A stretch of DNA of 64,000 bases from Alphaproteobacteria bacterium (lineage in GTDB: Bacteria > Pseudomonadota > Alphaproteobacteria > Sphingomonadales > Emcibacteraceae): the NCBI GenBank assembly GCA_020446675.1, contig JAGREE010000005.1, forward strand, positions 90,637 through 154,636, read 5' to 3'. A program made the position numbers and the translations under genes. The notes below the pieces were generated by a model that saw only the letters and a program-made list of their open reading frames with translations, had not been told where the DNA came from and did no database searches. This document shows positions 1 to 64,000 of this stretch, piece after piece (position 1 is the stretch's first letter; each line of letters opens with the position of its first letter).

Positions 1-1344
1 GGGTTTAATATTGCCCGCCATTTGTCGCATGAGCAGAATGATGTTACCGTCATCGATCGTTCGGAAGAACTGATAAACAAGGTAAGAAATTCTTTGGATG
101 TGCATGCATTGGTGGGGTATGCCTCCTATCCTGATCTTCTTGAGGATGCTGGTGCTGAAGACGCTGATATGATTATTGCTGTCACGCTGTTTGATGAGGT
201 GAACATTGTTGCCTGTCAGGTGGCCCATTCCCTTTTTAATGTGCCGACCAAAATTGCAAGGATAAGGGCCCAGAATTACCTGAATCCTGAATGGCGTGCT
301 TTGTTTAGCAGGGATCATATGCCCATAGATGTCATTATTTCACCGGAAATAGAAGTGGCCAAGGCTGCCATTAACCGTCTTGAGGTGCCGGGGGCGACTG
401 ATATGATCCGTTTTGCCAATGACCGGATATGGCTTGTTGGCGTTAAGCTTGAGGAAGATTGCCCGGTTGTTGATACGCCCCTAAGGCAATTGACAGAATT
501 ATTTCCAGACTTGCACATTGTTGTGTGTGGAATATTGAGAAACGGTAAATTGATCGTTCCCAGCGGCAATGATCAGTTGATGGTCGGGGATAATATCTAC
601 ATCGCTTCTGAAAAAACGAATGTGACAAGAGCGCTTAATGTTTTCGGTCATGAAGAGGAAGAAGCCAGAAATGTTATCATTGTCGGCGGCGGTAATGTCG
701 GACAGTTTCTAAGCGAACAGCTTGTTGAATCAGGGAATAAATTTCAGATTAAAATCATTGAAAGCAATGCGGACAGGGCGATTCAAGTTGCTGAAAAAGT
801 GTCAAAGGCCGTTGTGTTGCATGGTGACGCCCTTGATATGGAAATTTTAAAGGAAGCCAATATACAGGGGACACATTCAATTATATCAGTGACCAATGAT
901 GACAAGGTTAATATACTTTCAGCACTACTGGCGAAACAGATGGGCTGTAAAAGTGCCATTACACTTATCAATGATCATTCTTTTGGTGATCTGACAAGAT
1001 CTGTTGGAATTGATGCTTTTGTTGATCCGCGTCAGACCACTGTTTCGAGTATTCTGCAACATATGAGGCGTGGTCGTATCAGCTCACTGCAAAGTCTTGC
1101 CGGAGGGGAAGCGGAGGTCATTGAAGCAGTAGCCGTCGAAGCATCACCCCTTGTCGGAAAACCGCTCAGGGAAGTAAAACTGCCGGCAGGTATCATAATA
1201 GGATCGGTTATTCAGGACGGTGTTATTATCGTCCCCAAGGGAGGAACGATAATTAAGGCTGGCGATACCGTAATAGTATTTACCTGTGCTGACATGATTA
1301 AAAAGGTCGAAGAGCTCTTTTCTGTTCGCCTGGAATATTTCTAA
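1..1344 (+). CDS. trkA: Trk potassium uptake NAD-binding subunit TrkA (5' end outside window)
   Basis: Frame 1 is open from nt 1 (GFNIARHL...), so the listed TTG at 22 is internal. It has a second Rossmann motif (VIIVGGGNVGQ) and RCK_C-like segments, and trkH follows immediately. Confidence 0.9.
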   Translation, partial: GFNIARHLSHEQNDVTVIDRSEELINKVRNSLDVHALVGYASYPDLLEDAGAEDADMIIAVTLFDEVNIVACQVAHSLFNVPTKIARIRAQNYLNPEWRALFSRDHMPIDVIISPEIEVAKAAINRLEVPGATDMIRFANDRIWLVGVKLEEDCPVVDTPLRQLTELFPDLHIVVCGILRNGKLIVPSGNDQLMVGDNIYIASEKTNVTRALNVFGHEEEEARNVIIVGGGNVGQFLSEQLVESGNKFQIKIIESNADRAIQVAEKVSKAVVLHGDALDMEILKEANIQGTHSIISVTNDDKVNILSALLAKQMGCKSAITLINDHSFGDLTRSVGIDAFVDPRQTTVSSILQHMRRGRISSLQSLAGGEAEVIEAVAVEASPLVGKPLREVKLPAGIIIGSVIQDGVIIVPKGGTIIKAGDTVIVFTCADMIKKVEELFSVRLEYF

Positions 1345-1378
1345 AGCTATCGCTCGCTGTGATAATTTTGGTCCATAA

Positions 1379-2839
1379 ATGATTACAAATATCGGTCATA
1401 TAATCGGTTATATGCTTATTATTTTGGGAATAAGTGAGCTGGTACCGATTTTGGCGGCTTTAACCTTTGGTGAAAATCATCTGGTATTGCCGTTCTTTAT
1501 CTGTGCAATGCTGACCATTTTTGTCGGAACCGGGTTTTACCTTGCCTTTAGTTACAAGCATGAAAAGCCTAGCCGTTTTGATATTATATCATTTCTTATA
1601 TTAGTATGGACGATTATACCTGTGTTTGCGTCTATCCCCTTTATGGTCACAGGTGTTCTGACCAAATTTACCAATGCCTACTTCGAAGCGGTGTCAGCCT
1701 TTACTACATCCGGCGCTACAATGCTTGCCAATACTGCCCTAGCCCCCAAAGCAATTTTATTCTGGCGATCTTTTTTACAGTGGCAGGGGGGAATTTTTAT
1801 ATTTGTTTTAGCAATATCTATCATCCCTTTAAGTTCAATTGGTGGATCTGAATTATTTAAAAGTACATTGGTGCACCGTGAGCAGGAAGGCTTTCTTGAA
1901 AGATTAAAAAGCACATTAAAAAATCTGGCACTAATATATGCTGGCTTGACTTTGGTCTGTGTTATCCTTCTGGCAATCAGCGGAATGACCACATTTGATT
2001 CTTTGACGACAGCCATGGCTACTTTGTCCAGTGGCGGCTTTACCAATCATGCCAATTCTGGCGTTAACTCCCTTAATTTCAGAAGTGAAATTATATTGAT
2101 CCCCTTTATGATCATTGCAGCAACCAATCTGACCTATCACTGGTCATTTCTGACCAGTGGGAAATTGCGACTTTATAAGGATGATTATGAGCTGCGATAT
2201 TTTTTAATCATAATTCTGATAGCCAGCATGGTCATTTTTCTGACCTTGATTAATTCGAATACTGGTCCGGACGCGTCATTAATAGGCAAGCTTGGGCTGG
2301 CGATATTTACGGCTGTTTCAGCATTGAGCACCACTGGTTTTCTTCCTGACGGGGCAAGTGCAATGCCGGTCAGTACGGTGGTGGTTTGTATAATTTTACT
2401 CTTTATCGGCGGATCGATGGGCTCTAGCGCAGGCGGATTTAAGATAATGCGCCTTAAAGTTTTGTTAAGACATGCAGATATTGAGATAAGCCGACTGGCT
2501 CACCCACATGGTGTCGTGCCAATGCGAGTTAATAATATGACAGTAACGGACACAATTTTAATGAGTGTCTGGACGTTGTTTTTTCTCTATTTATCGTCGA
2601 TTGCTTTTTTTTCCCTTATTTACGGGATACTTGGATATGATGTTGGAATAGCTATCGGCCTTACTGTGGTGAACCTTTTCAGTGCAGGGTCTATGACAGA
2701 ACTAATTGCTCAGGATTTTATTGGCTATAGCAGCATGAGTTACCCTGCTAAATGGTTGAGCTCGGCAATTATGATAATCGGGCGTCTGGAAATTATGCCA
2801 TTATTGATTTTTTTGTCGCCAGACTTCCGAAAGAGTTAA
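1379..2839 (+). CDS. trkH: Trk-type potassium transporter membrane subunit TrkH
   Basis: 486-aa polytopic membrane ORF with repeated selectivity-loop-like motifs (SAFTTSGAT, LSSGGFTNH, ALSTTGFLPD, GSSAGGFK). It lies 35 nt downstream of trkA. Confidence 0.9.
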   Translation: MITNIGHIIGYMLIILGISELVPILAALTFGENHLVLPFFICAMLTIFVGTGFYLAFSYKHEKPSRFDIISFLILVWTIIPVFASIPFMVTGVLTKFTNAYFEAVSAFTTSGATMLANTALAPKAILFWRSFLQWQGGIFIFVLAISIIPLSSIGGSELFKSTLVHREQEGFLERLKSTLKNLALIYAGLTLVCVILLAISGMTTFDSLTTAMATLSSGGFTNHANSGVNSLNFRSEIILIPFMIIAATNLTYHWSFLTSGKLRLYKDDYELRYFLIIILIASMVIFLTLINSNTGPDASLIGKLGLAIFTAVSALSTTGFLPDGASAMPVSTVVVCIILLFIGGSMGSSAGGFKIMRLKVLLRHADIEISRLAHPHGVVPMRVNNMTVTDTILMSVWTLFFLYLSSIAFFSLIYGILGYDVGIAIGLTVVNLFSAGSMTELIAQDFIGYSSMSYPAKWLSSAIMIIGRLEIMPLLIFLSPDFRKS

Positions 2840-2996
2840 AATATTAATAAAATATTAATATTGCCGCTGCATGTTGTAATCTTCTCTGTTTAAATAGAAA
2901 CAGTGATGTGTTATACTGTGTGGGCATTAAGTTGCAGCAGTATTCAGGTCTATACTGTTTTAAGGCTAAAATAATAAAAAAAAGTGGAATAAAAAA

Positions 2997-3251
2997 ATGT
3001 CCGAAAAAATGCACAACTTACAAGATGCCTTTCTCAACCATGTAAGAAAAAATAAAACACCTATAACGGTATTTCTGGTTAACGGTGTAAAACTGCAGGG
3101 TATAATCACCTGGTTTGATAATTTTTGTATATTACTGCGTCGTGACGCAAATGTGCAGCTTGTCTATAAACATGCCATATCAACAATTATGCCGGGTGGC
3201 ACAATTAACTTATTTGATGCTGATGAAGATGAGAATATTGAAGAGGAGTAA
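2997..3251 (+). CDS. hfq: RNA chaperone Hfq
   Basis: 84 aa with Sm1/Sm2 motifs ([26 protein letters not shown]; [13 protein letters not shown]) and an acidic C-tail. It is followed by hflX. Confidence 0.97.
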
Positions 3252-3263
3252 TTTCCTTCAATC

Positions 3264-4658
3264 ATGACCAATCATGATGTAAAAAATTCTCTAGACTTTC
3301 GTAAAAAAACCTTTAGCAGTTTTTTGAATGATCAGGTGGATGCACCGGAAATGGCGAACCATTCGACCGGTGCGCGCACTTTTATTTTTCATCCGAACCT
3401 AACCAGCAGAAATCAGGCTTCACAACAATTAGACCGTAGTGCGCAAAATAGGCTTGATGAAGCTGTTTCATTATGTGCTGCCCTTGATCTGGAAATAATT
3501 ATGGCAGAGGTAGTGACACTTTCCAAAATCCGTCCGGCTACCTATCTGGGTAAGGGTAAGTTAGAGGAAATGGCGGTTTATATCGATGCCCATGATATTG
3601 AGCTGGTGGTCGCCGATTGTGAACTCAGCCCAGGTCAGCAAAGAAATCTAGAACGTGATTTAAAGGTCAAAGTCATTGATCGTACCGGACTTATCCTTGA
3701 AATATTTGGTGAACGGGCTCAGACAAAAGAAGGCGTTATGCAGGTTGAACTGGCCCATCTGACTTATCAGAAAAGCCGTCTGGTTCGTTCATGGACCCAT
3801 CTGGAACGCCAGCGCGGCGGTTTTGGATTTATGGGTGGCCCTGGTGAAAGTCAGATTGAAAGTGACCGAAGGCAGATTGATGAGCGCATAGGGAAAATCA
3901 AGAAGCAGCTGGCATCCGTTATCAGAACCCGTGAGCTGCACCGGGACAGTCGTCGCAAGGTTCCGTTCCCGATTATAGCCCTTGTAGGGTACACAAATGC
4001 CGGAAAATCAACTCTTTTTAATTATTTGACCAAAGCTAATGTCATGGCCGAAGATCTTCTGTTTGCCACGCTTGATCCCACCATGCGTAATGTCGAAATG
4101 CCAAATGGTAAAAAAGCAATTTTTTCTGATACGGTTGGATTTATTTCAGATTTGCCGACACATCTGGTCGCAGCATTCAGAGCAACACTGGAAGAGGTCA
4201 CAGAAGCGGATATTATCATTCATGTGCGTGATATATCACATCCTGAGACAGAGGCGCAGAAACAGGATGTTGAAGGTATTTTAAAATCGCTCGGGGTGAT
4301 GGATAATAAAAACAAGATATTATTTGAGGTATGGAATAAAGCGGATCTTTTAAGCGATGAAAAACATGAAGTAATGGAAAATATGGCAGCAAGAAATGAT
4401 AATGCTGCAATGGTATCGGCCATTACGGGTTATGGCTGTGATCAACTGCTCGACAATTTGGATAAATTGCTGGCCAAGGACAAAAAAACTTATACCCTTA
4501 AATTCAGCTATGAAGAGGGTGCGGATATTGCACTCTTTTACAAATATGGCGAAGTACTGGACCGAAAAGATACTGAAAAATCGACAATCATAAAAGTCAG
4601 ACTGGATAACGCGGCAATCGGACAGTTGTCGAAAATGGGAAAACTTGATGAAAATTGA
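3264..4658 (+). CDS. hflX: GTPase HflX
   Basis: HflX N-domain (GKGKLEE, ELSPGQQRNLE, LAHLTYQ), G1 GYTNAGKST, G3 DTVGF and G4 NKAD. It forms the classical hfq-hflX pair. Confidence 0.95.
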   Translation: MTNHDVKNSLDFRKKTFSSFLNDQVDAPEMANHSTGARTFIFHPNLTSRNQASQQLDRSAQNRLDEAVSLCAALDLEIIMAEVVTLSKIRPATYLGKGKLEEMAVYIDAHDIELVVADCELSPGQQRNLERDLKVKVIDRTGLILEIFGERAQTKEGVMQVELAHLTYQKSRLVRSWTHLERQRGGFGFMGGPGESQIESDRRQIDERIGKIKKQLASVIRTRELHRDSRRKVPFPIIALVGYTNAGKSTLFNYLTKANVMAEDLLFATLDPTMRNVEMPNGKKAIFSDTVGFISDLPTHLVAAFRATLEEVTEADIIIHVRDISHPETEAQKQDVEGILKSLGVMDNKNKILFEVWNKADLLSDEKHEVMENMAARNDNAAMVSAITGYGCDQLLDNLDKLLAKDKKTYTLKFSYEEGADIALFYKYGEVLDRKDTEKSTIIKVRLDNAAIGQLSKMGKLDEN

Positions 4659-5442
4659 TGAAATAAATTCATTGATTAGAAACGTATCTGATAAGGAAAT
4701 ATTATCCCGTTTTCGTAATCTGCGTGAGGACGAGGTCCACTTTAAAGAACCAAATGAATTTGTTACTGCTGCTGATATTGCTGCCGAGGCTGCCCTGACG
4801 GAAGGACTTCTGGATCTGTACCCTCATGCCGTTATTACAGGTGAAGAGGATTTTGCGGAAAATCCAGACAGCCTTAATGATCTTCTTGCGGCCGACTGTG
4901 GTTTTTTGATTGATCCAATTGATGGGACAAATAATTTTATTAAGGGAGATGAGCGCTTTGCGGTGATGGCGGTTGCCTTGCAAAAAGGTAAAGTCGCTGC
5001 CAGTTGGATTTATCTACCGGCATCTGGGGCTATGGCGATGGCACAAGCAGGAAAAGGAACCTATCTTGACGGGGAAAAAATACTGCTTCGCTCATCGTGC
5101 GCGAAACTCAGTGAATTAACGGGAGCCGCCCATATCAATCGAATGCCTGAAAATTTAAGATCAACGGCAAGGGAAAATCTGAAACTGTTTAAAGAAAACA
5201 GACCGGCCTATTGTGCCGGATATGATTATATTTGCCTTCTGACGGGGCAAAAGGATTTTTCGGTTTATTACCGAACCCTGCTTTGGGATCATTTACCCGG
5301 AACACTTCTATTTGAGGAAGCGGGCGGATATGTCCGAACCCTTGATGATAAACCCTTTACGCCGGCTAGTGACGGATTAGGACTGCTTTGTGCCCGTGAT
5401 AAAGCTGTTTGGAAAGATATCAAAGACGCTCTGTTTCCTTAG
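4648..5442 (+). CDS. Inositol monophosphatase/CysQ-family phosphatase
   Basis: Motifs GEE, IDPIDGTNNF and WDHLPGTLLFEEAGG. I take the ATG at 4648, one codon inside the listed TTG, which overlaps the hflX stop. Confidence 0.8.
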   Translation: MKIDEINSLIRNVSDKEILSRFRNLREDEVHFKEPNEFVTAADIAAEAALTEGLLDLYPHAVITGEEDFAENPDSLNDLLAADCGFLIDPIDGTNNFIKGDERFAVMAVALQKGKVAASWIYLPASGAMAMAQAGKGTYLDGEKILLRSSCAKLSELTGAAHINRMPENLRSTARENLKLFKENRPAYCAGYDYICLLTGQKDFSVYYRTLLWDHLPGTLLFEEAGGYVRTLDDKPFTPASDGLGLLCARDKAVWKDIKDALFP

Positions 5443-6208
5443 CTTTTTCCCACAGTCTATCAAGTTCATCAAGCGTATATTGATCTATATTTTTTTCTTC
5501 ATTTTCAATATATTGCTCTATTTTATTAAAGCGTTTTGTGAACTTGTGATTGGCGCGGCGAAGGGCTTCTTCGGGATCAATTTTTAGATGCCTTGCCAGA
5601 TTGGCATAGACAAACATCATATCCCCAAATTCTTCTTCTATTTTGTCTTTATCCTGTTTGTTTTTGACCAGTTCTTCTGAAAGTTCTGTCATTTCTTCGT
5701 TCAGTTTGTCTATGACCTGCGATGTTTCCGGCCAGTCGAAACCAACTCTGGCTGCCCGTTTTTGTAGTTTTACAGCACGAGTTAGGGCCGGAAGGCCAAT
5801 GGTGACCCCGTCCAAAATGCTCGCCTGTTTTTTTTCAGCTCTTTCCTTTGCCTTCTGTTCTTCCCAGGCAATGGTCTGTTCTTCGGCATTTCTGAAATTT
5901 TCATCGGCAAATACATGAGGATGTCGGCGGATCATTTTATCAGCGATGGCTGCAACCACATCGGAAAAATTGAAAAAGCCGGCTTCTTCAGCCATGCGGG
6001 CATGGAAAACCACCTGAAAAAGCAGGTCCCCCAATTCGTCCTTAAGGCCGTCCATATCATTATTTTCTATGGCCTCAGCCACTTCATAGGCTTCCTCAAT
6101 AGTATAGGGGGCAACGGTCTTAAAAGTCTGCTCAACATCCCAGGCGCAGCCATCTTTTGGGTCACGCAACGTTTCCATAATTTTCAGAAGGGTTTTTATA
6201 TTATCCAT
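5420..6208 (-). CDS. mazG: Nucleoside triphosphate pyrophosphohydrolase MazG
   Basis: 262 aa with two MazG repeats (EEAYEVAEAIE..ELGDLLFQVVFHA and EEMTELSEE..EEFGDMMFVYANLA). Confidence 0.92.
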   Translation of the reverse strand: MDNIKTLLKIMETLRDPKDGCAWDVEQTFKTVAPYTIEEAYEVAEAIENNDMDGLKDELGDLLFQVVFHARMAEEAGFFNFSDVVAAIADKMIRRHPHVFADENFRNAEEQTIAWEEQKAKERAEKKQASILDGVTIGLPALTRAVKLQKRAARVGFDWPETSQVIDKLNEEMTELSEELVKNKQDKDKIEEEFGDMMFVYANLARHLKIDPEEALRRANHKFTKRFNKIEQYIENEEKNIDQYTLDELDRLWEKAKETERL

Positions 6209-6393
6209 TTTTCACATTTCTTGATTTTAAAAAATTATTATTCGCGGTGAATGATAGGTGGTTTGTTGGCAGCAGAGTAATACGACAGGAAAAAATTTCA
6301 AGGACTGAATTAACTGTAATTTTGATAAAATTATTTACATCCAGGCTAATTTCTGGAAAGCTGTGACAGGGATTAATCAAGTAAATACAAGGG

Positions 6394-9300
6394 ATGGTTA
6401 TGCGGGCTCTATATTCATTTATGGTTATGTCTTTGGCTTTAATGGGCGCAGTTGAAGCAAAGGAAATTAAATTTTCGCAAGGCACAAATTTCGGGATCAG
6501 CGTTTCATCTGATGGCAAATTGATCTCTATGGATTTGCAGGGTGTATTATGGACTGTGCCTGCCGAAGGGGGAATGGCAAAGCCGCTGACAGCAGGGCAG
6601 CAGCCGGAAGCACGTGAACCGAGTTTTTCTCCGGATGGCAAAAAAATTGCCTTTCAGGGCTATTATCAGGGCTATTTTCATATCTGGACAATTAATAGTG
6701 ATGGTTCTGGGCTAAAACAGATTACATCAGGATTATATGATGATCGTGAACCATCTTGGAATGCGGATGGTGATACAATTGTCTTCGCATCAGACCGCGA
6801 TGGCAGCTACGACATCTGGGAAATAAATGTAAAAAATGGTTCTGAGAAAAAATTGACAAACTATCCTGATGATGAAGGTCATCCCAATAAATCCAATAAT
6901 GGCGAGCGACTGTTATTTACCCGTGAAATTAAAGGCAGATATTCTGAAATCGCTATGATTGATTATACGGATGACAAGCCTTATGAAATCAGCCTGATGA
7001 AAACTGATCGGGGTATCTTTATCCGGCCGTCATGGACAAACAATAGTGAAGGGTTCAGTTATATTTCACAATTTAATGATGACATCAGATTAAATTATGT
7101 GACGGATGCCTATAGCCTGGAAGCACAAAAAAATACGGTTGTTATCGATCAGGGGGATATATTTCCGTTTCGCTCTGTCTGGAGTGAGCAGGGGATATTT
7201 TATACTGCCGATGGCCAGATTAAATTCCGCCCGGTTAAACTTGAAAACAGGCGAAATAAAATACGTGTCAGCCTGGGCGAAATGAATATGGTTCCTTTTG
7301 AAGCGTCCATTACATCCGTTGAGCCAAATTATACGCACAAAGTCCGTGATTTTGATAGTAGAGCCTCTCAACCGGTCCGCGGCATTGGGGCAATGGATGT
7401 ATCATCAAAAAACAATAATATCGTTTTTACTGCGCTGGGTGATATGTGGGTGCAGGAAGGTGACAAGCTTTCCAGAAATATTGATGATGGCCCGGGTCAT
7501 GTGGTTGACCCGGCCTGGTCACGTGATGGGGATGATCTTGCCTTTGTGGCTGAAAGAGATGGCCAGATGGATATTTGGATCCGCAATGTGGCCAGTGGCA
7601 AGGAACGAAGACTGACCAATGATCTAAACCGTGAATATAGATTGGCCTGGTCACGGGATGGAAAATATATCGCTTATCTGTCAACACGAGGCATTTCAAA
7701 CACCTGGGGCAGGTCCGACCTAAAAGTTATAGATGTGGAATATGGTAATATCCATACTATTGATGAACAGTTATTTACACCAGGAAAGCCCACCTGGTCA
7801 GTTGATGGCAAGCATCTGGTTCTGGCAGTTGTCAAGCCGGCAACGTCACGTTTTCGCGAAGGAATGCACGCTCTTAAACAGTATGAAGTGGAAAGCGGCC
7901 GGTCAAAATTTCTTAACCTTCCGAACAATATAGGCTTAAGCACCCGCGATGGGAGTGGCCCTGTTATTTCCTATGATGGCGGTAAAATAGCCTATATTGC
8001 TGAAGGAGAATTAAGAGTTGCCTATGTTAATAATGCCGGGGAAATCACCGGTGCGGCTGAAAACAAATGTCTTGATACGGCGCTTATGCCCCGCTGGGCG
8101 AGAGGATCAGAACGCATTTATTATTTCTCTGGAAAGTCCCTAAAAAGCTGTAATTTTCTAACAGGAGAGACGCAAAACCATACCATTAACCTTTCCTGGA
8201 AGCGGGCATCGGACGAAGATATAACCATTCATGTAGGGCGTATCTTTGATGGAGTTTCTGACCAGGTGCGTGAAAATGTGGATGTTTTTGTCTCAAAAGG
8301 GCGTATTACCAGTATTGCTCCTCATGGTCAGTATGCGGTTATAGGCAAATTTTATGATTATTCCCATAATACGATGATCCCCGGCCTGATGGCTGGACAC
8401 AGTCATCAGACAGAAATTATGGGTGAAAAACTTGGACGAAACTGGCTTGCCTACGGCATCACAAGTGTTCGAGACCCGGGCAGTAATCCTTATAAATCGC
8501 TGGAACGGCGGGAGACATGGGATGGGGGGATTTCGGCCGGTCCAAGATTATTTAATGCCGGCTGGCTTACTGGTGGTGCAAGGGTTTATTATGGGCAGTC
8601 CTATAACGCATTGAATGAAAAGGCATTAAGGCATGAACTACAGAGAGCAGAAGAACTTGATTATGATATGATTAAGTCCTATGTACGCCTGCCTGACGAA
8701 TATCAGCAGATATTAATTGCCGATGGCCATAAACTGGGTATTCCCTTATCTTCTCATGAAATTGCACCGGCTGTTCAAAACAGTATGGACAGTGTAGAAC
8801 ATATTTCTGCCACCAGCAGACGTGGATATTCACCGAAATTTTCGTCACTTGCCCACAGTTATGAGGACGTTATTAATATTATCAGTGAATCCGGTCTCTT
8901 TATTACGCCTACGGCCGTGCTGGACGGAGGATATTATAAATTTCTTCAGGATATGCCAGAATATAAAAGTGATATTAAATATAGAACATTCCTTGATCAG
9001 TTACAGCGTGACGATCAGGAAATGGTTGCAAAATCCGGGTTTGCATTTAATGCCATCAAACATACTCCGGCGCTTCTTGAAACCATTAAAAAACTTCATG
9101 ACCACGGGGCCAATGTGGCGGCAGGCACGGATAGTCCGTTTATTCCCTATGGTATTGCCCAGCAGCTGGAAATTATTATGTTCGAGGCCGCTGGCCTTTC
9201 CCCGGCAGATGCCATTCGTGCTGGCACAATCAAGGTTGCACAGAATATTGGTGTTGAAGCTGACCTGGGAACGCTGGAAGTTGGCAAACTGGCGGATATG

Positions 9301-9414
9301 GTAATATTAAACGGTAATCCTATCGAGGATATCCGTAATATCCGGAATGTCGAAGCAACCATCAAAGGCGGTCATCTTTATACGATCCGTGAACTTACCA
9401 CAAACAGGGATTAA
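6394..9414 (+). CDS. Secreted TolB-like (PD40) beta-propeller / amidohydrolase fusion protein
   Basis: Signal peptide (MSLALMGAVEAKE). Multiple PD40-like repeats (PSFSPDGKKIAF, PSWNADGDTIVFASDRDG, PAWSRDGDDLAFVAERDG, LAWSRDGKYIAYLS). The C-terminal metal-amidohydrolase part has GHSHQ and GTDSP motifs. Confidence 0.8.
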   Translation: MVMRALYSFMVMSLALMGAVEAKEIKFSQGTNFGISVSSDGKLISMDLQGVLWTVPAEGGMAKPLTAGQQPEAREPSFSPDGKKIAFQGYYQGYFHIWTINSDGSGLKQITSGLYDDREPSWNADGDTIVFASDRDGSYDIWEINVKNGSEKKLTNYPDDEGHPNKSNNGERLLFTREIKGRYSEIAMIDYTDDKPYEISLMKTDRGIFIRPSWTNNSEGFSYISQFNDDIRLNYVTDAYSLEAQKNTVVIDQGDIFPFRSVWSEQGIFYTADGQIKFRPVKLENRRNKIRVSLGEMNMVPFEASITSVEPNYTHKVRDFDSRASQPVRGIGAMDVSSKNNNIVFTALGDMWVQEGDKLSRNIDDGPGHVVDPAWSRDGDDLAFVAERDGQMDIWIRNVASGKERRLTNDLNREYRLAWSRDGKYIAYLSTRGISNTWGRSDLKVIDVEYGNIHTIDEQLFTPGKPTWSVDGKHLVLAVVKPATSRFREGMHALKQYEVESGRSKFLNLPNNIGLSTRDGSGPVISYDGGKIAYIAEGELRVAYVNNAGEITGAAENKCLDTALMPRWARGSERIYYFSGKSLKSCNFLTGETQNHTINLSWKRASDEDITIHVGRIFDGVSDQVRENVDVFVSKGRITSIAPHGQYAVIGKFYDYSHNTMIPGLMAGHSHQTEIMGEKLGRNWLAYGITSVRDPGSNPYKSLERRETWDGGISAGPRLFNAGWLTGGARVYYGQSYNALNEKALRHELQRAEELDYDMIKSYVRLPDEYQQILIADGHKLGIPLSSHEIAPAVQNSMDSVEHISATSRRGYSPKFSSLAHSYEDVINIISESGLFITPTAVLDGGYYKFLQDMPEYKSDIKYRTFLDQLQRDDQEMVAKSGFAFNAIKHTPALLETIKKLHDHGANVAAGTDSPFIPYGIAQQLEIIMFEAAGLSPADAIRAGTIKVAQNIGVEADLGTLEVGKLADMVILNGNPIEDIRNIRNVEATIKGGHLYTIRELTTNRD

Positions 9415-9416
9415 TC

Positions 9417-9722
9417 ATGGCAGACGCAAAAGCATATTGGAAAGAAAATGTCAGTTTGGTGCTTAAACTGCTGACGATCTGGTTTATTGTTTCTTATGGC
9501 ATGGGGATTTTGTTTGTTGATTATCTGGATAAGTTTCAGTTTTTTGGGTTTCCCTTTGGCTTCTGGATGGCGCAGCAGGGGTCTATTTATATCTTTGTTC
9601 TTCTGATTTTTATCTATGTTTATAAAATGAACAAGCTTGATAAAAAATATGATGTTGAGGAAAGTGACGATCATATACCCGCAGAGGATATGGGTAGGGG
9701 AATGACCAAAGGGGGACAATAA
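9417..9722 (+). CDS. Small membrane subunit of a sodium:solute symporter (DUF4212-like)
   Basis: 101 aa with two TM segments. It stops 1 nt before the SSS transporter gene, the typical DUF4212-SSS pairing. Confidence 0.75.
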   Translation: MADAKAYWKENVSLVLKLLTIWFIVSYGMGILFVDYLDKFQFFGFPFGFWMAQQGSIYIFVLLIFIYVYKMNKLDKKYDVEESDDHIPAEDMGRGMTKGGQ

Positions 9723-9723
9723 A

Positions 9724-11475
9724 ATGGATATTCAAACGCTGACATATATTATTGTCGGAATCACATTCGCCATTTATATCGCCATTGCGATCTGGGCCAA
9801 GGCGGGAACGACGGACGATTTTTATGTTGCAGGGCATCATGTGCCGCCGCTGGCAAATGGTATGGCAACAGCTGCCGACTGGATGAGCGCAGCCAGTTTT
9901 ATCTCCATGGCCGGGCTTATATCCTTTATGGGTCGTGATGGCTCCATGTATCTGATGGGTTGGACCGGCGGTTATGTGCTGCTTGCTTTACTTCTTGCCC
10001 CGTATTTAAGAAAATTCGGACAGTTTACAGTTCCTGATTTTGTGGGTGACCGCTATTATTCCAATGCCGCCAGAACGGTTGCGGTTATCTGTGCTCTGTT
10101 TATTTCCTTTACCTATGTTGCCGGGCAAATGCGGGGGGTCGGTATTGTGTTTTCCCGATTTCTTGAAGTAGATATCACCATGGGTGTTCTGATCGGTATG
10201 TCGATCGTATTTTTCTATGCCGTACTCGGGGGAATGAAGGGGATAACCTATACTCAGGTGGCACAATATTGCGTGCTCATATTTGCCTTTATGGTCCCGG
10301 CGATCTTTATATCTATAATGATGACGGGGAACCCGGTCCCGCAACTTGGCTTTGGCAGCACTCTTGCCGACGGATCAGGTGCCTATCTTCTTGATAAACT
10401 AAATGGCCTATCCACCGAACTTGGTTTTGGCAGATATACGGATGGTCGCAAGTCAACATTTGACATGTTCGCTATTGTTGCAGCGTTAATGGTCGGCACT
10501 GCCGGCCTGCCACATGTCATAGTCCGTTTTTTTACAGTACCCAAAGTTCGCGATGCACGGTTATCGGCGGGCTATGCTCTTGTACTTATTGCCATTCTAT
10601 ACACTACTGCACCGACAGTCGCCAGCTTTGCAAGACTTAACCTGATCAACACGGTTAGTAATGTTGAATATACACAGACACCGGCCTGGTTTAAAAACTG
10701 GGAAGCGATTGATCTGATTGCCTGGCGTGATAAAAATCACGATGGGAAAATTCAATATACTGCCGGAAATGCATTTGATGGTAACCCTGATTTTACCGAT
10801 GGGCGCGGCGTAAATGGCGAACGACTACTTAATAACGCAGATGGCAAAAGTGCAAATGAGCTTTATATTGATCAGGACATAATGGTGCTGGCCAACCCTG
10901 AGATCGCGATGCTCCCGAACTGGGTGGTGGCACTAGTTGTAGCTGGGGGGCTGGCGGCAGCTTTGTCGACGGCAGCCGGGCTTCTTCTGGTGATTTCAAC
11001 ATCCGTTGCCCATGATCTTTTTAAAAAAATGCTTCTTCCCAATATTACCGATAAACAAGAACTTATGTATGCCAGAATGGCCGTTGCCATCGCGGTGCTG
11101 ATTGCCGGGTATTTCGGCATCAATCCGCCGGGCTTTGTGGCGCAGGTGGTTGCTTTTGCCTTTGGCCTTGCAGCCAGCAGCTTTTTCCCGATTATAATGA
11201 TGGGGATATTCTATAAACGGATGAATAAGGAAGGGGCCATTGCCGGAATGATTACCGGACTAATTTTTACATCAGCCTATATTATTTATTTTAAATTCAT
11301 TAACCCCGGCGCAAATACTGCGGATAACTGGTGGCTTGGTGTTTCCCCGGAAGGGGCGGGAACACTGGGTATGGTTCTTAATTTTATTGTTGCCTATACA
11401 GTTTGCAAAATGACCCCGCCGCCACCACAGAATGTGCAGGATATGATAGAAAGAATTAGAATTCCACGAGGCTAA
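9724..11475 (+). CDS. Sodium:solute symporter family (SSS) transporter
   Basis: 583-aa polytopic ORF with SSS-like segments (AADWMSAASFISMAG, GLPHVIVRFFTV). Confidence 0.88.
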   Translation: MDIQTLTYIIVGITFAIYIAIAIWAKAGTTDDFYVAGHHVPPLANGMATAADWMSAASFISMAGLISFMGRDGSMYLMGWTGGYVLLALLLAPYLRKFGQFTVPDFVGDRYYSNAARTVAVICALFISFTYVAGQMRGVGIVFSRFLEVDITMGVLIGMSIVFFYAVLGGMKGITYTQVAQYCVLIFAFMVPAIFISIMMTGNPVPQLGFGSTLADGSGAYLLDKLNGLSTELGFGRYTDGRKSTFDMFAIVAALMVGTAGLPHVIVRFFTVPKVRDARLSAGYALVLIAILYTTAPTVASFARLNLINTVSNVEYTQTPAWFKNWEAIDLIAWRDKNHDGKIQYTAGNAFDGNPDFTDGRGVNGERLLNNADGKSANELYIDQDIMVLANPEIAMLPNWVVALVVAGGLAAALSTAAGLLLVISTSVAHDLFKKMLLPNITDKQELMYARMAVAIAVLIAGYFGINPPGFVAQVVAFAFGLAASSFFPIIMMGIFYKRMNKEGAIAGMITGLIFTSAYIIYFKFINPGANTADNWWLGVSPEGAGTLGMVLNFIVAYTVCKMTPPPPQNVQDMIERIRIPRG

Positions 11476-11479
11476 AGCA

Positions 11480-12064
11480 TTGGAAAAAGAGCTAACAGAG
11501 CCGAGCATAAGGGCTTTTGTTGCTTTGTCGCTCAGTAATGAAGTGATGGAAGTGTTGACACAAAAGTCACTTGCACTACAGAGGCAGTTTGCTGATCTGA
11601 ACATCAGATGGGTACCATTTAAAAATTACCACCTGACATTAAGTTTTATCGGCAATATTCCGCTTCATGAAATCGACCGTCTTGAAACTGTTGTAAAAAA
11701 ATCAATTTCCGGTTTTGTGACATTCACGCTGACTATTGGCGATATCATTCTTTTCCCGCCTGATCAGGAGGTTAAAGGGCTTTTTGTGGCAGATGTCGTG
11801 CTGGAAGAGCCGCTTGAAAAATTACAGGCAAAAATTGAGGCAGATTTACGGGCCGCGGGTTATAAAATTTATGATCGACCCTATAGGCCGCATATCACCA
11901 TTGCCCGCCTTAGAAAGAATAGAGTAGGGGAAGAAGAACTGACAAAAGGTGGTTTTTCCCTTTTTTCACCGGTTGACCATGTGCACATCTATGAAAGCCA
12001 TAAGGAAAATGGCATCGTTGTAAATTCAATTGTCAGAAGCTGTCCACTGGATCATGAAGTATAA
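11480..12064 (+). CDS. thpR: RNA 2',3'-cyclic phosphodiesterase (2H family, ThpR/LigT-like)
   Basis: Two H-x-T/S-x motifs (HLTLSF and HITIAR) at the expected spacing. It is about 190 aa; the start is a non-ATG (TTG) and uncertain. Confidence 0.8.
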   Translation: MEKELTEPSIRAFVALSLSNEVMEVLTQKSLALQRQFADLNIRWVPFKNYHLTLSFIGNIPLHEIDRLETVVKKSISGFVTFTLTIGDIILFPPDQEVKGLFVADVVLEEPLEKLQAKIEADLRAAGYKIYDRPYRPHITIARLRKNRVGEEELTKGGFSLFSPVDHVHIYESHKENGIVVNSIVRSCPLDHEV

Positions 12065-13623
12065 AGTTTGATCCCTGTATTGGGTCGTCCAAACAGGTAA
12101 CCTTGTCCGTAAGTAACACCAAGTTTTTTTAAAAATTCTGCTTGTTCCTCAGTTTCAACCCATTCGGCAATTGTATTGATGTTCAGGTCATTGCAAAGAG
12201 TGACGATTGAACGCAGAAAAGCACGTGTCTTATCATCCTTAATGGCGTCGCGAATATAGTCGCCATCAATTTTAACACCGTCAACCACCAGTTCACGGAG
12301 ATAGCGAAACCCGGCCGCGCCAGCACCGAAATCATCAAGATAGACCCTGAATCCCATTTCCCTAATGTCATTTATAACTTCTGAGAGTTGTTTCAAATTG
12401 GTGATTTCTGCGGATTCCGTAATTTCGAGTGAGATAAATTTACTTATATTTATATTTTTACGTAGCCTTATTTTTAATTCTTCGAGGAAAGCTTTGTTGG
12501 AAAGAGACCTTCCTGATAGATTGACCGCAATTTTTGGTGGTGTTTCATGTGTTTTTATCTGATTTATTTTTTTGACTACGAGATTAAATATTGCCCTGTC
12601 AAATTCCTGTATCATACCGACTTTTTCAGCAAAACAGATTGTTTCAAACTGAAGATTTCGAAGTTTTACATCATTAAACCGGATCAATGCTTCTGAATGG
12701 TGTAAAGTTCTGTTTTTAAGCGATACAATTGGTTGATATAGAAGTGAAAAATCGCCATTGGCCAGAATTGTCCTTAGATTTTGCACTTTTGAAGCTGTAT
12801 CCTCAACAATGTCCTTATATCCCTGCGCTAGGGATTCAATATCAAATCCATCTGCACCATCAGCAAATTGCTGAAGGCTGAATAATAAAGCGCGAACACC
12901 ATCTTCCTCGCTCAACATATCCTGTTCGGTGTCAATAGTCGTGCTTTTTAATCTGATACCAGTGGATTTTGTTAATTCCCGAATCAGGGCTCCGGTTTCC
13001 GGCCCATCTGGTTCTTTTGTATGAATGACGGCGAAGCGGTTATCAGACAATTGTCCCGCACTTTGGCCGCCGGTTGAATATTTATTAAGGAGACTTCCAA
13101 GCTGGGCAATTCTTTCACCTTCGATTTTTTGATTGCTCTCTGTTTCCAGCAGAGTGATGTTGAGGTGGGCATCCTGATTATTATTATCAGATAGTATGTT
13201 TTCAACTTTTTTCAGGAAAATATCTTTTTCTTCTTTAATATCGGTGCGCTCAGAGCTTGTATCTGAATTATGACCAAGTCGATATGCCGACATAAGCACA
13301 AGAAATATCCGCTTTTCATCATCGGGTAGCATTCCAAAGAATATCGAATATTTCTTTCTGAAGGAATCATTTTTACCCACAAAAAAATTAACTGGACCAA
13401 TACGGTTTGACCCTTTTATGAGGGAGGAAATCTGCTTAAATGTCTTGCGTTCAGCGGCTTCCAGAAGATCAGGAAAAAGCGTGGATTTAACTGTAGATGT
13501 TTCAAGGCCAATTTCACTAATAGCGCCATCGGCATTTACAATTCTAAACTCTTTATTTAATTCAATTAGAATATCGCCAACTGAAAAAGAGAAACCCAGG
13601 AAGCGATCAGGAATTTTAATCAT
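12052..13623 (-). CDS. EAL-domain cyclic-di-GMP phosphodiesterase with an uncharacterised N-terminal region
   Basis: C-terminal EAL signature (EALIRF, NLSGRS, SLEITES, YLDDFGAGAAGFRYL, VKIDG, AEWVETEEQ, GQGYLFGRP). I saw no GGDEF motif. Confidence 0.85.
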   Translation of the reverse strand: MIKIPDRFLGFSFSVGDILIELNKEFRIVNADGAISEIGLETSTVKSTLFPDLLEAAERKTFKQISSLIKGSNRIGPVNFFVGKNDSFRKKYSIFFGMLPDDEKRIFLVLMSAYRLGHNSDTSSERTDIKEEKDIFLKKVENILSDNNNQDAHLNITLLETESNQKIEGERIAQLGSLLNKYSTGGQSAGQLSDNRFAVIHTKEPDGPETGALIRELTKSTGIRLKSTTIDTEQDMLSEEDGVRALLFSLQQFADGADGFDIESLAQGYKDIVEDTASKVQNLRTILANGDFSLLYQPIVSLKNRTLHHSEALIRFNDVKLRNLQFETICFAEKVGMIQEFDRAIFNLVVKKINQIKTHETPPKIAVNLSGRSLSNKAFLEELKIRLRKNINISKFISLEITESAEITNLKQLSEVINDIREMGFRVYLDDFGAGAAGFRYLRELVVDGVKIDGDYIRDAIKDDKTRAFLRSIVTLCNDLNINTIAEWVETEEQAEFLKKLGVTYGQGYLFGRPNTGIKLYTS

Positions 13624-13755
13624 TTTTTGTCCCCAATAGAATTGGCAGTATAAGAAAAATTATTCTTATTTCCAGCATTATTTATGAGTAACCAAGCTTG
13701 ATTAAAAATTCTAAAAGACATACAAATAATGGGGATTGTTGATAAGGGGAAGCTC

Positions 13756-14718
13756 ATGAAAACTGATCAGCTTAAAGTCGGACTGGCGCAGATTGCACCT
13801 GTTTGGTTTAATCGTGAAGCAACCCTTGAAAAAGTGATCAAATATATTGAAAATGCCGCTTCTCAAGGGGTTGAACTGATCGCTTTCGGTGAAGCAATGG
13901 TTCCGGGCTATCCGTTTTGGGTTGAGCCAACAGGAGGAGCACGCTTTAATGCTCCGGACCAAAAGGAAATATTTGCTGAATATGCCAATCAGGCCGTACA
14001 GATAGAAGCCGGACATCTTGATGAGGTCTGTGCAGCGGCAAGGGATGGGGGCATAGCCGTCTATCTTGGTATTATCGAACGGGCCAAAGACCGCGGAGGG
14101 CACAGTCTTTATTGCAGCATGGTTTATATCAACTGGACCGGAAAAATATGCTCTGTTCACCGCAAACTTCAGCCAACCTATGAAGAACGTTTGGTATGGT
14201 CCCCCGGTGATGGTAATGGGCTTACGGTTCATGAGCTTGGCAATTTTACGGTAGGTGGTCTTAACTGCTGGGAAAACTGGATGCCGCTGCCCAGGGCGGC
14301 TCTTTACGGGATGGGTGAAGATCTTCATGTGGCGATATGGCCGGGATCAAAGCGCAATACTTTTGATATAACACCCCATATGGCCAAGGAAGGGCGCTCG
14401 TTCGTAATGTCTGTATCAGCCTTAATGCGGCCAAGTGATATTCCAGAGTCAATGTTACACTTTAAGGAAATAATGGAACCAATTAAAAATAAAGAATTTT
14501 TGGCTGATGGTGGGTCATGCCTTTGTGGCCCGGATGGAAAGTGGATAATTGAGCCACAGGTCGGGGAAGAAGGGTTATATGTGGCACGTATTAATCATGA
14601 AAAAGTGCGCGAGGAAAGGCAGAATTTTGATCCCGCCGGGCATTATTCAAGACCTGATGTAACCAAACTGATTATTGACCGACGCCGTCAGACAACTGTG
14701 GAGACCATTGATGAGTGA
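13756..14718 (+). CDS. Nitrilase-superfamily enzyme (nitrilase branch)
   Basis: Catalytic triad context FGEA / HRKL / GGLNCWENWMP. The ATG at 13756 is preferred over 13729 because AAGGGGA lies 7 nt upstream. Confidence 0.86.
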   Translation: MKTDQLKVGLAQIAPVWFNREATLEKVIKYIENAASQGVELIAFGEAMVPGYPFWVEPTGGARFNAPDQKEIFAEYANQAVQIEAGHLDEVCAAARDGGIAVYLGIIERAKDRGGHSLYCSMVYINWTGKICSVHRKLQPTYEERLVWSPGDGNGLTVHELGNFTVGGLNCWENWMPLPRAALYGMGEDLHVAIWPGSKRNTFDITPHMAKEGRSFVMSVSALMRPSDIPESMLHFKEIMEPIKNKEFLADGGSCLCGPDGKWIIEPQVGEEGLYVARINHEKVREERQNFDPAGHYSRPDVTKLIIDRRRQTTVETIDE

Positions 14719-15214
14719 CTTGATAATTCGTCCTTCCGAAGAAGAGGATATGGAAGCCATACACAAGATTTATGAGCATGAAGTGCTCAATGGCACAGCG
14801 ACATTTGATGAAAGTCCGCCCTCAAAAGAGGCGATGGAAGCAAAAAGGATTGATATTTTGTCGCATGGTTTTCCGCACATTGTGGCTGAAATGGATGGTG
14901 AAGTTGTGGGATACGGATATATATCGTTTTATAGACAGCGATCAGCATATTCCCAGACAGTCGAAAATTCAGTTTACGTAGTGGCAGGTAAGCAAAAATG
15001 CGGAATAGGCTATAAGCTGATGCAGGCTGTTATTGAAGATTGTGAAAGACTGGGGCTTAAAAATATCATTGCCGTCATTGGCGACAGCGGTAATTCGGGC
15101 TCAATTAAATTGCATCAAAAACTGGGTTTTCGAAAAGTTGGAATTTTGACGGATGTCGGGTTTAAATTCGGCCGTTGGCTTGATGTGGTATTGATGCAAA
15201 AAACATTGCGATAA
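14711..15214 (+). CDS. GNAT N-acetyltransferase (phosphinothricin/methionine-sulfoximine acetyltransferase-like)
   Basis: PAT-like sequence (IRPSEEEDMEAIHKIYEHEVLNGTATFDE; CGIGYKLMQAVIE; LHQKLGF). The ATG at 14711 overlaps the nitrilase stop by 8 nt. Confidence 0.82.
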   Translation: MSDLIIRPSEEEDMEAIHKIYEHEVLNGTATFDESPPSKEAMEAKRIDILSHGFPHIVAEMDGEVVGYGYISFYRQRSAYSQTVENSVYVVAGKQKCGIGYKLMQAVIEDCERLGLKNIIAVIGDSGNSGSIKLHQKLGFRKVGILTDVGFKFGRWLDVVLMQKTLR

Positions 15215-15256
15215 AATTGATAAACAAAAAAATAAATAAACTTTGGGAGAGGTTTT

Positions 15257-16549
15257 ATGAATAACAGACGGAATTTTTTAAAATGGACCGGCATTGCCGG
15301 CGCAGCCGGATTGGTAAGTGCCTGTGGGCAAGGTGCAGAGCAGGGAAAAGCTGAAGAGAAAGTAGCTGCGAGCACCGGGAAATTTGACCATCTTCCCAAT
15401 ATGATGGAAGGCGTTGCCCCAATTTCTGTTGCGGAACACAAAGTGCGTGTTGCCAAAGCGCAGGAACTGATGGCCCAGAATGGCATAGAGGCCATATATC
15501 TGGAGGCGACATCAAATCTTTGGTACTTTACCGGTATGCGCTGGGGGCAAAGTGAACGTATGGCGGCCGCCATTATCCCCAAAGAAGGGGAAGTGGCCTA
15601 TGTCTGCCCGATGTTTGAAGTGGAAAGGCTGAAAGAAAGAATAATCCTTGGGGATATAGTCCGTGGCTGGGAAGAACATGAAAGCCCCTATAAACTGGTG
15701 GTATCCATGTTAAAAGATATGGGTATTACATCCGGAAAACTGGGGATAGGGGAACGGACAAGATTTTTTCTGGTCGATGGCATTCGAAAAGAAGCGCCGT
15801 TTCTTGAAATTGTCAGTGCCGACCCTGTTACCGCTGAATGCCGGATTATAAAATCCGCTGATGAAATCAGGCTATTGCAGAGAGCAAATGATATCACCAT
15901 TGCCGCTTATAAAGAAACCGTCAAACATATAGAACCAGGGATGCGGGGATCTGATATTTCGGCCATTTCGCGTCAGGTTCATGCAGCACTTGGGGTCACA
16001 GGCTATCTAGGCACCATGATTGGTGTCGTTTCATCCTCTCCTCATGGTTCCATCGTCGAACCGGTGCTTGAGGAAGGTATGATCGTTCTGATGGATGGCG
16101 GCTGTGATGTTCATAATTATTCATCCGATATCAGCCGTACAATTGTTTACGGTCAATATACAGCGGAACAGGAAGAAGTCTGGAACCTTGAAAAACGGGC
16201 GCAGGCAGCGGGCTTCGCTGCCGCACAACTTGGCGCTCCACAGGAAAATGTTGATATTGCCGCGCGTAAGGTGATTACCGATGCCGGTTACGGTCCTGGC
16301 TATAAAACACCGGGGCTCCCGCACCGGACAGGTCACGGAATTGGACTTGATATGCATGAATGGGGAAATGCGGTGCTTGGCAATAAACGCCCTTTGGCGC
16401 CGGGTATGTGTTTCAGTATTGAACCGACGATTGCCATTCCCGGCAAATTCGGTGTGCGTCTTGAAGATTGCTGCCACATGACAGAAAGTGGCCCGGCATG
16501 GTTTTCAAACCCTTCTGTAGCAATTGATGATCCTTTTGGCGATAATTAA
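15257..16549 (+). CDS. M24-family Xaa-Pro peptidase/creatinase-like hydrolase with a Tat-type lipoprotein signal
   Basis: N-terminal RRNFLKWTGIAGAAGLVSAC, giving a twin-arginine motif plus a lipobox. M24 metal-ligand context (DGGCD..YSSDISRT, HRTGHGIGLDMHE, FSIEP, RLED). Confidence 0.82.
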   Translation: MNNRRNFLKWTGIAGAAGLVSACGQGAEQGKAEEKVAASTGKFDHLPNMMEGVAPISVAEHKVRVAKAQELMAQNGIEAIYLEATSNLWYFTGMRWGQSERMAAAIIPKEGEVAYVCPMFEVERLKERIILGDIVRGWEEHESPYKLVVSMLKDMGITSGKLGIGERTRFFLVDGIRKEAPFLEIVSADPVTAECRIIKSADEIRLLQRANDITIAAYKETVKHIEPGMRGSDISAISRQVHAALGVTGYLGTMIGVVSSSPHGSIVEPVLEEGMIVLMDGGCDVHNYSSDISRTIVYGQYTAEQEEVWNLEKRAQAAGFAAAQLGAPQENVDIAARKVITDAGYGPGYKTPGLPHRTGHGIGLDMHEWGNAVLGNKRPLAPGMCFSIEPTIAIPGKFGVRLEDCCHMTESGPAWFSNPSVAIDDPFGDN

Positions 16550-16550
16550 A

Positions 16551-17840
16551 ATGAAAAGAAAATATCTATTTCTGGCATTCATTGCGTCTCTTTCCTTATC
16601 AGGATGTGATGAGAAATCGGGATCAATAGATCATCAGTTTACGATTGCCATGATCCCGGATACCCAGAATATGGTCGATTATCTGCATCAGAAACAGACA
16701 GGCTTTGCGATTGACAGTGCTGATCTTTATATTGAACAAATGAAATATATTGCTGACAATACTGAAAGCAAGGGTGGTGAAATCGCCTTTGCCACATCGG
16801 TTGGTGATGTCTGGCAGCATTTGGACGTAAAAGTTGATCCGGCCCATTATGATCGTGGACTAAGAAAAGTGCCAATCACACCACGTATCCCGCCGGAGGA
16901 ATTGGTGTCAGGCAGGAATAATTTTGAAATACCGGTTGTAATAAAAGGTTATGATCTACTTGAGGAAACAGCTGTTCCTTTTTCCGTTGCCCCGGGAAAT
17001 CATGACTATACAACAGGATGGATGCATAACCCATATCCGGACGACCCGAACCCGCGTGATCGGATGCGCGCTGAAAATATACTGCCTAATATGCACCTGG
17101 GCGGTTATGATGTTTTTAATGGTGTATTCGGCCCCGAAAGCAAATATTTTAAAGGAAAAAACTGGTATATCAGCAGCTTTCATGGCGGTGTAAACAGTGC
17201 ACAGGTTTTTGAGGCTGGCGGCTATAAATTTCTTCATCTTGCTTTTGAAATGCAGGCGGGAGATGATGTTTTGGCCTGGGCCCAGTCCGTGATTGATGAG
17301 AACCCGGGTCTGCCAACCATTATTTCAACCCATGATTTTTTAAATCCTCGCGGGGAGCGTCTGCCAAGTCCGAGTTATGATCTTGATGCGGTTGATCCGC
17401 TTGCGCATAATAGTGCAGAGGAAATATGGGACGAATTTATCCGCTCAAATGACCAGATTTTCATGGTGCTGAGTGGTCACCAGCTTGGACAGGCGATCAA
17501 AACATCCATAAATGATAAGGGAAATGCCGTATATCAGATTTTGGCGGATTATCAGGGGCGCGGGCAGGCGGCAAACCCGCCTGCTGATCAGGAACAGATA
17601 ACCGGAATTGGTGATGGCTGGCTTAGGTTAATGGAATTTGACACTGCCCCAGCCATTCCGGTGATTAAAGTCAGAACCTATTCAACCTTCTATAAAAAAT
17701 ATTCAAATGAGCTGGCGGAATATGCAAGCTGGTATCGTGACATGGAACAACCGGGAATGACAGATCAGGAATTTCAGGATGCGGATCATTATGATATCAT
17801 CCTGAATGATTTTAAAATAAGGTTCGGCGAGCCAGAATAA
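16551..17840 (+). CDS. Calcineurin-like metallophosphoesterase lipoprotein
   Basis: Lipobox LSLSGC after the ATG at 16551. Motifs MIPDTQN, VGDVWQH, APGNHDY and LSGHQ. Confidence 0.7.
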   Translation: MKRKYLFLAFIASLSLSGCDEKSGSIDHQFTIAMIPDTQNMVDYLHQKQTGFAIDSADLYIEQMKYIADNTESKGGEIAFATSVGDVWQHLDVKVDPAHYDRGLRKVPITPRIPPEELVSGRNNFEIPVVIKGYDLLEETAVPFSVAPGNHDYTTGWMHNPYPDDPNPRDRMRAENILPNMHLGGYDVFNGVFGPESKYFKGKNWYISSFHGGVNSAQVFEAGGYKFLHLAFEMQAGDDVLAWAQSVIDENPGLPTIISTHDFLNPRGERLPSPSYDLDAVDPLAHNSAEEIWDEFIRSNDQIFMVLSGHQLGQAIKTSINDKGNAVYQILADYQGRGQAANPPADQEQITGIGDGWLRLMEFDTAPAIPVIKVRTYSTFYKKYSNELAEYASWYRDMEQPGMTDQEFQDADHYDIILNDFKIRFGEPE

Positions 17841-17854
17841 AGGAAATTTGATAA

Positions 17855-18442
17855 ATGATAAAAAAGCTAAGTCGCCGTGACATACTGGAACGCATGGCTG
17901 TCGTAAGTGGCGGAGCCATATCATTAAGCATCATATCTGCCTGCGATAATGGCATATCTGTACCGGAAAATACGGATAATTTAAACCTTAAGGTTCTTAC
18001 TAAAGAACAGTTTGATCTGGTTGGTGATATCGCTGATATGATCATTCCAGAAACAGATACACCCGGTGCAAAGGCCGTGAATGTTCATTTTTTGATTGAT
18101 GAACTTGCCGCGAACTGGATGTTGGCTGATGAAAAAGACAGGTTTTTGAATGACCTGACGGTTCTTGATGAGCGGATCAAGCGGCTTTATGGTAATAATT
18201 TTTCCAATCTTGATGAAAATGGAAAAAAAGCGGTCCTTGACCAGTTGGGTTCTGAAATGCTTATTGCTGAAGACCACATAGATAGTAACAAGCATATTTA
18301 CCAGCAACTTCGTGAGCTTACCATTTTTGGATATTACACGTCAGAAGTTGGTGCAACGGAAGAGCTGGCTTTTGACCCGTTACCCGGGGATTATCATGGC
18401 TGTATCCCGTTTTCAGATGTCGGAAAAACATGGTCAGTTTAA
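17855..18442 (+). CDS. Tat-signal protein of the gluconate 2-dehydrogenase subunit 3 family
   Basis: SRRDILERMAVVSGGA Tat motif. Family-typical LTKEQFDLVGDIADMIIPETDTPGA and C-terminal LTIFGYYTSEVG. Confidence 0.68.
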   Translation: MIKKLSRRDILERMAVVSGGAISLSIISACDNGISVPENTDNLNLKVLTKEQFDLVGDIADMIIPETDTPGAKAVNVHFLIDELAANWMLADEKDRFLNDLTVLDERIKRLYGNNFSNLDENGKKAVLDQLGSEMLIAEDHIDSNKHIYQQLRELTIFGYYTSEVGATEELAFDPLPGDYHGCIPFSDVGKTWSV

Positions 18443-18443
18443 T

Positions 18444-19025
18444 TTATTCATCTTCCGCATAATAACCGATCACGTCACCTTCTGTGGTGACACCAAGGCC
18501 GTTAAGCACCCGGTTTGAATAATTGAAATAGGCAACGACTTGGTTCACCTCAAGTATTTCACCATCATCGCAACCAGCGGCACGAAGCGGCTCCATATCT
18601 GTTTCATCCATTTTTGCTACATTTTCGGTCAGCTTTTTTGCATAATTCAAAAGTGCAAGCTGCTTTCCGGAAAACACCTTTTCCGGTGCATGGTCCTTAA
18701 GTGCGGCATATATTGCCTCTGACTTTTCCTTATCCTTAATCAGCCGCCTTGCATTGGTAAAATGGTGGGTAAGACTATAAAGACATTCATTTATGATACT
18801 GGTGTAGGAGGCAACCACCTCAAGAAACCAGAATGGAAGCACATTTTCCGGGTTGTGAAGAACCGATTTATAAATCGCCATATGTCCGGCAATTGTATGT
18901 GGCCGCAGAGACTGGCATCGCATGACATTATCAACGGTTCCATGTGGGGAGCGGGCCTTGTCATACATTTCCTTTGTGAAACCTGTGGCCTCACTATCTT
19001 CAATCATTTTTATCCATGCGCTCAT
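18444..19025 (-). CDS. Carboxymuconolactone decarboxylase/AhpD-like (peroxidase-related) family protein
   Basis: 193 aa. AhpD-like core INECLYSLTHH carries C-x2-S where a C-x2-C would be expected. Confidence 0.7.
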   Translation of the reverse strand: MSAWIKMIEDSEATGFTKEMYDKARSPHGTVDNVMRCQSLRPHTIAGHMAIYKSVLHNPENVLPFWFLEVVASYTSIINECLYSLTHHFTNARRLIKDKEKSEAIYAALKDHAPEKVFSGKQLALLNYAKKLTENVAKMDETDMEPLRAAGCDDGEILEVNQVVAYFNYSNRVLNGLGVTTEGDVIGYYAEDE

Positions 19026-19244
19026 TTTATTTTTCTATTCCTTGATCTATGTGTTCACAAATATCCTATTAAACCTAAATAGAAAATCCAAGCACTTAAC
19101 ATCATAGTATAAACAAAATAATAGTACTGACATGCTGGCATTGACTTTCCGGGGGATGGCTTTATCTTGGATAAAAAGAAACAGAAAAATTTAGCAATAT
19201 AAGGCTAAATTCGAAAATAATAATAGGGAAGAATTTTTTATCTG

Positions 19245-20651
19245 ATGAGTGACGTTAAGATACCCGGGTTTACCCAGTCCGCAATTTGTTTTGGCGGCAT
19301 TATAGGCATGATAATCACTGGTCTTATCGTTTTTGCCCTTCCCCTTCATGTTATCATCATGACGGCCATTATCTGGACTTCCGGCCATGCCTATTCACTT
19401 GGGTATCGGTTCCCTGATATTAAGCTGGCGATGAATAAGGGGATAGAACGTGGTTTGGGGGCTATGTATATTTTTATTCTCATCGGCGTTGTGATTGCAG
19501 CTTTCCTTGAAAGCGGCACCATAACCAGTATCGTCTATTATAGTCTTGACCTGATTAATCCGTCAGTCTTTTTGCCGGCAGCCCTGCTTATTTGCAGCTT
19601 TATGTCACTTGCCGTTGGCACGTCATGGGGAACAGTTGGAACGGCAGGTGTAATTTTGATCGGCGTTGGGTTTGCAATGGGTATTCCGCTTCCGATCGTG
19701 GCCGGGGCTGTCGTTTCCGGGGCCACATTTGGTGATAAGCTCTCACCCATTTCGGACACCACCAATTTGGCAGCGGTGGCGGCAGGGACAGATCTATATA
19801 AGCATATAAAATCAATGCTTTATACGACAATTCCCACTTATATTATTTGTCTGGTTATTTATGGCCTAATTGGTTCTACCTATTCCGCCGATACGGTGAC
19901 GCGCGATGAAATTATTGCTTTTCAGTCGGCGATTGATGCTAATTTTGTCGTCAGTATCTGGAGCTTTCTTCCAATCGTTGTATTACTTTTTCTAAGTCTT
20001 CGAAAATCACCAGCAGAAGTCGCGATGGTTTCCAGTGTTGCAACAGCAATATTTCTTGCCATTATTCAGCAGGACAGAAACATTCTGAATATTTTAACCA
20101 GTCTTCAAAGCGGCTACTCAGCGGATACTGGACATGCCGGGCTCAATAAGCTTGTTAACCGCGGTGGTATCATGAGCATGATGGAAACCCTGTCGATGAC
20201 ATTATTTGCTCTTGCTCTTGGTGGTCTGTTGGAAAAAGTTGGTTTTCTAAAAGCGTTGCTGAGTGGTCTTTTGAATAAAATAAAATCAGTTCTTGCCCTG
20301 ATATTTGCCACCATGTGCACGGGTATTCTGGCCTGTACAAGTATGGGGGAAAGCTATATTTCCATCATTGTGACATCACAGCTTTTCAAAGAGAAATATG
20401 CCGAAATGAAGCTTAAGGCCTATATGTTGTCACGAACGGTTGAGGAAAGCACAACAATGTCTTCTCCGCTTATTCCCTGGTCAACGGCTGGTGCCTTTTA
20501 CTATGGGGCCATGCAGGTACCGGTGCTTGACTATCTGCCCTACACTTTCTTGAATGTGCTCAATCCTCTGGTATCCCTTACCATGACTTACTTCGGAATT
20601 GCTGTTTTCAGAACAATTACAGAAAATAAGGCTGCTCAGGCTGCTGAATAG
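19245..20651 (+). CDS. nhaC: Na+/H+ antiporter NhaC family
   Basis: 468-aa polytopic membrane ORF with NhaC-like segments (GTSWGTVGTAGV, GATFGDKLSPISDTTN, PLIPWSTAGAF). Confidence 0.85.
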   Translation: MSDVKIPGFTQSAICFGGIIGMIITGLIVFALPLHVIIMTAIIWTSGHAYSLGYRFPDIKLAMNKGIERGLGAMYIFILIGVVIAAFLESGTITSIVYYSLDLINPSVFLPAALLICSFMSLAVGTSWGTVGTAGVILIGVGFAMGIPLPIVAGAVVSGATFGDKLSPISDTTNLAAVAAGTDLYKHIKSMLYTTIPTYIICLVIYGLIGSTYSADTVTRDEIIAFQSAIDANFVVSIWSFLPIVVLLFLSLRKSPAEVAMVSSVATAIFLAIIQQDRNILNILTSLQSGYSADTGHAGLNKLVNRGGIMSMMETLSMTLFALALGGLLEKVGFLKALLSGLLNKIKSVLALIFATMCTGILACTSMGESYISIIVTSQLFKEKYAEMKLKAYMLSRTVEESTTMSSPLIPWSTAGAFYYGAMQVPVLDYLPYTFLNVLNPLVSLTMTYFGIAVFRTITENKAAQAAE

Positions 20652-21700
20652 TTAAAGAGGCTGGCAAGCTCCGGCCATTTGCCTATACATTGGCTGGTTT
20701 TTTCAAACATATGCGGTAATAGTTTTCCGTCCTGCCATAGGGGCGTGCCGTTTACTTTAATGGAATGTCCGGGAAGGGTGCAGCTGATCTCTCCCGGTGC
20801 ATAATCGCCGCAGGTATGGAAATGAACATAGTTTGGATCATTGAATACCGTATTTGACCAGCGGTCAGGGTTTTCGCTTTCGGGAACAGTATAGGTGCAT
20901 CCGGGATGGATACCCGCATGCCATGAGTGAACGATAGCGGGATCAATGTTAAATCCTGTGGCTACATTCTGATAATGAGCTTTTACCTTTTCCACTTCAT
21001 TTTTCGGGCCGGTAAAATTGATTATGCGACCCTCTTTTATTTCGGCAAATATTGGCTCGTCAATTTTGACAAAGGGTGGTTCATAGACACTTGACCCGGT
21101 TGGGGCAAGATAGCGGTCCATAACAATGCGGCCGGAGAAGTTTTCTGCTTCAATTGGGGCGGGAACGCCAAGCGGAAATCTTAATACGCCAACATCCTTG
21201 TGTTTTGGTTTCTTATTTTTATCTAATGATCCTGAAAAGTCGGTTCCAAGTGGACAGCTAATATCAATATCTTTCGCATGGATCAGAATATCATCGACAG
21301 CATCTTTCAAATCCCTAATAGCCTGATATGGCGTTGTGCCAAATGGGGAAGCGAGCATATCCATATCGCGGATATAACACATTACGCTGCGAGTGCCGGG
21401 TTTGGGACGGGAAAATCGGTCCTGATCACCGATGCGGCTGAAAAAGATGGTGCAGTCATGATTTTCAATCTGGCTATGCAGTTTTGGACATCTGACATTT
21501 TCCGGTCGGCCAACCACTATAGTTGTTGGATTTATACCCATTTTTTCCGCTTCTTCGGAAATAAAGCGGGCGGTTTTACCGTCATACCAGCCAAGGTCAG
21601 ACCGTTCTGAAATGATAAGAAGACTTTCCCCTTTTTTAAGGCCGGCGCAGTTGTTCAGCAGGTTTTTTGCACCAATGATATGATGTTCAGTAATCTGCAT
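20636..21700 (-). CDS. M29 aminopeptidase-like / NicX (2,5-dihydroxypyridine dioxygenase)-like family protein
   Basis: 354 aa. N-terminal layout and C-terminal H-rich segment (HSWHAGIHPG, HFHTCGDY) recalled as M29/NicX-like. Its start shares 1 nt with the upstream regulator stop (TGATG). Confidence 0.55.
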   Translation of the reverse strand: MQITEHHIIGAKNLLNNCAGLKKGESLLIISERSDLGWYDGKTARFISEEAEKMGINPTTIVVGRPENVRCPKLHSQIENHDCTIFFSRIGDQDRFSRPKPGTRSVMCYIRDMDMLASPFGTTPYQAIRDLKDAVDDILIHAKDIDISCPLGTDFSGSLDKNKKPKHKDVGVLRFPLGVPAPIEAENFSGRIVMDRYLAPTGSSVYEPPFVKIDEPIFAEIKEGRIINFTGPKNEVEKVKAHYQNVATGFNIDPAIVHSWHAGIHPGCTYTVPESENPDRWSNTVFNDPNYVHFHTCGDYAPGEISCTLPGHSIKVNGTPLWQDGKLLPHMFEKTSQCIGKWPELASLFNYSAA

Positions 21701-22275
21701 CAGCGTCTTTCCGCCTTGATTGTCAAAAATGTGAATTTTGGGCTTAGGACGTCTGCTATGCCATGGCTTAATTCACTGTCCAGTGTCAGGCTGTCGCCTT
21801 TTTTTAAATGAATTTGCCGCTGACCATAATTAAACAGAGCCTCTCCCTCTTTCACATGCATAAAAACGACACCATGACCGATATAGGTCGGGGCTTTGGC
21901 TTCCTGCTTTTCCATGGTGACAATATGGGCTTCAAAGCTTAAATCACGACGGATATGGGACGCGAGGTTAATATAATCATGGCTGTGTTTATCAATAATC
22001 CTTGTAGAATGGATGCCCTGTCCTTTCCTTACATGGGTATAGTCCACATGATCGGTCGCCGTGTCCCTGAAAAAACTGACCATTGGCACATCCAGTGCTT
22101 CACTGAGGGCGCTTAGGGTCGATATGGAAGGGGAAACCTGACCATTTTCAATGCGGCTGATCATGGCGGCGGATACGCCCGCGGCTTCAGCAAGTGCACG
22201 GGCATTAAACCCGCGGCTTTCACGCATATCTTTTAAGCAGGCGCCAATAGCTACGTCAATTTTACTATCCGTCAT
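21700..22275 (-). CDS. XRE-family HTH regulator with C-terminal cupin domain
   Basis: HTH (ARALAEAAGVSAAMISRIENGQVSPSISTLSALSEAL) followed by a cupin-like beta region. The ATG at 22275 (GGAAGAAAC upstream) is preferred over 22305. Confidence 0.85.
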   Translation of the reverse strand: MTDSKIDVAIGACLKDMRESRGFNARALAEAAGVSAAMISRIENGQVSPSISTLSALSEALDVPMVSFFRDTATDHVDYTHVRKGQGIHSTRIIDKHSHDYINLASHIRRDLSFEAHIVTMEKQEAKAPTYIGHGVVFMHVKEGEALFNYGQRQIHLKKGDSLTLDSELSHGIADVLSPKFTFLTIKAERR

Positions 22276-23260
22276 GTTTCTTCCTGTATGCAAAGGCCCG
22301 ATCAAATCGCCAGGTCAGATATTCGCCACAACTGATGGCTGGCTCATTTGCATTGCCAAAAATTTCGGCGGCATCAATGATCGTTTCCGGGTTGGGGTCA
22401 AAGGCCAGCACCAGTGACAGCCTTTCCCGGCCTGAGCGGTTAATGACCCGATGGGGTGTTGATTTATATTGCCCATTTGTCCAGCGATGGAGCAGGTCAC
22501 CGACATTGACGATGAGTGTGCCATCAATGGGGGGAGCCTCAATCCAGTCGCCTTTGATATTTTGCACTTCCAGTCCGCCAACATCGTCCTGACAAAGCAC
22601 AGTCAACACACCAAAATCAGTATGTGGTCCAACACCGAACTGATCATTCCCCATTTCCCTTGGTTGATCAGGATAATAAACAAATGATCCTCTGCTTAAT
22701 GGTAAATCTGATGTTTTTAAGAAAAATTCTTTATCCAGACCAAGTCCAAGAGCAAATCCCTGCATTAACTGATGGGCAACCATATGGGCCTGTGAAAAGT
22801 AATCCATCGCAGAATTTCTTAATTCCGGCAAAAAATCAGGCCACTGGTTTCTGCCGCGTAAGGGGTGATCTTCCGGAGTTATTCCATTTTCATCCTCGTA
22901 CCCCCAAAGGAAACTTTCCTTAAAATCAGGTTTCAGCTTATCATCCATTTTTGCGCCGCCGCTATTGATCCACCCGCGGTGCTTGTCGCTTATTTTTATG
23001 GTTGATTTTAATGTCTCATCGCTATGGAAAAATGAATATGCTGTCTCGCGCGCCTTAAATATACTATTATCCGGAATGCCGTGATTTTTGATATAGATGA
23101 ATCCGTAATCGCGACTGGCCGCATGTAAGGCTGCTGCCACACTTTGGGGATCAGTACCATCCCTAAGTGGTTTAATATCAATAACCGGAATTGCTGCCCC
23201 TTCAACTGATTTTTTGTTGGCGAACAATGAAAAACTCCCCTTAAAATGAATGAGACTCAT
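22265..23260 (-). CDS. 2-oxoglutarate/Fe(II)-dependent oxygenase (isopenicillin N synthase-like family)
   Basis: N-terminal IPVIDI plus DYGFIYIKNHGI. H-x-D in GVGPHTDFGVLT and distal H in YKSTPHRV. Confidence 0.85.
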   Translation of the reverse strand: MSLIHFKGSFSLFANKKSVEGAAIPVIDIKPLRDGTDPQSVAAALHAASRDYGFIYIKNHGIPDNSIFKARETAYSFFHSDETLKSTIKISDKHRGWINSGGAKMDDKLKPDFKESFLWGYEDENGITPEDHPLRGRNQWPDFLPELRNSAMDYFSQAHMVAHQLMQGFALGLGLDKEFFLKTSDLPLSRGSFVYYPDQPREMGNDQFGVGPHTDFGVLTVLCQDDVGGLEVQNIKGDWIEAPPIDGTLIVNVGDLLHRWTNGQYKSTPHRVINRSGRERLSLVLAFDPNPETIIDAAEIFGNANEPAISCGEYLTWRFDRAFAYRKKHDG

Positions 23261-23316
23261 ATAGGGGAGTTATAAAATAAAATTTACTCAGAAACAATAT
23301 ATTAATTTATATGCAA

Positions 23317-23994
23317 TTATATATCTTCAAAGAAGGTCGGGTTTCTGCCACCAATGACAATATCAAATTTATAGCCGCAGTTAAAATCCTCATCCGGTGT
23401 TTCAAATTCTATACCGATATTCTTATCAAAATTATCTCCCATCAGTATTCGCATCGGGTCACTGTCATTATGCGGATCGCCCTTGAAATACATCTGGGTT
23501 ATCAGGCGCGATGACCCGCCACGGATCGACATGTGAATATGTTTTGGTCGCCAGCGGTTGATATCAGGCCGGGCAAGGTAGGCACCTGGCCGGATTGTCC
23601 AGAATTCATAATGGCCATTCTGATCGGTAAGGGTTCGTCCGATCCCAAGAAAATTTGGATCCAATGCCAGTCCTGAATGATCCTCAATATGGGTATAGCG
23701 ACCATATTTATTGGCATTCCATATTTCTATCAGCGAATTTTTGATGGGCCGTCCGAATTCATCAGTAATTTTTCCGATCACTTTTATGGGATCTCCTTCT
23801 GCCCTTGGCCGTCCGGGGGCGAGGCGGGTCATGTCGGCTTCACCCGGATTAATTCCGTAATTATATGGCGCATAAGGCGCGAATGAGGCCCGGGCTTCCT
23901 CAGGAATTATGTGAAGGCGGTTTCTTGGGGTTCTTTCGTTTGATGTGTTATCGGTCGGGCCGATTTCAATTTGTCTTCCGTATCTGGTCATCAT
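23317..23994 (-). CDS. pcaH: Intradiol dioxygenase, protocatechuate 3,4-dioxygenase beta-subunit-like
   Basis: IEIWNANKYGRY, TIRPGAY and WRPKHIHMSI retain the Tyr/Tyr/His/His iron-ligand contexts of PcaH. Confidence 0.8.
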   Translation of the reverse strand: MMTRYGRQIEIGPTDNTSNERTPRNRLHIIPEEARASFAPYAPYNYGINPGEADMTRLAPGRPRAEGDPIKVIGKITDEFGRPIKNSLIEIWNANKYGRYTHIEDHSGLALDPNFLGIGRTLTDQNGHYEFWTIRPGAYLARPDINRWRPKHIHMSIRGGSSRLITQMYFKGDPHNDSDPMRILMGDNFDKNIGIEFETPDEDFNCGYKFDIVIGGRNPTFFEDI

Positions 23995-24000
23995 TATTTC

Positions 24001-24621
24001 CTAACTTAACAGATCATCAAAAAACGGGGTTTCATTGTCACCCGCCATGATAATGTCAATTTTATATATTTTTAAGCCGTTGTCTGTTTCGCCAGCCGGC
24101 TTCATCAGCAGACGCTCCCTTAGATTTTTATCAATAGAGAGCAGAAGCGGGTCATTTTCATTGGCAGGGTCACCGTCAAAAAACAGTTGGGTAACCACCC
24201 GCATAATGCCATCTGAAAATATGGTCAGCGTTATATTTGGGGCTCTTGGATGGTCAAGATCGGTGTTAACCCCCGGACGAATGGTTTTTAGGCTGAAATT
24301 TCCATCTTTTGTGCGGTGGCGGGCATAACCGTTAAACCACGGATCAAGTTTAGGGTGGGTTTCTGTGAGTGGTGTGCGGTATACGCCATCAGCGTTGGCC
24401 TGCCAGAACTCAAGCAGACAGCCATTGGCAAGATTACCATTTATATCCTTAATGCACCCTTCAATGACAATTTTTTCACCGCGTGGTTCAAGAATGATAC
24501 CACGGCGGATTTCAGTCATATCCATACTGTCATTATCGCATAGTGATATCGGGTAATAGGGTCCCAGAGTATCTTCATTGGTTGGTGTAAGGCGGTTGAT
24601 TTTTGCGTTGGAATGTGTCAT
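24001..24621 (-). CDS. pcaG: Intradiol dioxygenase, protocatechuate 3,4-dioxygenase alpha-subunit-like
   Basis: LGPYYP, LEFWQANADGVY, TIRPG and ETPFFD resemble PcaG. The HxH ligand pair is absent (APNITLTIF), as in alpha subunits. Confidence 0.75.
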   Translation of the reverse strand: MTHSNAKINRLTPTNEDTLGPYYPISLCDNDSMDMTEIRRGIILEPRGEKIVIEGCIKDINGNLANGCLLEFWQANADGVYRTPLTETHPKLDPWFNGYARHRTKDGNFSLKTIRPGVNTDLDHPRAPNITLTIFSDGIMRVVTQLFFDGDPANENDPLLLSIDKNLRERLLMKPAGETDNGLKIYKIDIIMAGDNETPFFDDLLS

Positions 24622-24632
24622 CCCTTATCCTT

Positions 24633-24660
24633 AAGTTTTGTATATAAAACAAATGTTCAT
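24633..24660. promoter_or_regulatory. Operator-like composite palindrome (GTTTT-N6-AAAAC overlapping AACA-N2-TGTT), copy 1
   Basis: AAGTTTTGTATATAAAACAAATGTTCAT sits in the 54-nt divergent region between the pcaG-like and iclR starts. A near-identical site lies at 27717-27744. Confidence 0.5.
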
Positions 24661-24675
24661 AATTTTAGGTAATTT

Positions 24676-25467
24676 ATGTCAGAAATTCTAAATAAGAATC
24701 ATGACCGGTATTTTGTTCCGGGACTGGCGCGAGGGCTTCGCGTACTTGAGATAATCGCGCAGGCTGATCAGCCACTTACCATTGCTGAGATCGGTAAAAA
24801 ACTTGGAATTTCCCGGTCTTCTGCTTTCCGGATTACCTATACACTTTCTTATCTCGGTTATCTTTCCTCTGATAAGGGGGATAAACTTTATGAACTGGGG
24901 CCACGGGTTCTTGATCTTGGATTTTCGTATCTGAACCGGCAGGACATTATAAAAATTGCCAAGCCTTTTCTTGAAAAATTGCGTGATCAGACAGATGTTT
25001 CCAGTCATCTTGCTATCCGTGATGGTAAAGAGGTTCTTTATCTTGATAATATTATATCCAGATCGTCTTTCGTAAGCAACATTACAACCGGAGACAGACG
25101 GCCAATTTATGCCACACCGCTTGGCTGGATTTTGCTGGGAGACATGTCGGATGTGGCGATCCGGAAACTTTTTGAGGGAAACCAGTTTAAAATATTGACC
25201 CCGCACACCCCGAAAAATATTGACGAACTGATAAAAAGAGTTCGCGCCGCGCGTGAACAGGGATATGTTGTCTCCCGCGGTTTTGTCCAGCGTGGCGGAT
25301 CGACCATTACTGCACCCATCCTTAATGCAATAGGAAAGGTGGTTGCCGTTATTGATATTTCGGCCCCGGACAGTGCTTTTTCCTTTGATAAAATGGACAG
25401 TTTCTATGTTCCGGCCGTAGTTGATACCGCGCGTGAGATTTCCAAAAATCTTGGACATAGAGGATGA
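24676..25467 (+). CDS. IclR-family transcriptional regulator
   Basis: N-terminal wHTH (LRVLEIIAQADQPLTIAEIGKKLGISRSSAFRITYTL) and a C-terminal IclR effector domain. It is divergent from the dioxygenase genes. Confidence 0.88.
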   Translation: MSEILNKNHDRYFVPGLARGLRVLEIIAQADQPLTIAEIGKKLGISRSSAFRITYTLSYLGYLSSDKGDKLYELGPRVLDLGFSYLNRQDIIKIAKPFLEKLRDQTDVSSHLAIRDGKEVLYLDNIISRSSFVSNITTGDRRPIYATPLGWILLGDMSDVAIRKLFEGNQFKILTPHTPKNIDELIKRVRAAREQGYVVSRGFVQRGGSTITAPILNAIGKVVAVIDISAPDSAFSFDKMDSFYVPAVVDTAREISKNLGHRG

Positions 25468-25487
25468 CATTAATTTCTCCGGTTTTA

Positions 25488-26360
25488 CTAATTTAGTCCG
25501 AGTATTTTCCTTGCTTCGTCGGTTGTGGCAATTTCACCACCCAGATCATGAATGATGCGTACCGCTTTTTCAACAAGCTGTGCATTTCCTTCGCAAAGCT
25601 CGCCTTTTTTAATATAAAGATTGTCTTCCATACCGACACGCACATGACCCCCTGCTACGAATGACTGGGCCAGCATCGGATATTCCATTCTGCCTATGCC
25701 AAAAGCGGCCCATACGGCATTTTCAGGAAGTTGCGATTTTAAATAAAGCAGGGATTCTGAATTGGCGGCGATGCCAAAGCGTACCCCCATGACCATTTGC
25801 ACCATTACCGGCGATTTGATGACCCCTTCGGCAATAAAATGATTGAGCAGATGCATATCACTGCTGTTAAATATTTCGATTTCAGGCTTAACGCCAGCAG
25901 CATAAATGCGCTCTGCCATAATTTTAAGGTTCTCAGGCGTATTGATTACGGCTGCCTGTCCTGACCACATGGTGTTCAGGTCAAGTGTGCATATTTCCGG
26001 TTTCAGTTTTTCAATATGGGCAACTCTTAGCTCCGGACGGCAAAGTGTTGAATTTTCCGCCGCAATTTTTGGGTTGTCCTTGGATGGAACAAAGCGGCCG
26101 CCTTCACCAGTTGTCAGGTTAAGAATGACATCAGTGTTTTTTTCGCGAATGCGGCTGACCATTTCATCGTAAAACGCAAATTCCATTGACCCTTTGCCGG
26201 TTTTAGGGTCCCGAACATGAAGATGAACGATCGCTGCGCCTGCGGCGGCGGCTTCAAGGGCCGCCTCGGCAATTTCTTTTGGTGTAACGGGAAGTTTTGG
26301 ATGCATATCCCGGCTGGTAAGATTTCCGGTCACAGCACAGGTGAGAATGGTTTTTGTCAT
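25488..26360 (-). CDS. Beta-keto acid cleavage enzyme (BKACE/DUF849; 3-keto-5-aminohexanoate cleavage enzyme family)
   Basis: 290 aa with family-typical ILTCAVTGN, AAIVHLHVRDP and GGHVRVGMEDNLY. Confidence 0.85.
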   Translation of the reverse strand: MTKTILTCAVTGNLTSRDMHPKLPVTPKEIAEAALEAAAAGAAIVHLHVRDPKTGKGSMEFAFYDEMVSRIREKNTDVILNLTTGEGGRFVPSKDNPKIAAENSTLCRPELRVAHIEKLKPEICTLDLNTMWSGQAAVINTPENLKIMAERIYAAGVKPEIEIFNSSDMHLLNHFIAEGVIKSPVMVQMVMGVRFGIAANSESLLYLKSQLPENAVWAAFGIGRMEYPMLAQSFVAGGHVRVGMEDNLYIKKGELCEGNAQLVEKAVRIIHDLGGEIATTDEARKILGLN

Positions 26361-27697
26361 GATGTCACCTTATCAAGCTGATTTTGAAGACATTTTTTTG
26401 TTGTGGCCAAAATTATATGAAGCTCTTCATCTGTAACCGTATAGGGGGGAGCAAGCAGGATATGATCCCCCGCTTTGCCGTCTACACAGCCCTGGGACGG
26501 ATAGCTTAGCATGCCATTTTCCAAAATATCAGTTTTAATTTTTCCGGCCAGATTAAGCTCTGCCGGGAAGGGTTCTTTGGTTTTTTTATCTTTGACAATT
26601 TCAAGTCCCCAGAAAAGCCCGCGACCACGAATATCGCCAATATTTGGATGATTTTCAAATTCGGCCCTTAGCATGGATTCCAGTTTTTCGCCCTTTATGC
26701 GTACGGCACCAAGCAGCTGATCTTCCTCAATTACTTTTAAGACGGCAAGGGCCCCGGCGCAGGCAATCGCGTGGCTCATATATGTATGACCGTTCCATAA
26801 ATTGCCGCTGCCTTCCAGAATAGCCTTAATAATTTTTTCATTGGCCATAACGGCGGCTATCGGCTGATATCCGGCGCCAAGCCCTTTAGCGATCGTAATA
26901 ATATCGGGGCAGGCACCTTCGGCTTCCATAGCGAATAAATAACCGGTTCGGCCCATTCCGCACATCACTTCATCAGCGATGAAGAGAACCCCATATTTGT
27001 CACATATTTCGCGGATCCGTTTAAAGTACCCGGGAACGGCCGGTTCCGCGCCAAGAGACGCACCGGAAACTGGTTCGGCAACAAAGGCGGCAACCGTTTC
27101 AGGACCCTGATTTAAGATTTCCTCTTCCAGTGTGTTTGCCATGCGCAGGCCAAATTCAATGTCTGTTTCATGGTCATGCTTGTATCGATACGCATAACAG
27201 GGTGGAATATGGGCAACATCAATCAAGAGCGGGTCAAAGGGCTTTTGCCGTTGTTTATGACCGCCGGTGGCAAGGGCGCCAAGCGTATTGCCGTGATATG
27301 ATTTATCACGGGCAATGATTTTGCTTCGCTTTTCATCACCACGTTCAAGATGGTATTGTCTGGCAAGTTTTAAGGCCGCTTCCATTGCTTCAGAACCGGA
27401 ACCAAGAAACATAACCCGGCCATTGCCAAACCCTTCCGGTGCATGTTCAATTAAATAGGTGGCAAGTGCTTCTGCAGGCTCATTTGAAAAGACTCCGGTA
27501 TGGGCAAAGGAGACTTTATCAAGTTGAGTCTTTATCGCCTCAATAACACGGCTGTTTGTGTGCCCAAGACAGGAGACAGCCGCTCCACCACTGGCGTCGA
27601 GGTATCTTTTTCCTTTTTCATCAATAAGATAATTACCATCAGCGCTTTTGACTATAGGAACGGATATACTTATATTTCTATGTAGAACATGTGACAT
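26357..27697 (-). CDS. Class III (omega-type) PLP-dependent aminotransferase
   Basis: GSGSEAMEAALKLAR, FIADEVMCGMGRTG and DIITIAKGLGAGYQP (PLP lysine context). ATGA overlap with the BKACE gene. Confidence 0.88.
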   Translation of the reverse strand: MSHVLHRNISISVPIVKSADGNYLIDEKGKRYLDASGGAAVSCLGHTNSRVIEAIKTQLDKVSFAHTGVFSNEPAEALATYLIEHAPEGFGNGRVMFLGSGSEAMEAALKLARQYHLERGDEKRSKIIARDKSYHGNTLGALATGGHKQRQKPFDPLLIDVAHIPPCYAYRYKHDHETDIEFGLRMANTLEEEILNQGPETVAAFVAEPVSGASLGAEPAVPGYFKRIREICDKYGVLFIADEVMCGMGRTGYLFAMEAEGACPDIITIAKGLGAGYQPIAAVMANEKIIKAILEGSGNLWNGHTYMSHAIACAGALAVLKVIEEDQLLGAVRIKGEKLESMLRAEFENHPNIGDIRGRGLFWGLEIVKDKKTKEPFPAELNLAGKIKTDILENGMLSYPSQGCVDGKAGDHILLAPPYTVTDEELHIILATTKKCLQNQLDKVTS

Positions 27698-27716
27698 TTC
27701 TGTGGTCCAAAGTAAA

Positions 27717-27744
27717 AAGTTTTATATGCAAAACATGTGTTTAA
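27717..27744. promoter_or_regulatory. Operator-like composite palindrome, copy 2
   Basis: AAGTTTTATATGCAAAACATGTGTTTAA sits in the divergent region between the aminotransferase and CoA-transferase genes. It matches 20 of the first 27 positions of the 24633 site, including both palindrome arms. Confidence 0.5.
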
Positions 27745-27793
27745 TTATAAAACATATATTGAAATAAAAAACAATAGCGAATATAAGTTAATC

Positions 27794-28966
27794 ATGAACA
27801 GACCATTTGAAAATATAAAAGTTCTCGAACTGACCCATGTGCTGGCAGGACCATTTACCACTTACCAGTTCGCTTTGCTGGGGGCGGAAGTCATTAAAAT
27901 TGAGGATCCAAAAAATCCTGATTGTGCACGCGGACGCGGGCCTGACCCGGCGCAGAACCGTGCATTACGGGGGCTTAATTTTCAGGTTCAGGCATCCAAT
28001 AAAAAAGCCATGACCCTCGATTTAAAACATCAGGCTGGCAGAAGGCTTTTAAAAGAACTGGTGAAAACTGCCGATATTCTGGTTGAAAATTATCGCACTG
28101 GCGCTTTGGATAGCTTGGGGCTTGGCTATGATGATCTGAAAGAAATCAATCCTGGTCTCATTTATTGTTCACTGACCGGTTTTGGTCATGATGGACCCCG
28201 GGCAGTGGTCAACGCTTATGACAATGTCATTCAGGCGACAAGCGGAATTATTGATCAGTCCGGCGGCCATAAACCCGGACTTTCATTTGTTGATTATGCG
28301 GCGGGCTATAATGCAGCTTTTGCTATATCCGCTGCCCTTTACCGACGGGATAAAACCGGGCAGGGAACATATATCAGTTCGTCCATGTTTGAAGTGGCCA
28401 TGACTTTAATGGCGCCGGAGGCCGCAGCGGCGCAATACCCGAAAAAAACAAACCGCGATAAGGAAGCAGGGATTGGATGCTATCAGACATCCTATGGCCT
28501 GCTGATGATCGGGGCCTTCACCGCCGATCAGAACAAACGCATGTGGGCGATGATGGAAGAACTTGGCTATGAGATATCGGAAAATTTGAAAGCCCCCAAT
28601 GACTGGGAAAGTCTTTGGGCAGTGACAGGTGAAATAAAAGAGGCGCTGGAGAAAATTTTCACCGATAAAACGGCGGAAAGCTGGCAGGATCTATTCCATA
28701 AAGCGGGCCTGCCTGCTGAAACGCTCAGAACCCTGCCAGAAGCGGTTGAGGACCCGCAACTTAAAAATTATTTTCACCAGAGTAAAAGCGGAGAGGGCGA
28801 TACATATCCACCGATTCTGCCCACAGCCGCCTATAATTTTGAGAATGGCCCGGCCATTACATCTTTGCCACCGTCGGTTGGCGAACATACGGAAGAAATT
28901 CTTAAAAGCCTTGGCCTAACAGACAGGGAAATTGATCAGCTCAGACAGGATGAGGTAATCTTATGA
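27794..28966 (+). CDS. Family III CoA-transferase (CaiB/BaiF/Frc family)
   Basis: N-terminal IKVLELTHVLAGPFTTYQFALLGAEVIKIE and ADILVENYRTGALD. The ATG at 27794 is preferred, since the family N-terminus starts there. Confidence 0.85.
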   Translation: MNRPFENIKVLELTHVLAGPFTTYQFALLGAEVIKIEDPKNPDCARGRGPDPAQNRALRGLNFQVQASNKKAMTLDLKHQAGRRLLKELVKTADILVENYRTGALDSLGLGYDDLKEINPGLIYCSLTGFGHDGPRAVVNAYDNVIQATSGIIDQSGGHKPGLSFVDYAAGYNAAFAISAALYRRDKTGQGTYISSSMFEVAMTLMAPEAAAAQYPKKTNRDKEAGIGCYQTSYGLLMIGAFTADQNKRMWAMMEELGYEISENLKAPNDWESLWAVTGEIKEALEKIFTDKTAESWQDLFHKAGLPAETLRTLPEAVEDPQLKNYFHQSKSGEGDTYPPILPTAAYNFENGPAITSLPPSVGEHTEEILKSLGLTDREIDQLRQDEVIL

Positions 28967-29823
28967 CAAAAATAATAACAGCAACTCTGTGGTCCAGATT
29001 GCCGGAAGACCTCCATTATAAGGGAGAACCCAATGAATGGGTCAAGATGACAAGACCCGGTCAGTCGCTTCATTCGTTTCTGGAAGGGCCGGAATTTGAC
29101 GATCAGGGTAATTTGTGGCTTGTTGATGTCCCTTACGGGCGGATCTTTAAAATTGACAGCGATGGTCAATGGTCCCTTCATCACAGTTATGATGGACACC
29201 CGCATTCCATAAAACAAAAAGCCGATGGCAGCTTTATCCTTACAGATTATAAAAACGGGCTCATTGGCTATGATGGTAAAGAAAAATTCACGGCACTTCT
29301 TTCCAGTATTAATTTTAAGGGCCTGTCTGATCTGACCATTGCTGAAAACGGGGATGTCTGGTTCACGGATAGTGGGCGGACCAGTCTTTCCGATCCAAGC
29401 GGCAATGTTTATTGTTTAAGGAGTGATAGCAGTCTGGATCATGTCCTGGATAATGTTCCTTATCCCAATGGTATTGCCTTAAGCCGGGACGGTAAAATGG
29501 TTTATGTTGCAGCAACGCGCGCCAATGCGGTCTGGCGGTTTTTGGCCGATTATCCGGAAGCGGACCGGCCAATGGTTGGCACCCATATTCAAATGTCAGG
29601 CGGCCTAGGCCCAGACGGACTTGCCGTTGACGATCATGGCAATCTGGCGGTGGCCCATGCCCAGACGGGCCGTGCTTATATTTATAATCATTTTGGTGAT
29701 ATTCTGGCGCGGATTGATTTACCGGAAGGGCTCTGGATAACCAGTTTAATTTATCAGAAAAACAATCTTTATTTGGTTGAGGCACAGACCGGCTCCGTAT
29801 ACCGGGCAAATTTAGAGGAATAA
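28963..29823 (+). CDS. SMP-30/gluconolactonase/LRE-like beta-propeller protein
   Basis: LEGPEFDDQGNLWLVD, NGIALSRDGKMVYVA and GPDGLAVDDHGNL. ATGA overlap with the upstream gene. Confidence 0.8.
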   Translation: MTKIITATLWSRLPEDLHYKGEPNEWVKMTRPGQSLHSFLEGPEFDDQGNLWLVDVPYGRIFKIDSDGQWSLHHSYDGHPHSIKQKADGSFILTDYKNGLIGYDGKEKFTALLSSINFKGLSDLTIAENGDVWFTDSGRTSLSDPSGNVYCLRSDSSLDHVLDNVPYPNGIALSRDGKMVYVAATRANAVWRFLADYPEADRPMVGTHIQMSGGLGPDGLAVDDHGNLAVAHAQTGRAYIYNHFGDILARIDLPEGLWITSLIYQKNNLYLVEAQTGSVYRANLEE

Positions 29824-29826
29824 ACT

Positions 29827-30729
29827 ATGAAAAAAGAAGATTTGCACGGTTTTGTCCCGGCAGTGGTAACACCCTTTAATGAAAATGGGGACATCATGGA
29901 GGATGCGTTTCAGTCGCTTGTTGACTGGCTGATCGGGATGGGAGCGTCAGCAATCTGTGTTTCCGGTGATAATGGTGAAAGCTGGGCACTTTCGGCAGCG
30001 GAAAAAGGCAGACTGACCAGACTGGCCGTTGATCAGGCTGCGGGTCGGGTGCCTGTGATTACCGGTTGTTCGGCAACCACCCTTAAAAATAGTGTTGATT
30101 ATGCGCTCGCCGCGAAGGAAAACGGGGCAGCCGCGGTGCTTTCTATGCCGCAGACTTACGTTCTTAAAACCACCCGGGATGAGCTGCTTTCAAGATTTGA
30201 AAAGCTTACTGCGGCCATTGATATGCCGATTGTTGCATATAATTCCCCGCGCCGGGCAGGACTTAATTTATCCATTGATGATATTGGCGCAATTATGGAT
30301 GTTGCCCCGATTATCGGTATTAAGGAAAGTAACCGGGATTATTTCCACCACACCCATTTGATCAGGCGTTTTTCAGAAAAAATGGCAATCATGGTCGGCC
30401 CCTGTCATTATATCATGCCGGGAATTGCGCTTGGCGCACATGGATTTATAGCGACGGGCCCTGAATTTTTAGGGTCGGATACGGCAAAAATAACCTCTCT
30501 CGCCCGTGAAAAACCGGGGCAGAAGCAGGCCGATATTCATTATACACTGACGGTTCTTTATGAACTTCTGATGGGCCATTCAACCTGGCCGGCCGCCTTT
30601 AAAGCGGCCCTTAACCTGATCGGCCAACCGGCTGGCGTTCCGCGTGACCCTGTTCATGCGGCAAGCGCTGATGTGGTTGAAACTATTAAAAAAACATTCG
30701 ATGATCTTGGAATATCCTATCAGTCATGA
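29827..30729 (+). CDS. Dihydrodipicolinate synthase/N-acetylneuraminate lyase family protein
   Basis: 300 aa with GFVPAVVTPF, SGDNGES, YNSP and IGIKES (Schiff-base lysine context). Confidence 0.82.
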   Translation: MKKEDLHGFVPAVVTPFNENGDIMEDAFQSLVDWLIGMGASAICVSGDNGESWALSAAEKGRLTRLAVDQAAGRVPVITGCSATTLKNSVDYALAAKENGAAAVLSMPQTYVLKTTRDELLSRFEKLTAAIDMPIVAYNSPRRAGLNLSIDDIGAIMDVAPIIGIKESNRDYFHHTHLIRRFSEKMAIMVGPCHYIMPGIALGAHGFIATGPEFLGSDTAKITSLAREKPGQKQADIHYTLTVLYELLMGHSTWPAAFKAALNLIGQPAGVPRDPVHAASADVVETIKKTFDDLGISYQS

Positions 30730-31010
30730 CAGATGGGAACAATGATCATATCCTAAGATCAAAGGAAATTTCCTTTATTTTTGATGGTGTTAGCGTGACA
30801 GGCCATGACGGGGAAACCGTTGCTGCTGCATTACTGCGGGGAGGGATTACCCATCTGCGAAATGCTCCCAATTCAGGCACGCCAAGGGGCATGTTCTGCA
30901 TTATGGGGGCCTGTCAGGAATGTGTCATTGAAATTGACGGGCGGAAAGTTGAAGCCTGCCGCACCACAATTTCAGAAGGACTTGTGATCAGGAGGGTGCC
31001 AGATGTTTGA
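30726..31010 (+). CDS. (2Fe-2S)-binding small subunit (HcnA / opine-oxidase / LhpF-like)
   Basis: 94 aa with GMFCIMGACQECVIEIDG Cys cluster. ATGA overlap upstream and an 8-nt overlap downstream. Confidence 0.8.
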   Translation: MTDGNNDHILRSKEISFIFDGVSVTGHDGETVAAALLRGGITHLRNAPNSGTPRGMFCIMGACQECVIEIDGRKVEACRTTISEGLVIRRVPDV

Positions 31011-32412
31011 TGCTATCGTCATCGGTGCTGGCCCTGCCGGGGCAAATGCGGCGATCATATTATCGGAAAATGGACTAAAAACAGCCCTTATTGATGAGCA
31101 GCGGGATGCCGGGGGTCAGGTATGGCGGGTAAAATCAAAATCAATTCTAAAAGCCCCTATAACAGAGGCTGTTGAGCAGGGCGATGCCTTAAGGGATAGG
31201 CTGAAATCTAGCAATGTAACCGCAAAATTTAACTGTCGTGTCTGGCATATTGAAAGACAGGAAAATGGTCACTGGCAGCTTTCTGTGGTTGGGGACAGTG
31301 AAAAAAAGCTGACCACAAAGGCCTTAATCATTGCAACTGGTGCGCAGGAGAGGGTCATTCCGGTTCCCGGCTGGACACTGCCCGGTGTCTTCGGTCTGGC
31401 CGGGGCAACGGCCCTTTTTAAAGAACATATGATGGCACCGATGCGGCGCACCATCGTTGCCGGAAACGGACCTTTATTATTTTATGTGGCCAGCGAAACC
31501 CTCAGGCTTGGGGGGCGCGTTTCAGCCGTTATTTCCCTAAACAGCCGGATGGATTGGCTTAAATCGCTTCCTGCCATGCTTTCAAACCCGGCGCTAATCG
31601 GACAGGGACTAAAATGGATATTCACTCTTTATAAAAACCGCATTCCTATCTACTGGCAACATGCAATAAAGGCGGTTGAAGGTGAAAATACGGTTGATGG
31701 GGTTACCATCTGCAAGGTGGATCAGGATTGGGCTCCGGTTGCGGGGACGGATCAATATATTCACGGTGAAAATTTATGTTATGGCCAGGGGTTAATGCCG
31801 GCGGTTGAAGCAACCCGTCTGGCTGGCGCCGATCATCATTATGACGAAAAACTTGGAGGATGGGTGCCGACCATTGATCAATGGGGCCGCACGTCCATGT
31901 CGGGATTATATGCCTGCGGTGATAATGCCGGAATTTATGGGGCGTTGGCAGCACCAATCAGGGGAAGCCTTGCCGCAGAAGCTGTATGCGAAGATGCAGG
32001 TATAAACCTTAAAAAGAGAGTAGACAGTAAAAAATTAAAGGCAGCTAAAAATTTTGGTCTTGCCGCAACAGCGCTGACCATTCCGCGAAGCGGACTTGAA
32101 GCATTAATTACTGACGAAACCGAAGTTTGCCGCTGTGAAGGGATAATCAGGCAGGAAATTGATTTTGAAATAAAAACAGGAGCACAATCACCCAATGCAA
32201 TTAAATCAGGAACGCGATGTGGCATGGGGCCGTGTGGCGGGCGCTATTGTATGGAAGCGATCGCCTTAATTACCCAGCACAGAACCAGAAAAACAAGAGA
32301 AGAAATTGGTCTGCCCACGGCGCGGCCACCGCTTCGCCCGGTGACGATTGATGATATTTCGGATGATCTTGATTATGATGATCTGCCCATCCCGGGGGTA
32401 TCGCCGTTATGA
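31003..32412 (+). CDS. FAD/NAD(P)-binding oxidoreductase subunit (HcnB / OoxA / LhpE-like)
   Basis: N-terminal IVIGAGPAGANAA dinucleotide fold and a C-terminal Cys-rich part (CRCEG..., RCGMGPCGGRYC). Confidence 0.8.
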   Translation: MFDAIVIGAGPAGANAAIILSENGLKTALIDEQRDAGGQVWRVKSKSILKAPITEAVEQGDALRDRLKSSNVTAKFNCRVWHIERQENGHWQLSVVGDSEKKLTTKALIIATGAQERVIPVPGWTLPGVFGLAGATALFKEHMMAPMRRTIVAGNGPLLFYVASETLRLGGRVSAVISLNSRMDWLKSLPAMLSNPALIGQGLKWIFTLYKNRIPIYWQHAIKAVEGENTVDGVTICKVDQDWAPVAGTDQYIHGENLCYGQGLMPAVEATRLAGADHHYDEKLGGWVPTIDQWGRTSMSGLYACGDNAGIYGALAAPIRGSLAAEAVCEDAGINLKKRVDSKKLKAAKNFGLAATALTIPRSGLEALITDETEVCRCEGIIRQEIDFEIKTGAQSPNAIKSGTRCGMGPCGGRYCMEAIALITQHRTRKTREEIGLPTARPPLRPVTIDDISDDLDYDDLPIPGVSPL

Positions 32413-33512
32413 TGCCGATATTTGATATAGCCATTATCGGCGGTGGTATCATGGGGTGTGGGGCTGCCCTACGTCTTGCGGATGGTGGAATGCGTCCTAT
32501 CATCCTCGAACAGGGGGATATTGGGCAGGGGGCTTCCGGCGTCAATGCAGGGACCCTATCAATGCAGATTAAACGTGTAAAATTAATGCCTTACGCCATC
32601 CGCGGTCATGAAGAATGGCAGCATATGGGTGACGCGGTCGGTTTTCATAAAACAGGGGGCTACACGCTGGCCTTTAATGACCGCGAAGCCGAGCTTCTTC
32701 ATGACAGAATGAGTATGAAGAAAGAGGCCGGTGCCAATATCAGCTTTGTTTCGCCTAAGCAGCTAAATGAATTTGAACCGCATCTTGCCGGAAAGGTCAT
32801 TGCTGCCAGTTACTGCCCGGATGACGGGTATGCCAATTCATCATTGACCGGGCAATATTATAGAAAAAAAATTGATGAAAATGGCATCAATTTTATAGAA
32901 GGGTTTAAGGTTACCAATATCAGAAGCACATCCGAAGGATATGAAATCGCATCAAATGGCCGGACTGTGGTTGCCAGCCGCATTCTCATCGCTTGTGGCG
33001 GTTGGAGCAAACATATTGCTGCCATGCTTGGGGTTGAGCTTCCCATTAGAGCGCGGATCAATACTGTGTCCGTCACGGAACGTGCCCCGCGTCTAATAAG
33101 TGGTGTGATTGGCCACGCCACTGGTTTATTAACAATGAAGCAAAAAGAAAACGGCACTATTCTGATTGGTGGTGGATGGCAGGGGAAGGGTCGCCCGGAA
33201 GAGGGGCGCGGCCAGGTCAGTGTTGATAGTCTGGTGCCGAATTTGCAACTTGCAAAATTTGTGCTTCCAGCTTTATCCAATATTAGAATCGTGAGATCAT
33301 GGACCGGATTTGAAGCCAATGTGCCTGATTTTTATCCGCTTGCAGGGGCACTGCCAAACAGAGATAATGCCTTTATTCTTGGCTGCGTCCGGGGCGGCTT
33401 TACCATTGGTCCATATATTTCAAAACTGATGGGCGATTATATACTGGGAAAAGAGCCGGAAATGCCACTTTTTGACCCGGCACGAAAAATGGAAGAAGGA
33501 AAACTGATATGA
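32409..33512 (+). CDS. FAD-dependent oxidoreductase (DAO family; HcnC / OoxB / LhpB-like)
   Basis: IAIIGGGIMGCGAALRLA dinucleotide fold, 367 aa. ATGA overlaps on both sides. Confidence 0.82.
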   Translation: MMPIFDIAIIGGGIMGCGAALRLADGGMRPIILEQGDIGQGASGVNAGTLSMQIKRVKLMPYAIRGHEEWQHMGDAVGFHKTGGYTLAFNDREAELLHDRMSMKKEAGANISFVSPKQLNEFEPHLAGKVIAASYCPDDGYANSSLTGQYYRKKIDENGINFIEGFKVTNIRSTSEGYEIASNGRTVVASRILIACGGWSKHIAAMLGVELPIRARINTVSVTERAPRLISGVIGHATGLLTMKQKENGTILIGGGWQGKGRPEEGRGQVSVDSLVPNLQLAKFVLPALSNIRIVRSWTGFEANVPDFYPLAGALPNRDNAFILGCVRGGFTIGPYISKLMGDYILGKEPEMPLFDPARKMEEGKLI

Positions 33513-34279
33513 GCGAAAAAATACTTCAAAACCAAGTGGCTATTATCACGGGCGGCGGTACGGGGATCGGTGCGGCCTGCGCCGATATGTTCGCGGATCA
33601 TGGGGCTCATGTGGTGATTGCCGGGCGCAGTCTGCAAACCATAACAAGTGTTGCCAACCGCAATCGCGGCACGGCCATTGTCTGCGATGTGACAAAATTT
33701 GAAGATGTCCAGGGATTATTTTTAAAAGCGAAAATGATCACAGGCAAAGTGGATATACTGGTTAATAATGCCGGTGTTCCCGGGCCGGTTTCGCCGATCG
33801 CGGACGTCAATATTGATCAGTGGCGAAAATGCGCGGAAATAAACCTGTTCGGAGCCATGTACTGCATGCGTGAAGCGGCCCGCATCATGTGCGAACAGAA
33901 ATCAGGGTCAATTATAAATATGTCGTCTCTTATGGGAATAGAAGGATACCCGATGCGATCAGCCTACAGTGCGACAAAATTTGCGCTTGTCGGCATGACG
34001 GAAGCGGTGGCACGGGAGGTTGGACCATATAACGTAAGGGTTAATGCGCTTCTTCCCGGGGCGGTTTCCGGTGAAAATATGGACCGGATACTTGAACGCC
34101 GGGCTGAAGCAGAGGGAAGAAGCGTCGCAGAAATTGTAAAAGAAAATTATACCGATCCTGCGGCTCTTAAACGATGGGTCGCTCCGGAAGAGGTGGCAAA
34201 GGCAGCGCTTTTTTATGCGTCTGACGCATCTAGTGCAGTGACCGGGGATAAAATGAAAGTCTGTTGCGGACGATTTTAA
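33509..34279 (+). CDS. Short-chain dehydrogenase/reductase (SDR)
   Basis: TGGGTGIG cofactor motif, NNAG, and S...YSATK catalytic motif. Confidence 0.88.
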   Translation: MSEKILQNQVAIITGGGTGIGAACADMFADHGAHVVIAGRSLQTITSVANRNRGTAIVCDVTKFEDVQGLFLKAKMITGKVDILVNNAGVPGPVSPIADVNIDQWRKCAEINLFGAMYCMREAARIMCEQKSGSIINMSSLMGIEGYPMRSAYSATKFALVGMTEAVAREVGPYNVRVNALLPGAVSGENMDRILERRAEAEGRSVAEIVKENYTDPAALKRWVAPEEVAKAALFYASDASSAVTGDKMKVCCGRF

Positions 34280-34290
34280 AGGACAAAAAA

Positions 34291-35985
34291 ATGTCAGATA
34301 AGAACAAAATTTCAAGACGTGAATTTTCAAAAAGGGTTGCGGCCACAGCGGCGGGGATGACCATTGCAGCGGCCCCGGATATCACAAGGGCACAGCAAAT
34401 CGCAAAATCAACAAAACATAAAAATGTTTTGATGATCCTGATGGATCAGGAACGTGCCTGGGCAACACTTCCGGCGGGACTTGATCTTCCGGTTCGAAAG
34501 AAATTTGCATCAGAAGGGGTTTCATTTGAAAAATATAACATTGCCACATTATCCTGTGCACCGTCCCGTTCAGTTATTTATACCGGTCAGCATGTTCAGA
34601 AAACAACCATTTTTACCAATCCCGGCCTTGGGGAGGGAGACCCCTTCCTTGATGTAAGCAACACGCCAACGATAGGCCAGATGTTTAAAAAAATGGGCTA
34701 TAAAACGGCATACAAGGGTAAATGGCATTTATCTGTCGGCTTTGATGAGGATAATGTGGAAGCGCTTGTTGATTATGGGTTTGATGAATGGCATAAGGGT
34801 CAGGATACCGGCGGGGTGGTTTATGAAGGTGCGGAAAAAGACCGTGAAATACTTGAAAATGCCAGAGATTATCTGACCAGACAAAAGGATGAAAAGGAGC
34901 CCTGGTTCCTTGCCGTAAATTTTGTCAACCCACATGATATTATGTGGCTTGATGCCAATGGTAAACAGGCCGAAACCAGACTGCGGCCCGGACTGGTCAG
35001 CGATATGAGACCGGCGCAGGACATTTATCCTTATAATCATGATTTTGGCTTTAATGTTCCGGCCAATTTCTATGATGACTTGAGTAAAAAGCCGGAAGCA
35101 CAAATGGAATTTGTCAAGCTGGGGCAGTATTTTTATGGTGAACAGGATATCAGCGATGAAGAAGCCTGTAAAAATGTCTTGAATTATTATGCGGCCTGCC
35201 TTGTTGATTCAGATCGGGTGATTGGTGATCTGCTGGCAACTCTTGAGAAACTCGGCATGACTGATGATACTATTGTTATTTTAACATCTGATCATGGTGA
35301 AATGGGTGGGTCACACGGGCTTCGCCATAAGGGACCATTTATGTATAGAGAAAATATTAACGTACCGCTGGTAGTGCGGTATCCGGGCGGTCAGAAGGGC
35401 GTTAAATCAAACGCGATGATGAGTGCCATTGATTTTGCGCCGACCCTGATCGGTTTGGTGGGTGAAGATTATAGTAAAATTGAAAAGCGGCTTTTGGGAT
35501 ATGATTATTCAGGAATTATTCTTGGTAAAAAGGTTCGTGAGCGAAACGAGATATTGGTCAATTTTAGCAACACAACGCAGGGTAATTCGCGACTTGAAAA
35601 AATTCGGATGCTGCAAAAAGAAGCGGAGAAAAAAGGGGCGCCTGTCGTCCAATTTAAATTTCCGGATGACTTTATCCAGTTTGATACCAGAACTTTGGGC
35701 CGTGGTATTATTACAGAGCGGTATAAATTTTCGCGCTGGTTTGCCCCGGGGGATCATCATAAGCCGACAACTTGGCAGATGCTGGTGGGCAGAAATGATC
35801 TGGAGCTATATGATCTGGATGCTGATCCTTTAGAGATGAATAATCTTATCCATTTCCCTGAAACACACAGGGAGCTTATTTTAGCGTTAAATACAAGGCT
35901 TAATGATCTTATTGAACGTGAAGTGGGAATTGATCTGGGCGGCCATTTGCCGGGAAATCATAATATCTGGACATCAGAATTATAA
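34291..35985 (+). CDS. Tat-exported formylglycine-dependent sulfatase
   Basis: SRREFSKRVAATAAGM Tat motif, sulfatase signature SCAPSRSVIYTGQ (C-x-P-x-R), DQER and TSDHGE. The ATG at 34291 is preferred. Confidence 0.85.
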   Translation: MSDKNKISRREFSKRVAATAAGMTIAAAPDITRAQQIAKSTKHKNVLMILMDQERAWATLPAGLDLPVRKKFASEGVSFEKYNIATLSCAPSRSVIYTGQHVQKTTIFTNPGLGEGDPFLDVSNTPTIGQMFKKMGYKTAYKGKWHLSVGFDEDNVEALVDYGFDEWHKGQDTGGVVYEGAEKDREILENARDYLTRQKDEKEPWFLAVNFVNPHDIMWLDANGKQAETRLRPGLVSDMRPAQDIYPYNHDFGFNVPANFYDDLSKKPEAQMEFVKLGQYFYGEQDISDEEACKNVLNYYAACLVDSDRVIGDLLATLEKLGMTDDTIVILTSDHGEMGGSHGLRHKGPFMYRENINVPLVVRYPGGQKGVKSNAMMSAIDFAPTLIGLVGEDYSKIEKRLLGYDYSGIILGKKVRERNEILVNFSNTTQGNSRLEKIRMLQKEAEKKGAPVVQFKFPDDFIQFDTRTLGRGIITERYKFSRWFAPGDHHKPTTWQMLVGRNDLELYDLDADPLEMNNLIHFPETHRELILALNTRLNDLIEREVGIDLGGHLPGNHNIWTSEL

Positions 35986-35990
35986 AAAAA

Positions 35991-36019
35991 GCCCCCGCAG
36001 TATAAAAATCTGCGAGGGC
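35991..36019. terminator. Hairpin between convergent genes (intrinsic terminator, mainly for the minus-strand gene)
   Basis: GCCCCCGCAG-9 nt-CTGCGAGGGC pairs 9 of 10 positions. The A7 run at 35984-35990 is a T-run on the minus strand. Confidence 0.6.
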
Positions 36020-36041
36020 CTAAGGTTGGTCTAACTTAAAG

Positions 36042-36365
36042 TTATCTATAGATTTCCCTGGTGATAATTACCACAGGTCTATCAATTCGTTGCGGTGCAT
36101 AAGCACGTCTTATGCGACGGATTTTTTTAACCTTCCCGCGGTGCGTTACCTTGGCAAAATGTCTGTGATTGTTGGGAATAACAATCACCGGGACACTGTG
36201 ACGTCCGCCTGTGTAGATGATTTTTCCCGGATGGGTGACTACAACATGTGAATTCCGCTCGCCAGCATATCTATGTGTGCGTTCATGGGCCTGAGTCTGA
36301 ACCGCTAATGTCAGGCTTAATGCTATTGCAGCAATCCATGCTATAATATTTATATTTTTTTTCAT
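36042..36365 (-). CDS. Small secreted His/Arg-rich hypothetical protein
   Basis: AGGAG lies 9 nt upstream of the ATG at 36365. Signal peptide (IIAWIAAIALSLTLAVQTQA). The mature part is rich in H, R and K; no family recognised. Confidence 0.6.
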   Translation of the reverse strand: MKKNINIIAWIAAIALSLTLAVQTQAHERTHRYAGERNSHVVVTHPGKIIYTGGRHSVPVIVIPNNHRHFAKVTHRGKVKKIRRIRRAYAPQRIDRPVVIITREIYR

Positions 36366-36545
36366 CACTGGTCTCCTTTTCTATGTTAATCAACCACTTG
36401 GAAGCCCTTTTCTAATTTCCTTTATAGCCAGTGTGATCTGAACCAATGATGAATTTGCCTGAAATCTGTTGTTCATCTTTTACCTCTTGCGAGCTTTCCT
36501 GCAAAAAGCTAGGCTAACTTAAAAGGGAAGATAAAGGGGAGAAAC

Positions 36546-37850
36546 ATGTCATTGGATTTGCCGGAAAATAAAACAATCGGCCTTTGGGGTATTGTCTTTA
36601 CCATCACGGGATTTGTCGTCGGTGTATCAATTTTCATTTTACCTGCAAATTTAATAGAAATTGCCGGTCCGGCCGTTCTCTTAGCTTACGCGATTGCCGG
36701 GGCAATGGCCATTGTGACCTGTTTTGCCACAGCACAAATTGGCACACTGATGCCCGCAGAGGGGGGGACTTATATCGCCATTTCAAAACTCATGTCCCCT
36801 TATTTTGGTTTTTTGGCCGTTTTTGTACTTCTCTGTGCCGTGGTGCTGGTTAATTCATTCGTTGGCTATGGCTTTGCCGATTATATTGTTTATTTTTTTC
36901 CGGACCTTAACAAAAATCTGGCCGCTACGACTGTGGTGTTATTTTTTGGTCTGGTTAATATTTCAGGATCTGACCTGGTTATTAAAATTCAGGGTGTTTT
37001 GGTTATTCTCTTTCTGATTATGCTCAGTATTTTTATCATCAGCGGACTGCCCCATTTTGAAATAAATAATTTAAAGCCTTTTATGCCGAATGGAATGGGG
37101 GCGGTGTTTGAGGCTGCGGCACTTGGGTATTTTTCCTTTGCGGGATTTATTTCCCTTCTTGAATTTGGCGGGGAAATAAAAAAACCGTCCGTTAATATTC
37201 CGATCGGACTGGGGATCAGTTTCATAATCGTTTTTGCCTCTTATGGTGGTGTATCACTGGTGTTAAGTGGGATTGATACGGTGGATAATTTTGAAGGAAT
37301 GGTAACACCGGTTCTTGAAGTGGCAAGAACGTTTCTGCCAGAATGGCTTATTTCCGCCTTGGTCTTATCAATTATAGCGGCCGCGGCAACCACAGTGAAC
37401 GGGCTTATTCTCGGCTATTCACGGGATATATTTGTCATTGCCGAAGCGAATATATTTCCCAAAATTTTTGCCAGGAGATCAAAAAAATTTAATACGCCCG
37501 TATACGCAATTATGGCCTATACATTGCTGAGTATAGCGGCCATTCAGACAGGAAGCGATATAACAAATTTTGCATTGGTTGCTGTTATGGGCCTGCTTAT
37601 ACAGCAGCTGTTTATTGCCATTAGTTTATTTCGTGTACCCGCTGTTATGGGAAGTGACTATGAAAAGGCCGAATTCAAACTTAAAAAATGGGTGATAAAT
37701 TTAGTATCAATATTGTTATTTGTCATTTCGGCCGGATTTATTGCAAAAATGGTTTCAGATAAGCCGGCGTTTGGTTTAATAATTTTGGCAGTGTTAGGGC
37801 TTGGCAGTCTCTATTACTACGGTATTCTTAATAAGAGGAATAAGGAATGA
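36546..37850 (+). CDS. APC-superfamily amino acid/polyamine permease
   Basis: 434 aa with about 12 TM segments and an N-terminal GLWGIVFTITGFVVGVSIF segment typical of the APC family. Confidence 0.82.
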   Translation: MSLDLPENKTIGLWGIVFTITGFVVGVSIFILPANLIEIAGPAVLLAYAIAGAMAIVTCFATAQIGTLMPAEGGTYIAISKLMSPYFGFLAVFVLLCAVVLVNSFVGYGFADYIVYFFPDLNKNLAATTVVLFFGLVNISGSDLVIKIQGVLVILFLIMLSIFIISGLPHFEINNLKPFMPNGMGAVFEAAALGYFSFAGFISLLEFGGEIKKPSVNIPIGLGISFIIVFASYGGVSLVLSGIDTVDNFEGMVTPVLEVARTFLPEWLISALVLSIIAAAATTVNGLILGYSRDIFVIAEANIFPKIFARRSKKFNTPVYAIMAYTLLSIAAIQTGSDITNFALVAVMGLLIQQLFIAISLFRVPAVMGSDYEKAEFKLKKWVINLVSILLFVISAGFIAKMVSDKPAFGLIILAVLGLGSLYYYGILNKRNKE

Positions 37851-38665
37851 TCCTGAGCAATAAAGAAAAGCAAATATACGCCCTTGATGGTGTTGTGAAA
37901 GTGAGCGATGCTTTTGACCCTAAATGGGTTGAATTTCTTAGAAACGCCACCGAAGATAATATGAATAATCCCGGTGAAATGGCGGAAGAATATGCAAAAG
38001 CTGAAAATTCCACCCGTTTTTTCGGGGATCAGTATATCTGGACAAGAAATAACGATTTTAAGAAATTTGTGTTTGAAAGTGAGGCGGCAAAGATTGCTGC
38101 CGAACTAATGGGATCATCCAAAATTAACATGTTTTTTGATCACCTGCTCGTTAAGGAACCGGGTTCTGTTGAGCCAACCCCCTGGCATCAGGATGGTCCA
38201 TACTGGAAAATTAAGGGCGAACAGATTTGTTCCATCTGGTTTGCGATGGACGATGTCAGTGAAGAAAATGGCGGTGTACGATATGTTAAAGGATCACACA
38301 GGACAGGCATCAGATACAGACCACAAAGCTTCAGCGGTAAGGGCCATGCCGAATATGGTGAAGCCGGGCTAGAGGTTATGCCTGATATTGACCAAACGGT
38401 GCCTGAAGATCAGATTATATGCTATGATCTCAAACCTGGTGATTGTCTTATTCACCATGCCAATATTATTCACGGCGCACGGGGAAATAAAAGTGCGGCA
38501 ACCCGGCGTCGTGGTTATGCAACCCGCTGGACAGGTGATGATGTGGTCTGGGACCCCAGAAAAGGAACGACTGAAGTGCTGAAAGACCCGGGATTAAAGC
38601 CTGGCGATCCATTGGATAGCGACTTATTCCCCGTTGTCTGGAGGAATAAGTCGTCTGATTGTTAA
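37847..38665 (+). CDS. Phytanoyl-CoA dioxygenase (PhyH) family Fe(II)/2OG oxygenase
   Basis: H-x-D in PWHQDGPYW and distal His in HHANIIHGA, with an RRRGYATRW tail. ATGA overlap with the permease stop. Confidence 0.82.
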   Translation: MILSNKEKQIYALDGVVKVSDAFDPKWVEFLRNATEDNMNNPGEMAEEYAKAENSTRFFGDQYIWTRNNDFKKFVFESEAAKIAAELMGSSKINMFFDHLLVKEPGSVEPTPWHQDGPYWKIKGEQICSIWFAMDDVSEENGGVRYVKGSHRTGIRYRPQSFSGKGHAEYGEAGLEVMPDIDQTVPEDQIICYDLKPGDCLIHHANIIHGARGNKSAATRRRGYATRWTGDDVVWDPRKGTTEVLKDPGLKPGDPLDSDLFPVVWRNKSSDC

Positions 38666-38675
38666 TTTTATGGTC

Positions 38676-39035
38676 TTACATTGGTGGATTGTTTTTTAGA
38701 TCTGCCGCTTTATCCTTCACGGCATCCACAGCATCTTCACCGGCATCTTTAACATCATCGGCCACTTCGCCGGCCTTGTCCATGGCGTCATCCGCCATTT
38801 CACCGGCTTTATCCATGGCTTCATCAGCCATTTCACCGGCCTTGTCGGCAACTTCATCCGCCTTTTGTTTGGCATCATTCATCATAGCATCGGCAGAGCT
38901 GGCAGTGCTTTCTGCTGTTGAGGCAGCCTTATTTTCCATACTACTGTTTGAATTGTTGTCATCGTTGCCACATGACGCTGTCATAAATACGACTGACGAT
39001 AATAGGATAGAATAAATTGTGTTTTTAGTGTTCAT
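38676..39035 (-). CDS. Acidic repeat lipoprotein (11-residue DKAGE-type repeats)
   Basis: GGAGG lies 9 nt upstream of the ATG. Lipobox VFMTASC. The mature part is D/E/A/K-rich with three 11-aa repeats. Confidence 0.75.
   Translation of the reverse strand: MNTKNTIYSILLSSVVFMTASCGNDDNNSNSSMENKAASTAESTASSADAMMNDAKQKADEVADKAGEMADEAMDKAGEMADDAMDKAGEVADDVKDAGEDAVDAVKDKAADLKNNPPM
38763..38861. repeat. Three tandem 33-nt units inside the lipoprotein gene
   Basis: The units are 38763-38795, 38796-38828 and 38829-38861 (CAYTTCRCCGGCYTTRTC...TCATCNGC). They encode ADxxxDKAGEx. Confidence 0.8.
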
Positions 39036-39135
39036 TTAATATTTCCTCCTTCTACAGATAATGAAATAATTTTCGTTATCATGGGAGGATTATAAAGCAA
39101 AATGTGTCAAACTTGTGAAAAATAATTGATATCTT

Positions 39136-39714
39136 CTATTCATACACCAGTTTCCCGTTCTTAACCTTAACTTTTATTTTGGGTATTTTCTCACAGGCCT
39201 GAATAGCTTTTTTAAGTTCGAATAATACATTATTGATGTTATTCGATTGCACAGCAGAAAATAAGGCAATATTCAGGAAGGCAGTAGCAGGCTCAGTTTC
39301 TTCATCATTTCCATAAGTTAAAATACAAGGCACACCATTTTTCATTTGTTGGATTATAAATTTAGCCAGTTTCTTATTATTTTCTATTTTCTTTTTATCA
39401 AGTATAGTAAAACGAAAACCTATTCTTCCAGCAAAAGGTGGGGGAAAATTTTCATCTGCAAATTCAAGAAGAACACCCATTTTGTCGGGACGCCAGCTGT
39501 CATCAAGATCCGGTAAATTGCGCCAGGCGCAAAACCATTTTTGGCAAACATTTGGCCGTGAATTATATATTGAGCAACCACCATTCTTCATTAAGTTTGA
39601 ACATGTGAAATTCGGAGGTTTTACAAATTCAGTGCTGTTGATTGAAAGGATTGTACAGCAAACTGTACATTCACCACATTGACGGTCACTTACGAGATAT
39701 ACTTGCGCCGCCAT
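39136..39714 (-). CDS. YkgJ-family (CxxCxxCC, UPF0153) putative zinc/iron-sulfur protein
   Basis: N-terminal CGECTVCC followed by GGCSIYNSRPNVCQKWFC. It is divergent from the paralogue array and lies in the same AT-rich block. Confidence 0.72.
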   Translation of the reverse strand: MAAQVYLVSDRQCGECTVCCTILSINSTEFVKPPNFTCSNLMKNGGCSIYNSRPNVCQKWFCAWRNLPDLDDSWRPDKMGVLLEFADENFPPPFAGRIGFRFTILDKKKIENNKKLAKFIIQQMKNGVPCILTYGNDEETEPATAFLNIALFSAVQSNNINNVLFELKKAIQACEKIPKIKVKVKNGKLVYE

Positions 39715-39883
39715 TGTTTCAAAACATCCTCAACTCAAATCTGATTGACGAACAAATTCTATATATTGAGCGGGCTTTTGTAAATATCATAAAAATTATT
39801 TCCCGTTAGTATTTTATTGAAGATTTTACTTTAGTTTAGATTACGTCAACAAGTCTTATAGTAAAATGAGTTAGGCAATTTTA

Positions 39884-41050
39884 ATGAAATTATTAAAAAC
39901 AGAAATTTCTGAAGTATCTGAAGATCGAAAACGTATAACAGGTTTTGTAGAATATAATGATGGTTATATTGATGAATACTGGTACGAATATCCTGCTCAT
40001 TTTGATATTACTGATTCTGGAAACCCATGGCTTGCGGCACTTCTTCCTATGGCTGCAACGATAAATGAAGACCTTGAAATATCTTTGCCTATTGATCAAA
40101 GGCTATTGGATGGCGCAAACGATATCATGAGGTTCTGGCATTCCTGGGATAAGAGTACATATATAGTAAAAATAAACGCAGAAAACATTGCAAATGTAGG
40201 AGATAATATTTCAAAAGATGCAGCTTCATTTTTTTCATCCGGCGTTGACGCTTTTTATACGGCATATAACAAACCCAGAGCCAATTATAAAATTCTCATT
40301 CATGGATTTGATCTTTCAATAAATAAAGAAACAGAATTTGAAACCCATTTAAAACGAATTTCAGATGTCGTTAAAAATCTGGGTGAGGAACTTGTTTTCG
40401 TTAAAACAAATATCAGACATACAAGATGGAAGCAAACCAGATGGCAGGCTATTTCACACGGTGCTGCACTTGCCTCAATTGGTTTATTATTTGAAAAGCA
40501 TTTTTCGGAAATATTTATACCCTCAAGTATGGGGGATTATTCGGATTTATATTGTTGGGGGTCTCATCCATTAACCGATCCCTTATATTCAACAAGTAAA
40601 ACAAATATTATCACTGATGGAGACGGTTTAAGTCGGCTAGATAAAATTAAGTTTCTGGCAGATTACGATTATGCCTTAAAGCACCTTCATGTTTGTATTC
40701 GTGGCAAGGATGGAACTGGTCAGGATGAAGTTAATTGCTCGCATTGTGAAAAATGTTATCGAACAATGATCGCGCTTGAACTCGCCAACTGTCTTGAGAA
40801 ATGTGACTTGTTTGATGTGGATAAATATAATTATGAAGAGATTCCTTATATGTTTGTAACTGATGCTTTTACGGCACCTGAGTACCATGAGATGGCTGAA
40901 GAGGCATTGATGCAGAATAAGCTGGAGCTTGCATCGGCAATCTATAAAGCAATAAGGCGTTCAAAACTGATTATCAGGCTTGGGTTTTTAAAGAAAGTTC
41001 CTTTTTTATGGTACATTCCCCATAAGATGATGGAAAATTCCATATATTAA
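39884..41050 (+). CDS. Uncharacterised 388-aa protein, paralogue 1 of 3 (possible PP-loop/QueC-like fold)
   Basis: Intact ORF that aligns without indels to the ORFs at 41126 and 42401. Invariant SSGVDA and C-x13-C-x2-C-x2-C motifs. Conservation with synonymous changes argues for a real gene. Confidence 0.85.
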   Translation: MKLLKTEISEVSEDRKRITGFVEYNDGYIDEYWYEYPAHFDITDSGNPWLAALLPMAATINEDLEISLPIDQRLLDGANDIMRFWHSWDKSTYIVKINAENIANVGDNISKDAASFFSSGVDAFYTAYNKPRANYKILIHGFDLSINKETEFETHLKRISDVVKNLGEELVFVKTNIRHTRWKQTRWQAISHGAALASIGLLFEKHFSEIFIPSSMGDYSDLYCWGSHPLTDPLYSTSKTNIITDGDGLSRLDKIKFLADYDYALKHLHVCIRGKDGTGQDEVNCSHCEKCYRTMIALELANCLEKCDLFDVDKYNYEEIPYMFVTDAFTAPEYHEMAEEALMQNKLELASAIYKAIRRSKLIIRLGFLKKVPFLWYIPHKMMENSIY

Positions 41051-41125
41051 TCTGGATATTAAAATGACCGTCATAAATTTAATTATAAACTTTGATTTAA
41101 ATAATAAAGTACAAGGAATGTCAGA

Positions 41126-42292
41126 ATGGAGTTGATAAGAACCGAAATTTCTGATGTTTCAGCGGATGTAAAGCGCATAACCGGTTTTGTCAGATATAAT
41201 GATGGAAATATAGATGAATATTGGTACGAATATCCATCTCATTTTGAAATTTCCGATACGGGTAACCCATGGCTTGCAGCCTTGCTGCCTATGGCAGCAA
41301 CTATTAACGAAGATCTGATAATATCCCTACCGTTGGATCAAAGACTAATCGATGGTGCCGAGAATATTTTAAGATTTTGGAATGCCTACGATGTAGGCAC
41401 ATCAATAATTTCAATTATACCGTCCGGTGGAGTATGCGTTTTAGATAATTCACCGAAAGATTCAGCAGCATTTTTCTCGTCCGGGGTTGATGCTTTTTAC
41501 ACTGCCTATAATAAACCCAGAGCAAAATATCAAATACTTATTCACGGCTTTGATCTGTCCATTGATAAGAGGGCAGAATTTGAACGACACCTAACGAGAA
41601 TATCCAAAATCAGTAAACAGATGGGTAAAGAACTTGTATCTGTTAGAACAAATATCCGGCAAACCCAGTGGAAGAAAACGCGTTGGCAGGTGGTATCACA
41701 TGGTGCAGCTCTTGCATCGATCGGACTATTATTTGAAAAATATTTCAGAGAAATATTTATTCCATCCAGTTTGAAGAATTTTAGAGATACTTACTGTTGG
41801 GGATCACATCCGGTGACCGACCCATTATTTTCAACAAGTAAATCAAATATAATCACAGATGGTGATGGCCTTAGTCGTTATGAGAAGGTTCAATTTATCA
41901 GCAATCATCAATTGGCTCTGGATAATCTCCATGTCTGTATTCGTGGACGTGATGGATCCGGTCAGGATGAAATAAATTGTTCACATTGTGAAAAATGCTA
42001 TCGAACGATGATTGCATTGGATTTGATAGGGGTACTGGAAAAAGCCAAACTTTTCGATTTAAGTAAGTATAATTATGATGAAATTAGCATGATTTTTCCT
42101 TCCAATGAATCTACTACAGGAAATTACGAAAAATTTATAAAAATTGCAGAGGAAAAAAACAGGCCTGAGATAGCAAATAATATTCGAAAATGTATTAAGC
42201 GATCCAAACTAATAAATTTATTATCTCCATTGGATAAAGTGCCTTTATTGTGGCGCATTCCATACAAAATGATGAATAATTCCATAGATTAA
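41126..42292 (+). CDS. Uncharacterised 388-aa protein, paralogue 2 of 3
   Basis: Same length and motif set as paralogue 1. AAGGA lies about 9 nt upstream of the ATG. It is the most divergent copy. Confidence 0.85.
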   Translation: MELIRTEISDVSADVKRITGFVRYNDGNIDEYWYEYPSHFEISDTGNPWLAALLPMAATINEDLIISLPLDQRLIDGAENILRFWNAYDVGTSIISIIPSGGVCVLDNSPKDSAAFFSSGVDAFYTAYNKPRAKYQILIHGFDLSIDKRAEFERHLTRISKISKQMGKELVSVRTNIRQTQWKKTRWQVVSHGAALASIGLLFEKYFREIFIPSSLKNFRDTYCWGSHPVTDPLFSTSKSNIITDGDGLSRYEKVQFISNHQLALDNLHVCIRGRDGSGQDEINCSHCEKCYRTMIALDLIGVLEKAKLFDLSKYNYDEISMIFPSNESTTGNYEKFIKIAEEKNRPEIANNIRKCIKRSKLINLLSPLDKVPLLWRIPYKMMNNSID

Positions 42293-42400
42293 TTAGTTGT
42301 ATTGAAATGCTGGAAAAATTTTAAAATTAATATTAAGTTAAATCTTATCCCAATAATTTTATCTAAAGTTATATAGAGAATTTTTTAAAAGAAATTTAAA

Positions 42401-43567
42401 ATGGAATTAATTAAAACCGAAATAGCAAATATATCAGAAGGGGTCAAACGTATCACCGGTTTTGTTAGATATGATGATGGTTATATTGATGAATACTGGT
42501 ACGAATATCCGGCCAATTTTGAAATTTCCAACACGGGCAATCCCTGGCTGGTCGCTTTACTTCCCATGGCGTCCACAATAAATGAAGATTTGGTAATTTC
42601 GCTTCCTGTGGATCAACGTCTTGTTGATGGAGCAAATAATATCCAGAGATTTTGGTCCGACTGGAAAATGGGAACGAATATTATAAAAATAAAAGCGGAT
42701 AATATTGCCAAAGTAAACAAAACACTACCTGATAATTCAGCATCGTTTTTTTCTTCGGGCGTTGATGCATTCTTTACCGCCTATAATAAACCAAGAGCAA
42801 AATATAAAATTCTTATTCACGGTTTTGATCTTTCAATATCTAAATCGGAAGAATTTCAGATGCATAGTGAGCGCATATCAAGAGTGGTTAAGGAACTTGG
42901 GCAGGACATTGTCATTGTAAGGACCAATATTCGCCAAACACGATGGGAGAAAACCAGGTGGCAGGCAATTTCTCATGGTGCTGCCTTGGCATCGATAGGG
43001 CTGTTGTTTGAAAATTATTTTGCTGAAATTTTTATCCCATCGAGTGTAAGCACATATTATCAGGTCGGTTGTTGGGGGTCACATCCTGTTACCGATCCGC
43101 TTTTTTCGACAAGCAGAACAAGTTTTATTGATGATGGTGATGGCTTAAACCGATTAGATAAAGTAAAATTTTTGGCAAATTATGATATTGCATTGAAAAA
43201 TCTTCATGTTTGTATTCGTGGTAAAGATGGAACTGGTCAGGATGAGGTTAACTGTTCCCACTGCGAAAAATGTTATCGTACAATGATCGCTTTGGATCTG
43301 GCAGGGTGTCTGGATAAATGCGTTCTATTTGATAAAGAAAAATATAACTATTCTGAAATACCCAATATTTATATAAATGATGTTGGTGAGAATCCGGAAT
43401 ACGAACCAATGGCCAAAGAAGCTTTGCGTCAGAATAATCATGAACTTGCTGCCGCTATTTACAAGGCTATTAGGCGCTCAAAATTGCTTATCAAATTAAA
43501 ACCGTTGGAAAAAATGCCTTTATTATGGCGGATACCATACAATATGCAGGAAAATTCGATTTATTGA
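42401..43567 (+). CDS. Uncharacterised 388-aa protein, paralogue 3 of 3
   Basis: Same length and motif set. It is closest to paralogue 1, for example in the shared C-terminal AIYKAIRRSKL. Confidence 0.85.
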   Translation: MELIKTEIANISEGVKRITGFVRYDDGYIDEYWYEYPANFEISNTGNPWLVALLPMASTINEDLVISLPVDQRLVDGANNIQRFWSDWKMGTNIIKIKADNIAKVNKTLPDNSASFFSSGVDAFFTAYNKPRAKYKILIHGFDLSISKSEEFQMHSERISRVVKELGQDIVIVRTNIRQTRWEKTRWQAISHGAALASIGLLFENYFAEIFIPSSVSTYYQVGCWGSHPVTDPLFSTSRTSFIDDGDGLNRLDKVKFLANYDIALKNLHVCIRGKDGTGQDEVNCSHCEKCYRTMIALDLAGCLDKCVLFDKEKYNYSEIPNIYINDVGENPEYEPMAKEALRQNNHELAAAIYKAIRRSKLLIKLKPLEKMPLLWRIPYNMQENSIY

Positions 43568-43570
43568 TGA

Positions 43571-43604
43571 GGTTCAGATAAATTGCTTTGGTTTATCTGA
43601 AACC
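43571..43604 (+). terminator. Hairpin directly after the third paralogue
   Basis: TTCAGATAAA-9 nt-TTTATCTGAA is a perfect 10-bp stem starting 4 nt after the stop. There is no T-run, so its terminator function is uncertain. Confidence 0.35.
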
Positions 43605-43667
43605 ATGCTACGTCGCGGCCTAATTTTCAATGTTGATCAGATATGTATGAATTCACAACTACACACA

Positions 43668-44825
43668 TTATCCGATTAATTTTTCACCGCAGGCAGGTTC
43701 GCAGATATAAATATCTTCTTTTAGGCCTGTTTTCACATGGTACTGCTGGTTTACTGCTTTTTTCACTTTATCTGTCAAATTTTTAGGGATCAGGGCAATC
43801 ACGCAGCCACCGAAGCCACCACCAGTCATCCTAACACCGCCTTTATCGCCAATTTCATTACTGATTATGTCCACCAGATAATCAATTTCCGGTGTCGTAA
43901 TTTCATAAAGGTCTTTCATTGATAAATGACTTTCTGCCATGAGCTTGGAAATAAGCGGAATATCATTTTTCTTAAGTGCATCGACCATTTTTAAAACCCG
44001 CTCATTTTCCCTAAAAACATGTTCTGCCCGTTTGGAAGCATCACTGGGCAGTTCATTTTTTTTCATCAGAAAAATATCAAGCGACAGATCGCGGAGTGAG
44101 TTAACACCAAACTTATTTGCCACCAGTTCACAGGATTTTCGCCGATCATTATATCCGCTTGTTGAAAGTTCCCTTTTTACATTGGAATTAATAATCATCA
44201 GCGCCAATGAGGGCGGGATCGGTACATGGCTAATTTGATGATCCAGACAGTCAATGAGCAGGGCACAGCTTTCCTCGCCACAAGCGGTGCTGAGCTGATC
44301 CATAATGCCGCAGGAAAGACCGACAAAATCACATTCGATCTGCTGGCCTATCTGCGATATTTCCACCTGTGAAAGTTGGATGTTATTAAGGTCACATAGG
44401 GTATTTAGTACCGCCACCTCCAGGGAAGCGGAGGAGCTAAGCCCGGCCCCTTTTGGAATAGTGCCGCTGATGGTCAGATCACATCCTTTTAGTGAATACC
44501 CCATGCTTTTAAGCATATAAAAAGCGCCGCGGATATAATTTTTCCATTGCTCATCGGTCGGAACAATGTCCTTTTTAAGGTCGAAATGATCCACATCACC
44601 ATCAAAATCAAGCGCGGTGACAGACACCTGGTTTTTATCATTCAATGACCCGGCAACACAGGTAAAAAAATTGATCGAAGCCGGGAGTACGAAACCATTA
44701 TTATAGTCAGTATGTTCCCCGATTAAATTAACCCGCCCCGGTGCAAGGATGACAACTGTTTTTCCCTGACCATGGTTTTTCTGATGGGCGCTGAGCACTT
44801 TTTCTATTAAATGGTCTTTGCTCAT
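43668..44825 (-). CDS. galK: Galactokinase
   Basis: Signature GRVNLIGEHTDYNNGFVLP and GHMP motif PKGAGLSSSASLEV. ATGA overlap with galT. Confidence 0.93.
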   Translation of the reverse strand: MSKDHLIEKVLSAHQKNHGQGKTVVILAPGRVNLIGEHTDYNNGFVLPASINFFTCVAGSLNDKNQVSVTALDFDGDVDHFDLKKDIVPTDEQWKNYIRGAFYMLKSMGYSLKGCDLTISGTIPKGAGLSSSASLEVAVLNTLCDLNNIQLSQVEISQIGQQIECDFVGLSCGIMDQLSTACGEESCALLIDCLDHQISHVPIPPSLALMIINSNVKRELSTSGYNDRRKSCELVANKFGVNSLRDLSLDIFLMKKNELPSDASKRAEHVFRENERVLKMVDALKKNDIPLISKLMAESHLSMKDLYEITTPEIDYLVDIISNEIGDKGGVRMTGGGFGGCVIALIPKNLTDKVKKAVNQQYHVKTGLKEDIYICEPACGEKLIG

Positions 44826-45865
44826 TCGCCCCTCAATTTATAATGAATGTCGGAAGTATCCCTCAGCATTTTTGCCGCCTGCTCGGGTGAAATGTCGCGC
44901 TGTGTTTCAGCCATCAGCTCATACCCGACCATAAATTTCTGGATTGTGGCGGACCTTAACAGTGGCGGATAAAAATGAGCGTGCATGATCCAATGTTCTG
45001 AGGGTTGCCCGTTTGCCGGGCGCCAGTGCCATCCCATGCTATAGGGGAAAGAACAGTTAAAAAGATTATCATAGCGCGTTGTCAGTTCCTTTAATATCCG
45101 GGCCAGTGACAATTTCTGTTCATCTGTTAAATCCGTCATATGGGAAATTGGGGTCCGTGGCAATAAAAGCATTTCAAAAGGCCAGGATGCCCAGTATGGC
45201 ACCAGTGCAACCCAGTCATCATTTATGCAGACAATGCGCTCCATAAGCTTAATTTCCTGCTTCACATAATCAAGCAGGAGGGGACTTTTAAGGGATTCAA
45301 AATAAGCTTTCTGCTCCCGGTCTTCGCGCGCCGCTTCATCGGGTAAAAAACTTCCCGCCCACACCTGACCATGGGGGTGCGGGTTTGAACAACCGTTAAT
45401 TTCGCCCTTATTTTCAAATATCTGAACCCAGGGATATTTTTGCTCTAGCTCGAAATAGAGTTTGCACCACGCATCAATTATTTTTTGAATACTATTGATA
45501 TCCAGTTCAGGCATGGTTTTGCTGTGATCCGGTGAATAGCAAATAACCTTGCAATTGCCGCTGACGGCTTCTGTCTGAAATAAACCGTCTTTCAGGTTTA
45601 TATCTGCCCCATTTTCTTCTATTGCGGCAAAATCATTATCAAAGATATAGACGTCCTTATACTCATCATTTACCAGGCCTGATGCCCGTATATTACCTGG
45701 ACATAGGTAGCATTCCTGATCATAGGACGGTTCCTGATGAAGTTTTTCTTTTTCAACTTTGCCTTTCCAAGGTCGGCTTGCGCGCTGCGGGGATACCAGA
45801 ACCCATTTGTTGCTAAGCGGGTTAAAACGCCTGTGTGGTTTGCTTTGCAGGGTCTCATGGCTCAT
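44822..45865 (-). CDS. galT: Galactose-1-phosphate uridylyltransferase
   Basis: HRRFNPLSNKWVLVSPQRASRPW, zinc CYLCPGN and active-site HPHGQVW. Confidence 0.93.
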   Translation of the reverse strand: MSHETLQSKPHRRFNPLSNKWVLVSPQRASRPWKGKVEKEKLHQEPSYDQECYLCPGNIRASGLVNDEYKDVYIFDNDFAAIEENGADINLKDGLFQTEAVSGNCKVICYSPDHSKTMPELDINSIQKIIDAWCKLYFELEQKYPWVQIFENKGEINGCSNPHPHGQVWAGSFLPDEAAREDREQKAYFESLKSPLLLDYVKQEIKLMERIVCINDDWVALVPYWASWPFEMLLLPRTPISHMTDLTDEQKLSLARILKELTTRYDNLFNCSFPYSMGWHWRPANGQPSEHWIMHAHFYPPLLRSATIQKFMVGYELMAETQRDISPEQAAKMLRDTSDIHYKLRGE

Positions 45866-45983
45866 TGGTGTGCTGGACTTTCATTATGGTTTTTAGAAAT
45901 TTAATCATGATATGGAATATTGTCAAAGGCGGCAACATATGAAATAGTCGGGTATAGAAAAAAAACGGGGAAGGGAAAGTCGT

Positions 45984-47546
45984 ATGCTGCTGGAAACTAT
46001 TGATATTACGATCGTTATTTCCTATGCCGTGATGATAATCATCATTGCACAGTATGTCAGCCGTGAAAAAGCCGGGCATGACAAAAATACCAAGGATTAT
46101 TTCCTGGCCGGTAAGTCGCTGCCCTGGTGGGCGATCGGGGCATCCCTGATAGCGGCCAATATATCGGCAGAACAGATTGTCGGGATGTCAGGGTCCGGCT
46201 ATGTCATCGGACTTGGTATTGCGTCATATGAGTGGACGGGGGCAATTACACTGCTGATTGTCGGAAAATACTTTCTGCCCATTTTTTTGCAGAACCAGAT
46301 CTATTCGATGCCCCAGTTCCTTGAAAAACGCTATGACGGGCGCGTGCGCTTTGTCATGGCGATTTTCTGGCTCGGGCTTTATATTTTCGTCAATCTGACA
46401 TCCATTTTGTGGCTTGGCGCGCTGGCGATCAACACTATCACCGGCATTGAAATAACAAGCGGCCTTTTTATCCTGGGGGGACTTGCCATAGCCTATTCCC
46501 TTTATGGCGGGCTTAAGGCTGTTGCCCTGACCGATATTATTCAGGTGGCGTTGCTGGTATTTGGCGGGCTGATGGTCTCCTCGGTTGCACTGGGGCAAAT
46601 CGGTGGGGATCAGGGCATCTGGGGCGGCTTTATTGAGCTGACCGAACGTCTGCCGGAAAAATTTGATATGATCCTTTCCTCCGATAGTCCCTATTATAAA
46701 GACCTGCCGGGAATTTCCGTGCTGATTGGCGGTATGTGGATGATGAACCTGTCCTATTGGGGGTTTAACCAATATGTGATCCAGCGGGCACTGGCGGCAA
46801 AATCAATCCATGAAGCGCGAAAAGGGATCGTGTTTGCCTGTTTTTTAAAAATACTGATGCCTGTAATTGTCGTTCTGCCGGGTATTGCTGCGGCACTTCT
46901 GGTCAATGATCTGAAAGCCCCCGATCAGGCCTATCCTGAAATGATGAAACTGCTGCCCACCGGGATTAAGGGATTGGTTTTTGCGGCGCTGATCGCGGCA
47001 ATTCTATCCTCTCTTGGGTCAATGATGAATTCCATATCGACCATATTTACCATGGATATTTATAAAACCATGCATAAAAATGTCAGTGAACATAAGCTTG
47101 TGACCATCGGCCGTATCACCGCGGCAACAGCGATGGTGATTGCCATTATTATTGCCAAACCGCTTTTGGGTAATTTTGGTCAGGCCTTTCAGTTTATTCA
47201 GGAATTTACCGGCTTCTTTACCCCCGGTATTGTTGTGATTTTCCTGCTTGGGCTTTTCTGGAAGCGGGCAACAGCCAATAGCGCGCTGGTTGCGGGGATC
47301 GGTTCCTTTGTTTTTTCCATTTTGTTAAGGCAGTATTGGCCGGAACTACCCTTCCTTGACCGGGTTGGGGTCGTTTTCCTGCTTTGTGGCGCATTGGCCA
47401 TTCTGCTTTCCTATATCATGCCGCACCATGATATGGATAATACGATTATAACTGAAAATGCGGAATATCAGGTTGATCAGTCTTTCAGGATTGGCAGTAT
47501 CTGTATCACGGCCATAATCGCCAGCCTTTATATTATTTGGTGGTGA
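45984..47546 (+). CDS. Sodium/sugar (SGLT-type) SSS-family symporter
   Basis: 520-aa polytopic ORF with DYFLAGKSLPWWAIGASLIAANISAEQ and NQYVIQRALAAKS. It is divergent from galTK. Confidence 0.85.
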   Translation: MLLETIDITIVISYAVMIIIIAQYVSREKAGHDKNTKDYFLAGKSLPWWAIGASLIAANISAEQIVGMSGSGYVIGLGIASYEWTGAITLLIVGKYFLPIFLQNQIYSMPQFLEKRYDGRVRFVMAIFWLGLYIFVNLTSILWLGALAINTITGIEITSGLFILGGLAIAYSLYGGLKAVALTDIIQVALLVFGGLMVSSVALGQIGGDQGIWGGFIELTERLPEKFDMILSSDSPYYKDLPGISVLIGGMWMMNLSYWGFNQYVIQRALAAKSIHEARKGIVFACFLKILMPVIVVLPGIAAALLVNDLKAPDQAYPEMMKLLPTGIKGLVFAALIAAILSSLGSMMNSISTIFTMDIYKTMHKNVSEHKLVTIGRITAATAMVIAIIIAKPLLGNFGQAFQFIQEFTGFFTPGIVVIFLLGLFWKRATANSALVAGIGSFVFSILLRQYWPELPFLDRVGVVFLLCGALAILLSYIMPHHDMDNTIITENAEYQVDQSFRIGSICITAIIASLYIIWW

Positions 47547-47572
47547 ATAAATCATAAAAAAGGGGAAATATT

Positions 47573-48721
47573 ATGCATTTTATAAAACTGTTACTGGCCC
47601 TTGGGGGGCTTATCGGCATAAGTCAAATAACAATGGCAAACGAACGGGGCGAAGCCGACCGCTGGAGCGTACAGAAAGCCAATGACTGGTATAAGGCGCA
47701 GCCATGGAGCGCCGGGTTTAACTATGCGCCGAGCTACGCCATTAACCAGCTTGAAATGTGGCAGGAAGACAGTTTCGACGATAAAATTATCGACCGGGAA
47801 CTTGGCTACGCCAAAGATATCGGCTTTAACATGGCGCGGGTGTTCCTTCATAACCTGCTTTGGGATCAGGACCGGAAAGGCTTCATAAAACGCATTAACA
47901 GATTTCTTGAAATCGCCGACAAAAATAACGTCAAAATCATGTTTGTGCTGTTTGATGATGTGTGGGACCCAACGCCGCATCTTGGTAAGCAGCGCGCGCC
48001 AATTCCACATACCCATAATTCCGGATGGGTTCAGGCACCGGGAAAAGATATATTGGGTGATCTGAACCGTCATGATGAACTGGAAGGCTATGTGAAAGGA
48101 ATCCTTACGGAATTCGGCAATGATCCAAGGGTCACGGTCTGGGATATTTATAATGAACCGGGCAATTTGAATGTGGAAGCATATGGCACAAAAGAGATTG
48201 ATAATAAAGAATTTTTCAGTCTTCAGCTTCTCAAAAAAATATTCGGATGGGCGCGGACGGCAAACCCTTCCCAACCACTTACCGCTGGTGTGTGGCGATC
48301 CCGTTTTGGTGCCTGGGTTGGTGAAAATCCGGACGATCCGGCCTCGAAACTTTATCATTTTATGCTGGAAAATTCGGACATTATTACCTTCCATTCCTAT
48401 GAAGGGCTAAAAAATGTTAAAAGTGTCGTGGGATCACTTCAGGCGCTTGGGCGACCACTGATCTGCACCGAATATATGGCGCGGCCCTACAGCACTTTTG
48501 AGGACATCATGCCCTATTTTGCAGCGGAGAAAATCGGGGCCATAAACTGGGGCTTTATTGCCGGCAAAAGCCAGACCAATTATCCTTGGGCGTCCTGGTC
48601 ACAGGGCTATAACGCAGAGCCGACACCATGGTTTCATGATATCCTCCGCGCCGATGGCAGCAAATACAGCGAAGAAGAAGTGCGCTTCATCAGCAATTTA
48701 ATCAAGCAGACCAATAAATGA
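47573..48721 (+). CDS. Secreted clan GH-A (GH5-like TIM-barrel) glycoside hydrolase
   Basis: Signal peptide. IYNEPGN matches the acid/base NEP motif of clan A. A later TEYM is a candidate nucleophile Glu. The exact family was not determined. Confidence 0.6.
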   Translation: MHFIKLLLALGGLIGISQITMANERGEADRWSVQKANDWYKAQPWSAGFNYAPSYAINQLEMWQEDSFDDKIIDRELGYAKDIGFNMARVFLHNLLWDQDRKGFIKRINRFLEIADKNNVKIMFVLFDDVWDPTPHLGKQRAPIPHTHNSGWVQAPGKDILGDLNRHDELEGYVKGILTEFGNDPRVTVWDIYNEPGNLNVEAYGTKEIDNKEFFSLQLLKKIFGWARTANPSQPLTAGVWRSRFGAWVGENPDDPASKLYHFMLENSDIITFHSYEGLKNVKSVVGSLQALGRPLICTEYMARPYSTFEDIMPYFAAEKIGAINWGFIAGKSQTNYPWASWSQGYNAEPTPWFHDILRADGSKYSEEEVRFISNLIKQTNK

Positions 48722-48730
48722 GAAAACAAA

Positions 48731-49879
48731 ATGAAAAAATTTCTAATCTGCCCGGCTATCGTCGGGGCCTACCTTTCACTGGTGTCCTGCATGACGAATG
48801 AAAATCCGGACCGTATCAGTGTAAAACAGTTTGGTGTGCTTGATGACGGGCGCGCCGTACAGGTTTATACCCTTAAAAACAGTGCAGGCAGCAGCATTGA
48901 TATTCTTGACCTTGGCGGCATCATTACAGCGATCAACGTGCCGGACCGTGACGGGACTTTGGCTGATATTGCCCTTGGCTTTGATAATCCGGAACAATAT
49001 CTGACCGACAGCCCCTATATGGGGGCACTGGTCGGGCGCTACGCCAACCGCATTGCCAAGGGGAAATTCACCCTTGACGGTAATGACTATAGTTTGGCGA
49101 TCAATAATATGGGCAATGCGCTTCATGGCGGCATTGTCGGCTTTGATAAAAAAATATGGCAAAGCGCGGCCAGCACCGCGGATGACGCGGCCATACTCAC
49201 CCTTTCTCTGGTCAGCCCCGATGGGGATGAGGGATACCCGGGTGCGTTATCCGCCACCGTCACCTACACCTTTGATGATCAGAACAGATTGACAATTTCC
49301 TATCACGCCACCACCGATAAGGCGACCGTGGTCAATTTAACCAACCACAGCTATTTTAACCTAAATGGTCATAATGCCGGGTCAATTCTGGATCATGTCA
49401 TGATGATTAATGCGGCCACCTATACCCCCGTTGATGAAACCCTGATCCCGACCAGGGAAATTTCGCCGGTAAAGGGCACCGCCTTTGATTTTGAAAACGC
49501 AAAACCCATTGGCCGCGATATCGGCGCGGGTGAGCAGCAAATTCAATATGGTCTGGGATATGATCATAACTGGGTGCTTGAAAAATCATCCCCCAATGAT
49601 TTTGAGCTTGCCGCGGCGGTTTATTCACCCAAAAGTGGCCGGATGATCAGTCTTTATACCGATCAGCCCGGATTACAGTTTTATACCGGCAATTTTCTGG
49701 ATGGCACGGTTACGGGCAAGGACAATACCCGCTATCAGAAGCGCGGGGCATTCTGCCTTGAAACCCAGCATTTCCCGGATAGTCCGAACCATCCAAACTT
49801 CCCGACCACGATACTAAGACCGGGGGAGACTTATGAAACCACCACAGTGTTTGAATTTGGCATACTTGAACAGGATTAA
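48731..49879 (+). CDS. galM: Aldose 1-epimerase (galactose mutarotase) with lipoprotein signal
   Basis: GRYANRIAKGKFTLDG, NALHGG, NLTNHSYFNL and CLETQHFPDSPN. The N-terminus has lipobox LSLVSC. Confidence 0.88.
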   Translation: MKKFLICPAIVGAYLSLVSCMTNENPDRISVKQFGVLDDGRAVQVYTLKNSAGSSIDILDLGGIITAINVPDRDGTLADIALGFDNPEQYLTDSPYMGALVGRYANRIAKGKFTLDGNDYSLAINNMGNALHGGIVGFDKKIWQSAASTADDAAILTLSLVSPDGDEGYPGALSATVTYTFDDQNRLTISYHATTDKATVVNLTNHSYFNLNGHNAGSILDHVMMINAATYTPVDETLIPTREISPVKGTAFDFENAKPIGRDIGAGEQQIQYGLGYDHNWVLEKSSPNDFELAAAVYSPKSGRMISLYTDQPGLQFYTGNFLDGTVTGKDNTRYQKRGAFCLETQHFPDSPNHPNFPTTILRPGETYETTTVFEFGILEQD

Positions 49880-49883
49880 ATAA

Positions 49884-50048
49884 ATGACCAAGGATTCCGC
49901 CGCCAAATTTGATAGCGCCCGTGCCGGCGAATATGCCCGCCAAAGCCGGATCGGACTGGCGGGCTATGATGCCTGCCATGACCTTTCCGCCTGTATGCTT
50001 GCGGCCGCACTGGGTCGGAAGCAGACAATTCACCGCCGCCCATTTTAA
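49884..50048 (+). pseudogene. 5' fragment (54 codons) of a class I SAM-dependent methyltransferase gene
   Basis: MTKDSAAKFDSARAGEYARQSRIGLAGYDACHDLSACMLAAALG is recalled as the conserved N-terminus of a proteobacterial methyltransferase family. It ends in a stop before any SAM-binding GxGxG motif. Confidence 0.5.
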
Positions 50049-50155
50049 GCTTCCGACTATTTGATCGCTGATAAAGAGATAACTGTGGACATAATCCGAA
50101 TTTGCAATCCCGTTCATTCTTAAGTAAATTAACTAACTTATTAATCGGAGATCAT

Positions 50156-51691
50156 ATGCGGGATATTTTTCTTTTAATATTAATGGCATTGTCACAGGGC
50201 TTATTTATCAGTTCTAGCAGCCTGGCGCAGGTAAATACAGGAAAGCAGGATTTAGGACTGACCGAATTTCAGTTGGGACAGCCAGAAAAAATTGAACGAA
50301 CCCCTGAAGAAATAGTTGGACAGGGCATTGAACAATATAAAAAAGCCACTGAGTTAGAGCCAACAGATCCTGTAAATGCCTACCGTAACTATATTTTTGC
50401 CAGTTACAATTACCATAGTGATGCTCAAAAAAAATATAAGAAACTGGAAAAATCACTAACCAAAGAACAAATTGGCGATGTTGCCTATGAGGTGGCCTCT
50501 ATTTTTGCCTCAACAATGAACGGCTTTGCCAAATTGCGGGAAATTAATGTCTTAAAAACACTTAATCCGAACCAAATGTTTAAACAGAAAAATGAATGGT
50601 TGGAAAAAGCTGTAAAAAATAATAATACCCGTGCCATGCTTGAACTTGCGGAAGTCAAGTCAAACATGCACAAAGAAGGTCAGGCAATAAAACTTCTCGA
50701 AAAGGCGGCAGAACTAGGAAATCTTGATGCAAACTATCAGTTAGCCTTAAGGTATTTGGATGGAAAAGGCGTGGATAAAGATGATAAAATTTCCCGGGAA
50801 CTTTTTGAAAAAGCCGCAGCACTTAATCACGAACCATCAAAATCTGCACTTACCTCAATCTACTTATTCCCTGAAATTATGGCTGAACAAGGCAACCGAG
50901 ATGCACAAAATATCGTTGCCACTTCTCTATTCAGGGAAGCTGTTCAAAATATTATTGATATCCGTTATGCAGTAAAAAATCGTTCGCCAGAAATATTTGC
51001 AAAATCACGCTACTGGTTTGAACAGGCAGCCGAACAGGGAAGCGGTTATGCCATGCACTACCTTGCCATGTATAGTTATTATGGTCTTGGCACTGAACAA
51101 AATGAAGCATTATTTGTTAAGTGGTTAACAAAAGCAGCGCAAGCCGATTTTGGACCCGCAAATGTCAATATGGGCTATTTGCTTGAAAATGGCATCGGAA
51201 TTCAAAAATCAGAACAAAAAGCCCTGGAAATCTACACAATGAATGCTAATGAAGGTGTTGTCAGTGCCCAAAGTATATTAGGCAGGCTCTATAAAAGCGG
51301 TAATGAACTTGTGAGTAAAGATCTGGAGAAATCCCTTTATTGGTTAAATAAGGCCGCCGAGCAAAACGACAAAATATCCCAATATCTACTATGCACATAT
51401 TATTCTGAAGGTCCTGAGCAATCACGGGATTACTTGGAAGCCGGAAAATGGTTAAGAATATTCACAACAGGTAAAGATGTCTATTTATCTGGACCGGATG
51501 GAATCATGCTATTTATTCCCGAATTAATGAAAAGTGTCAAAAATATTGATGCTGAGATTACCGAGGAGCAAAAAAAGGATATAATTTTAAAGGCAAAAGA
51601 ATGGATGGTTTTACATCCTGTAGATGAACAATCACAATTTAGTAAGAGTTATTTAGATATCTATCGTAAAGTTGATCTGCATGTTTGGTAA
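50156..51691 (+). CDS. Sel1-like repeat (SLR/TPR-like) secreted protein
   Basis: GGAG lies 7 nt upstream of the ATG at 50156. Signal peptide (ILMALSQGLFISSSSLAQV). Multiple SLR units (AAELGNLDANYQLALRYLDGKGV; AAEQGSGYAMHYLAMYSYYGLG; etc.). Confidence 0.85.
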   Translation: MRDIFLLILMALSQGLFISSSSLAQVNTGKQDLGLTEFQLGQPEKIERTPEEIVGQGIEQYKKATELEPTDPVNAYRNYIFASYNYHSDAQKKYKKLEKSLTKEQIGDVAYEVASIFASTMNGFAKLREINVLKTLNPNQMFKQKNEWLEKAVKNNNTRAMLELAEVKSNMHKEGQAIKLLEKAAELGNLDANYQLALRYLDGKGVDKDDKISRELFEKAAALNHEPSKSALTSIYLFPEIMAEQGNRDAQNIVATSLFREAVQNIIDIRYAVKNRSPEIFAKSRYWFEQAAEQGSGYAMHYLAMYSYYGLGTEQNEALFVKWLTKAAQADFGPANVNMGYLLENGIGIQKSEQKALEIYTMNANEGVVSAQSILGRLYKSGNELVSKDLEKSLYWLNKAAEQNDKISQYLLCTYYSEGPEQSRDYLEAGKWLRIFTTGKDVYLSGPDGIMLFIPELMKSVKNIDAEITEEQKKDIILKAKEWMVLHPVDEQSQFSKSYLDIYRKVDLHVW

Positions 51692-51779
51692 CAGATTATT
51701 ATTTTTTCATTTAAGTTAAATAAGATAAAAGCTGACAATCGTATCCGACTTAGATTTAAATCAGACGTTAATCCCCCCG

Positions 51780-52278
51780 CAACCCATTCGATGCCACCGG
51801 AAAAATGATTGGCGGTAAAGGGATGATCGGGCGGGAAAGTATGACTAAGCCAGATATATAAGGCGCGAACACCATCAAAAACGTGGGTTCAGACAATCGC
51901 CTCAAGCCATTCCGGTTATGTGTGTGATGCCTTCACCACTGGTGTAGTTAAGGACTGGGGCGGTGGCATCAGGAAAAGCAGGATATTCTGGCGCAGATTT
52001 CAAAGCGGTTAAAACCCGACGCACCATTTGTCGTTGCCGGGAATTACCGCAGCTATGCTTCGGAACCTCTCCTCATGGCGGCCTGGGCCAACCGCTGGCG
52101 TATGCATGGCGCTGACGCTGCGGAGGTCAAAGCCAAACAGGGCAAGCTGCTTGAGGGCACAAAACCACCCCCGTCTGAACAGGCCGTCATAAACCTGCTG
52201 GCTGACGCGGGCATTCATGACCCGATCCGCTTTTTCGCCAGCCTTTTCTGGGACGCCTGGGTGGCGAGACGGGATTAA
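51780..52278 (+). pseudogene. Decayed 3' part of the same SAM-dependent methyltransferase gene
   Basis: The frame open from 51952 reads QEKQDILAQISKRLKPDAPFVVAGNY..EPLLMAAWANRWRMHGADAAEVKAK...FFASLFWDAWVA. The upstream piece (CDAFTTGVV) is in another frame and bounded by stops, so there is at least one frameshift near 51960-51970. Confidence 0.5.
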
Positions 52279-52303
52279 CGTGTTGATTTTTTCTAATTAG
52301 CTA

Positions 52304-52322
52304 ATGGCGGAGAGGGTGGGAT
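52304..52322 (-). repeat. 19-nt duplicate of the tRNA-Ser 3' end (att-like scar)
   Basis: ATGGCGGAGAGGGTGGGAT at 52304-52322 is identical to 52465-52483, which covers the acceptor and T-stem 3' strand of the tRNA. The two copies have the same orientation and lie 161 nt apart. Confidence 0.75.
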
Positions 52323-52430
52323 AGCGCGCTGCGCTCGTCCTTCGGACCGCCGCACGTTGTTTGGCGTCGTTCGGCCCTATGGCCTCACCGAACCATGGGT
52401 TCGTTCACCAAACCCGTCTGCCGCTAAAAT

Positions 52431-52464
52431 AAAAAAAGCAGGGCTTATGGCCCTGCCTTTTTTT
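52431..52464. terminator. Bidirectional intrinsic terminator next to the tRNA-Ser 3' end
   Basis: A-run, then GCAGGGC-TTATG-GCCCTGC, then a T8 run. Confidence 0.75.
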
Positions 52465-52465
52465 A

Positions 52466-52555
52466 TGGCGGAGAGGGTGGGATTCGAACCCACGAAGGAC
52501 TTGCATCCTTGCTGGTTTTCAAGACCAGTGCATTCAACCGCTCTGCCACCTCTCC
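52466..52555 (-). tRNA. tRNA-Ser (anticodon UGA), type II with long variable arm, encoded CCA
   Basis: The reverse complement reads GGAGAGG-TG-GCAGAGCGGTTGAATGC..CTGGT-CTTGAAA-ACCAG-(variable arm AAGGATGCAAGTCCTT)-GTGGGTTCGAATCCCAC-CCTCTCC-G-CCA. Confidence 0.93.
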
Positions 52556-52721
52556 AGATGAAATAGTCGCGATTATGCGTGAGAAGAGGATTTAGCGGAT
52601 CAGGAACTAATGGTCAAGCATAGATTGGCGAGTTTTCAATTATATTGGCAATTTTAAGTTTTTTTCTTATTTGCCTTTGAATCGTCAAGATTTTTGAACT
52701 ATATATACTAACACAAATATA

Positions 52722-53804
52722 GTGACCGTTTTCCAGCAGAGATATAAGGGCAGATCAGTGATCAGAGCATTATTCATAACGTTATTTTCAAGCATGTTCA
52801 TAATGGTAAACGCCAATGCCCAGCGGCAGGTGGAGGATAATCCCGTGCCGTTTGAAACGTGGCTGGCCGAACTTAAGGCTGAGGCGCTGCAGGAAGGGGT
52901 ATCCCAGCGCATACTTGATCTGACCTTTGACGGGCTTACGCCGGACCCGAAAGTGGTCGAGCTTGACCGTCGTCAGCCTGAATTTACCCAGACCGCGGAA
53001 GAATATCTTGAAAAGCGGGTAAGCCCCATACGGATTAAAAACGGCCGCAAAAAAATGCAGGAATTTGCCGATGTGCTTGACCCGTCGGCAAAAAATATTG
53101 CGGTGCAGAAACGCTTTATCGCCTCCATCTGGGGGATGGAAACAAATTATGGGACCTATACCGGGAATTATAATGTGGTCCGCTCCCTGATGACTCTGGC
53201 CTATGATATGCGCCGCAGCAGTTTTTTCAGAAAAGAACTGCTTAAAGCGCTGCTGATCCTGGAACAGGGGCATATTGCCCCGGATCAAATGACCGGATCC
53301 TGGGCCGGGGCCATGGGGCAGGGACAGTTTATGCCAACGAGCTTTTTTGCCTATGCCTATGATATGGACGGGGACGGCAAAAAAAATATCTGGACCGATG
53401 AGGCGGATGTTTTCGGCTCTATCGGTAATTATTTAAGTGTTCATGGCTGGCGCCCGGATCAGACATGGGGCCGGGAAGTGAAGCTGCCGGATGATCTGAA
53501 GGCCCGTCAGGCGCTTGTTGATCTGACCCATGAACCAAACCCGCCGAAATCCTGCAAACGGGCACTTTCGGCGCACAGTAAAAAATATTCACTGGATGAG
53601 TGGCAGGAAATGGGCGTGCGCAATCTTGATGGCAGTGACCTTCCCAAAGTGACCAACAGCAATATCGAAGCCACACTCCTTATGCCAATGGGCATTGACG
53701 GTCCGGCCTATCTGACATATCAGAATTTTCGGACAATCCTGACTTATAATTGTTCAAATCTTTATGCTCTTGGGGTCAGTCTGCTTTCGGATGAGTTGAA
53801 ATAG
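52722..53804 (+). CDS. Lytic murein transglycosylase (MltB family)
   Basis: IWGMETNYG, GQGQFMPTSF, DMDGDGKKNIW and GNYLSVHGW. The start is a GTG and uncertain. Confidence 0.85.
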   Translation: MTVFQQRYKGRSVIRALFITLFSSMFIMVNANAQRQVEDNPVPFETWLAELKAEALQEGVSQRILDLTFDGLTPDPKVVELDRRQPEFTQTAEEYLEKRVSPIRIKNGRKKMQEFADVLDPSAKNIAVQKRFIASIWGMETNYGTYTGNYNVVRSLMTLAYDMRRSSFFRKELLKALLILEQGHIAPDQMTGSWAGAMGQGQFMPTSFFAYAYDMDGDGKKNIWTDEADVFGSIGNYLSVHGWRPDQTWGREVKLPDDLKARQALVDLTHEPNPPKSCKRALSAHSKKYSLDEWQEMGVRNLDGSDLPKVTNSNIEATLLMPMGIDGPAYLTYQNFRTILTYNCSNLYALGVSLLSDELK

Positions 53805-53808
53805 TTGA

Positions 53809-54711
53809 ATGAATAAGATGACTTTATATCGGTTTTTAATTTTAGGGTTCATGACGGCGGTTTTAAGTGCCTGCGGCACCGAGCAGCCATTGCAGACATC
53901 GGCACCGCCACCACCGGGTGTTAAAATCGGGGAACCCTATAAAGTTGCCGGAAAATGGTACACACCAAAAGAGGACCCCACCTATAACGAGGTGGGGATT
54001 GCGTCATGGTACGGCGAGGAATTTCACGCAAAAAGAACCGCCAATGGCGAAGTCTATGATATGAATTCGCTGACAGCGGCCCATACAACCCTGCCGATGC
54101 CCAGCTACGTGCGGGTGACCAATCTGGAAAATAACCGTTCCCTGATATTGCGGGTTAATGACCGGGGACCGTTTGTCGGCAACAGGCTGATTGATGTTTC
54201 GCGTCGCGGCGCGCAGCTGCTGGGTTTTGAAAAGCGCGGCACAACGCGGGTAAGGGTTGAGGCCGTATCCGGCCCGGATGCCCCGGTACAGATTGCCAGA
54301 CCCGTAGACCAACCCCCGATACAAAAACAGGAAGTGGCCAGCGTGAATGTTGAATCGCTTGAGGTTCTTGAGCCATTACCATCCCAGTCCGCACCGTCCC
54401 AGCCAATTCAGACACAATCCATACAGTCGCCGTCAGCCCCCATGCAGGTGGCCTCCCTAAGCCCGGCAATGCAGGAACAGGGCGACCTTTATATTCAGGT
54501 GGGGGCCTATAGCCAGATCGGCAGTGCATCGCGCGTTATGACTGCGGTCAGTCAGGTCGGTGAAACAATGCTTGAAAGTATTGTTGTTAACGGGCGCAAA
54601 TTATATCGGGTGCGTGTCGGTCCGCTTCCATCCAGAACAACTGCCGATGCGGCATTACAGCAGATTTTAAAATTAGGACATAATACCGCCAAAGTCATAT
54701 TCGATGACTAA
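53809..54711 (+). CDS. rlpA: Septal ring lytic transglycosylase RlpA-family lipoprotein with SPOR domain
   Basis: Lipobox LSAC. DPBB core (GIASWYGEEFHAKRTANGEVYDMNSLTAAHTTLPMPSYVRVTNLENNRSLILRVNDRGPF). C-terminal SPOR-like segment (YIQVGAYSQ...YRVRVGP). Confidence 0.9.
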   Translation: MNKMTLYRFLILGFMTAVLSACGTEQPLQTSAPPPPGVKIGEPYKVAGKWYTPKEDPTYNEVGIASWYGEEFHAKRTANGEVYDMNSLTAAHTTLPMPSYVRVTNLENNRSLILRVNDRGPFVGNRLIDVSRRGAQLLGFEKRGTTRVRVEAVSGPDAPVQIARPVDQPPIQKQEVASVNVESLEVLEPLPSQSAPSQPIQTQSIQSPSAPMQVASLSPAMQEQGDLYIQVGAYSQIGSASRVMTAVSQVGETMLESIVVNGRKLYRVRVGPLPSRTTADAALQQILKLGHNTAKVIFDD

Positions 54712-54746
54712 GCGGTGCAAACAGAAATAAATCAAGGTAATTAAGA

Positions 54747-55928
54747 ATGAAACTCAAAAAATCATTTCGTCTTCTCATCCTCGCAGGTCTTTCAACAGCC
54801 ACAATGGCAAGCGTCCTGAATGCCCAGACACTGTCGACCCCGGCCGAGCAGGCCATCCTGATAGAAGCGTCGACCGGTGATATTCTGTTTGAAAAAAATG
54901 CAGATGTACAAATGACCCCGTCATCAATGAGCAAGCTGATGACGGTTTATATCGCTTTTGAACAGCTGAAAAACGGCAGTTTGTCGCTTGAGGATACTTT
55001 TACGATCGAAGATACACCGACCTGGCGGGAATGGCGAAACACCAGCACGAATGATAGAGGGTCAACCATGTATGTGAATGCTGGTGACACTGTGACGATT
55101 CATGATCTGCTCAGGGGGATAATTGTTCAGTCTGGCAATGATGCCTGTGCCCAGATAGCTCTTGCGATTGCCGGTGATGTGGGCGTGTTTGTTAATATGA
55201 TGAATGATGAAGCGGCGAAACTTGGCCTTACTCAAAGTCATTTTACCAATACCAATGGCTGGCCTGATCCTGATCATTATATGTCTGCCCATGATATTGC
55301 GACGCTTTCCCTTAAAATTGCGACAGAATTTCCGGAATATTATCCGATCTTTGCCGAAAAATCATTCAGCTATGCCGGGGTAAACCAGCCTAACCGTAAC
55401 CGGTTATTATATCGGGACCGTGTTAATGCGGATGGCCTTAAAACCGGCCATACCGAGGACGGTGGATACGGGCTTGCATCGTCCGCCGTGATGGATGGGC
55501 GTCGTTTGGTGCTGGTTGTGAATGGAATGAGCAGTGATAATGCGCGGATAAACGAATCTGAAAGACTGCTTAATTACGGGTTTCGGAATTTTGGAATTTA
55601 TGACATGCTCAAAGCCGGACAGACGATCGACAATGCCAATGTCTGGCTAGGACAAGAGGCTACAGTACCCCTTGTATCAGAACAGGATGTCACCCTTTCC
55701 ATGAACAAACAGGACCGCCGGAATATGACGGCCAAGGTTATTTATGACGGTCCGATTTCGGCCCCGATCAAAAAAGGACAGCCGATTGCAACGCTTGAAA
55801 TTTCAGCAAAGGATATGCAGACAAAATCATATCCGCTGGTTGCTGGAAAAGACATTGACAGTCTTGGTGGTATGAGCCGGATCAAGGCTGCCTTTATGTA
55901 TATGCTGATGGGTTCATCGGGTGACTAA
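54747..55928 (+). CDS. D-alanyl-D-alanine carboxypeptidase (PBP5/6 class)
   Basis: SxxK (SMSKLMT), SxN (SGND) and KTG (KTGHT) motifs plus a signal peptide. Confidence 0.9.
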   Translation: MKLKKSFRLLILAGLSTATMASVLNAQTLSTPAEQAILIEASTGDILFEKNADVQMTPSSMSKLMTVYIAFEQLKNGSLSLEDTFTIEDTPTWREWRNTSTNDRGSTMYVNAGDTVTIHDLLRGIIVQSGNDACAQIALAIAGDVGVFVNMMNDEAAKLGLTQSHFTNTNGWPDPDHYMSAHDIATLSLKIATEFPEYYPIFAEKSFSYAGVNQPNRNRLLYRDRVNADGLKTGHTEDGGYGLASSAVMDGRRLVLVVNGMSSDNARINESERLLNYGFRNFGIYDMLKAGQTIDNANVWLGQEATVPLVSEQDVTLSMNKQDRRNMTAKVIYDGPISAPIKKGQPIATLEISAKDMQTKSYPLVAGKDIDSLGGMSRIKAAFMYMLMGSSGD

Positions 55929-56553
55929 TCCCGGAAAATTCATAACATTTGAAGGCGGCGAGGGGGTTGGTAAATCCACCCAGGTTAATATTATTGTTAA
56001 AAAACTGACGGATTTGGGCATTGACGTGGTCCAGACCCGGGAGCCGGGCGGTGCCCCCGGTGCCGAAGAAATCCGCGCCCTTCTTGTGACAGGTGGCACC
56101 GATAAATGGCAACCAATGACCGAGGCACTTTTGCATAATGCGGCGCGGGCAGAACATCTGGACGTAACCGTAAAGCCGGCGCTTGCCGCAGGTAAATGGG
56201 TCATATCTGACCGTTATACGGATTCAACCATTGCCTATCAGGGCTATGGACAGGGCATATCCACGGAAACGCTTCTTGATCTTCATCGCCTCAGTACCGG
56301 GGATTTCTGGCCCGAACTGACAATTATACTGGATGGCCATGAACTTCACCGTGCCAAAAGCCGGGAAATTGAAAATGCCTCCAATGAAGACCGGTACGAG
56401 CGAATGGGCGAGGATTTTCATCAGAAACTGCGTCAGAGTTTTCGCGATATTGCCAAAAAGAATGAGAAAAGATGTGTCCTTGTCAGTGCGGATGGCACCA
56501 TTGATGATGTAGCTGAGAGGGTCTGGAAAATTATTGAGGACCGCTGTCTATGA
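55921..56553 (+). CDS. tmk: Thymidylate kinase
   Basis: P-loop FEGGEGVGKSTQ, TREPGG and DRYTDSTIAYQG. Confidence 0.93.
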   Translation: MTNPGKFITFEGGEGVGKSTQVNIIVKKLTDLGIDVVQTREPGGAPGAEEIRALLVTGGTDKWQPMTEALLHNAARAEHLDVTVKPALAAGKWVISDRYTDSTIAYQGYGQGISTETLLDLHRLSTGDFWPELTIILDGHELHRAKSREIENASNEDRYERMGEDFHQKLRQSFRDIAKKNEKRCVLVSADGTIDDVAERVWKIIEDRCL

Positions 56554-56978
56554 AAAAAATAGTGTGGATTATTTCTATTTTGTTCGGTTCTTTTTATCTC
56601 GCCTCCTGCGGGACGATGCATACGGATTGCACAACGCTGATTAATGATCGTGATGCTTATCGGCAATGCACGGCCAATCAGGGCAATGCTGTTTCACAGT
56701 TTGAACTCGGGGTGGCTGCGTTTGACCGTGAGGACTATAAAACGGCCATTAGCTGGCTTAAAAGAGCCGCAAAACCCCGCCTGACCAAAAGGGAAGCGTA
56801 TATTGACCAACCAACAGGAAGCAGGCGCGATCTGGCATATGAGGAAGATAAGAATATGGGTACTCCCGGACATCAGGGGGCACAGCGGCTTCTGGTTAGA
56901 ATCTATGAAGAAGGGATCGGTGTTCCGGTTAATCACAAAGAAGCGGAACGCTATCGTCAGATGATCCAAGCGCAATAA
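56550..56978 (+). CDS. Small Sel1-like repeat lipoprotein
   Basis: Lipobox YLASC. SLR-like units (QFELGVAAFDREDYKTAISWLKRAA; AQRLLVRIYEEGIGVPVNHKEAERY). ATGA overlap with tmk. Confidence 0.7.
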   Translation: MKKIVWIISILFGSFYLASCGTMHTDCTTLINDRDAYRQCTANQGNAVSQFELGVAAFDREDYKTAISWLKRAAKPRLTKREAYIDQPTGSRRDLAYEEDKNMGTPGHQGAQRLLVRIYEEGIGVPVNHKEAERYRQMIQAQ

Positions 56979-58520
<1,542 letters not shown>

Positions 58521-58529
58521 GAGTATTGG

Positions 58530-59792
58530 ATGATACCATCCGCTAGAATAGAAGCCGTAATTGACCTTACGGCGCAGGTTGCTCATTCCTTAAAAGAAAA
58601 TGGCCCGGCTGCGGATGTAATTGTGCGCAATTTTTTCTCGACCCGTCGTTATGCGGGATCAAAGGACAGGCGCAGAATTACGGGTCTGCTCTATGAAATT
58701 ATTCGCCAATGGGGCTTTTTGGCGGACATATCTGATACTAATCCTCGTCTTATGGTTATGGCGGCCTTAAAGCAGATGGATGATGACCCACTTAAATATT
58801 TTACCGGTGAAACCCATGCGCCTGATCAATTAACTGACAGGGAAAAAAAGTTTCTTGAGACTTTGCCCCAGGAGCAGGAAGACCATCACAGGTTAAACTA
58901 TCCAAAATGGATGGAAGCAGCGCTTAAAGAACGTTTTGGTGTAAAATTTAATGAGGAATTGTTGGCTTTAAATGAGCGGGCACCCCTAACGCTGAGAATA
59001 GCCAGAAATTCAGAAAAAATTATTACGTTTCTTGAAGATAAAGATATCGCTTACCATCGGGGAATTCATGCAAACAGCGCTCTCATTATTGAAGAGCAGC
59101 AGCAAATCCGCGACTGGCCAATATACCGTGAAGGGCTTGTCGAAATCCAGGATGAAGCAGCGCAGCTTGCCGTGAAATATGTGGAACTAAGACCGGGGCA
59201 ACAGGTCATGGACTTATGTGCCGGAGCAGGGGGTAAGGCTCTTGCGGCAGCGGGCTATATGAAAAATAAAGGCCAGATTTATGCGTTTGATATTCATGAA
59301 AGCCGCTTAAAAGAGCTTAAATTAAGAGCAAAAAGGGCAAAGCAGCATATCTTTCAGTCTTATGTGTTAACACCAAAAAACAGAAATGAAAAACTGGCGG
59401 AATTTAAGGAAAAAATGGACCGGGTGATTGTTGATGTCCCCTGTAGCGGTACGGGGACCTGGCGGAGAAATCCGGAAAGTAAGTGGCGAATGACGCCGGA
59501 CCTTCTGAAAGAATACATCAACACGCAGACAACACTTCTGGAAGAAGCCTGGCAGGCGGTAAAACCGGGCGGACGCGTAGCTTATATGACATGCTCCGTT
59601 TTAAAATCTGAAAATGAAGATCAGATCCTATCCTTTTTGAAAAAACATGAGGATGCTGCACTGGTGCCTATTAAAAAAAATGGTATTGAGCAGCTTGACG
59701 GAACCTTGCAGCTTAGTCCCTATAGCCGCGGAACAGATGGTTTTTTTGTGGCAATTTTAGAGAAAACAGATATAAACAGCAAAAGCAAATGA
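58530..59792 (+). CDS. RsmB/NOP2-family SAM-dependent RNA (cytosine-C5) methyltransferase
   Basis: DLCAGAGGKALA SAM motif and catalytic Cys motifs DVPCSGTGTWRRNPE and YMTCS. Confidence 0.85.
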   Translation: MIPSARIEAVIDLTAQVAHSLKENGPAADVIVRNFFSTRRYAGSKDRRRITGLLYEIIRQWGFLADISDTNPRLMVMAALKQMDDDPLKYFTGETHAPDQLTDREKKFLETLPQEQEDHHRLNYPKWMEAALKERFGVKFNEELLALNERAPLTLRIARNSEKIITFLEDKDIAYHRGIHANSALIIEEQQQIRDWPIYREGLVEIQDEAAQLAVKYVELRPGQQVMDLCAGAGGKALAAAGYMKNKGQIYAFDIHESRLKELKLRAKRAKQHIFQSYVLTPKNRNEKLAEFKEKMDRVIVDVPCSGTGTWRRNPESKWRMTPDLLKEYINTQTTLLEEAWQAVKPGGRVAYMTCSVLKSENEDQILSFLKKHEDAALVPIKKNGIEQLDGTLQLSPYSRGTDGFFVAILEKTDINSKSK

Positions 59793-59810
59793 AAGAGATG
59801 ATTTAACGTT

Positions 59811-61358
59811 ATGACTGACCGGATTTTAATTATTGATTTTGGTTCACAGGTTACCCAGCTCATAGCAAGAAGGGTTCGTGAAAGCGGTGTTTATTCTGAA
59901 ATAATTCCATTCAATAAGGCCGAAGAAATATTGGAAAAATTTAATCCGAAAGGGATTATTCTCTCCGGCGGACCCAATTCCGTTTATGAAATAGATACGC
60001 CGCGCGCACCGGAAGCGGTTTTTAAAATGGGGGTTCCGGTTCTGGGAATTTGTTACGGCGAACAAACCATGTGTGAGCAGATGGGCGGACGCGTACAGAC
60101 ATCGGATGAGCGCGAATTCGGTCGTGCTTTTATTGAAATTAAAGCGGACAGTCCATTGTTTGAAGGATTCTGGGATGTTGGCAGCAAACACCAGGTCTGG
60201 ATGAGCCACGGTGATAGAATAGACGCCATTCCGGAAGGCTTTAAAGTAATCGCCACCAGTGGCAATGCACCCTTCGCGGCAATCGCCAATGAGGAAAAGA
60301 AATTTTACGGTGTTCAGTTTCATCCGGAAGTGGTTCACACAACTGACGGGGCAAAACTCCTTGATAATTTTGTGAAAAAAATAGTGGGCTGTACAGGTGA
60401 CTGGACAATGGCATCTTTCAGGGAAACGGAAATTGCCAAAATCCGTGAGCAGGTTGGTACTGGCAGGGTTATTTGCGGTCTTTCCGGGGGCGTTGACAGC
60501 TCTGTTGTGGCGGTGCTGCTTCATGAAGCCATTGGCGATCAGCTAACATGTGTATTTGTTGACCATGGCTTGATGCGTGCTAATGAGGCTGATCAGGTTG
60601 TCAGCCTGTTTCGCGAACATTATCATATCAATCTCGTTCATGTGGATGCGGAAGACCTTTTCCTTGGCAAACTTGCCGGTGTTGATGACCCGGAAAAGAA
60701 AAGAAAAATAATCGGCGGGCTGTTCATTGATGTTTTCGAGGAAGAAGCAAGAAAAATTGGTGGTGCGGACTTCCTGGCTCAGGGAACGCTTTATCCTGAT
60801 GTAATTGAAAGTGTGTCATTTACAGGCGGGCCAAGCGTAACCATAAAATCGCATCATAATGTTGGCGGTCTTCCTGAGCGGATGAATATGGCACTTGTGG
60901 AGCCACTTCGTGAGCTGTTCAAAGACGAGGTAAGGGAACTGGGCCGCGAGCTGGGTCTGCCGGAGGCCTTTATTGAACGTCACCCATTCCCCGGACCTGG
61001 ACTTGCTATTCGTGTGCCAGGTGCTGTGACGAAAGAAAAATGTGATATTTTAAGAAAAGCGGATGTGATTTATCTGGAAGAAATTAAAAAAGCCGGCTTA
61101 TATAATGAAATTTGGCAGGCGTTTACAGTGCTTCTTCCGGTCAGAACGGTCGGGGTGATGGGCGATGCTCGCACTTACGAATATGTATGTGCCCTGCGGG
61201 CTGTGACCTCCACAGATGGCATGACGGCAGATTATTATCCCTATTCGCATGACTTTCTCGGTCATGTTTCCACACGTATTATCAATGAAGTTCGCGGCAT
61301 AAACCGCGTGGTATATGACATCACGTCAAAGCCCCCTGGAACAATTGAATGGGAATAA
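59811..61358 (+). CDS. guaA: GMP synthase (glutamine-hydrolysing)
   Basis: GATase (GICYGEQ), PP-loop SGGVDSSV and C-terminal GDARTYE...PPGTIEWE. Confidence 0.96.
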
Positions 61359-61474
61359 GCCTTAATTTGGCCAAATTAATTGCATTTATAAGCAATGGTT
61401 GATTGCCTTATGGGATAAGGTCGGCTATTTTGTCGCCTATATATATTTATTAATAAAAAGAACAGGAGACGCAG

Positions 61475-62107
61475 GTGTCAGATGCGTTTATTCGCGAAGT
61501 AGAAGAAGACATTCGCCACAAACAGATAAGTGATTTATGGAAGCGTTATGGCAAGCTGGTGATCGGCATGGCTGTCGGAATTGTATTGGTCGTTGCCGGG
61601 CGTTCGCTTTATACGTATATCGTTGAAGGCAAATATAATAGACAGGCGGAAGCCTATACAGACGCCCTAAAGTTGCCCGCGGATAGCCAAAGCAGTGCTC
61701 TTGATCCTATTATTGCCAGCGGTGTTGATGGATATGAAATTGTGGCATCATTTAAAAAAGCACAGCTCGCGCTGGAAAAAGATGATAAGGCAGGGGCTGT
61801 TGCAGTGCTTGATAATTTTATAAAAAATGCTGATGTTGCAGATGTTTATAAGGATATGGCCAATATTCAGGCAGCTATTATTGAACTTGATACGGCCTCA
61901 ACAGACGCAATTCGATCCCGCCTTGCTCTGATCCTGAATGGTGATACTTCATTTAAATATCTGGCTGCTGAGCTGATTGCATTATCCGAATTAAACAGCG
62001 GTGACAATGAGGCGGCAAAAACAAGTTTGCAATCCCTTATTTCAAATGCGGACGCTCCAGCACCGGTAAAAAATCGTGCCGAACAATATTTAAGTGTTAT
62101 TGAATAA
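61475..62107 (+). CDS. YfgM-like TPR-type membrane-anchored protein
   Basis: N-terminal cytoplasmic segment, one TM segment (LVIGMAVGIVLVVAG) and a helical-repeat periplasmic part. It occupies the conserved position upstream of bamB-der. GTG start. Confidence 0.65.
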   Translation: MSDAFIREVEEDIRHKQISDLWKRYGKLVIGMAVGIVLVVAGRSLYTYIVEGKYNRQAEAYTDALKLPADSQSSALDPIIASGVDGYEIVASFKKAQLALEKDDKAGAVAVLDNFIKNADVADVYKDMANIQAAIIELDTASTDAIRSRLALILNGDTSFKYLAAELIALSELNSGDNEAAKTSLQSLISNADAPAPVKNRAEQYLSVIE

Positions 62108-62121
62108 TAGTAGGAAATTTT

Positions 62122-63474
62122 ATGGCCACCAAAATCGAATTGCCATTTGTCCAGCATAAAAAAATAAAGGGTGCTTTTGGTATATGTATAGCAGCACTGC
62201 TTTTAACATCGTGTGGTGGCGGAGCCAATAACAGAGATACGATCGAAGGGGATAGATTTTCAGTTTTAACCTTTGAGCAGGAGCTGCAGGCAGATCCACA
62301 GCTTAAAGGGTCGACTATCATTCTACCAAAACCGTATGTTAATGAAAATTGGGCCCAGGCTGGTGGGAACCGCCAGCATGTAATGGAACATCTCCAGATT
62401 GCTGATAACCCCAAAAAAGTTTGGAGCCATGATATTGGCGAAGGAACGACAGGGCGTAAAGCGCTTGTTTCTGAACCTGTTGTTAAAGATGGCGTTCTTT
62501 ATGCAATCGATGCATCGGCCAGGATTACAGCTATTAATTCTGAAACCGGCAAGCGCTTATGGGATCATAAATATACCATGAAAGGCGAGACTAAAATGCT
62601 AGCCTATGGTGGTGGTGTAACGGTTGGTGATAATGCGCTTTACTTTGTCACTGGGTATGGTCAGTTTGGCGCTCTTAATCTTTCGGATGGCAGTGAACTC
62701 TGGGTCAGGGAAATTGGTGTCCCTATGCGTGGATCACCAACATATGCTGATGGACGTGTGTTTGGTGTGACCCATGATAATCATATTTTCGCTCTGAATG
62801 CGGACGACGGAGAAATTATCTGGGACGAAGTGGGGATTGCCGAAAATGCAGGACTTGCCGGTAATGCCAGTCCGGCCGTGTTTGAAAATACGGTGATTGT
62901 TGGTTATTCATCTGGTGAAGTATATGCAATGCGTGTTGAAAACGGACGAGTTGTCTGGACAGATACTATAAGCCGCCAGGGACAATTGACTGCTATGGCC
63001 TCATTACGGGATATTGATGGCCATCCCGTAATATATGATGGAAATGTCTATCTTATCAGTCATAGTGGCCGTATGGTTGCGATTAATATAAGAACCGGCA
63101 TTCGTCTTTGGGAACAGAATGTGGGGTCTGAGCATACGCCATGGGTGATTGGTGAATTTATTTATGTCGTCAATACTGATTCACAGGTGATCTGTATGTC
63201 ACGGCGTGACGGTCGGATAATCTGGATAACTCAACTGGAACGTTTTGCTGACCCTGAAATCCGAAAAGAACCTGTGGACTGGAATGGTCCTGTTGTTGCC
63301 AGTGACCGTGTGATCGTGACTTCCACTCATGGTTATGCCGTAACCTTGTCTCCTTATAATGGTGCTGTGACAGGAGGATTGAAGCTGCCTTCAGATTCGA
63401 CTATGGGACCAATAATTTCAAATGAGTCACTTTACTTTTTACTGAAAAATGGTGACATCGTTGCAATGCGATAA
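62122..63474 (+). CDS. bamB: Outer membrane protein assembly factor BamB (PQQ-like beta-propeller lipoprotein)
   Basis: Lipobox LLLTSCGG. Repeated beta-propeller blades (DGVLYAIDASARITAINSETGKRLW, etc.). der lies downstream. Confidence 0.85.
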   Translation: MATKIELPFVQHKKIKGAFGICIAALLLTSCGGGANNRDTIEGDRFSVLTFEQELQADPQLKGSTIILPKPYVNENWAQAGGNRQHVMEHLQIADNPKKVWSHDIGEGTTGRKALVSEPVVKDGVLYAIDASARITAINSETGKRLWDHKYTMKGETKMLAYGGGVTVGDNALYFVTGYGQFGALNLSDGSELWVREIGVPMRGSPTYADGRVFGVTHDNHIFALNADDGEIIWDEVGIAENAGLAGNASPAVFENTVIVGYSSGEVYAMRVENGRVVWTDTISRQGQLTAMASLRDIDGHPVIYDGNVYLISHSGRMVAINIRTGIRLWEQNVGSEHTPWVIGEFIYVVNTDSQVICMSRRDGRIIWITQLERFADPEIRKEPVDWNGPVVASDRVIVTSTHGYAVTLSPYNGAVTGGLKLPSDSTMGPIISNESLYFLLKNGDIVAMR

Positions 63475-63507
63475 GCATTGCACCAACAATTTATGAATTG
63501 ATTTTAA

Positions 63508-64000
63508 ATGATTTTCACAGTCGCAATTATCGGAAGACCGAATGTAGGGAAATCGACACTCTTTAATCGGCTTGTTGGCAAAAGGCTTGCGCTCGTGGAT
63601 GATACACCGGGCGTAACCCGTGACCGCCGTGACGCAATGGCATCGCTGGGTGAATTTAAATTCCGTATTGTTGATACTGCCGGGCTTGAAGAAGGCAAAG
63701 ATGACAGCTTGTCTGCGCGAATGCGTAAACAGACTGAAATAGCTATTGAAGAAGCTGATTTTACCCTGTTTATGATTGATGCCCGTGCTGGCGTTACGCC
63801 ACTGGATAAACATTTTGCCGATATATTGCGCAGAGGAAAGAAGCCGGCAATCTTAATCGCCAATAAGTCCGAAGGCAAAGCAGGGGAAGCGGGTATGTAT
63901 GAGTCATTCTCCCTCGGCCTTGGGCAGCCGATCCCCTTATCTGCTGAGCATGGTGAAGGACTTGCGGACCTGATTGATGCGTTTGATGAAAAACTGCGTG
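63508..64000 (+). CDS. der: Ribosome-associated GTPase Der/EngA (3' end outside window)
   Basis: The ATG at 63508 opens a frame to the window end. G1 [10 protein letters not shown]3 DTAGL and G4 NKSE. It is absent from the ORF track because no stop is reached. Confidence 0.92.

Follow-up and report, generated by a model that had tools for sequence, protein, structure and literature searches.

To our knowledge, the associations described for the QueC scaffold are with the deazaguanines of tRNA and DNA, with phage defence, and with the WbpG-type amidotransferases. QueC carries the substrate and catalytic motifs YxQxHxxE, VPxRN, and YPDC (PMC13329287), and the NASAT enzymes (WbuX, WbpG, and PseA) are dimeric proteins with a zinc tetracysteine, encoded in O-antigen and LPS clusters, that use ATP to drive a change of sugar substituent (PMC10607449; PMC13329287). 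In LpNASAT, the cysteine motif (C44/47/79/82) lies before a PP-loop at residues 122-127 (PMC10607449). The window analyzed here, a 64-kb stretch of DNA, contains three tandem genes for a protein whose modeled core is recognizable as a PP-loop ATP pyrophosphatase (adenine-nucleotide alpha-hydrolase) fold, predicted to be closest to QueC and Cap9.

The three genes lie on the forward strand at 39884..41050 (copy 1), 41126..42292 (copy 2), and 42401..43567 (copy 3), and each encodes exactly 388 amino acids, as an earlier note on this DNA had described. The indel-free, end-to-end alignment reported there was reproduced with MAFFT (388 columns, no gaps), and its estimate by eye of roughly 60–70% identity compares with computed protein identities of 66% (copies 1 and 2), 71% (copies 1 and 3), and 65% (copies 2 and 3), copies 1 and 3 being indeed the closest pair. 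All ten invariant blocks that it quoted recur at the same positions in each copy, and its three codon strings for CSHCEKCYRT are exact. At the nucleotide level, the copies are 66–70% identical, with saturated synonymous difference (pS 0.73–0.74), dN of 0.21–0.29, and pairwise dN/dS of 0.07–0.09. On these substitution estimates, the three copies are evidently old duplicates under strong purifying selection, as the note had held, and not the product of a recent amplification. DNA homology among them runs from 1 nt ahead of the ATG to ~4 nt past the stop codon of each copy, and is hence confined to about the reading frames, which places the spacers outside the repeat unit. The GC content of the three genes is 0.356–0.374, against 0.445 for the window and 0.41–0.50 for the flanks. 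At residues conserved in at least 85% of the family, each copy shows three deviations at most, all of them conservative; those of copy 2, the most divergent paralogue, are solely V70L and W88Y, and copy 3 has one, R346N. Between-copy identity is 71–75% in the core, 48–62% in the C-terminal domain, and 30–40% in the linker, with divergence falling chiefly in the linker (residues 86-115) and in a second, helical segment (residues 318-339). Sites fixed differently between the orthologue groups of copies 1 and 3 amount to 10.2 per 100 residues in the C-terminal domain, vs. 2.9 in the N-terminal domain.

As read from the sequence, the layout fits a single transcription unit for the three copies. 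The spacers (75 nt, 41051..41125, and 108 nt, 42293..42400, forward strand) have a GC content of 0.23 and 0.16 and appear unstructured, folding no better than shuffled sequences (z +0.26 and +1.30, respectively). No terminator-like site was found in either, and their description as AT-rich, hairpin-free spacers consistent with co-transcription was upheld. An AAGGAA sequence lies upstream of the copy 2 ATG in spacer 1, and a weak promoter-like match (9 of 12 positions) is present at 42374-42402, at spacer 2. The sole significant hairpin of the array follows copy 3, where an inverted repeat at 43571..43605, in the gap toward which copy 3 and galK converge, folds with -14.2 kcal/mol (z -3.1; 1 of 200 shuffles as good); this candidate bidirectional terminator would close the three-gene unit. 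Upstream of copy 1, an AT-rich divergent intergenic region of 169 nt (39715..39883) carries promoter-like sites on both strands, at 39835-39862 (+) and 39784-39756 (-), at a frequency not above that of shuffled sequences, and no Rfam element was found in it.

The AlphaFold model of copy 1 is confident (pLDDT 94.6, pTM 0.92; 90.3 pLDDT for the core modeled alone) and divides the protein into an alpha/beta, family-specific N-terminal domain of ~105 residues with a conserved GNPWLxxLLPxA motif, a core (~106-300), and a helical C-terminal domain of ~88 residues (301-388). In a viral library, Foldseek returned QueC (E 2.8e-4, probability 1.0, TM to target up to 0.61), ThiI, and 'adenine alpha hydrolase' as best matches, and the sensible PDB matches of the core-only model were all PP-loop enzymes: TrmU (probability 0.99), Cap9 (0.94, TM 0.50/0.55), YcfA, GMP synthetase, TtuA, LarE, and TilS, with Cap9 superposing best overall of the solved structures. 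The relationship to these solved enzymes is, on the models, remote: E-values are weak, no PDB match reached E<=1e-3, and the best TM is ~0.5. The PP-loop hexapeptide SSGVDA (residues 118-123; 40235..40252, 41477-41494, and 42752-42769 in copies 1 to 3, forward strand) sits in the model where strand 113-116 gives way to helix 121-129, the first strand–helix junction of the core. In the family, G120 and D122 are invariant, and the consensus around the loop reads FFSGGVDSFFT, with SGG[VI]DS in 68 of 105 members. SSGVDA, restricted to the Kordiimonadales clade among the members compared, agrees with the SGGxDS/T signature at four of six positions and retains the invariant G and D; with two signature positions changed, activity may be altered in this clade. 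A tetracysteine motif, C271-x13-C285-x2-C288-x2-C291, follows as a putative zinc site (40694..40756, 41936-41998, and 43211-43273 in copies 1 to 3, forward strand), and its four cysteines are 100% invariant in 105 diverse members, as are G141, D143, T175-N176, R251, K254, and N284 in the family. It is the combination of a confident model, the PP-loop motif, and the invariant C-x13-C-x2-C-x2-C arrangement that places the core among the PP-loop ATP pyrophosphatases.

Curated resources do not name this protein. No model in Pfam, NCBIfam, PADLOC, or PDB-sequence searches recognizes the three copies, and a confident full-length match to a well-characterized family was found for none of them. The QueC model PF06508 gives no match to the three copies at E<=1 (gathering threshold, 22 bits), and the best relative (P0079) scores 18.3 bits against it, over model positions 171-207 only. 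The tetracysteine motif is nonetheless aligned onto the zinc-site cysteines of QueC both by Pfam, in relatives, and by hhalign, which assigned a probability of only 5% against a single QueC sequence. The note had not placed the protein in a named family; this holds for curated family names and fails for the core, recognizable through AlphaFold, Foldseek, and hhalign as a QueC-like PP-loop domain with a tetracysteine motif.

The family is large, comprising 9,297 cluster representatives at E<=1e-3 (4,341 at E<=1e-30) and at least 532 matches in reference genomes of many phyla, always annotated as hypothetical. Approximately 35 of ~90 loci, across phyla, contain two to five tandem copies, the product of independent duplications in different phyla, and 55 loci hold a single copy. 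Both sets of active-site motifs are intact in FAM-FAM fusions (P0121 and P0207) and in a FAM-PyrT-FAM fusion (P0247), and a FAM-methyltransferase fusion also occurs (P0142). Since tandem arrays and FAM-FAM fusions recur, the triple array is a family trait, and not a feature particular to this window. Within one bacterial order, copy number at the array site is 0, at least 1, 2, or 3. Copy 1 has an 88% identical orthologue in the first gene of two-copy arrays in related MAGs, and copy 3 is orthologous to the second gene (88 and 81% identity in loci L001 and L002, respectively); copy 2, with no orthologue in these relatives, shows 64–66% identity to all other copies, also to the ones in L001 and L002. 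The array stands at 88% identity across relatives, against 92–96% for its flanks. A divergent, cysteine-rich gene (CxxCxxCC, YkgJ-like; 192 aa) at 39136..39714 on the reverse strand shares the AT-rich island of the array and a similar GC content (0.364). Its product matches PF03692 below threshold and phrog_9155 at E 1.3e-12, and the gene is syntenic with the array in relatives. It occurs without any family member in loci L094 and L095, so it is a neighbor and not an obligate partner. To speak of an undescribed system was thus too strong, for these are paralogues of one enzyme family for which no dedicated partner gene was found.

Elsewhere, the family is frequently associated with glycan assembly. 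A polysaccharide-assembly gene lies within 5 kb in 50 of 83 genome loci, and a glycan neighbor is wholly absent in ~40% of family loci. Direct same-strand neighbors include a pyruvyl transferase (13 loci), Wzt (16 loci, a count that may be too high, the Wzt HMM being a generic ABC ATPase model), and an Asn-synthase-like gene (8 loci). Pairs of pyruvyl transferase and family genes are annotated by PGAP in Azospirillum and Gloeothece, with D3093_RS27955 and PCC7424_RS27560 as respective examples of pyruvyl-transferase-linked members, the pyruvyl transferase is fused once to the family (in P0247), and a Colwellia homologue resides within an EPS cluster. The Massilia homologue is prophage cargo between the integrase and the lysis cassette, adjoining a defence island, consistent with a lysogenic conversion that alters a surface glycan. 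In the window, pyruvyl transferase, Wzm/Wzt, GT, DegT, Asn-synthase-like, and Wzx genes are all absent, and relatives in the same order likewise lie outside glycan loci. Because the array is detached from glycan loci and the window is without partner genes, we can only infer its local function.

The explanation that we favor overall, with moderate confidence, is that the array encodes co-transcribed, anciently duplicated, and functional paralogues of a QueC-type PP-loop enzyme that is glycan-linked elsewhere. A mechanism can be modeled on what PP-loop enzymes generally do (QueC, asparagine synthetase, and NASAT/WbpG): the enzyme would bind ATP and adenylate the substrate on the oxygen of a carboxyl or carbonyl group, PPi would leave, and ammonia, an amine, or sulfur would then attack the carbon so activated. 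To judge from neighborhoods elsewhere, the enzyme would act on a carboxylate borne by a sugar in a precursor of surface polysaccharide; the most plausible such group is the carboxyl of a pyruvate ketal that the neighboring pyruvyl transferase had added. For every member of the family, the use of ATP, the binding of zinc, and the substrate are predictions. Given the shared catalytic core and the divergence at residues 86-115 and 318-339, the three copies most likely either serve different substrates or partners or form mixed dimers. A more elaborate and rather doubtful proposal is that the family constitutes a new glycan-tailoring class that activates, by adenylation, a carboxylate on a polysaccharide precursor, that of a pyruvate ketal or of another sugar-borne acid, to yield an amide or a QueC-style nitrile, acting as a dimer of paralogues, as the FAM-PyrT-FAM fusion suggests; the Emcibacteraceae array, with its fixed SSGVDA and no glycan neighbors, would then be a derived three-subunit version working on a non-glycan carboxylate.

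That the copies are distinct subunits of an obligate hetero-oligomer (mixed dimers or higher), and not independent isoenzymes, is a tentative but real contender. PP-loop enzymes of the QueC and NASAT types form dimers (PMC10607449), and the recurrence of same-strand tandem paralogues and of fusions retaining both motif sets would be expected of paired subunits, as would the concentration of paralogue divergence in two surface-type segments. Positional orthologues are also kept, the copies of L058 and L087 being 82–84% identical across genomes and 52–56% identical to their own tandem partners. Against obligate assembly speak the single-copy loci, the independent duplications in different phyla, and the variation in copy number within one order, with copy 2 dispensable in two-copy relatives; moreover, a non-catalytic partner subunit would typically show decay of its catalytic residues, and none of the copies does. 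The presence of TrmU/MnmA, TtuA, and LarE among the best PDB matches, together with a CxxCxxCC protein encoded in the same island, could instead point to a sulfur transferase in which the four cysteines hold an Fe-S cluster and not zinc, the adenylated substrate is thiolated as by TtuA, LarE, or MnmA, and the 192-aa protein might supply electrons or sulfur. This is unlikely: the C...CxxCxxC motif after the Rossmann core agrees in order and, save for the first interval, in spacing with the QueC zinc knuckle (PMC13329287), TtuA and non-sacrificial LarE have three cysteines, the 192-aa gene persists without the family in L094 and L095, and elsewhere the family usually adjoins pyruvyl transferases and Asn-synthase-like amidotransferases instead of genes for sulfur relay.

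An anti-phage role, with a Cap9/QatC-like effector of the QueC family conjugating a nucleobase or other moiety to protein and an arms race accounting for the three copies, draws on the Cap9 superposition, the Massilia prophage cargo beside a defence island, and the AT-rich, copy-variable, and faster-evolving nature of the locus. It is nevertheless distinctly improbable, as PADLOC gives no hit (its only match being DpdF, at E 0.052), QatA/B/D, CD-NTase, and Cap10/TGT partners are absent from the window and from the relatives' loci examined, and the low dN/dS carries no diversifying signal. In addition, about half of the family is found in glycan-assembly operons, no member occurs among 50,697 phage records, and a prophage location is equally expected of O-antigen-converting genes. 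Very little speaks for true queuosine/7-deazaguanine enzymes, that is, QueC isozymes: one JGI record names a homologue QueC, and the weak matches to PF06508 and to phrog_1550 'QueC-like' extend over the Cys motif alone. The copies themselves escape PF06508, none of the YxQxHxxE, VPxRN, and YPDC motifs is among the conserved positions of the family, ~110 extra residues precede the core and ~90 follow it, and neither a preQ1 or other riboswitch nor queD/queE neighbors were found. The alternative of decaying relics, which we consider together with QueC isozymes to be highly improbable, is at odds with intact frames, dN/dS <0.1, and 88% identical orthologues in other genera.

Functional paralogues of a QueC-type enzyme thus remain the preferred reading, in which the fold is familiar and the family itself is a new, uncharacterized branch of a known enzyme superfamily. 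If this holds, a fold, a cofactor prediction, and a testable reaction would become available for thousands of proteins across many phyla that are now called "hypothetical" and are encoded in O-antigen, capsule, and EPS loci. The reaction would be an ATP-dependent change to a sugar that is pyruvylated or acidic, and the QueC scaffold would gain a further large branch. The recurrent tandem paralogues and fused doubles would also offer a tractable case for the evolution of homodimers into paralogous heteromers. For the host genome the gain is modest, with three genes annotatable as a QueC-like PP-loop ATPase family, substrate unassigned.

Set against described systems, the family combines elements of several. 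With QueC, Cap9, and QatC it shares a Rossmann-like PP-loop core with the loop at the first strand–helix junction, and by analogy the same chemistry, ATP-dependent carboxylate adenylation followed by N-transfer, would be expected. Its C...CxxCxxC knuckle, toward the core's end, is a candidate counterpart of that of QueC and, like it, comes after the PP-loop. The family differs in the spacing of the first cysteine (C-x13, vs. C-x8 in QueC) and in the ~105-110 residues before the core and ~88-90 after it, and the neighbors are glycan genes instead of queD/queE, Qat, or CBASS genes. The family is, by sequence comparison, related to DUF6395 (PF19932, function unknown), for which a literature search found no paper and whose model spans only ~120 C-terminal residues of the family protein. 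Sixteen of 66 diverse members match it weakly, over the Cys motif and following helices, and P0079 exceeds its gathering threshold (31.4 vs. 25 bits), but the three copies are unmatched and hence not members by the curated criterion. The asparagine-synthetase-type amidotransferases of glycan loci (WbpS-like), which amidate sugar carboxylates, also possess a PP-loop, but are larger PF00733 proteins with an N-terminal glutaminase domain; lacking that domain, the present family would have to rely on ammonia in free form, on an amine, or on a partner protein. NASAT enzymes (TIGR03573; PDB 8WEX) are, like the family, PP-loop proteins of ~380-400 residues with a tetracysteine. They place it before the PP-loop and not after the core, and NCBIfam, TIGR03573 included, matches neither the three copies nor 66 diverse members; the HisH/HisF-like WbuY/WbuZ partners of NASAT are missing here, the usual partner being a pyruvyl transferase. 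By analogy of architecture and setting, the NASAT enzymes would nonetheless be the closest functional analogue of the family.

The three tandem paralogues of the window are encoded on the forward strand by ORFs of 388 aa each, at 39884-41050 (copy 1), 41126-42292 (copy 2), and 42401-43567 (copy 3), and their proteins align over 388 columns with zero gaps, as the earlier note had described. The ten blocks it quoted as invariant lie at identical positions in all three copies, the codon strings it gave for CSHCEKCYRT are exact in each, and copies 1 and 3 are indeed the closest pair, with identities of 71% (1-3) versus 66% (1-2) and 65% (2-3). At the DNA level, the copies share 66-70% nucleotide identity, with pairwise dN of 0.21-0.29 and dN/dS of 0.07-0.09, and the proportion of synonymous differences between them (0.73-0.74) is saturated. 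These values sustain the proposal that the copies are old duplicates kept under purifying selection, and the saturation of synonymous sites leads us to reject a recent amplification of the array. Each copy also keeps the residues conserved in at least 85% of the family, save for one to three conservative changes. Divergence between copies is concentrated in the linker at residues 86-115 (30-40% identity) and in the C-terminal domain (48-62%), and identity in the core is 71-75%. Only 1 of the 20 positions between residues 321 and 340 is identical in all copies; sites at which the orthologue groups of copy 1 and copy 3 have fixed different residues cluster at 318-339.

DNA similarity between the copies runs from one base 5' of the ATG to a few bases past the stop codon, and the spacers therefore fall outside the repeat unit. 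Both are AT-rich (75 nt, GC 0.23; 108 nt, GC 0.16), no terminator-like site was found in either, again in agreement with the earlier note, and their folding is no better than that of shuffled sequence (z +0.26 and +1.30). Directly 3' of copy 3, an inverted repeat at 43571-43605 folds at -14.2 kcal/mol (z -3.1). This layout fits a single transcription unit that would end between copy 3 and the convergent galK gene. Neither a riboswitch nor any other Rfam element was detected in the array or its leader.

Two metagenome contigs are nucleotide-identical to the window (L008 and L009), and a database protein with a 100% match to the neighboring protein is named as Emcibacteraceae. In related MAGs of Emcibacteraceae and Kordiimonadaceae, the syntenic site has two copies; copies 1 and 3 both have orthologues among them, at 88% or 79-81% identity. 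Copy 2 has no orthologue in these two-copy MAGs and is 64-66% identical to every other copy. One further relative (L013) has at least one copy at the site, where its contig ends, and two others lack a family member there. The array genes have a GC content of 0.356-0.374, against a window average of 0.445 and 0.41-0.50 in flanking genes. Relative to the nearest MAG, flanking genes are 92-96% identical, the family copies 88%, and a neighboring 192-aa protein 81%, so that the array constitutes an accessory, faster-evolving block. The gene for this Cys-rich protein (CGECTVCC…, with a YkgJ-like CxxCxxCC motif) lies divergently at 39136-39714 on the reverse strand, with an array-like GC of 0.364. 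Its product matches PF03692 (CxxCxxCC) below threshold and phrog_9155, of unknown function, at E 1.3e-12; only about 20 protein clusters of this kind are known, nearly all from Emcibacteraceae/Kordiimonadales. In L094 and L095, homologues of the gene lie with the PhyH/permease block at the same syntenic site, where there is no family member; we therefore regard it as a neighbor and reject it as a dedicated partner. A link to the upstream PhyH dioxygenase, the amino-acid permease, or galK/galT was likewise rejected as clade-specific synteny: none of these genes recurs near family members elsewhere, and galK is separated from the array in relatives by an 8-kb insert.

That insert, found in the two-copy relatives (L001, 12409-20333; L002, 12432-20363), encodes two nucleoside hydrolases, a ribose-type ABC transporter, a PfkB kinase, and a LacI regulator. 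In the window, the array abuts galK directly (43568-43667), so the junction is an indel hot spot. Two other ORFs lie nearby on the reverse strand. The first, at 38676-39035, contains four tandem 33-nt repeats (38722-38882) encoding 11-aa units of the DKAGEMADEAM type; its 119-aa product has a lipoprotein-like signal (…MTASC) and is 70% identical to the orthologue of the nearest relative, compared with 92-96% for flanking genes. The second, at 36042-36368, encodes a 108-aa protein that begins with a signal-like segment and is otherwise basic and rich in His and Arg; it is 87% conserved in relatives and has no family assignment. In another Emcibacteraceae MAG (L012), the single family gene lies downstream of a Gfo/Idh/MocA oxidoreductase gene and upstream of one for a CcrM-like methylase, with a tandem pair of Asparaginase_2 paralogues (372 and 388 aa; 15122-17574) about 4 kb further downstream of the family gene.

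The earlier note had called the protein family unrecognised. This holds for curated annotation, with no significant match to copies 1-3 in Pfam, NCBIfam, PADLOC, or PHROGs scans, but not for the fold, in which a PP-loop can be recognised. Searching PDB sequences with profiles built from 3 and from 120 sequences yielded nothing but noise (Bak and zinc fingers). In an AlphaFold model built from the 120-sequence alignment (pLDDT 94.6, pTM 0.92), residues 1 to ~105 form an N-terminal alpha/beta domain, residues ~106-300 a Rossmann-like core, and residues 301-388 a helical domain at the C terminus. The FFSSGVDAF block sits at the first strand-helix junction of the modeled core, where the consensus of the wider family is FFSGGVDSFFT, that is, the canonical PP-loop SGGxDS; SSGVDA is a variant fixed in the whole Kordiimonadales clade and found nowhere else in the family. 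Near the end of the core, the four cysteines of C271-x13-C285-x2-C288-x2-C291, ordered as in QueC, are invariant in every alignment, and G141, D143, N176, R251, K254, and N284 are invariant residues of the family's own.

Against predicted viral structures, Foldseek ranked QueC at the top, with E 2.8e-4, a probability of 1.0, and a TM to target of up to 0.61; ThiI and an "adenine alpha hydrolase" came next, and the whole-chain search of the PDB gave no clean match. With a core-only model (pLDDT 90.3), the sensible PDB matches were PP-loop enzymes: TrmU/MnmA (probability 0.99), the QueC-family protein Cap9 (probability 0.94, TM 0.50/0.55), YcfA, GMP synthetase, TtuA, LarE, and TilS. The gain over the whole chain was modest, with nothing at E<=1e-3. 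Sub-threshold Pfam matches of relatives fall on the C-terminal zinc-motif segment of QueC and on DUF6395, and hhalign against the single Escherichia coli QueC sequence placed the family cysteines on those of QueC, at a probability of only 5% and otherwise uninformatively. From the predicted models and the conserved motifs, we conclude that the core belongs to the PP-loop ATP pyrophosphatase superfamily as a remote, QueC-like member.

The family is large. At E<=1e-3, an exhaustive profile search retrieved 9,297 cluster representatives, and at the stricter E<=1e-30 there were 4,341; "hypothetical protein" is almost always the name given in the sources. A scan of reference genomes located at least 532 loci, distributed over Gemmatimonadota, Acidobacteriota, Alpha- and Betaproteobacteria, Omnitrophota, Chloroflexota, Planctomycetota, Verrucomicrobiota, and the archaeon Nitrosotalea. 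Among about 90 loci, 55 have one copy, 27 two, 4 three, and 4 four or five, and copies within a locus are nearly always adjacent and on one strand. The largest arrays are those of an Anaerolineaceae MAG (L042, 56-5485), where five or more copies in a row precede a pyruvyl transferase gene, and a Casimicrobiaceae MAG (L047, 8163-13183), with four copies preceded by DegT. Tandem partners have positional orthologues in related genomes; between loci L058 and L087, identity is 82-84% copy for copy, versus only 52-56% between tandem partners. In distant phyla, tandem partners resemble one another more than any outside sequence, and the duplications therefore arose repeatedly. The triple array is thus one instance of a widespread tandem habit in a large QueC-like PP-loop family.

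The neighborhoods of the family were surveyed by calling ORFs in 83 non-redundant loci, clustering the neighbors, and checking the clusters with Pfam. Recurrent neighbors are a Wzt-type ABC ATPase, a Wzm-type ABC-2 permease, polysaccharide pyruvyl transferase (PyrT; PF04230), GT2 and GT4 glycosyltransferases, an asparagine-synthase-like protein, a DegT aminotransferase, and a Wzx flippase, and at least one recurrent glycan-type neighbor lies within 5 kb in 50 of the 83 loci. The directly adjacent same-strand partner is a pyruvyl transferase in 13 loci, the asparagine-synthase-like protein in 8, and Wzt in 16, a count that may be too high, the model used for Wzt being generic for ABC ATPases. 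Typical gene orders, with FAM denoting a family member, are Wzm-FAM-Wzt, Wzm-FAM-PyrT-GT2, and Wzt-FAM-FAM-PyrT-GT2. Independent RefSeq plasmid annotations agree: on Azospirillum argentinense p3, a "polysaccharide pyruvyl transferase family protein" is followed by a family member, and in Gloeothece PCC 7424 a PyrT-FAM pair lies inside a GT/sulfotransferase cluster. A Colwellia homologue is located inside an EPS/O-antigen cluster. The link to glycans is reinforced by two fusions, P0247 (1,259 aa; FAM-pyruvyl transferase-FAM) and P0142 (655 aa; FAM-SAM methyltransferase), both metagenomic gene calls that may be read-through artefacts. Massilia (L004/L005, 7525-12577) has one family member, with 43% identity, as a cargo gene between a prophage integrase and a holin/lysozyme cassette, a position typical of lysogenic-conversion genes, including surface-glycan modifiers; on the other side of the L005 integrase lies a defence island (GAPS4 pair, mSLOG/DUF4326, DUF488). 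These neighborhoods suggest that the family mostly serves polysaccharide modification. Within the 64-kb window, none of the usual glycan partner genes was found.

By analogy with QueC, asparagine synthetase, and N-acetyl sugar amidotransferases, the enzyme would bind ATP and adenylate a carboxyl or carbonyl oxygen, releasing PPi, and a nitrogen (or sulfur) nucleophile would then displace AMP. The adjacency to, and fusion with, pyruvyl transferases suggests that in most lineages the enzyme acts on a carboxylate carried by a sugar, in the simplest case the one of a pyruvate ketal. Copies 1-3 probably have this chemistry in common, the difference between them lying either in which substrate or partner each recognises or in mixed-dimer assembly. 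That they form an obligate heteromer is plausible, if the less probable arrangement: the positional orthology of tandem partners and natural FAM-FAM fusions (P0121, 719 aa; P0207, 799 aa; both metagenomic gene calls that may be read-through artefacts), with PP-loop and Cys motif in both halves, speak for it, but copy number is variable, many loci are single-copy, and no subunit is degenerate. An Fe-S sulfur-transferase variant is possible at a low probability. A role like that of Cap9/QatC in anti-phage defence is unlikely, given that PADLOC gave no match, partner genes are absent, there is no diversifying selection, family members reside in glycan operons, and a tblastn search of a phage collection detected no homologue. 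True QueC function, or a set of relic genes, is essentially excluded. For thousands of hypothetical proteins, ATP-dependent modification of sugar-borne carboxylates is a functional hypothesis that can be tested.

Literature searches on DUF6395, on QueC-like proteins and polysaccharides, and on PP-loop proteins and pyruvyl transferases found nothing on this family. The family is not QueC proper, because the window copies do not reach the QueC Pfam threshold and the experimentally defined QueC motifs YxQxHxxE, VPxRN, and YPDC (PMC13329287) are absent from its members. An assignment to the WbuX/WbpG-type N-acetyl sugar amidotransferases was also rejected, with no NCBIfam match and a reversed motif order: in those enzymes, the tetracysteine motif precedes the PP-loop (PMC10607449), whereas in the present family it follows the core.

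Follow-up and report, generated by a model that had tools for sequence, protein, structure and literature searches.

Introduction

Recent work has shown that the QueC scaffold is reused, as in the protein-nucleobase conjugation of Cap9 and also in a reaction of Qat defence. Enzymes of the QueC family use ATP to activate a carboxylate (PMC13279940, PMC13329287), and YxQxHxxE, VPxRN and YPDC make up the catalytic signature of QueC (PMC13329287). In QatC, the backbone of H180 within the SHYWD region reads adenine, the N-terminal extension combines three helices with a four-stranded parallel sheet, and a S156A/S161A double mutant loses defence in vivo (PMC13279940). The WbpG/WbuX enzymes constitute cluster 5 and carry their CxxC(x)6CxC and YDC motifs in reverse order (PMC13329287). 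Bacterial polysaccharides contain uronic acids in the form of amides and amino-acid amides (PMC3210612).

Here we describe three paralogous genes within a 64,000-nucleotide stretch of DNA from a member of the Emcibacteraceae, which as a whole is called the window below. An earlier note, made from the letters of this DNA, had read their products as divergent PP-loop/QueC-like proteins with a degenerate loop, and had pointed to QatC as an example of QueC-like proteins that were co-opted for another function. We find that the window proteins are neither QueC nor QatC proper and that they belong to a large, unannotated sister family, which shares a QatC-like core and zinc site and has an N-terminal domain of its own.

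Results

Three paralogues in the window share a PP-loop motif and a four-cysteine motif

The features of the three paralogues are listed in Table 1. The SSGVDA loop (residues 118-123) and the C-x13-C-x2-C-x2-C cluster (Cys271/285/288/291) that the earlier note had assigned to each paralogue were present in all three, as were the IFIPSS (210-215) and CWGSHP (224-229) blocks between them. The longer segment FFSSGVDAF was also found, although it starts at residue 116 rather than 115, which is a trivial offset. The SGGVDSSV motif of guaA (59811-61358), which the note had used as a reference from the same window, was located at 60483. When all six frames of the whole window were scanned for S[GSA]GxD[SAT] in ORFs longer than 150 aa, only the three paralogues and guaA contained the pattern. 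Because the motif is limited to these ORFs, and because G120 and D122 of the PP-loop and the four cysteines are invariant across 54 family members, the motifs in the paralogues are more than a chance occurrence.

Table 1. Positions of the three paralogues and their features in the window
Feature	Position	Strand	Basis and remarks
Paralogue 1, 388 aa	39884-41050	+	ORF; N-terminal domain, PP-loop Rossmann-like core, Cys4 and C-terminal helical region
Paralogue 2, 388 aa	41126-42292	+	ORF; 66% aa identity to copy 1
Paralogue 3, 388 aa	42401-43567	+	ORF; 71% aa identity to copy 1
N-terminal domain, copy 1, about residues 1-110	39884-40213	+	DSSP of both models; motif SGNPW..LP.A
SSGVDA, copy 1, residues 118-123	40235-40252	+	Sequence; between strand 112-116 and helix 121-129
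SSGVDA, copy 2	41477-41494	+	Sequence
SSGVDA, copy 3	42752-42769	+	Sequence
HGFD, copy 1, residues 140-143	40301-40312	+	End of second core strand
IFIPSS (210-215) and CWGSHP loop (224-229), then TDP (231-233), copy 1	40511-40570	+	Strand 207-213
Cys4, copy 1, C271-x13-C285-x2-C288-x2-C291, then Y-R-T	40694-40756	+	Predicted zinc site
Cys4 cluster, copy 2	41936-41998	+	Sequence
Cys4 cluster, copy 3	43211-43273	+	Sequence

The three copies are old and under purifying selection, with dS between copies of about 2.5-3 and dN/dS of 0.08-0.10 (0.09-0.10 for copy 2 against the others). Orthologues of copy 1 occur in other metagenome-assembled genomes (MAGs; P0001 and P0002), where they adjoin orthologues of copy 3 (P0005 and P0004), and copy 2 forms a separate lineage with P0010.

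The predicted structure contains a QatC-like core and a distinct N-terminal domain

The AlphaFold2 model of copy 1 (pLDDT 93.8, pTM 0.91) showed alternating strands and helices at residues 112-245, which comprise a Rossmann-like alpha/beta fold, and placed SSGVDA in the loop that leads from the strand at 112-116 into the helix at 121-129. Neither an unrelated fold nor a loop away from such a strand-to-helix junction was seen in this model. A Foldseek search of the PDB returned a sole match at E<=1e-3, which was QatC (9y02_B; E 2.9e-5, prob 1.0); the match spans 406 aligned columns with a global TM-score of only 0.40 and an rmsd of 10.8 A. Against the viral structures of BFVD, the best four matches were ThiI, QueC, an adenine alpha hydrolase and QueC (prob 0.96-1.0). 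The fold model and these matches to QatC, ThiI and QueC indicate that the reading as divergent PP-loop/QueC-like proteins was largely right.

The extra N-terminal domain of about 110 aa that had been proposed is likewise real, measuring about 100-110 aa in the models. When modelled alone, it reached a pLDDT of 91.7 and consisted of three long strands in a beta-meander-like arrangement followed by two helices, and G46, W49 and P55 within it are invariant in the 54-sequence alignment. Searched against the PDB, this isolated model found nothing at E<=1e-3, with QatC outside its top 50, so we rejected a QatC-like N-terminal domain. Taken together, the models suggest a protein with a QueC/QatC-type Rossmann-like core and a Cys4 zinc site, to which a family-specific N-terminal domain and C-terminal helices are added.

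SSGVDA is a lineage-specific variant of the PP-loop

The PP-loop of the window copies (S-S-G-V-D-A) keeps four of the six positions of S-G-G-x-D-S. The degenerate form is not a trait of the family, in which the consensus is the canonical FFSGGVDSF (54 members, mean column identity 42%). Among 88 family ORFs, SGGxDS was found in 54, SGGxDA in 9, SSGxDA in 9, SAGxDS in 7 and SSGxDS in 3, which indicates that positions 2 and 6 of the loop have changed several times while the rest of the protein stayed conserved. All 19 representatives of an Emcibacteraceae/Kordiimonadaceae clade whose loop was read carried S-[ST]-G-x-D-A, and the outgroups carried SAGVDS or SSGVDS; S-[ST]-G-x-D-A is a derived state of this clade. 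In alignment A1, S123A was fixed in 11/11 clade members, whereas Ser was kept in 39/43 others, and the clade was also altered at well-conserved positions (L128Y, P145S, P224C) and variable at H244.

These clade-specific changes could be taken as a sign that G119S and S123A abolished ATP binding and that the clade consists of inactive pseudoenzymes, which would persist as zinc-containing binding or scaffolding proteins. The QatC mutant with a double Ser-to-Ala exchange in its loop is inactive in vivo (PMC13279940), and reduced or lost ATP binding is therefore possible in the window copies with S123A. However, S118, G120, D122, HGFD, K254 and the Cys4 cluster are all retained, and the three paralogues, which have diverged to the dS given above at a dN/dS of about 0.09, have kept one and the same loop. 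SGGxDA and S[AST]GxDS, moreover, arose separately elsewhere in the family, and position 2 is occupied by a residue other than Gly in some active PP-loop enzymes, such as CysD. We consider the loss of activity decidedly unlikely, and SSGVDA is better read, from the aligned sequences, as a tolerated lineage-specific variant of SGGVDS than as a sign of decay. The natural series from SGGVDS through S[AS]GVDS to S[ST]GxDA offers a ready test of PP-loop tolerance.

The family retains a QueC-like zinc motif and lacks the QueC signature

Cys271, Cys285, Cys288 and Cys291 are invariant in 54/54 family members, with a spacing between the first two of x13 in the window copies and x8-x20 across the family. 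In 7 of the 54 members, the Cys4 segment weakly matched that end of the Pfam QueC model which holds the zinc site (about positions 163-207 of 210, all below threshold), which agrees with the QueC-like character that had been attributed to the cluster. Other core positions are similarly constrained among the 54 members: G141 of HGFD is invariant and F142 and D143 nearly so, and D232 of TDP is invariant.

A divergent but genuine QueC, that is, a 7-cyano-7-deazaguanine synthase that serves to make queuosine or a 7-deazaguanine, would fit these weak matches and the one JGI record that labels homologue P0036 with that name. However, none of the 54 members reached the gathering score of PF06508, which the window proteins did not match at all, and the signature YxQxHxxE, VPxRN, Y(P)DC was absent from 54/54 members and from the three window copies; in a low-stringency alignment, IPSS occupies the position of VPxRN in QueC and of VPENG in QatC. 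The proteins also exceed QueC in length by about 170 aa. Neither queD nor queE was found in 14 Pfam-annotated loci, among the annotated ORFs at 32.4-53.8 kb of the window or among the annotated recurrent neighbour clusters, and neither an Rfam match nor a riboswitch, preQ1 included, was found near the genes. With the catalytic motifs absent, we rejected QueC, and this identity is so improbable as to be effectively refuted.

Other profile searches gave little more. The window proteins returned noise only from Pfam, NCBIfam and PADLOC (CCDC90-like, T4 Gp8, NpmA, DpdF), and a PDB sequence search with a single protein or with the 54-sequence profile found only zinc fingers, CTCF and BAK at E>0.2. 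NCBIfam, including its TIGRFAM models, matched none of the 54 members at E<=0.01 apart from one spurious RecX, and a WbpG-type amidotransferase was rejected for lack of an NCBIfam match. DUF6395 (PF19932) weakly matched 17/54 members at about residues 248-366 and exceeded its gathering threshold in one (P0079, 31.4 vs 25 bits), with no match to the window proteins; a literature search for this domain found no paper.

Similarity to QatC does not extend to the Qat system

In a default local hhalign comparison with QatC, only the PP-loop was aligned (Prob 50%, E 1.7e-4), and the loop of copy 1 fell on QatC FSGGMDSF. At low stringency, the alignment was colinear over 315 columns with confident columns at the PP-loop only, and it paired HGFD with SHYWD, IPSS with VPENG, TDP..STSKT with LDP..STRTT, K254 with K311, and the four family cysteines with C334/C354/C357/C360 of QatC. 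HGFD of the family would thus be the equivalent of SHYWD. A global-mode alignment covered 7 columns only and was discarded as meaningless.

Structural kinship with QatC raises the question of whether the family proteins are QatC/Cap9-like protein-modifying enzymes of anti-phage defence or another conflict system, which might adenylate a small acid and transfer it to a protein amine, or modify proteins otherwise, with the paralogues representing diversification. QatC is the single significant PDB structural match, and the architecture is common to both (a QueC-like core, Cys4 followed by basic residues, and N- and C-terminal extensions). A Massilia homologue lies between a prophage integrase and a lysis cassette, a typical position for an accessory gene; the three window copies have a GC content of 0.36-0.37, below the 0.41-0.48 of their flanks; and the copy number at the site is 3, 2 or 1 among MAGs. 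In contrast, the PADLOC QatC model (PDLC02214) matched no window protein and touched only 1/54 members (E 0.024), neither a KAP NTPase (qatA, PF07693) nor a TatD (qatD, PF01026) was called in the 14 Pfam-annotated loci, and no QatB-like gene was evident there. A small qatB-like partner was looked for, but no ORF cluster occurs with the family throughout; one cluster found at 54 loci was rejected as a partner, as it appears to be an antisense shadow of the family gene (judged from L006 7979-8344, - strand). None of the 54 members begins with MG, the N-terminal domain is unlike that of QatC, and many members are co-directional inside polysaccharide operons. We judge a role in defence to be unlikely. 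The proteins resemble QatC in structure but are not members of QatC proper, with neither a profile match of the window proteins nor Qat partner genes in the annotated loci.

Gene neighbourhoods of the family point to polysaccharide loci

The family comprises 9,298 clusters at 50% identity and occurs mostly in soil and marine phyla. Polysaccharide genes lie within 7 kb in 26/63 non-redundant loci, which is a raw count from crude ORF calling, and belong to two or more categories in 20 of those 26. Several gene orders recur across phyla, namely Wzm-Wzt-family-pyruvyl transferase (L087, L088), pyruvyl transferase-family-Wzx (L089) and AsnB-like-AlaDH-like-family (L086, L091, L016). An AsnB-like gene is present within 2.5 kb in 10/63 loci; amide formation could be the work of this neighbour, and the family would then have a different role. 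At the level of the family, the context points to polysaccharide loci and not to queuosine synthesis or Qat defence. Around the window copies and in all Emcibacteraceae loci, this association is absent, and the neighbours are variously a PhyH gene paired with an amino-acid permease, a gene of YkgJ-like or GNAT type, gal genes or an autotransporter. Promoter-like and terminator-like sites near the genes were no commoner than in shuffled sequence.

Discussion

As a whole explanation, we favour with reasonable confidence that the three genes are paralogues within a large PP-loop family of putative Zn-dependent enzymes that would adenylate a carboxylate and probably form an amide on a glycan-related substrate. 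In such a reaction, the PP-loop (S-S-G-V-D-A in the window copies) and D122 would bind ATP-Mg, the substrate carboxylate would be adenylated with release of PPi, and an amine or ammonia would then displace AMP to yield the amide. The family-wide gene context suggests a substrate with a carboxyl group, either a sugar or a substituent of an exopolysaccharide or O-antigen; uronic acids, pyruvyl ketals and opine-type amino acids would be examples. For the window copies, which lie outside any polysaccharide locus, such substrates are candidates at most. A literature search for PP-loop enzymes that act on uronic acids returned only irrelevant papers. The tandem copies in the window and the two-copy fusions found elsewhere in the family (P0241, P0335) suggest that these proteins function as dimers built from like subunits.

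A broader and distinctly tentative proposal is that the family, with its about 9,300 clusters, represents a missing class of glycan-tailoring amide ligases, in which a QatC-like Zn/PP-loop enzyme would adenylate carboxylates carried on sugars, as in uronic acids or pyruvyl ketals, and couple them to ammonia, to amino acids or to opine-type amino acids, the last supplied by neighbouring AlaDH-like or octopine-dehydrogenase-like enzymes. If this is true, then the QatC reaction might be a defence-system offshoot of like chemistry, and the triplicated SSGVDA clade of the Emcibacteraceae might represent a further shift to a non-glycan substrate. Establishing the chemistry could give names and functions to thousands of "hypothetical proteins", might identify the makers of amide-linked substituents on bacterial polysaccharides, and would provide a tractable comparison for working out the role of QatC.

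Among known systems, QueC (PF06508; PDB 3BL5) shares with the family the superfamily fold, the PP-loop at the first strand-helix junction, a zinc motif C-x(n)-C-x2-C-x2-C towards the C-terminal end with a basic residue after it and, presumably, carboxylate activation with ATP. In contrast to QueC, the family has extra N- and C-terminal regions and is without the Pfam membership, catalytic motifs and queuosine gene context. DUF6395 resembles the Cys4 segment and the helices that follow it, although its model covers only the C-terminal part and carries no functional information. The closest functional analogy for the context of the 26 polysaccharide-associated loci is provided by the WbpG/WbuX-type N-acetyl sugar amidotransferases, which also combine a PP-loop with cysteine motifs in 300-400 aa and reside in polysaccharide or O-antigen loci, but their motif order is unlike that of the family.

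The sole significant structural match remains QatC (PDB 9Y02 chain B; P. aeruginosa WP_003160498.1). The two differ in that profile similarity beyond the PP-loop is marginal, the family N-terminal domain is another fold, and qatA, qatB and qatD neighbours were not seen; the first cysteine spacing is x19 in QatC and x13 in the window copies, and SGGxDS is strictly conserved in QatC, whereas the window clade has SSGVDA. Yet both carry the loop context F-S-G-G-x-D-S-F and, in the low-stringency alignment, H-x-[FW]-D after strand 2, P after strand 4, a D-P...S-T-x-T loop, a conserved Lys and C..C-x2-C-x2-C followed by Arg. Both also exceed QueC by about 170-240 aa through N- and C-terminal additions, and both are without the Tyr/Asp pair by which QueC recognises 7-carboxy-7-deazaguanine (PMC13279940).

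Three tandem paralogues with a variant PP-loop

The three 388-aa paralogues in the window (copies 1-3) share a PP-loop variant (SSGVDA), IFIPSS and CWGSHP blocks and a four-cysteine (Cys4) cluster, all at the positions where the earlier note had placed them, and guaA carries the SGGVDSSV that was read there (see table). When long ORFs were scanned in six frames across the window for the PP-loop-like pattern S[GSA]GxD[SAT], only copies 1-3 and guaA were recovered. Identical proteins are recorded publicly as "hypothetical protein" (KDF58_01465-01475) from an alphaproteobacterial MAG. None of the copies matched a Pfam, NCBIfam or PADLOC model, and PDB sequence searches returned noise only. The copies differ from one another at 29-34% of residues, with a saturated dS of 2.5-3.0 and a dN/dS of 0.08-0.10, and orthologues of copies 1 and 3 adjoin one another in other MAGs, which indicates that the three are old duplicates under purifying selection and not decaying genes. 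GC across the paralogue block is 0.35-0.37, versus approximately 0.41-0.50 in neighbouring sequence, and GC3 is 0.28-0.32, a pattern that foreign origin or relaxed codon usage might explain. Measured by gene, GC is 0.36-0.37 in the three copies and the adjacent YkgJ-like gene and 0.41-0.48 in the genes that flank them.

Features of the window and of loci (L-numbers, each with its own coordinates) that encode related proteins
Feature	Location	Strand	Remarks
DAO-type oxidoreductase, SDR, sulfatase	window 32409-35985		upstream
Amino-acid permease and PhyH-family Fe(II)/2-oxoglutarate dioxygenase	window 36546-38665	+	ORFs overlap by 4 nt
Lipoprotein-like ORF	window 38676-39035	-	119 aa; acidic near-repeats (ADEVADKAGEMADEAMDKAGEMADDAMDKAGEVADDV)
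YkgJ-like Cys-rich protein	window 39136-39714	-	192 aa; weak PF03692 match, E 0.0036
Copy 1	window 39884-41050	+	388-aa ORF, co-directional with copies 2 and 3
Copy 2	window 41126-42292	+	388-aa ORF
Copy 3	window 42401-43567	+	388-aa ORF
Low-GC block	window 40001-44000
SSGVDA	residues 118-123; 40235-40252 in copy 1		all three copies
IFIPSS	residues 210-215		all three copies
CWGSHP	residues 224-229		all three copies
C271-x13-C285-x2-C288-x2-C291	40694-40756 in copy 1		all three copies
Galactose-utilisation cluster: galK and galT, sodium:solute symporter, 382-aa protein, aldose 1-epimerase	window 43668-49879	- (galK, galT)	directly downstream
guaA SGGVDSSV	window 60483
Wzm-Wzt(Wzt_C)-family-pyruvyl transferase	L087 7661-12650; L088 7620-13562
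Pyruvyl transferase-family-Wzx flippase	L089 6580-10739
AsnB-like-AlaDh_PNT-like-family	L091 5273-9170; L086 452-4497; L016 204-4205
AsnB-like/AlaDh_PNT-like module, partial	L014 8205-11164 and 15043-16062
AsnB-like module locus	L004 8001-13083
Massilia prophage homologue	L001/L002 5525-10577
Five family genes/fragments	L057 56-5485		Anaerolineaceae contig

The predicted fold is that of a PP-loop protein

An AlphaFold2 model built from a 54-sequence alignment (pLDDT 93.8, pTM 0.91) comprises an N-terminal domain of approximately 100 residues, in agreement with the extra domain proposed in the earlier note, followed by an alternating strand/helix core (approximately residues 112-245), a coil with the four cysteines that leads into a helix (289-300), and a helical C-terminal region. 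SSGVDA lies between a strand (112-116) and a helix (121-129), which is PP-loop geometry. A Foldseek search of the PDB gave one match at E<=1e-3, chain B of the QatB-QatC complex 9Y02 (E 2.9e-5, probability 1.0, 406 aligned columns, TM 0.40), and the best four matches among predicted viral structures were ThiI, QueC, "adenine alpha hydrolase" and QueC (probabilities 0.96-1.0). We looked for an unrelated fold and for placement of SSGVDA away from a strand-to-helix loop and found neither. Based on the loop position and the matches to QatC, ThiI and QueC, the assignment to AANH/QueC-like proteins stands; the observation behind it was real, and its interpretation essentially correct.

By analogy with superfamily chemistry, the PP-loop would bind ATP-Mg, adenylation of a substrate carboxylate would release PPi, an amine would then displace AMP to yield an amide, and the Cys4 site would hold a structural zinc.

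The loop is canonical outside the clade of the window

The copies belong to a large, unnamed QueC/QatC-like family. A word-indexed search returned 364 homologues, almost all without a name, and an exhaustive profile search, counted as 50%-identity cluster representatives, returned 9,298 at E<=1e-3 and 4,380 at the stricter E<=1e-30. Scanning one genome per species located 483 family loci in Acidobacteriota, Gemmatimonadota, Proteobacteria, Planctomycetota, Omnitrophota, Nitrospirota and one Nitrosotalea MAG. The 54-sequence alignment has a canonical consensus loop (FFSGGVDSF), with no variation at G120, D122 or the four cysteines and very little at S118. Among 88 family ORFs, SGGxDS predominates (54), followed by SGGxDA and SSGxDA (9 each), SAGxDS (7), SSGxDS (3), TGGxDS (2) and STGxDS (1). 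SSGxDA is confined to an Emcibacteraceae/Kordiimonadaceae clade to which the window belongs; the 19 clade cluster-representatives with a readable loop all have S-[ST]-G-x-D-A, and the nearest outgroups have SAGVDS or SSGVDS. The S123-to-A change is fixed in the clade, and Ser is kept in 39/43 other members. Judged from these sequences, SSGVDA is a stepwise, lineage-specific derivative of the canonical PP-loop that keeps both invariant positions. The loop had been described as degenerate, which holds for all three paralogues but not for the family. Although S123A could mean that the clade is catalytically dead, we consider this quite improbable given that Gly, Asp and Lys are retained, that similar loop variants arose independently elsewhere, and that constraint is strong.

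At least two family genes occur in 16/68 loci, and an Anaerolineaceae contig holds five genes or fragments in a row, two of which, at 197 and 299 aa, are short enough that they may be truncations or frameshifted genes. Two homologues are fusions of two full copies (P0241, 719 aa; P0335, 799 aa) with a PP-loop and Cys4 cluster in each half. By Rosetta-stone reasoning, the tandem copies and fusions suggest that family proteins may pair with like subunits into dimers, perhaps including hetero-dimers of paralogues. Another homologue (P0274, 655 aa) has a C-terminal class-I SAM methyltransferase-like domain, with Methyltransf_31 above threshold and a weak nicotianamine-synthase match.

Polysaccharide genes are frequent neighbours of the family

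We called ORFs, crudely, around 63 non-redundant loci, clustered them by BLASTP and annotated cluster representatives with Pfam. Within 7 kb we found GT2 (17/63 loci) and GT4 (11/63) glycosyltransferases, an ABC-2 (Wzm-type) permease (15/63), a divergent AsnB-like protein of 567-592 aa (11/63), polysaccharide pyruvyl transferase (8/63), polysaccharide deacetylase (7/63) and Wzz/tyrosine-kinase (6/63). As raw counts with no background rate, 26/63 loci have at least one such neighbour and 20/63 at least two. The tightest is the AsnB-like gene, within 2.5 kb in 10/63 loci. Co-directional gene orders recur in unrelated organisms on Pfam-annotated contigs (see table), and a link of the family to glycan tailoring is probable. 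The loci with Wzm-Wzt or Wzx neighbours (L087-L089) represent a more distant clade, and their pyruvyl transferase is unusually long (459-461 aa). Five unrelated taxa have, in their polysaccharide loci, a module of AsnB-like, AlaDh_PNT-like (319-320 aa) and family genes; its AsnB-like protein weakly matches GATase_7/Asn_synthase, and its AlaDH-like gene is replaced in Colwellia by an Octopine_DH-domain ORF. The module is a hint of opine-type (N-carboxyalkyl amino acid) chemistry. Amides and amino-acid amides of uronic acids are well documented in bacterial polysaccharides (PMC3210612), which makes a uronic-acid-type carboxylate a plausible, if speculative, substrate for the family.

The remaining 37/63 loci, including the window and other Emcibacteraceae loci, have none of these neighbours, and gene context gives no support to a glycan substrate for the window copies. 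At the syntenic Emcibacteraceae site, one to three family copies (three in the window, two in L007, one in L010) follow an amino-acid permease, a PhyH dioxygenase, a small lipoprotein and a YkgJ-like (or GNAT) gene, in that order. Because they overlap, the permease and PhyH genes probably form a co-translated operon, and in four Emcibacteraceae/Kordiimonadaceae loci the pair keeps its synteny with the family gene. TauD and PhyH genes also lie beside the family gene at an unrelated locus (L006). A 118-aa ORF overlaps the lipoprotein-like ORF on the opposite strand. The YkgJ-like gene (CxxCxxCC zinc/iron-chelating domain type, GC 0.364) is transcribed divergently from the paralogue array and kept at this position in L007 and L011; a GNAT gene replaces it in L010/L093. 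Downstream sequence varies by MAG: an autotransporter follows in L010, and in the window galK/galT and a sugar-uptake cluster follow, where the 382-aa ORF has no Pfam match.

A Massilia homologue whose loop reads SAGVDS is flanked by a prophage integrase and a holin/lysozyme lysis cassette. This interval is the usual seat of lysogenic-conversion or defence cargo in prophages. Together with the structural match to QatC, the anti-phage protein of QatABCD, and the low GC of the window copies, this position would fit a QatC-like role in conflict or protein modification, which is nonetheless unlikely because the window copies have no PADLOC match and partner genes are absent, with neither KAP NTPase nor TatD genes in the annotated family loci.

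Comparison with QueC and QatC

QueC is defined by SGGxDS, C(x)8CxxCxxC, the motifs YxQxHxxE, VPxRN and YPDC, a length of approximately 220 aa, and queD/queE neighbours (PMC13329287). The three catalytic motifs are absent from all 54 family members, and the Pfam QueC model matched 7/54 weakly at the zinc-site end alone; we therefore rejected the family as QueC proper. The same C-terminal segment weakly matched DUF6395 in 17/54 members, one above threshold.

QatC extends a QueC core at both the N- and the C-terminus, has a strictly conserved SGGxDS loop and a C(x)19CGxCxxRR site, and has lost the substrate-binding Tyr/Asp pair of QueC (PMC13279940; PMC13329287). Using an alignment built from P. 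aeruginosa QatC (supplement, PMC13279940), hhalign confidently aligned the PP-loop alone (Prob 50%, E 1.7e-4). At low stringency the alignment extended colinearly over 315 columns, and the extra columns, of low posterior confidence, paired family HGFD with QatC SHYWD, IPSS with VPENG, TDP...STSKT with LDP...STRTT, K254 with K311, the four cysteines with C334/354/357/360, and R293 with R363. Given that confidence, we infer these equivalences only provisionally; they are consistent with the Foldseek result. For the N-terminal domain modelled separately (pLDDT 91.7), no PDB entry matched at E<=1e-3, and the top 50 did not include QatC. Taken together, these comparisons place the family as a sister of QueC and QatC at the level of fold, and it belongs to neither.
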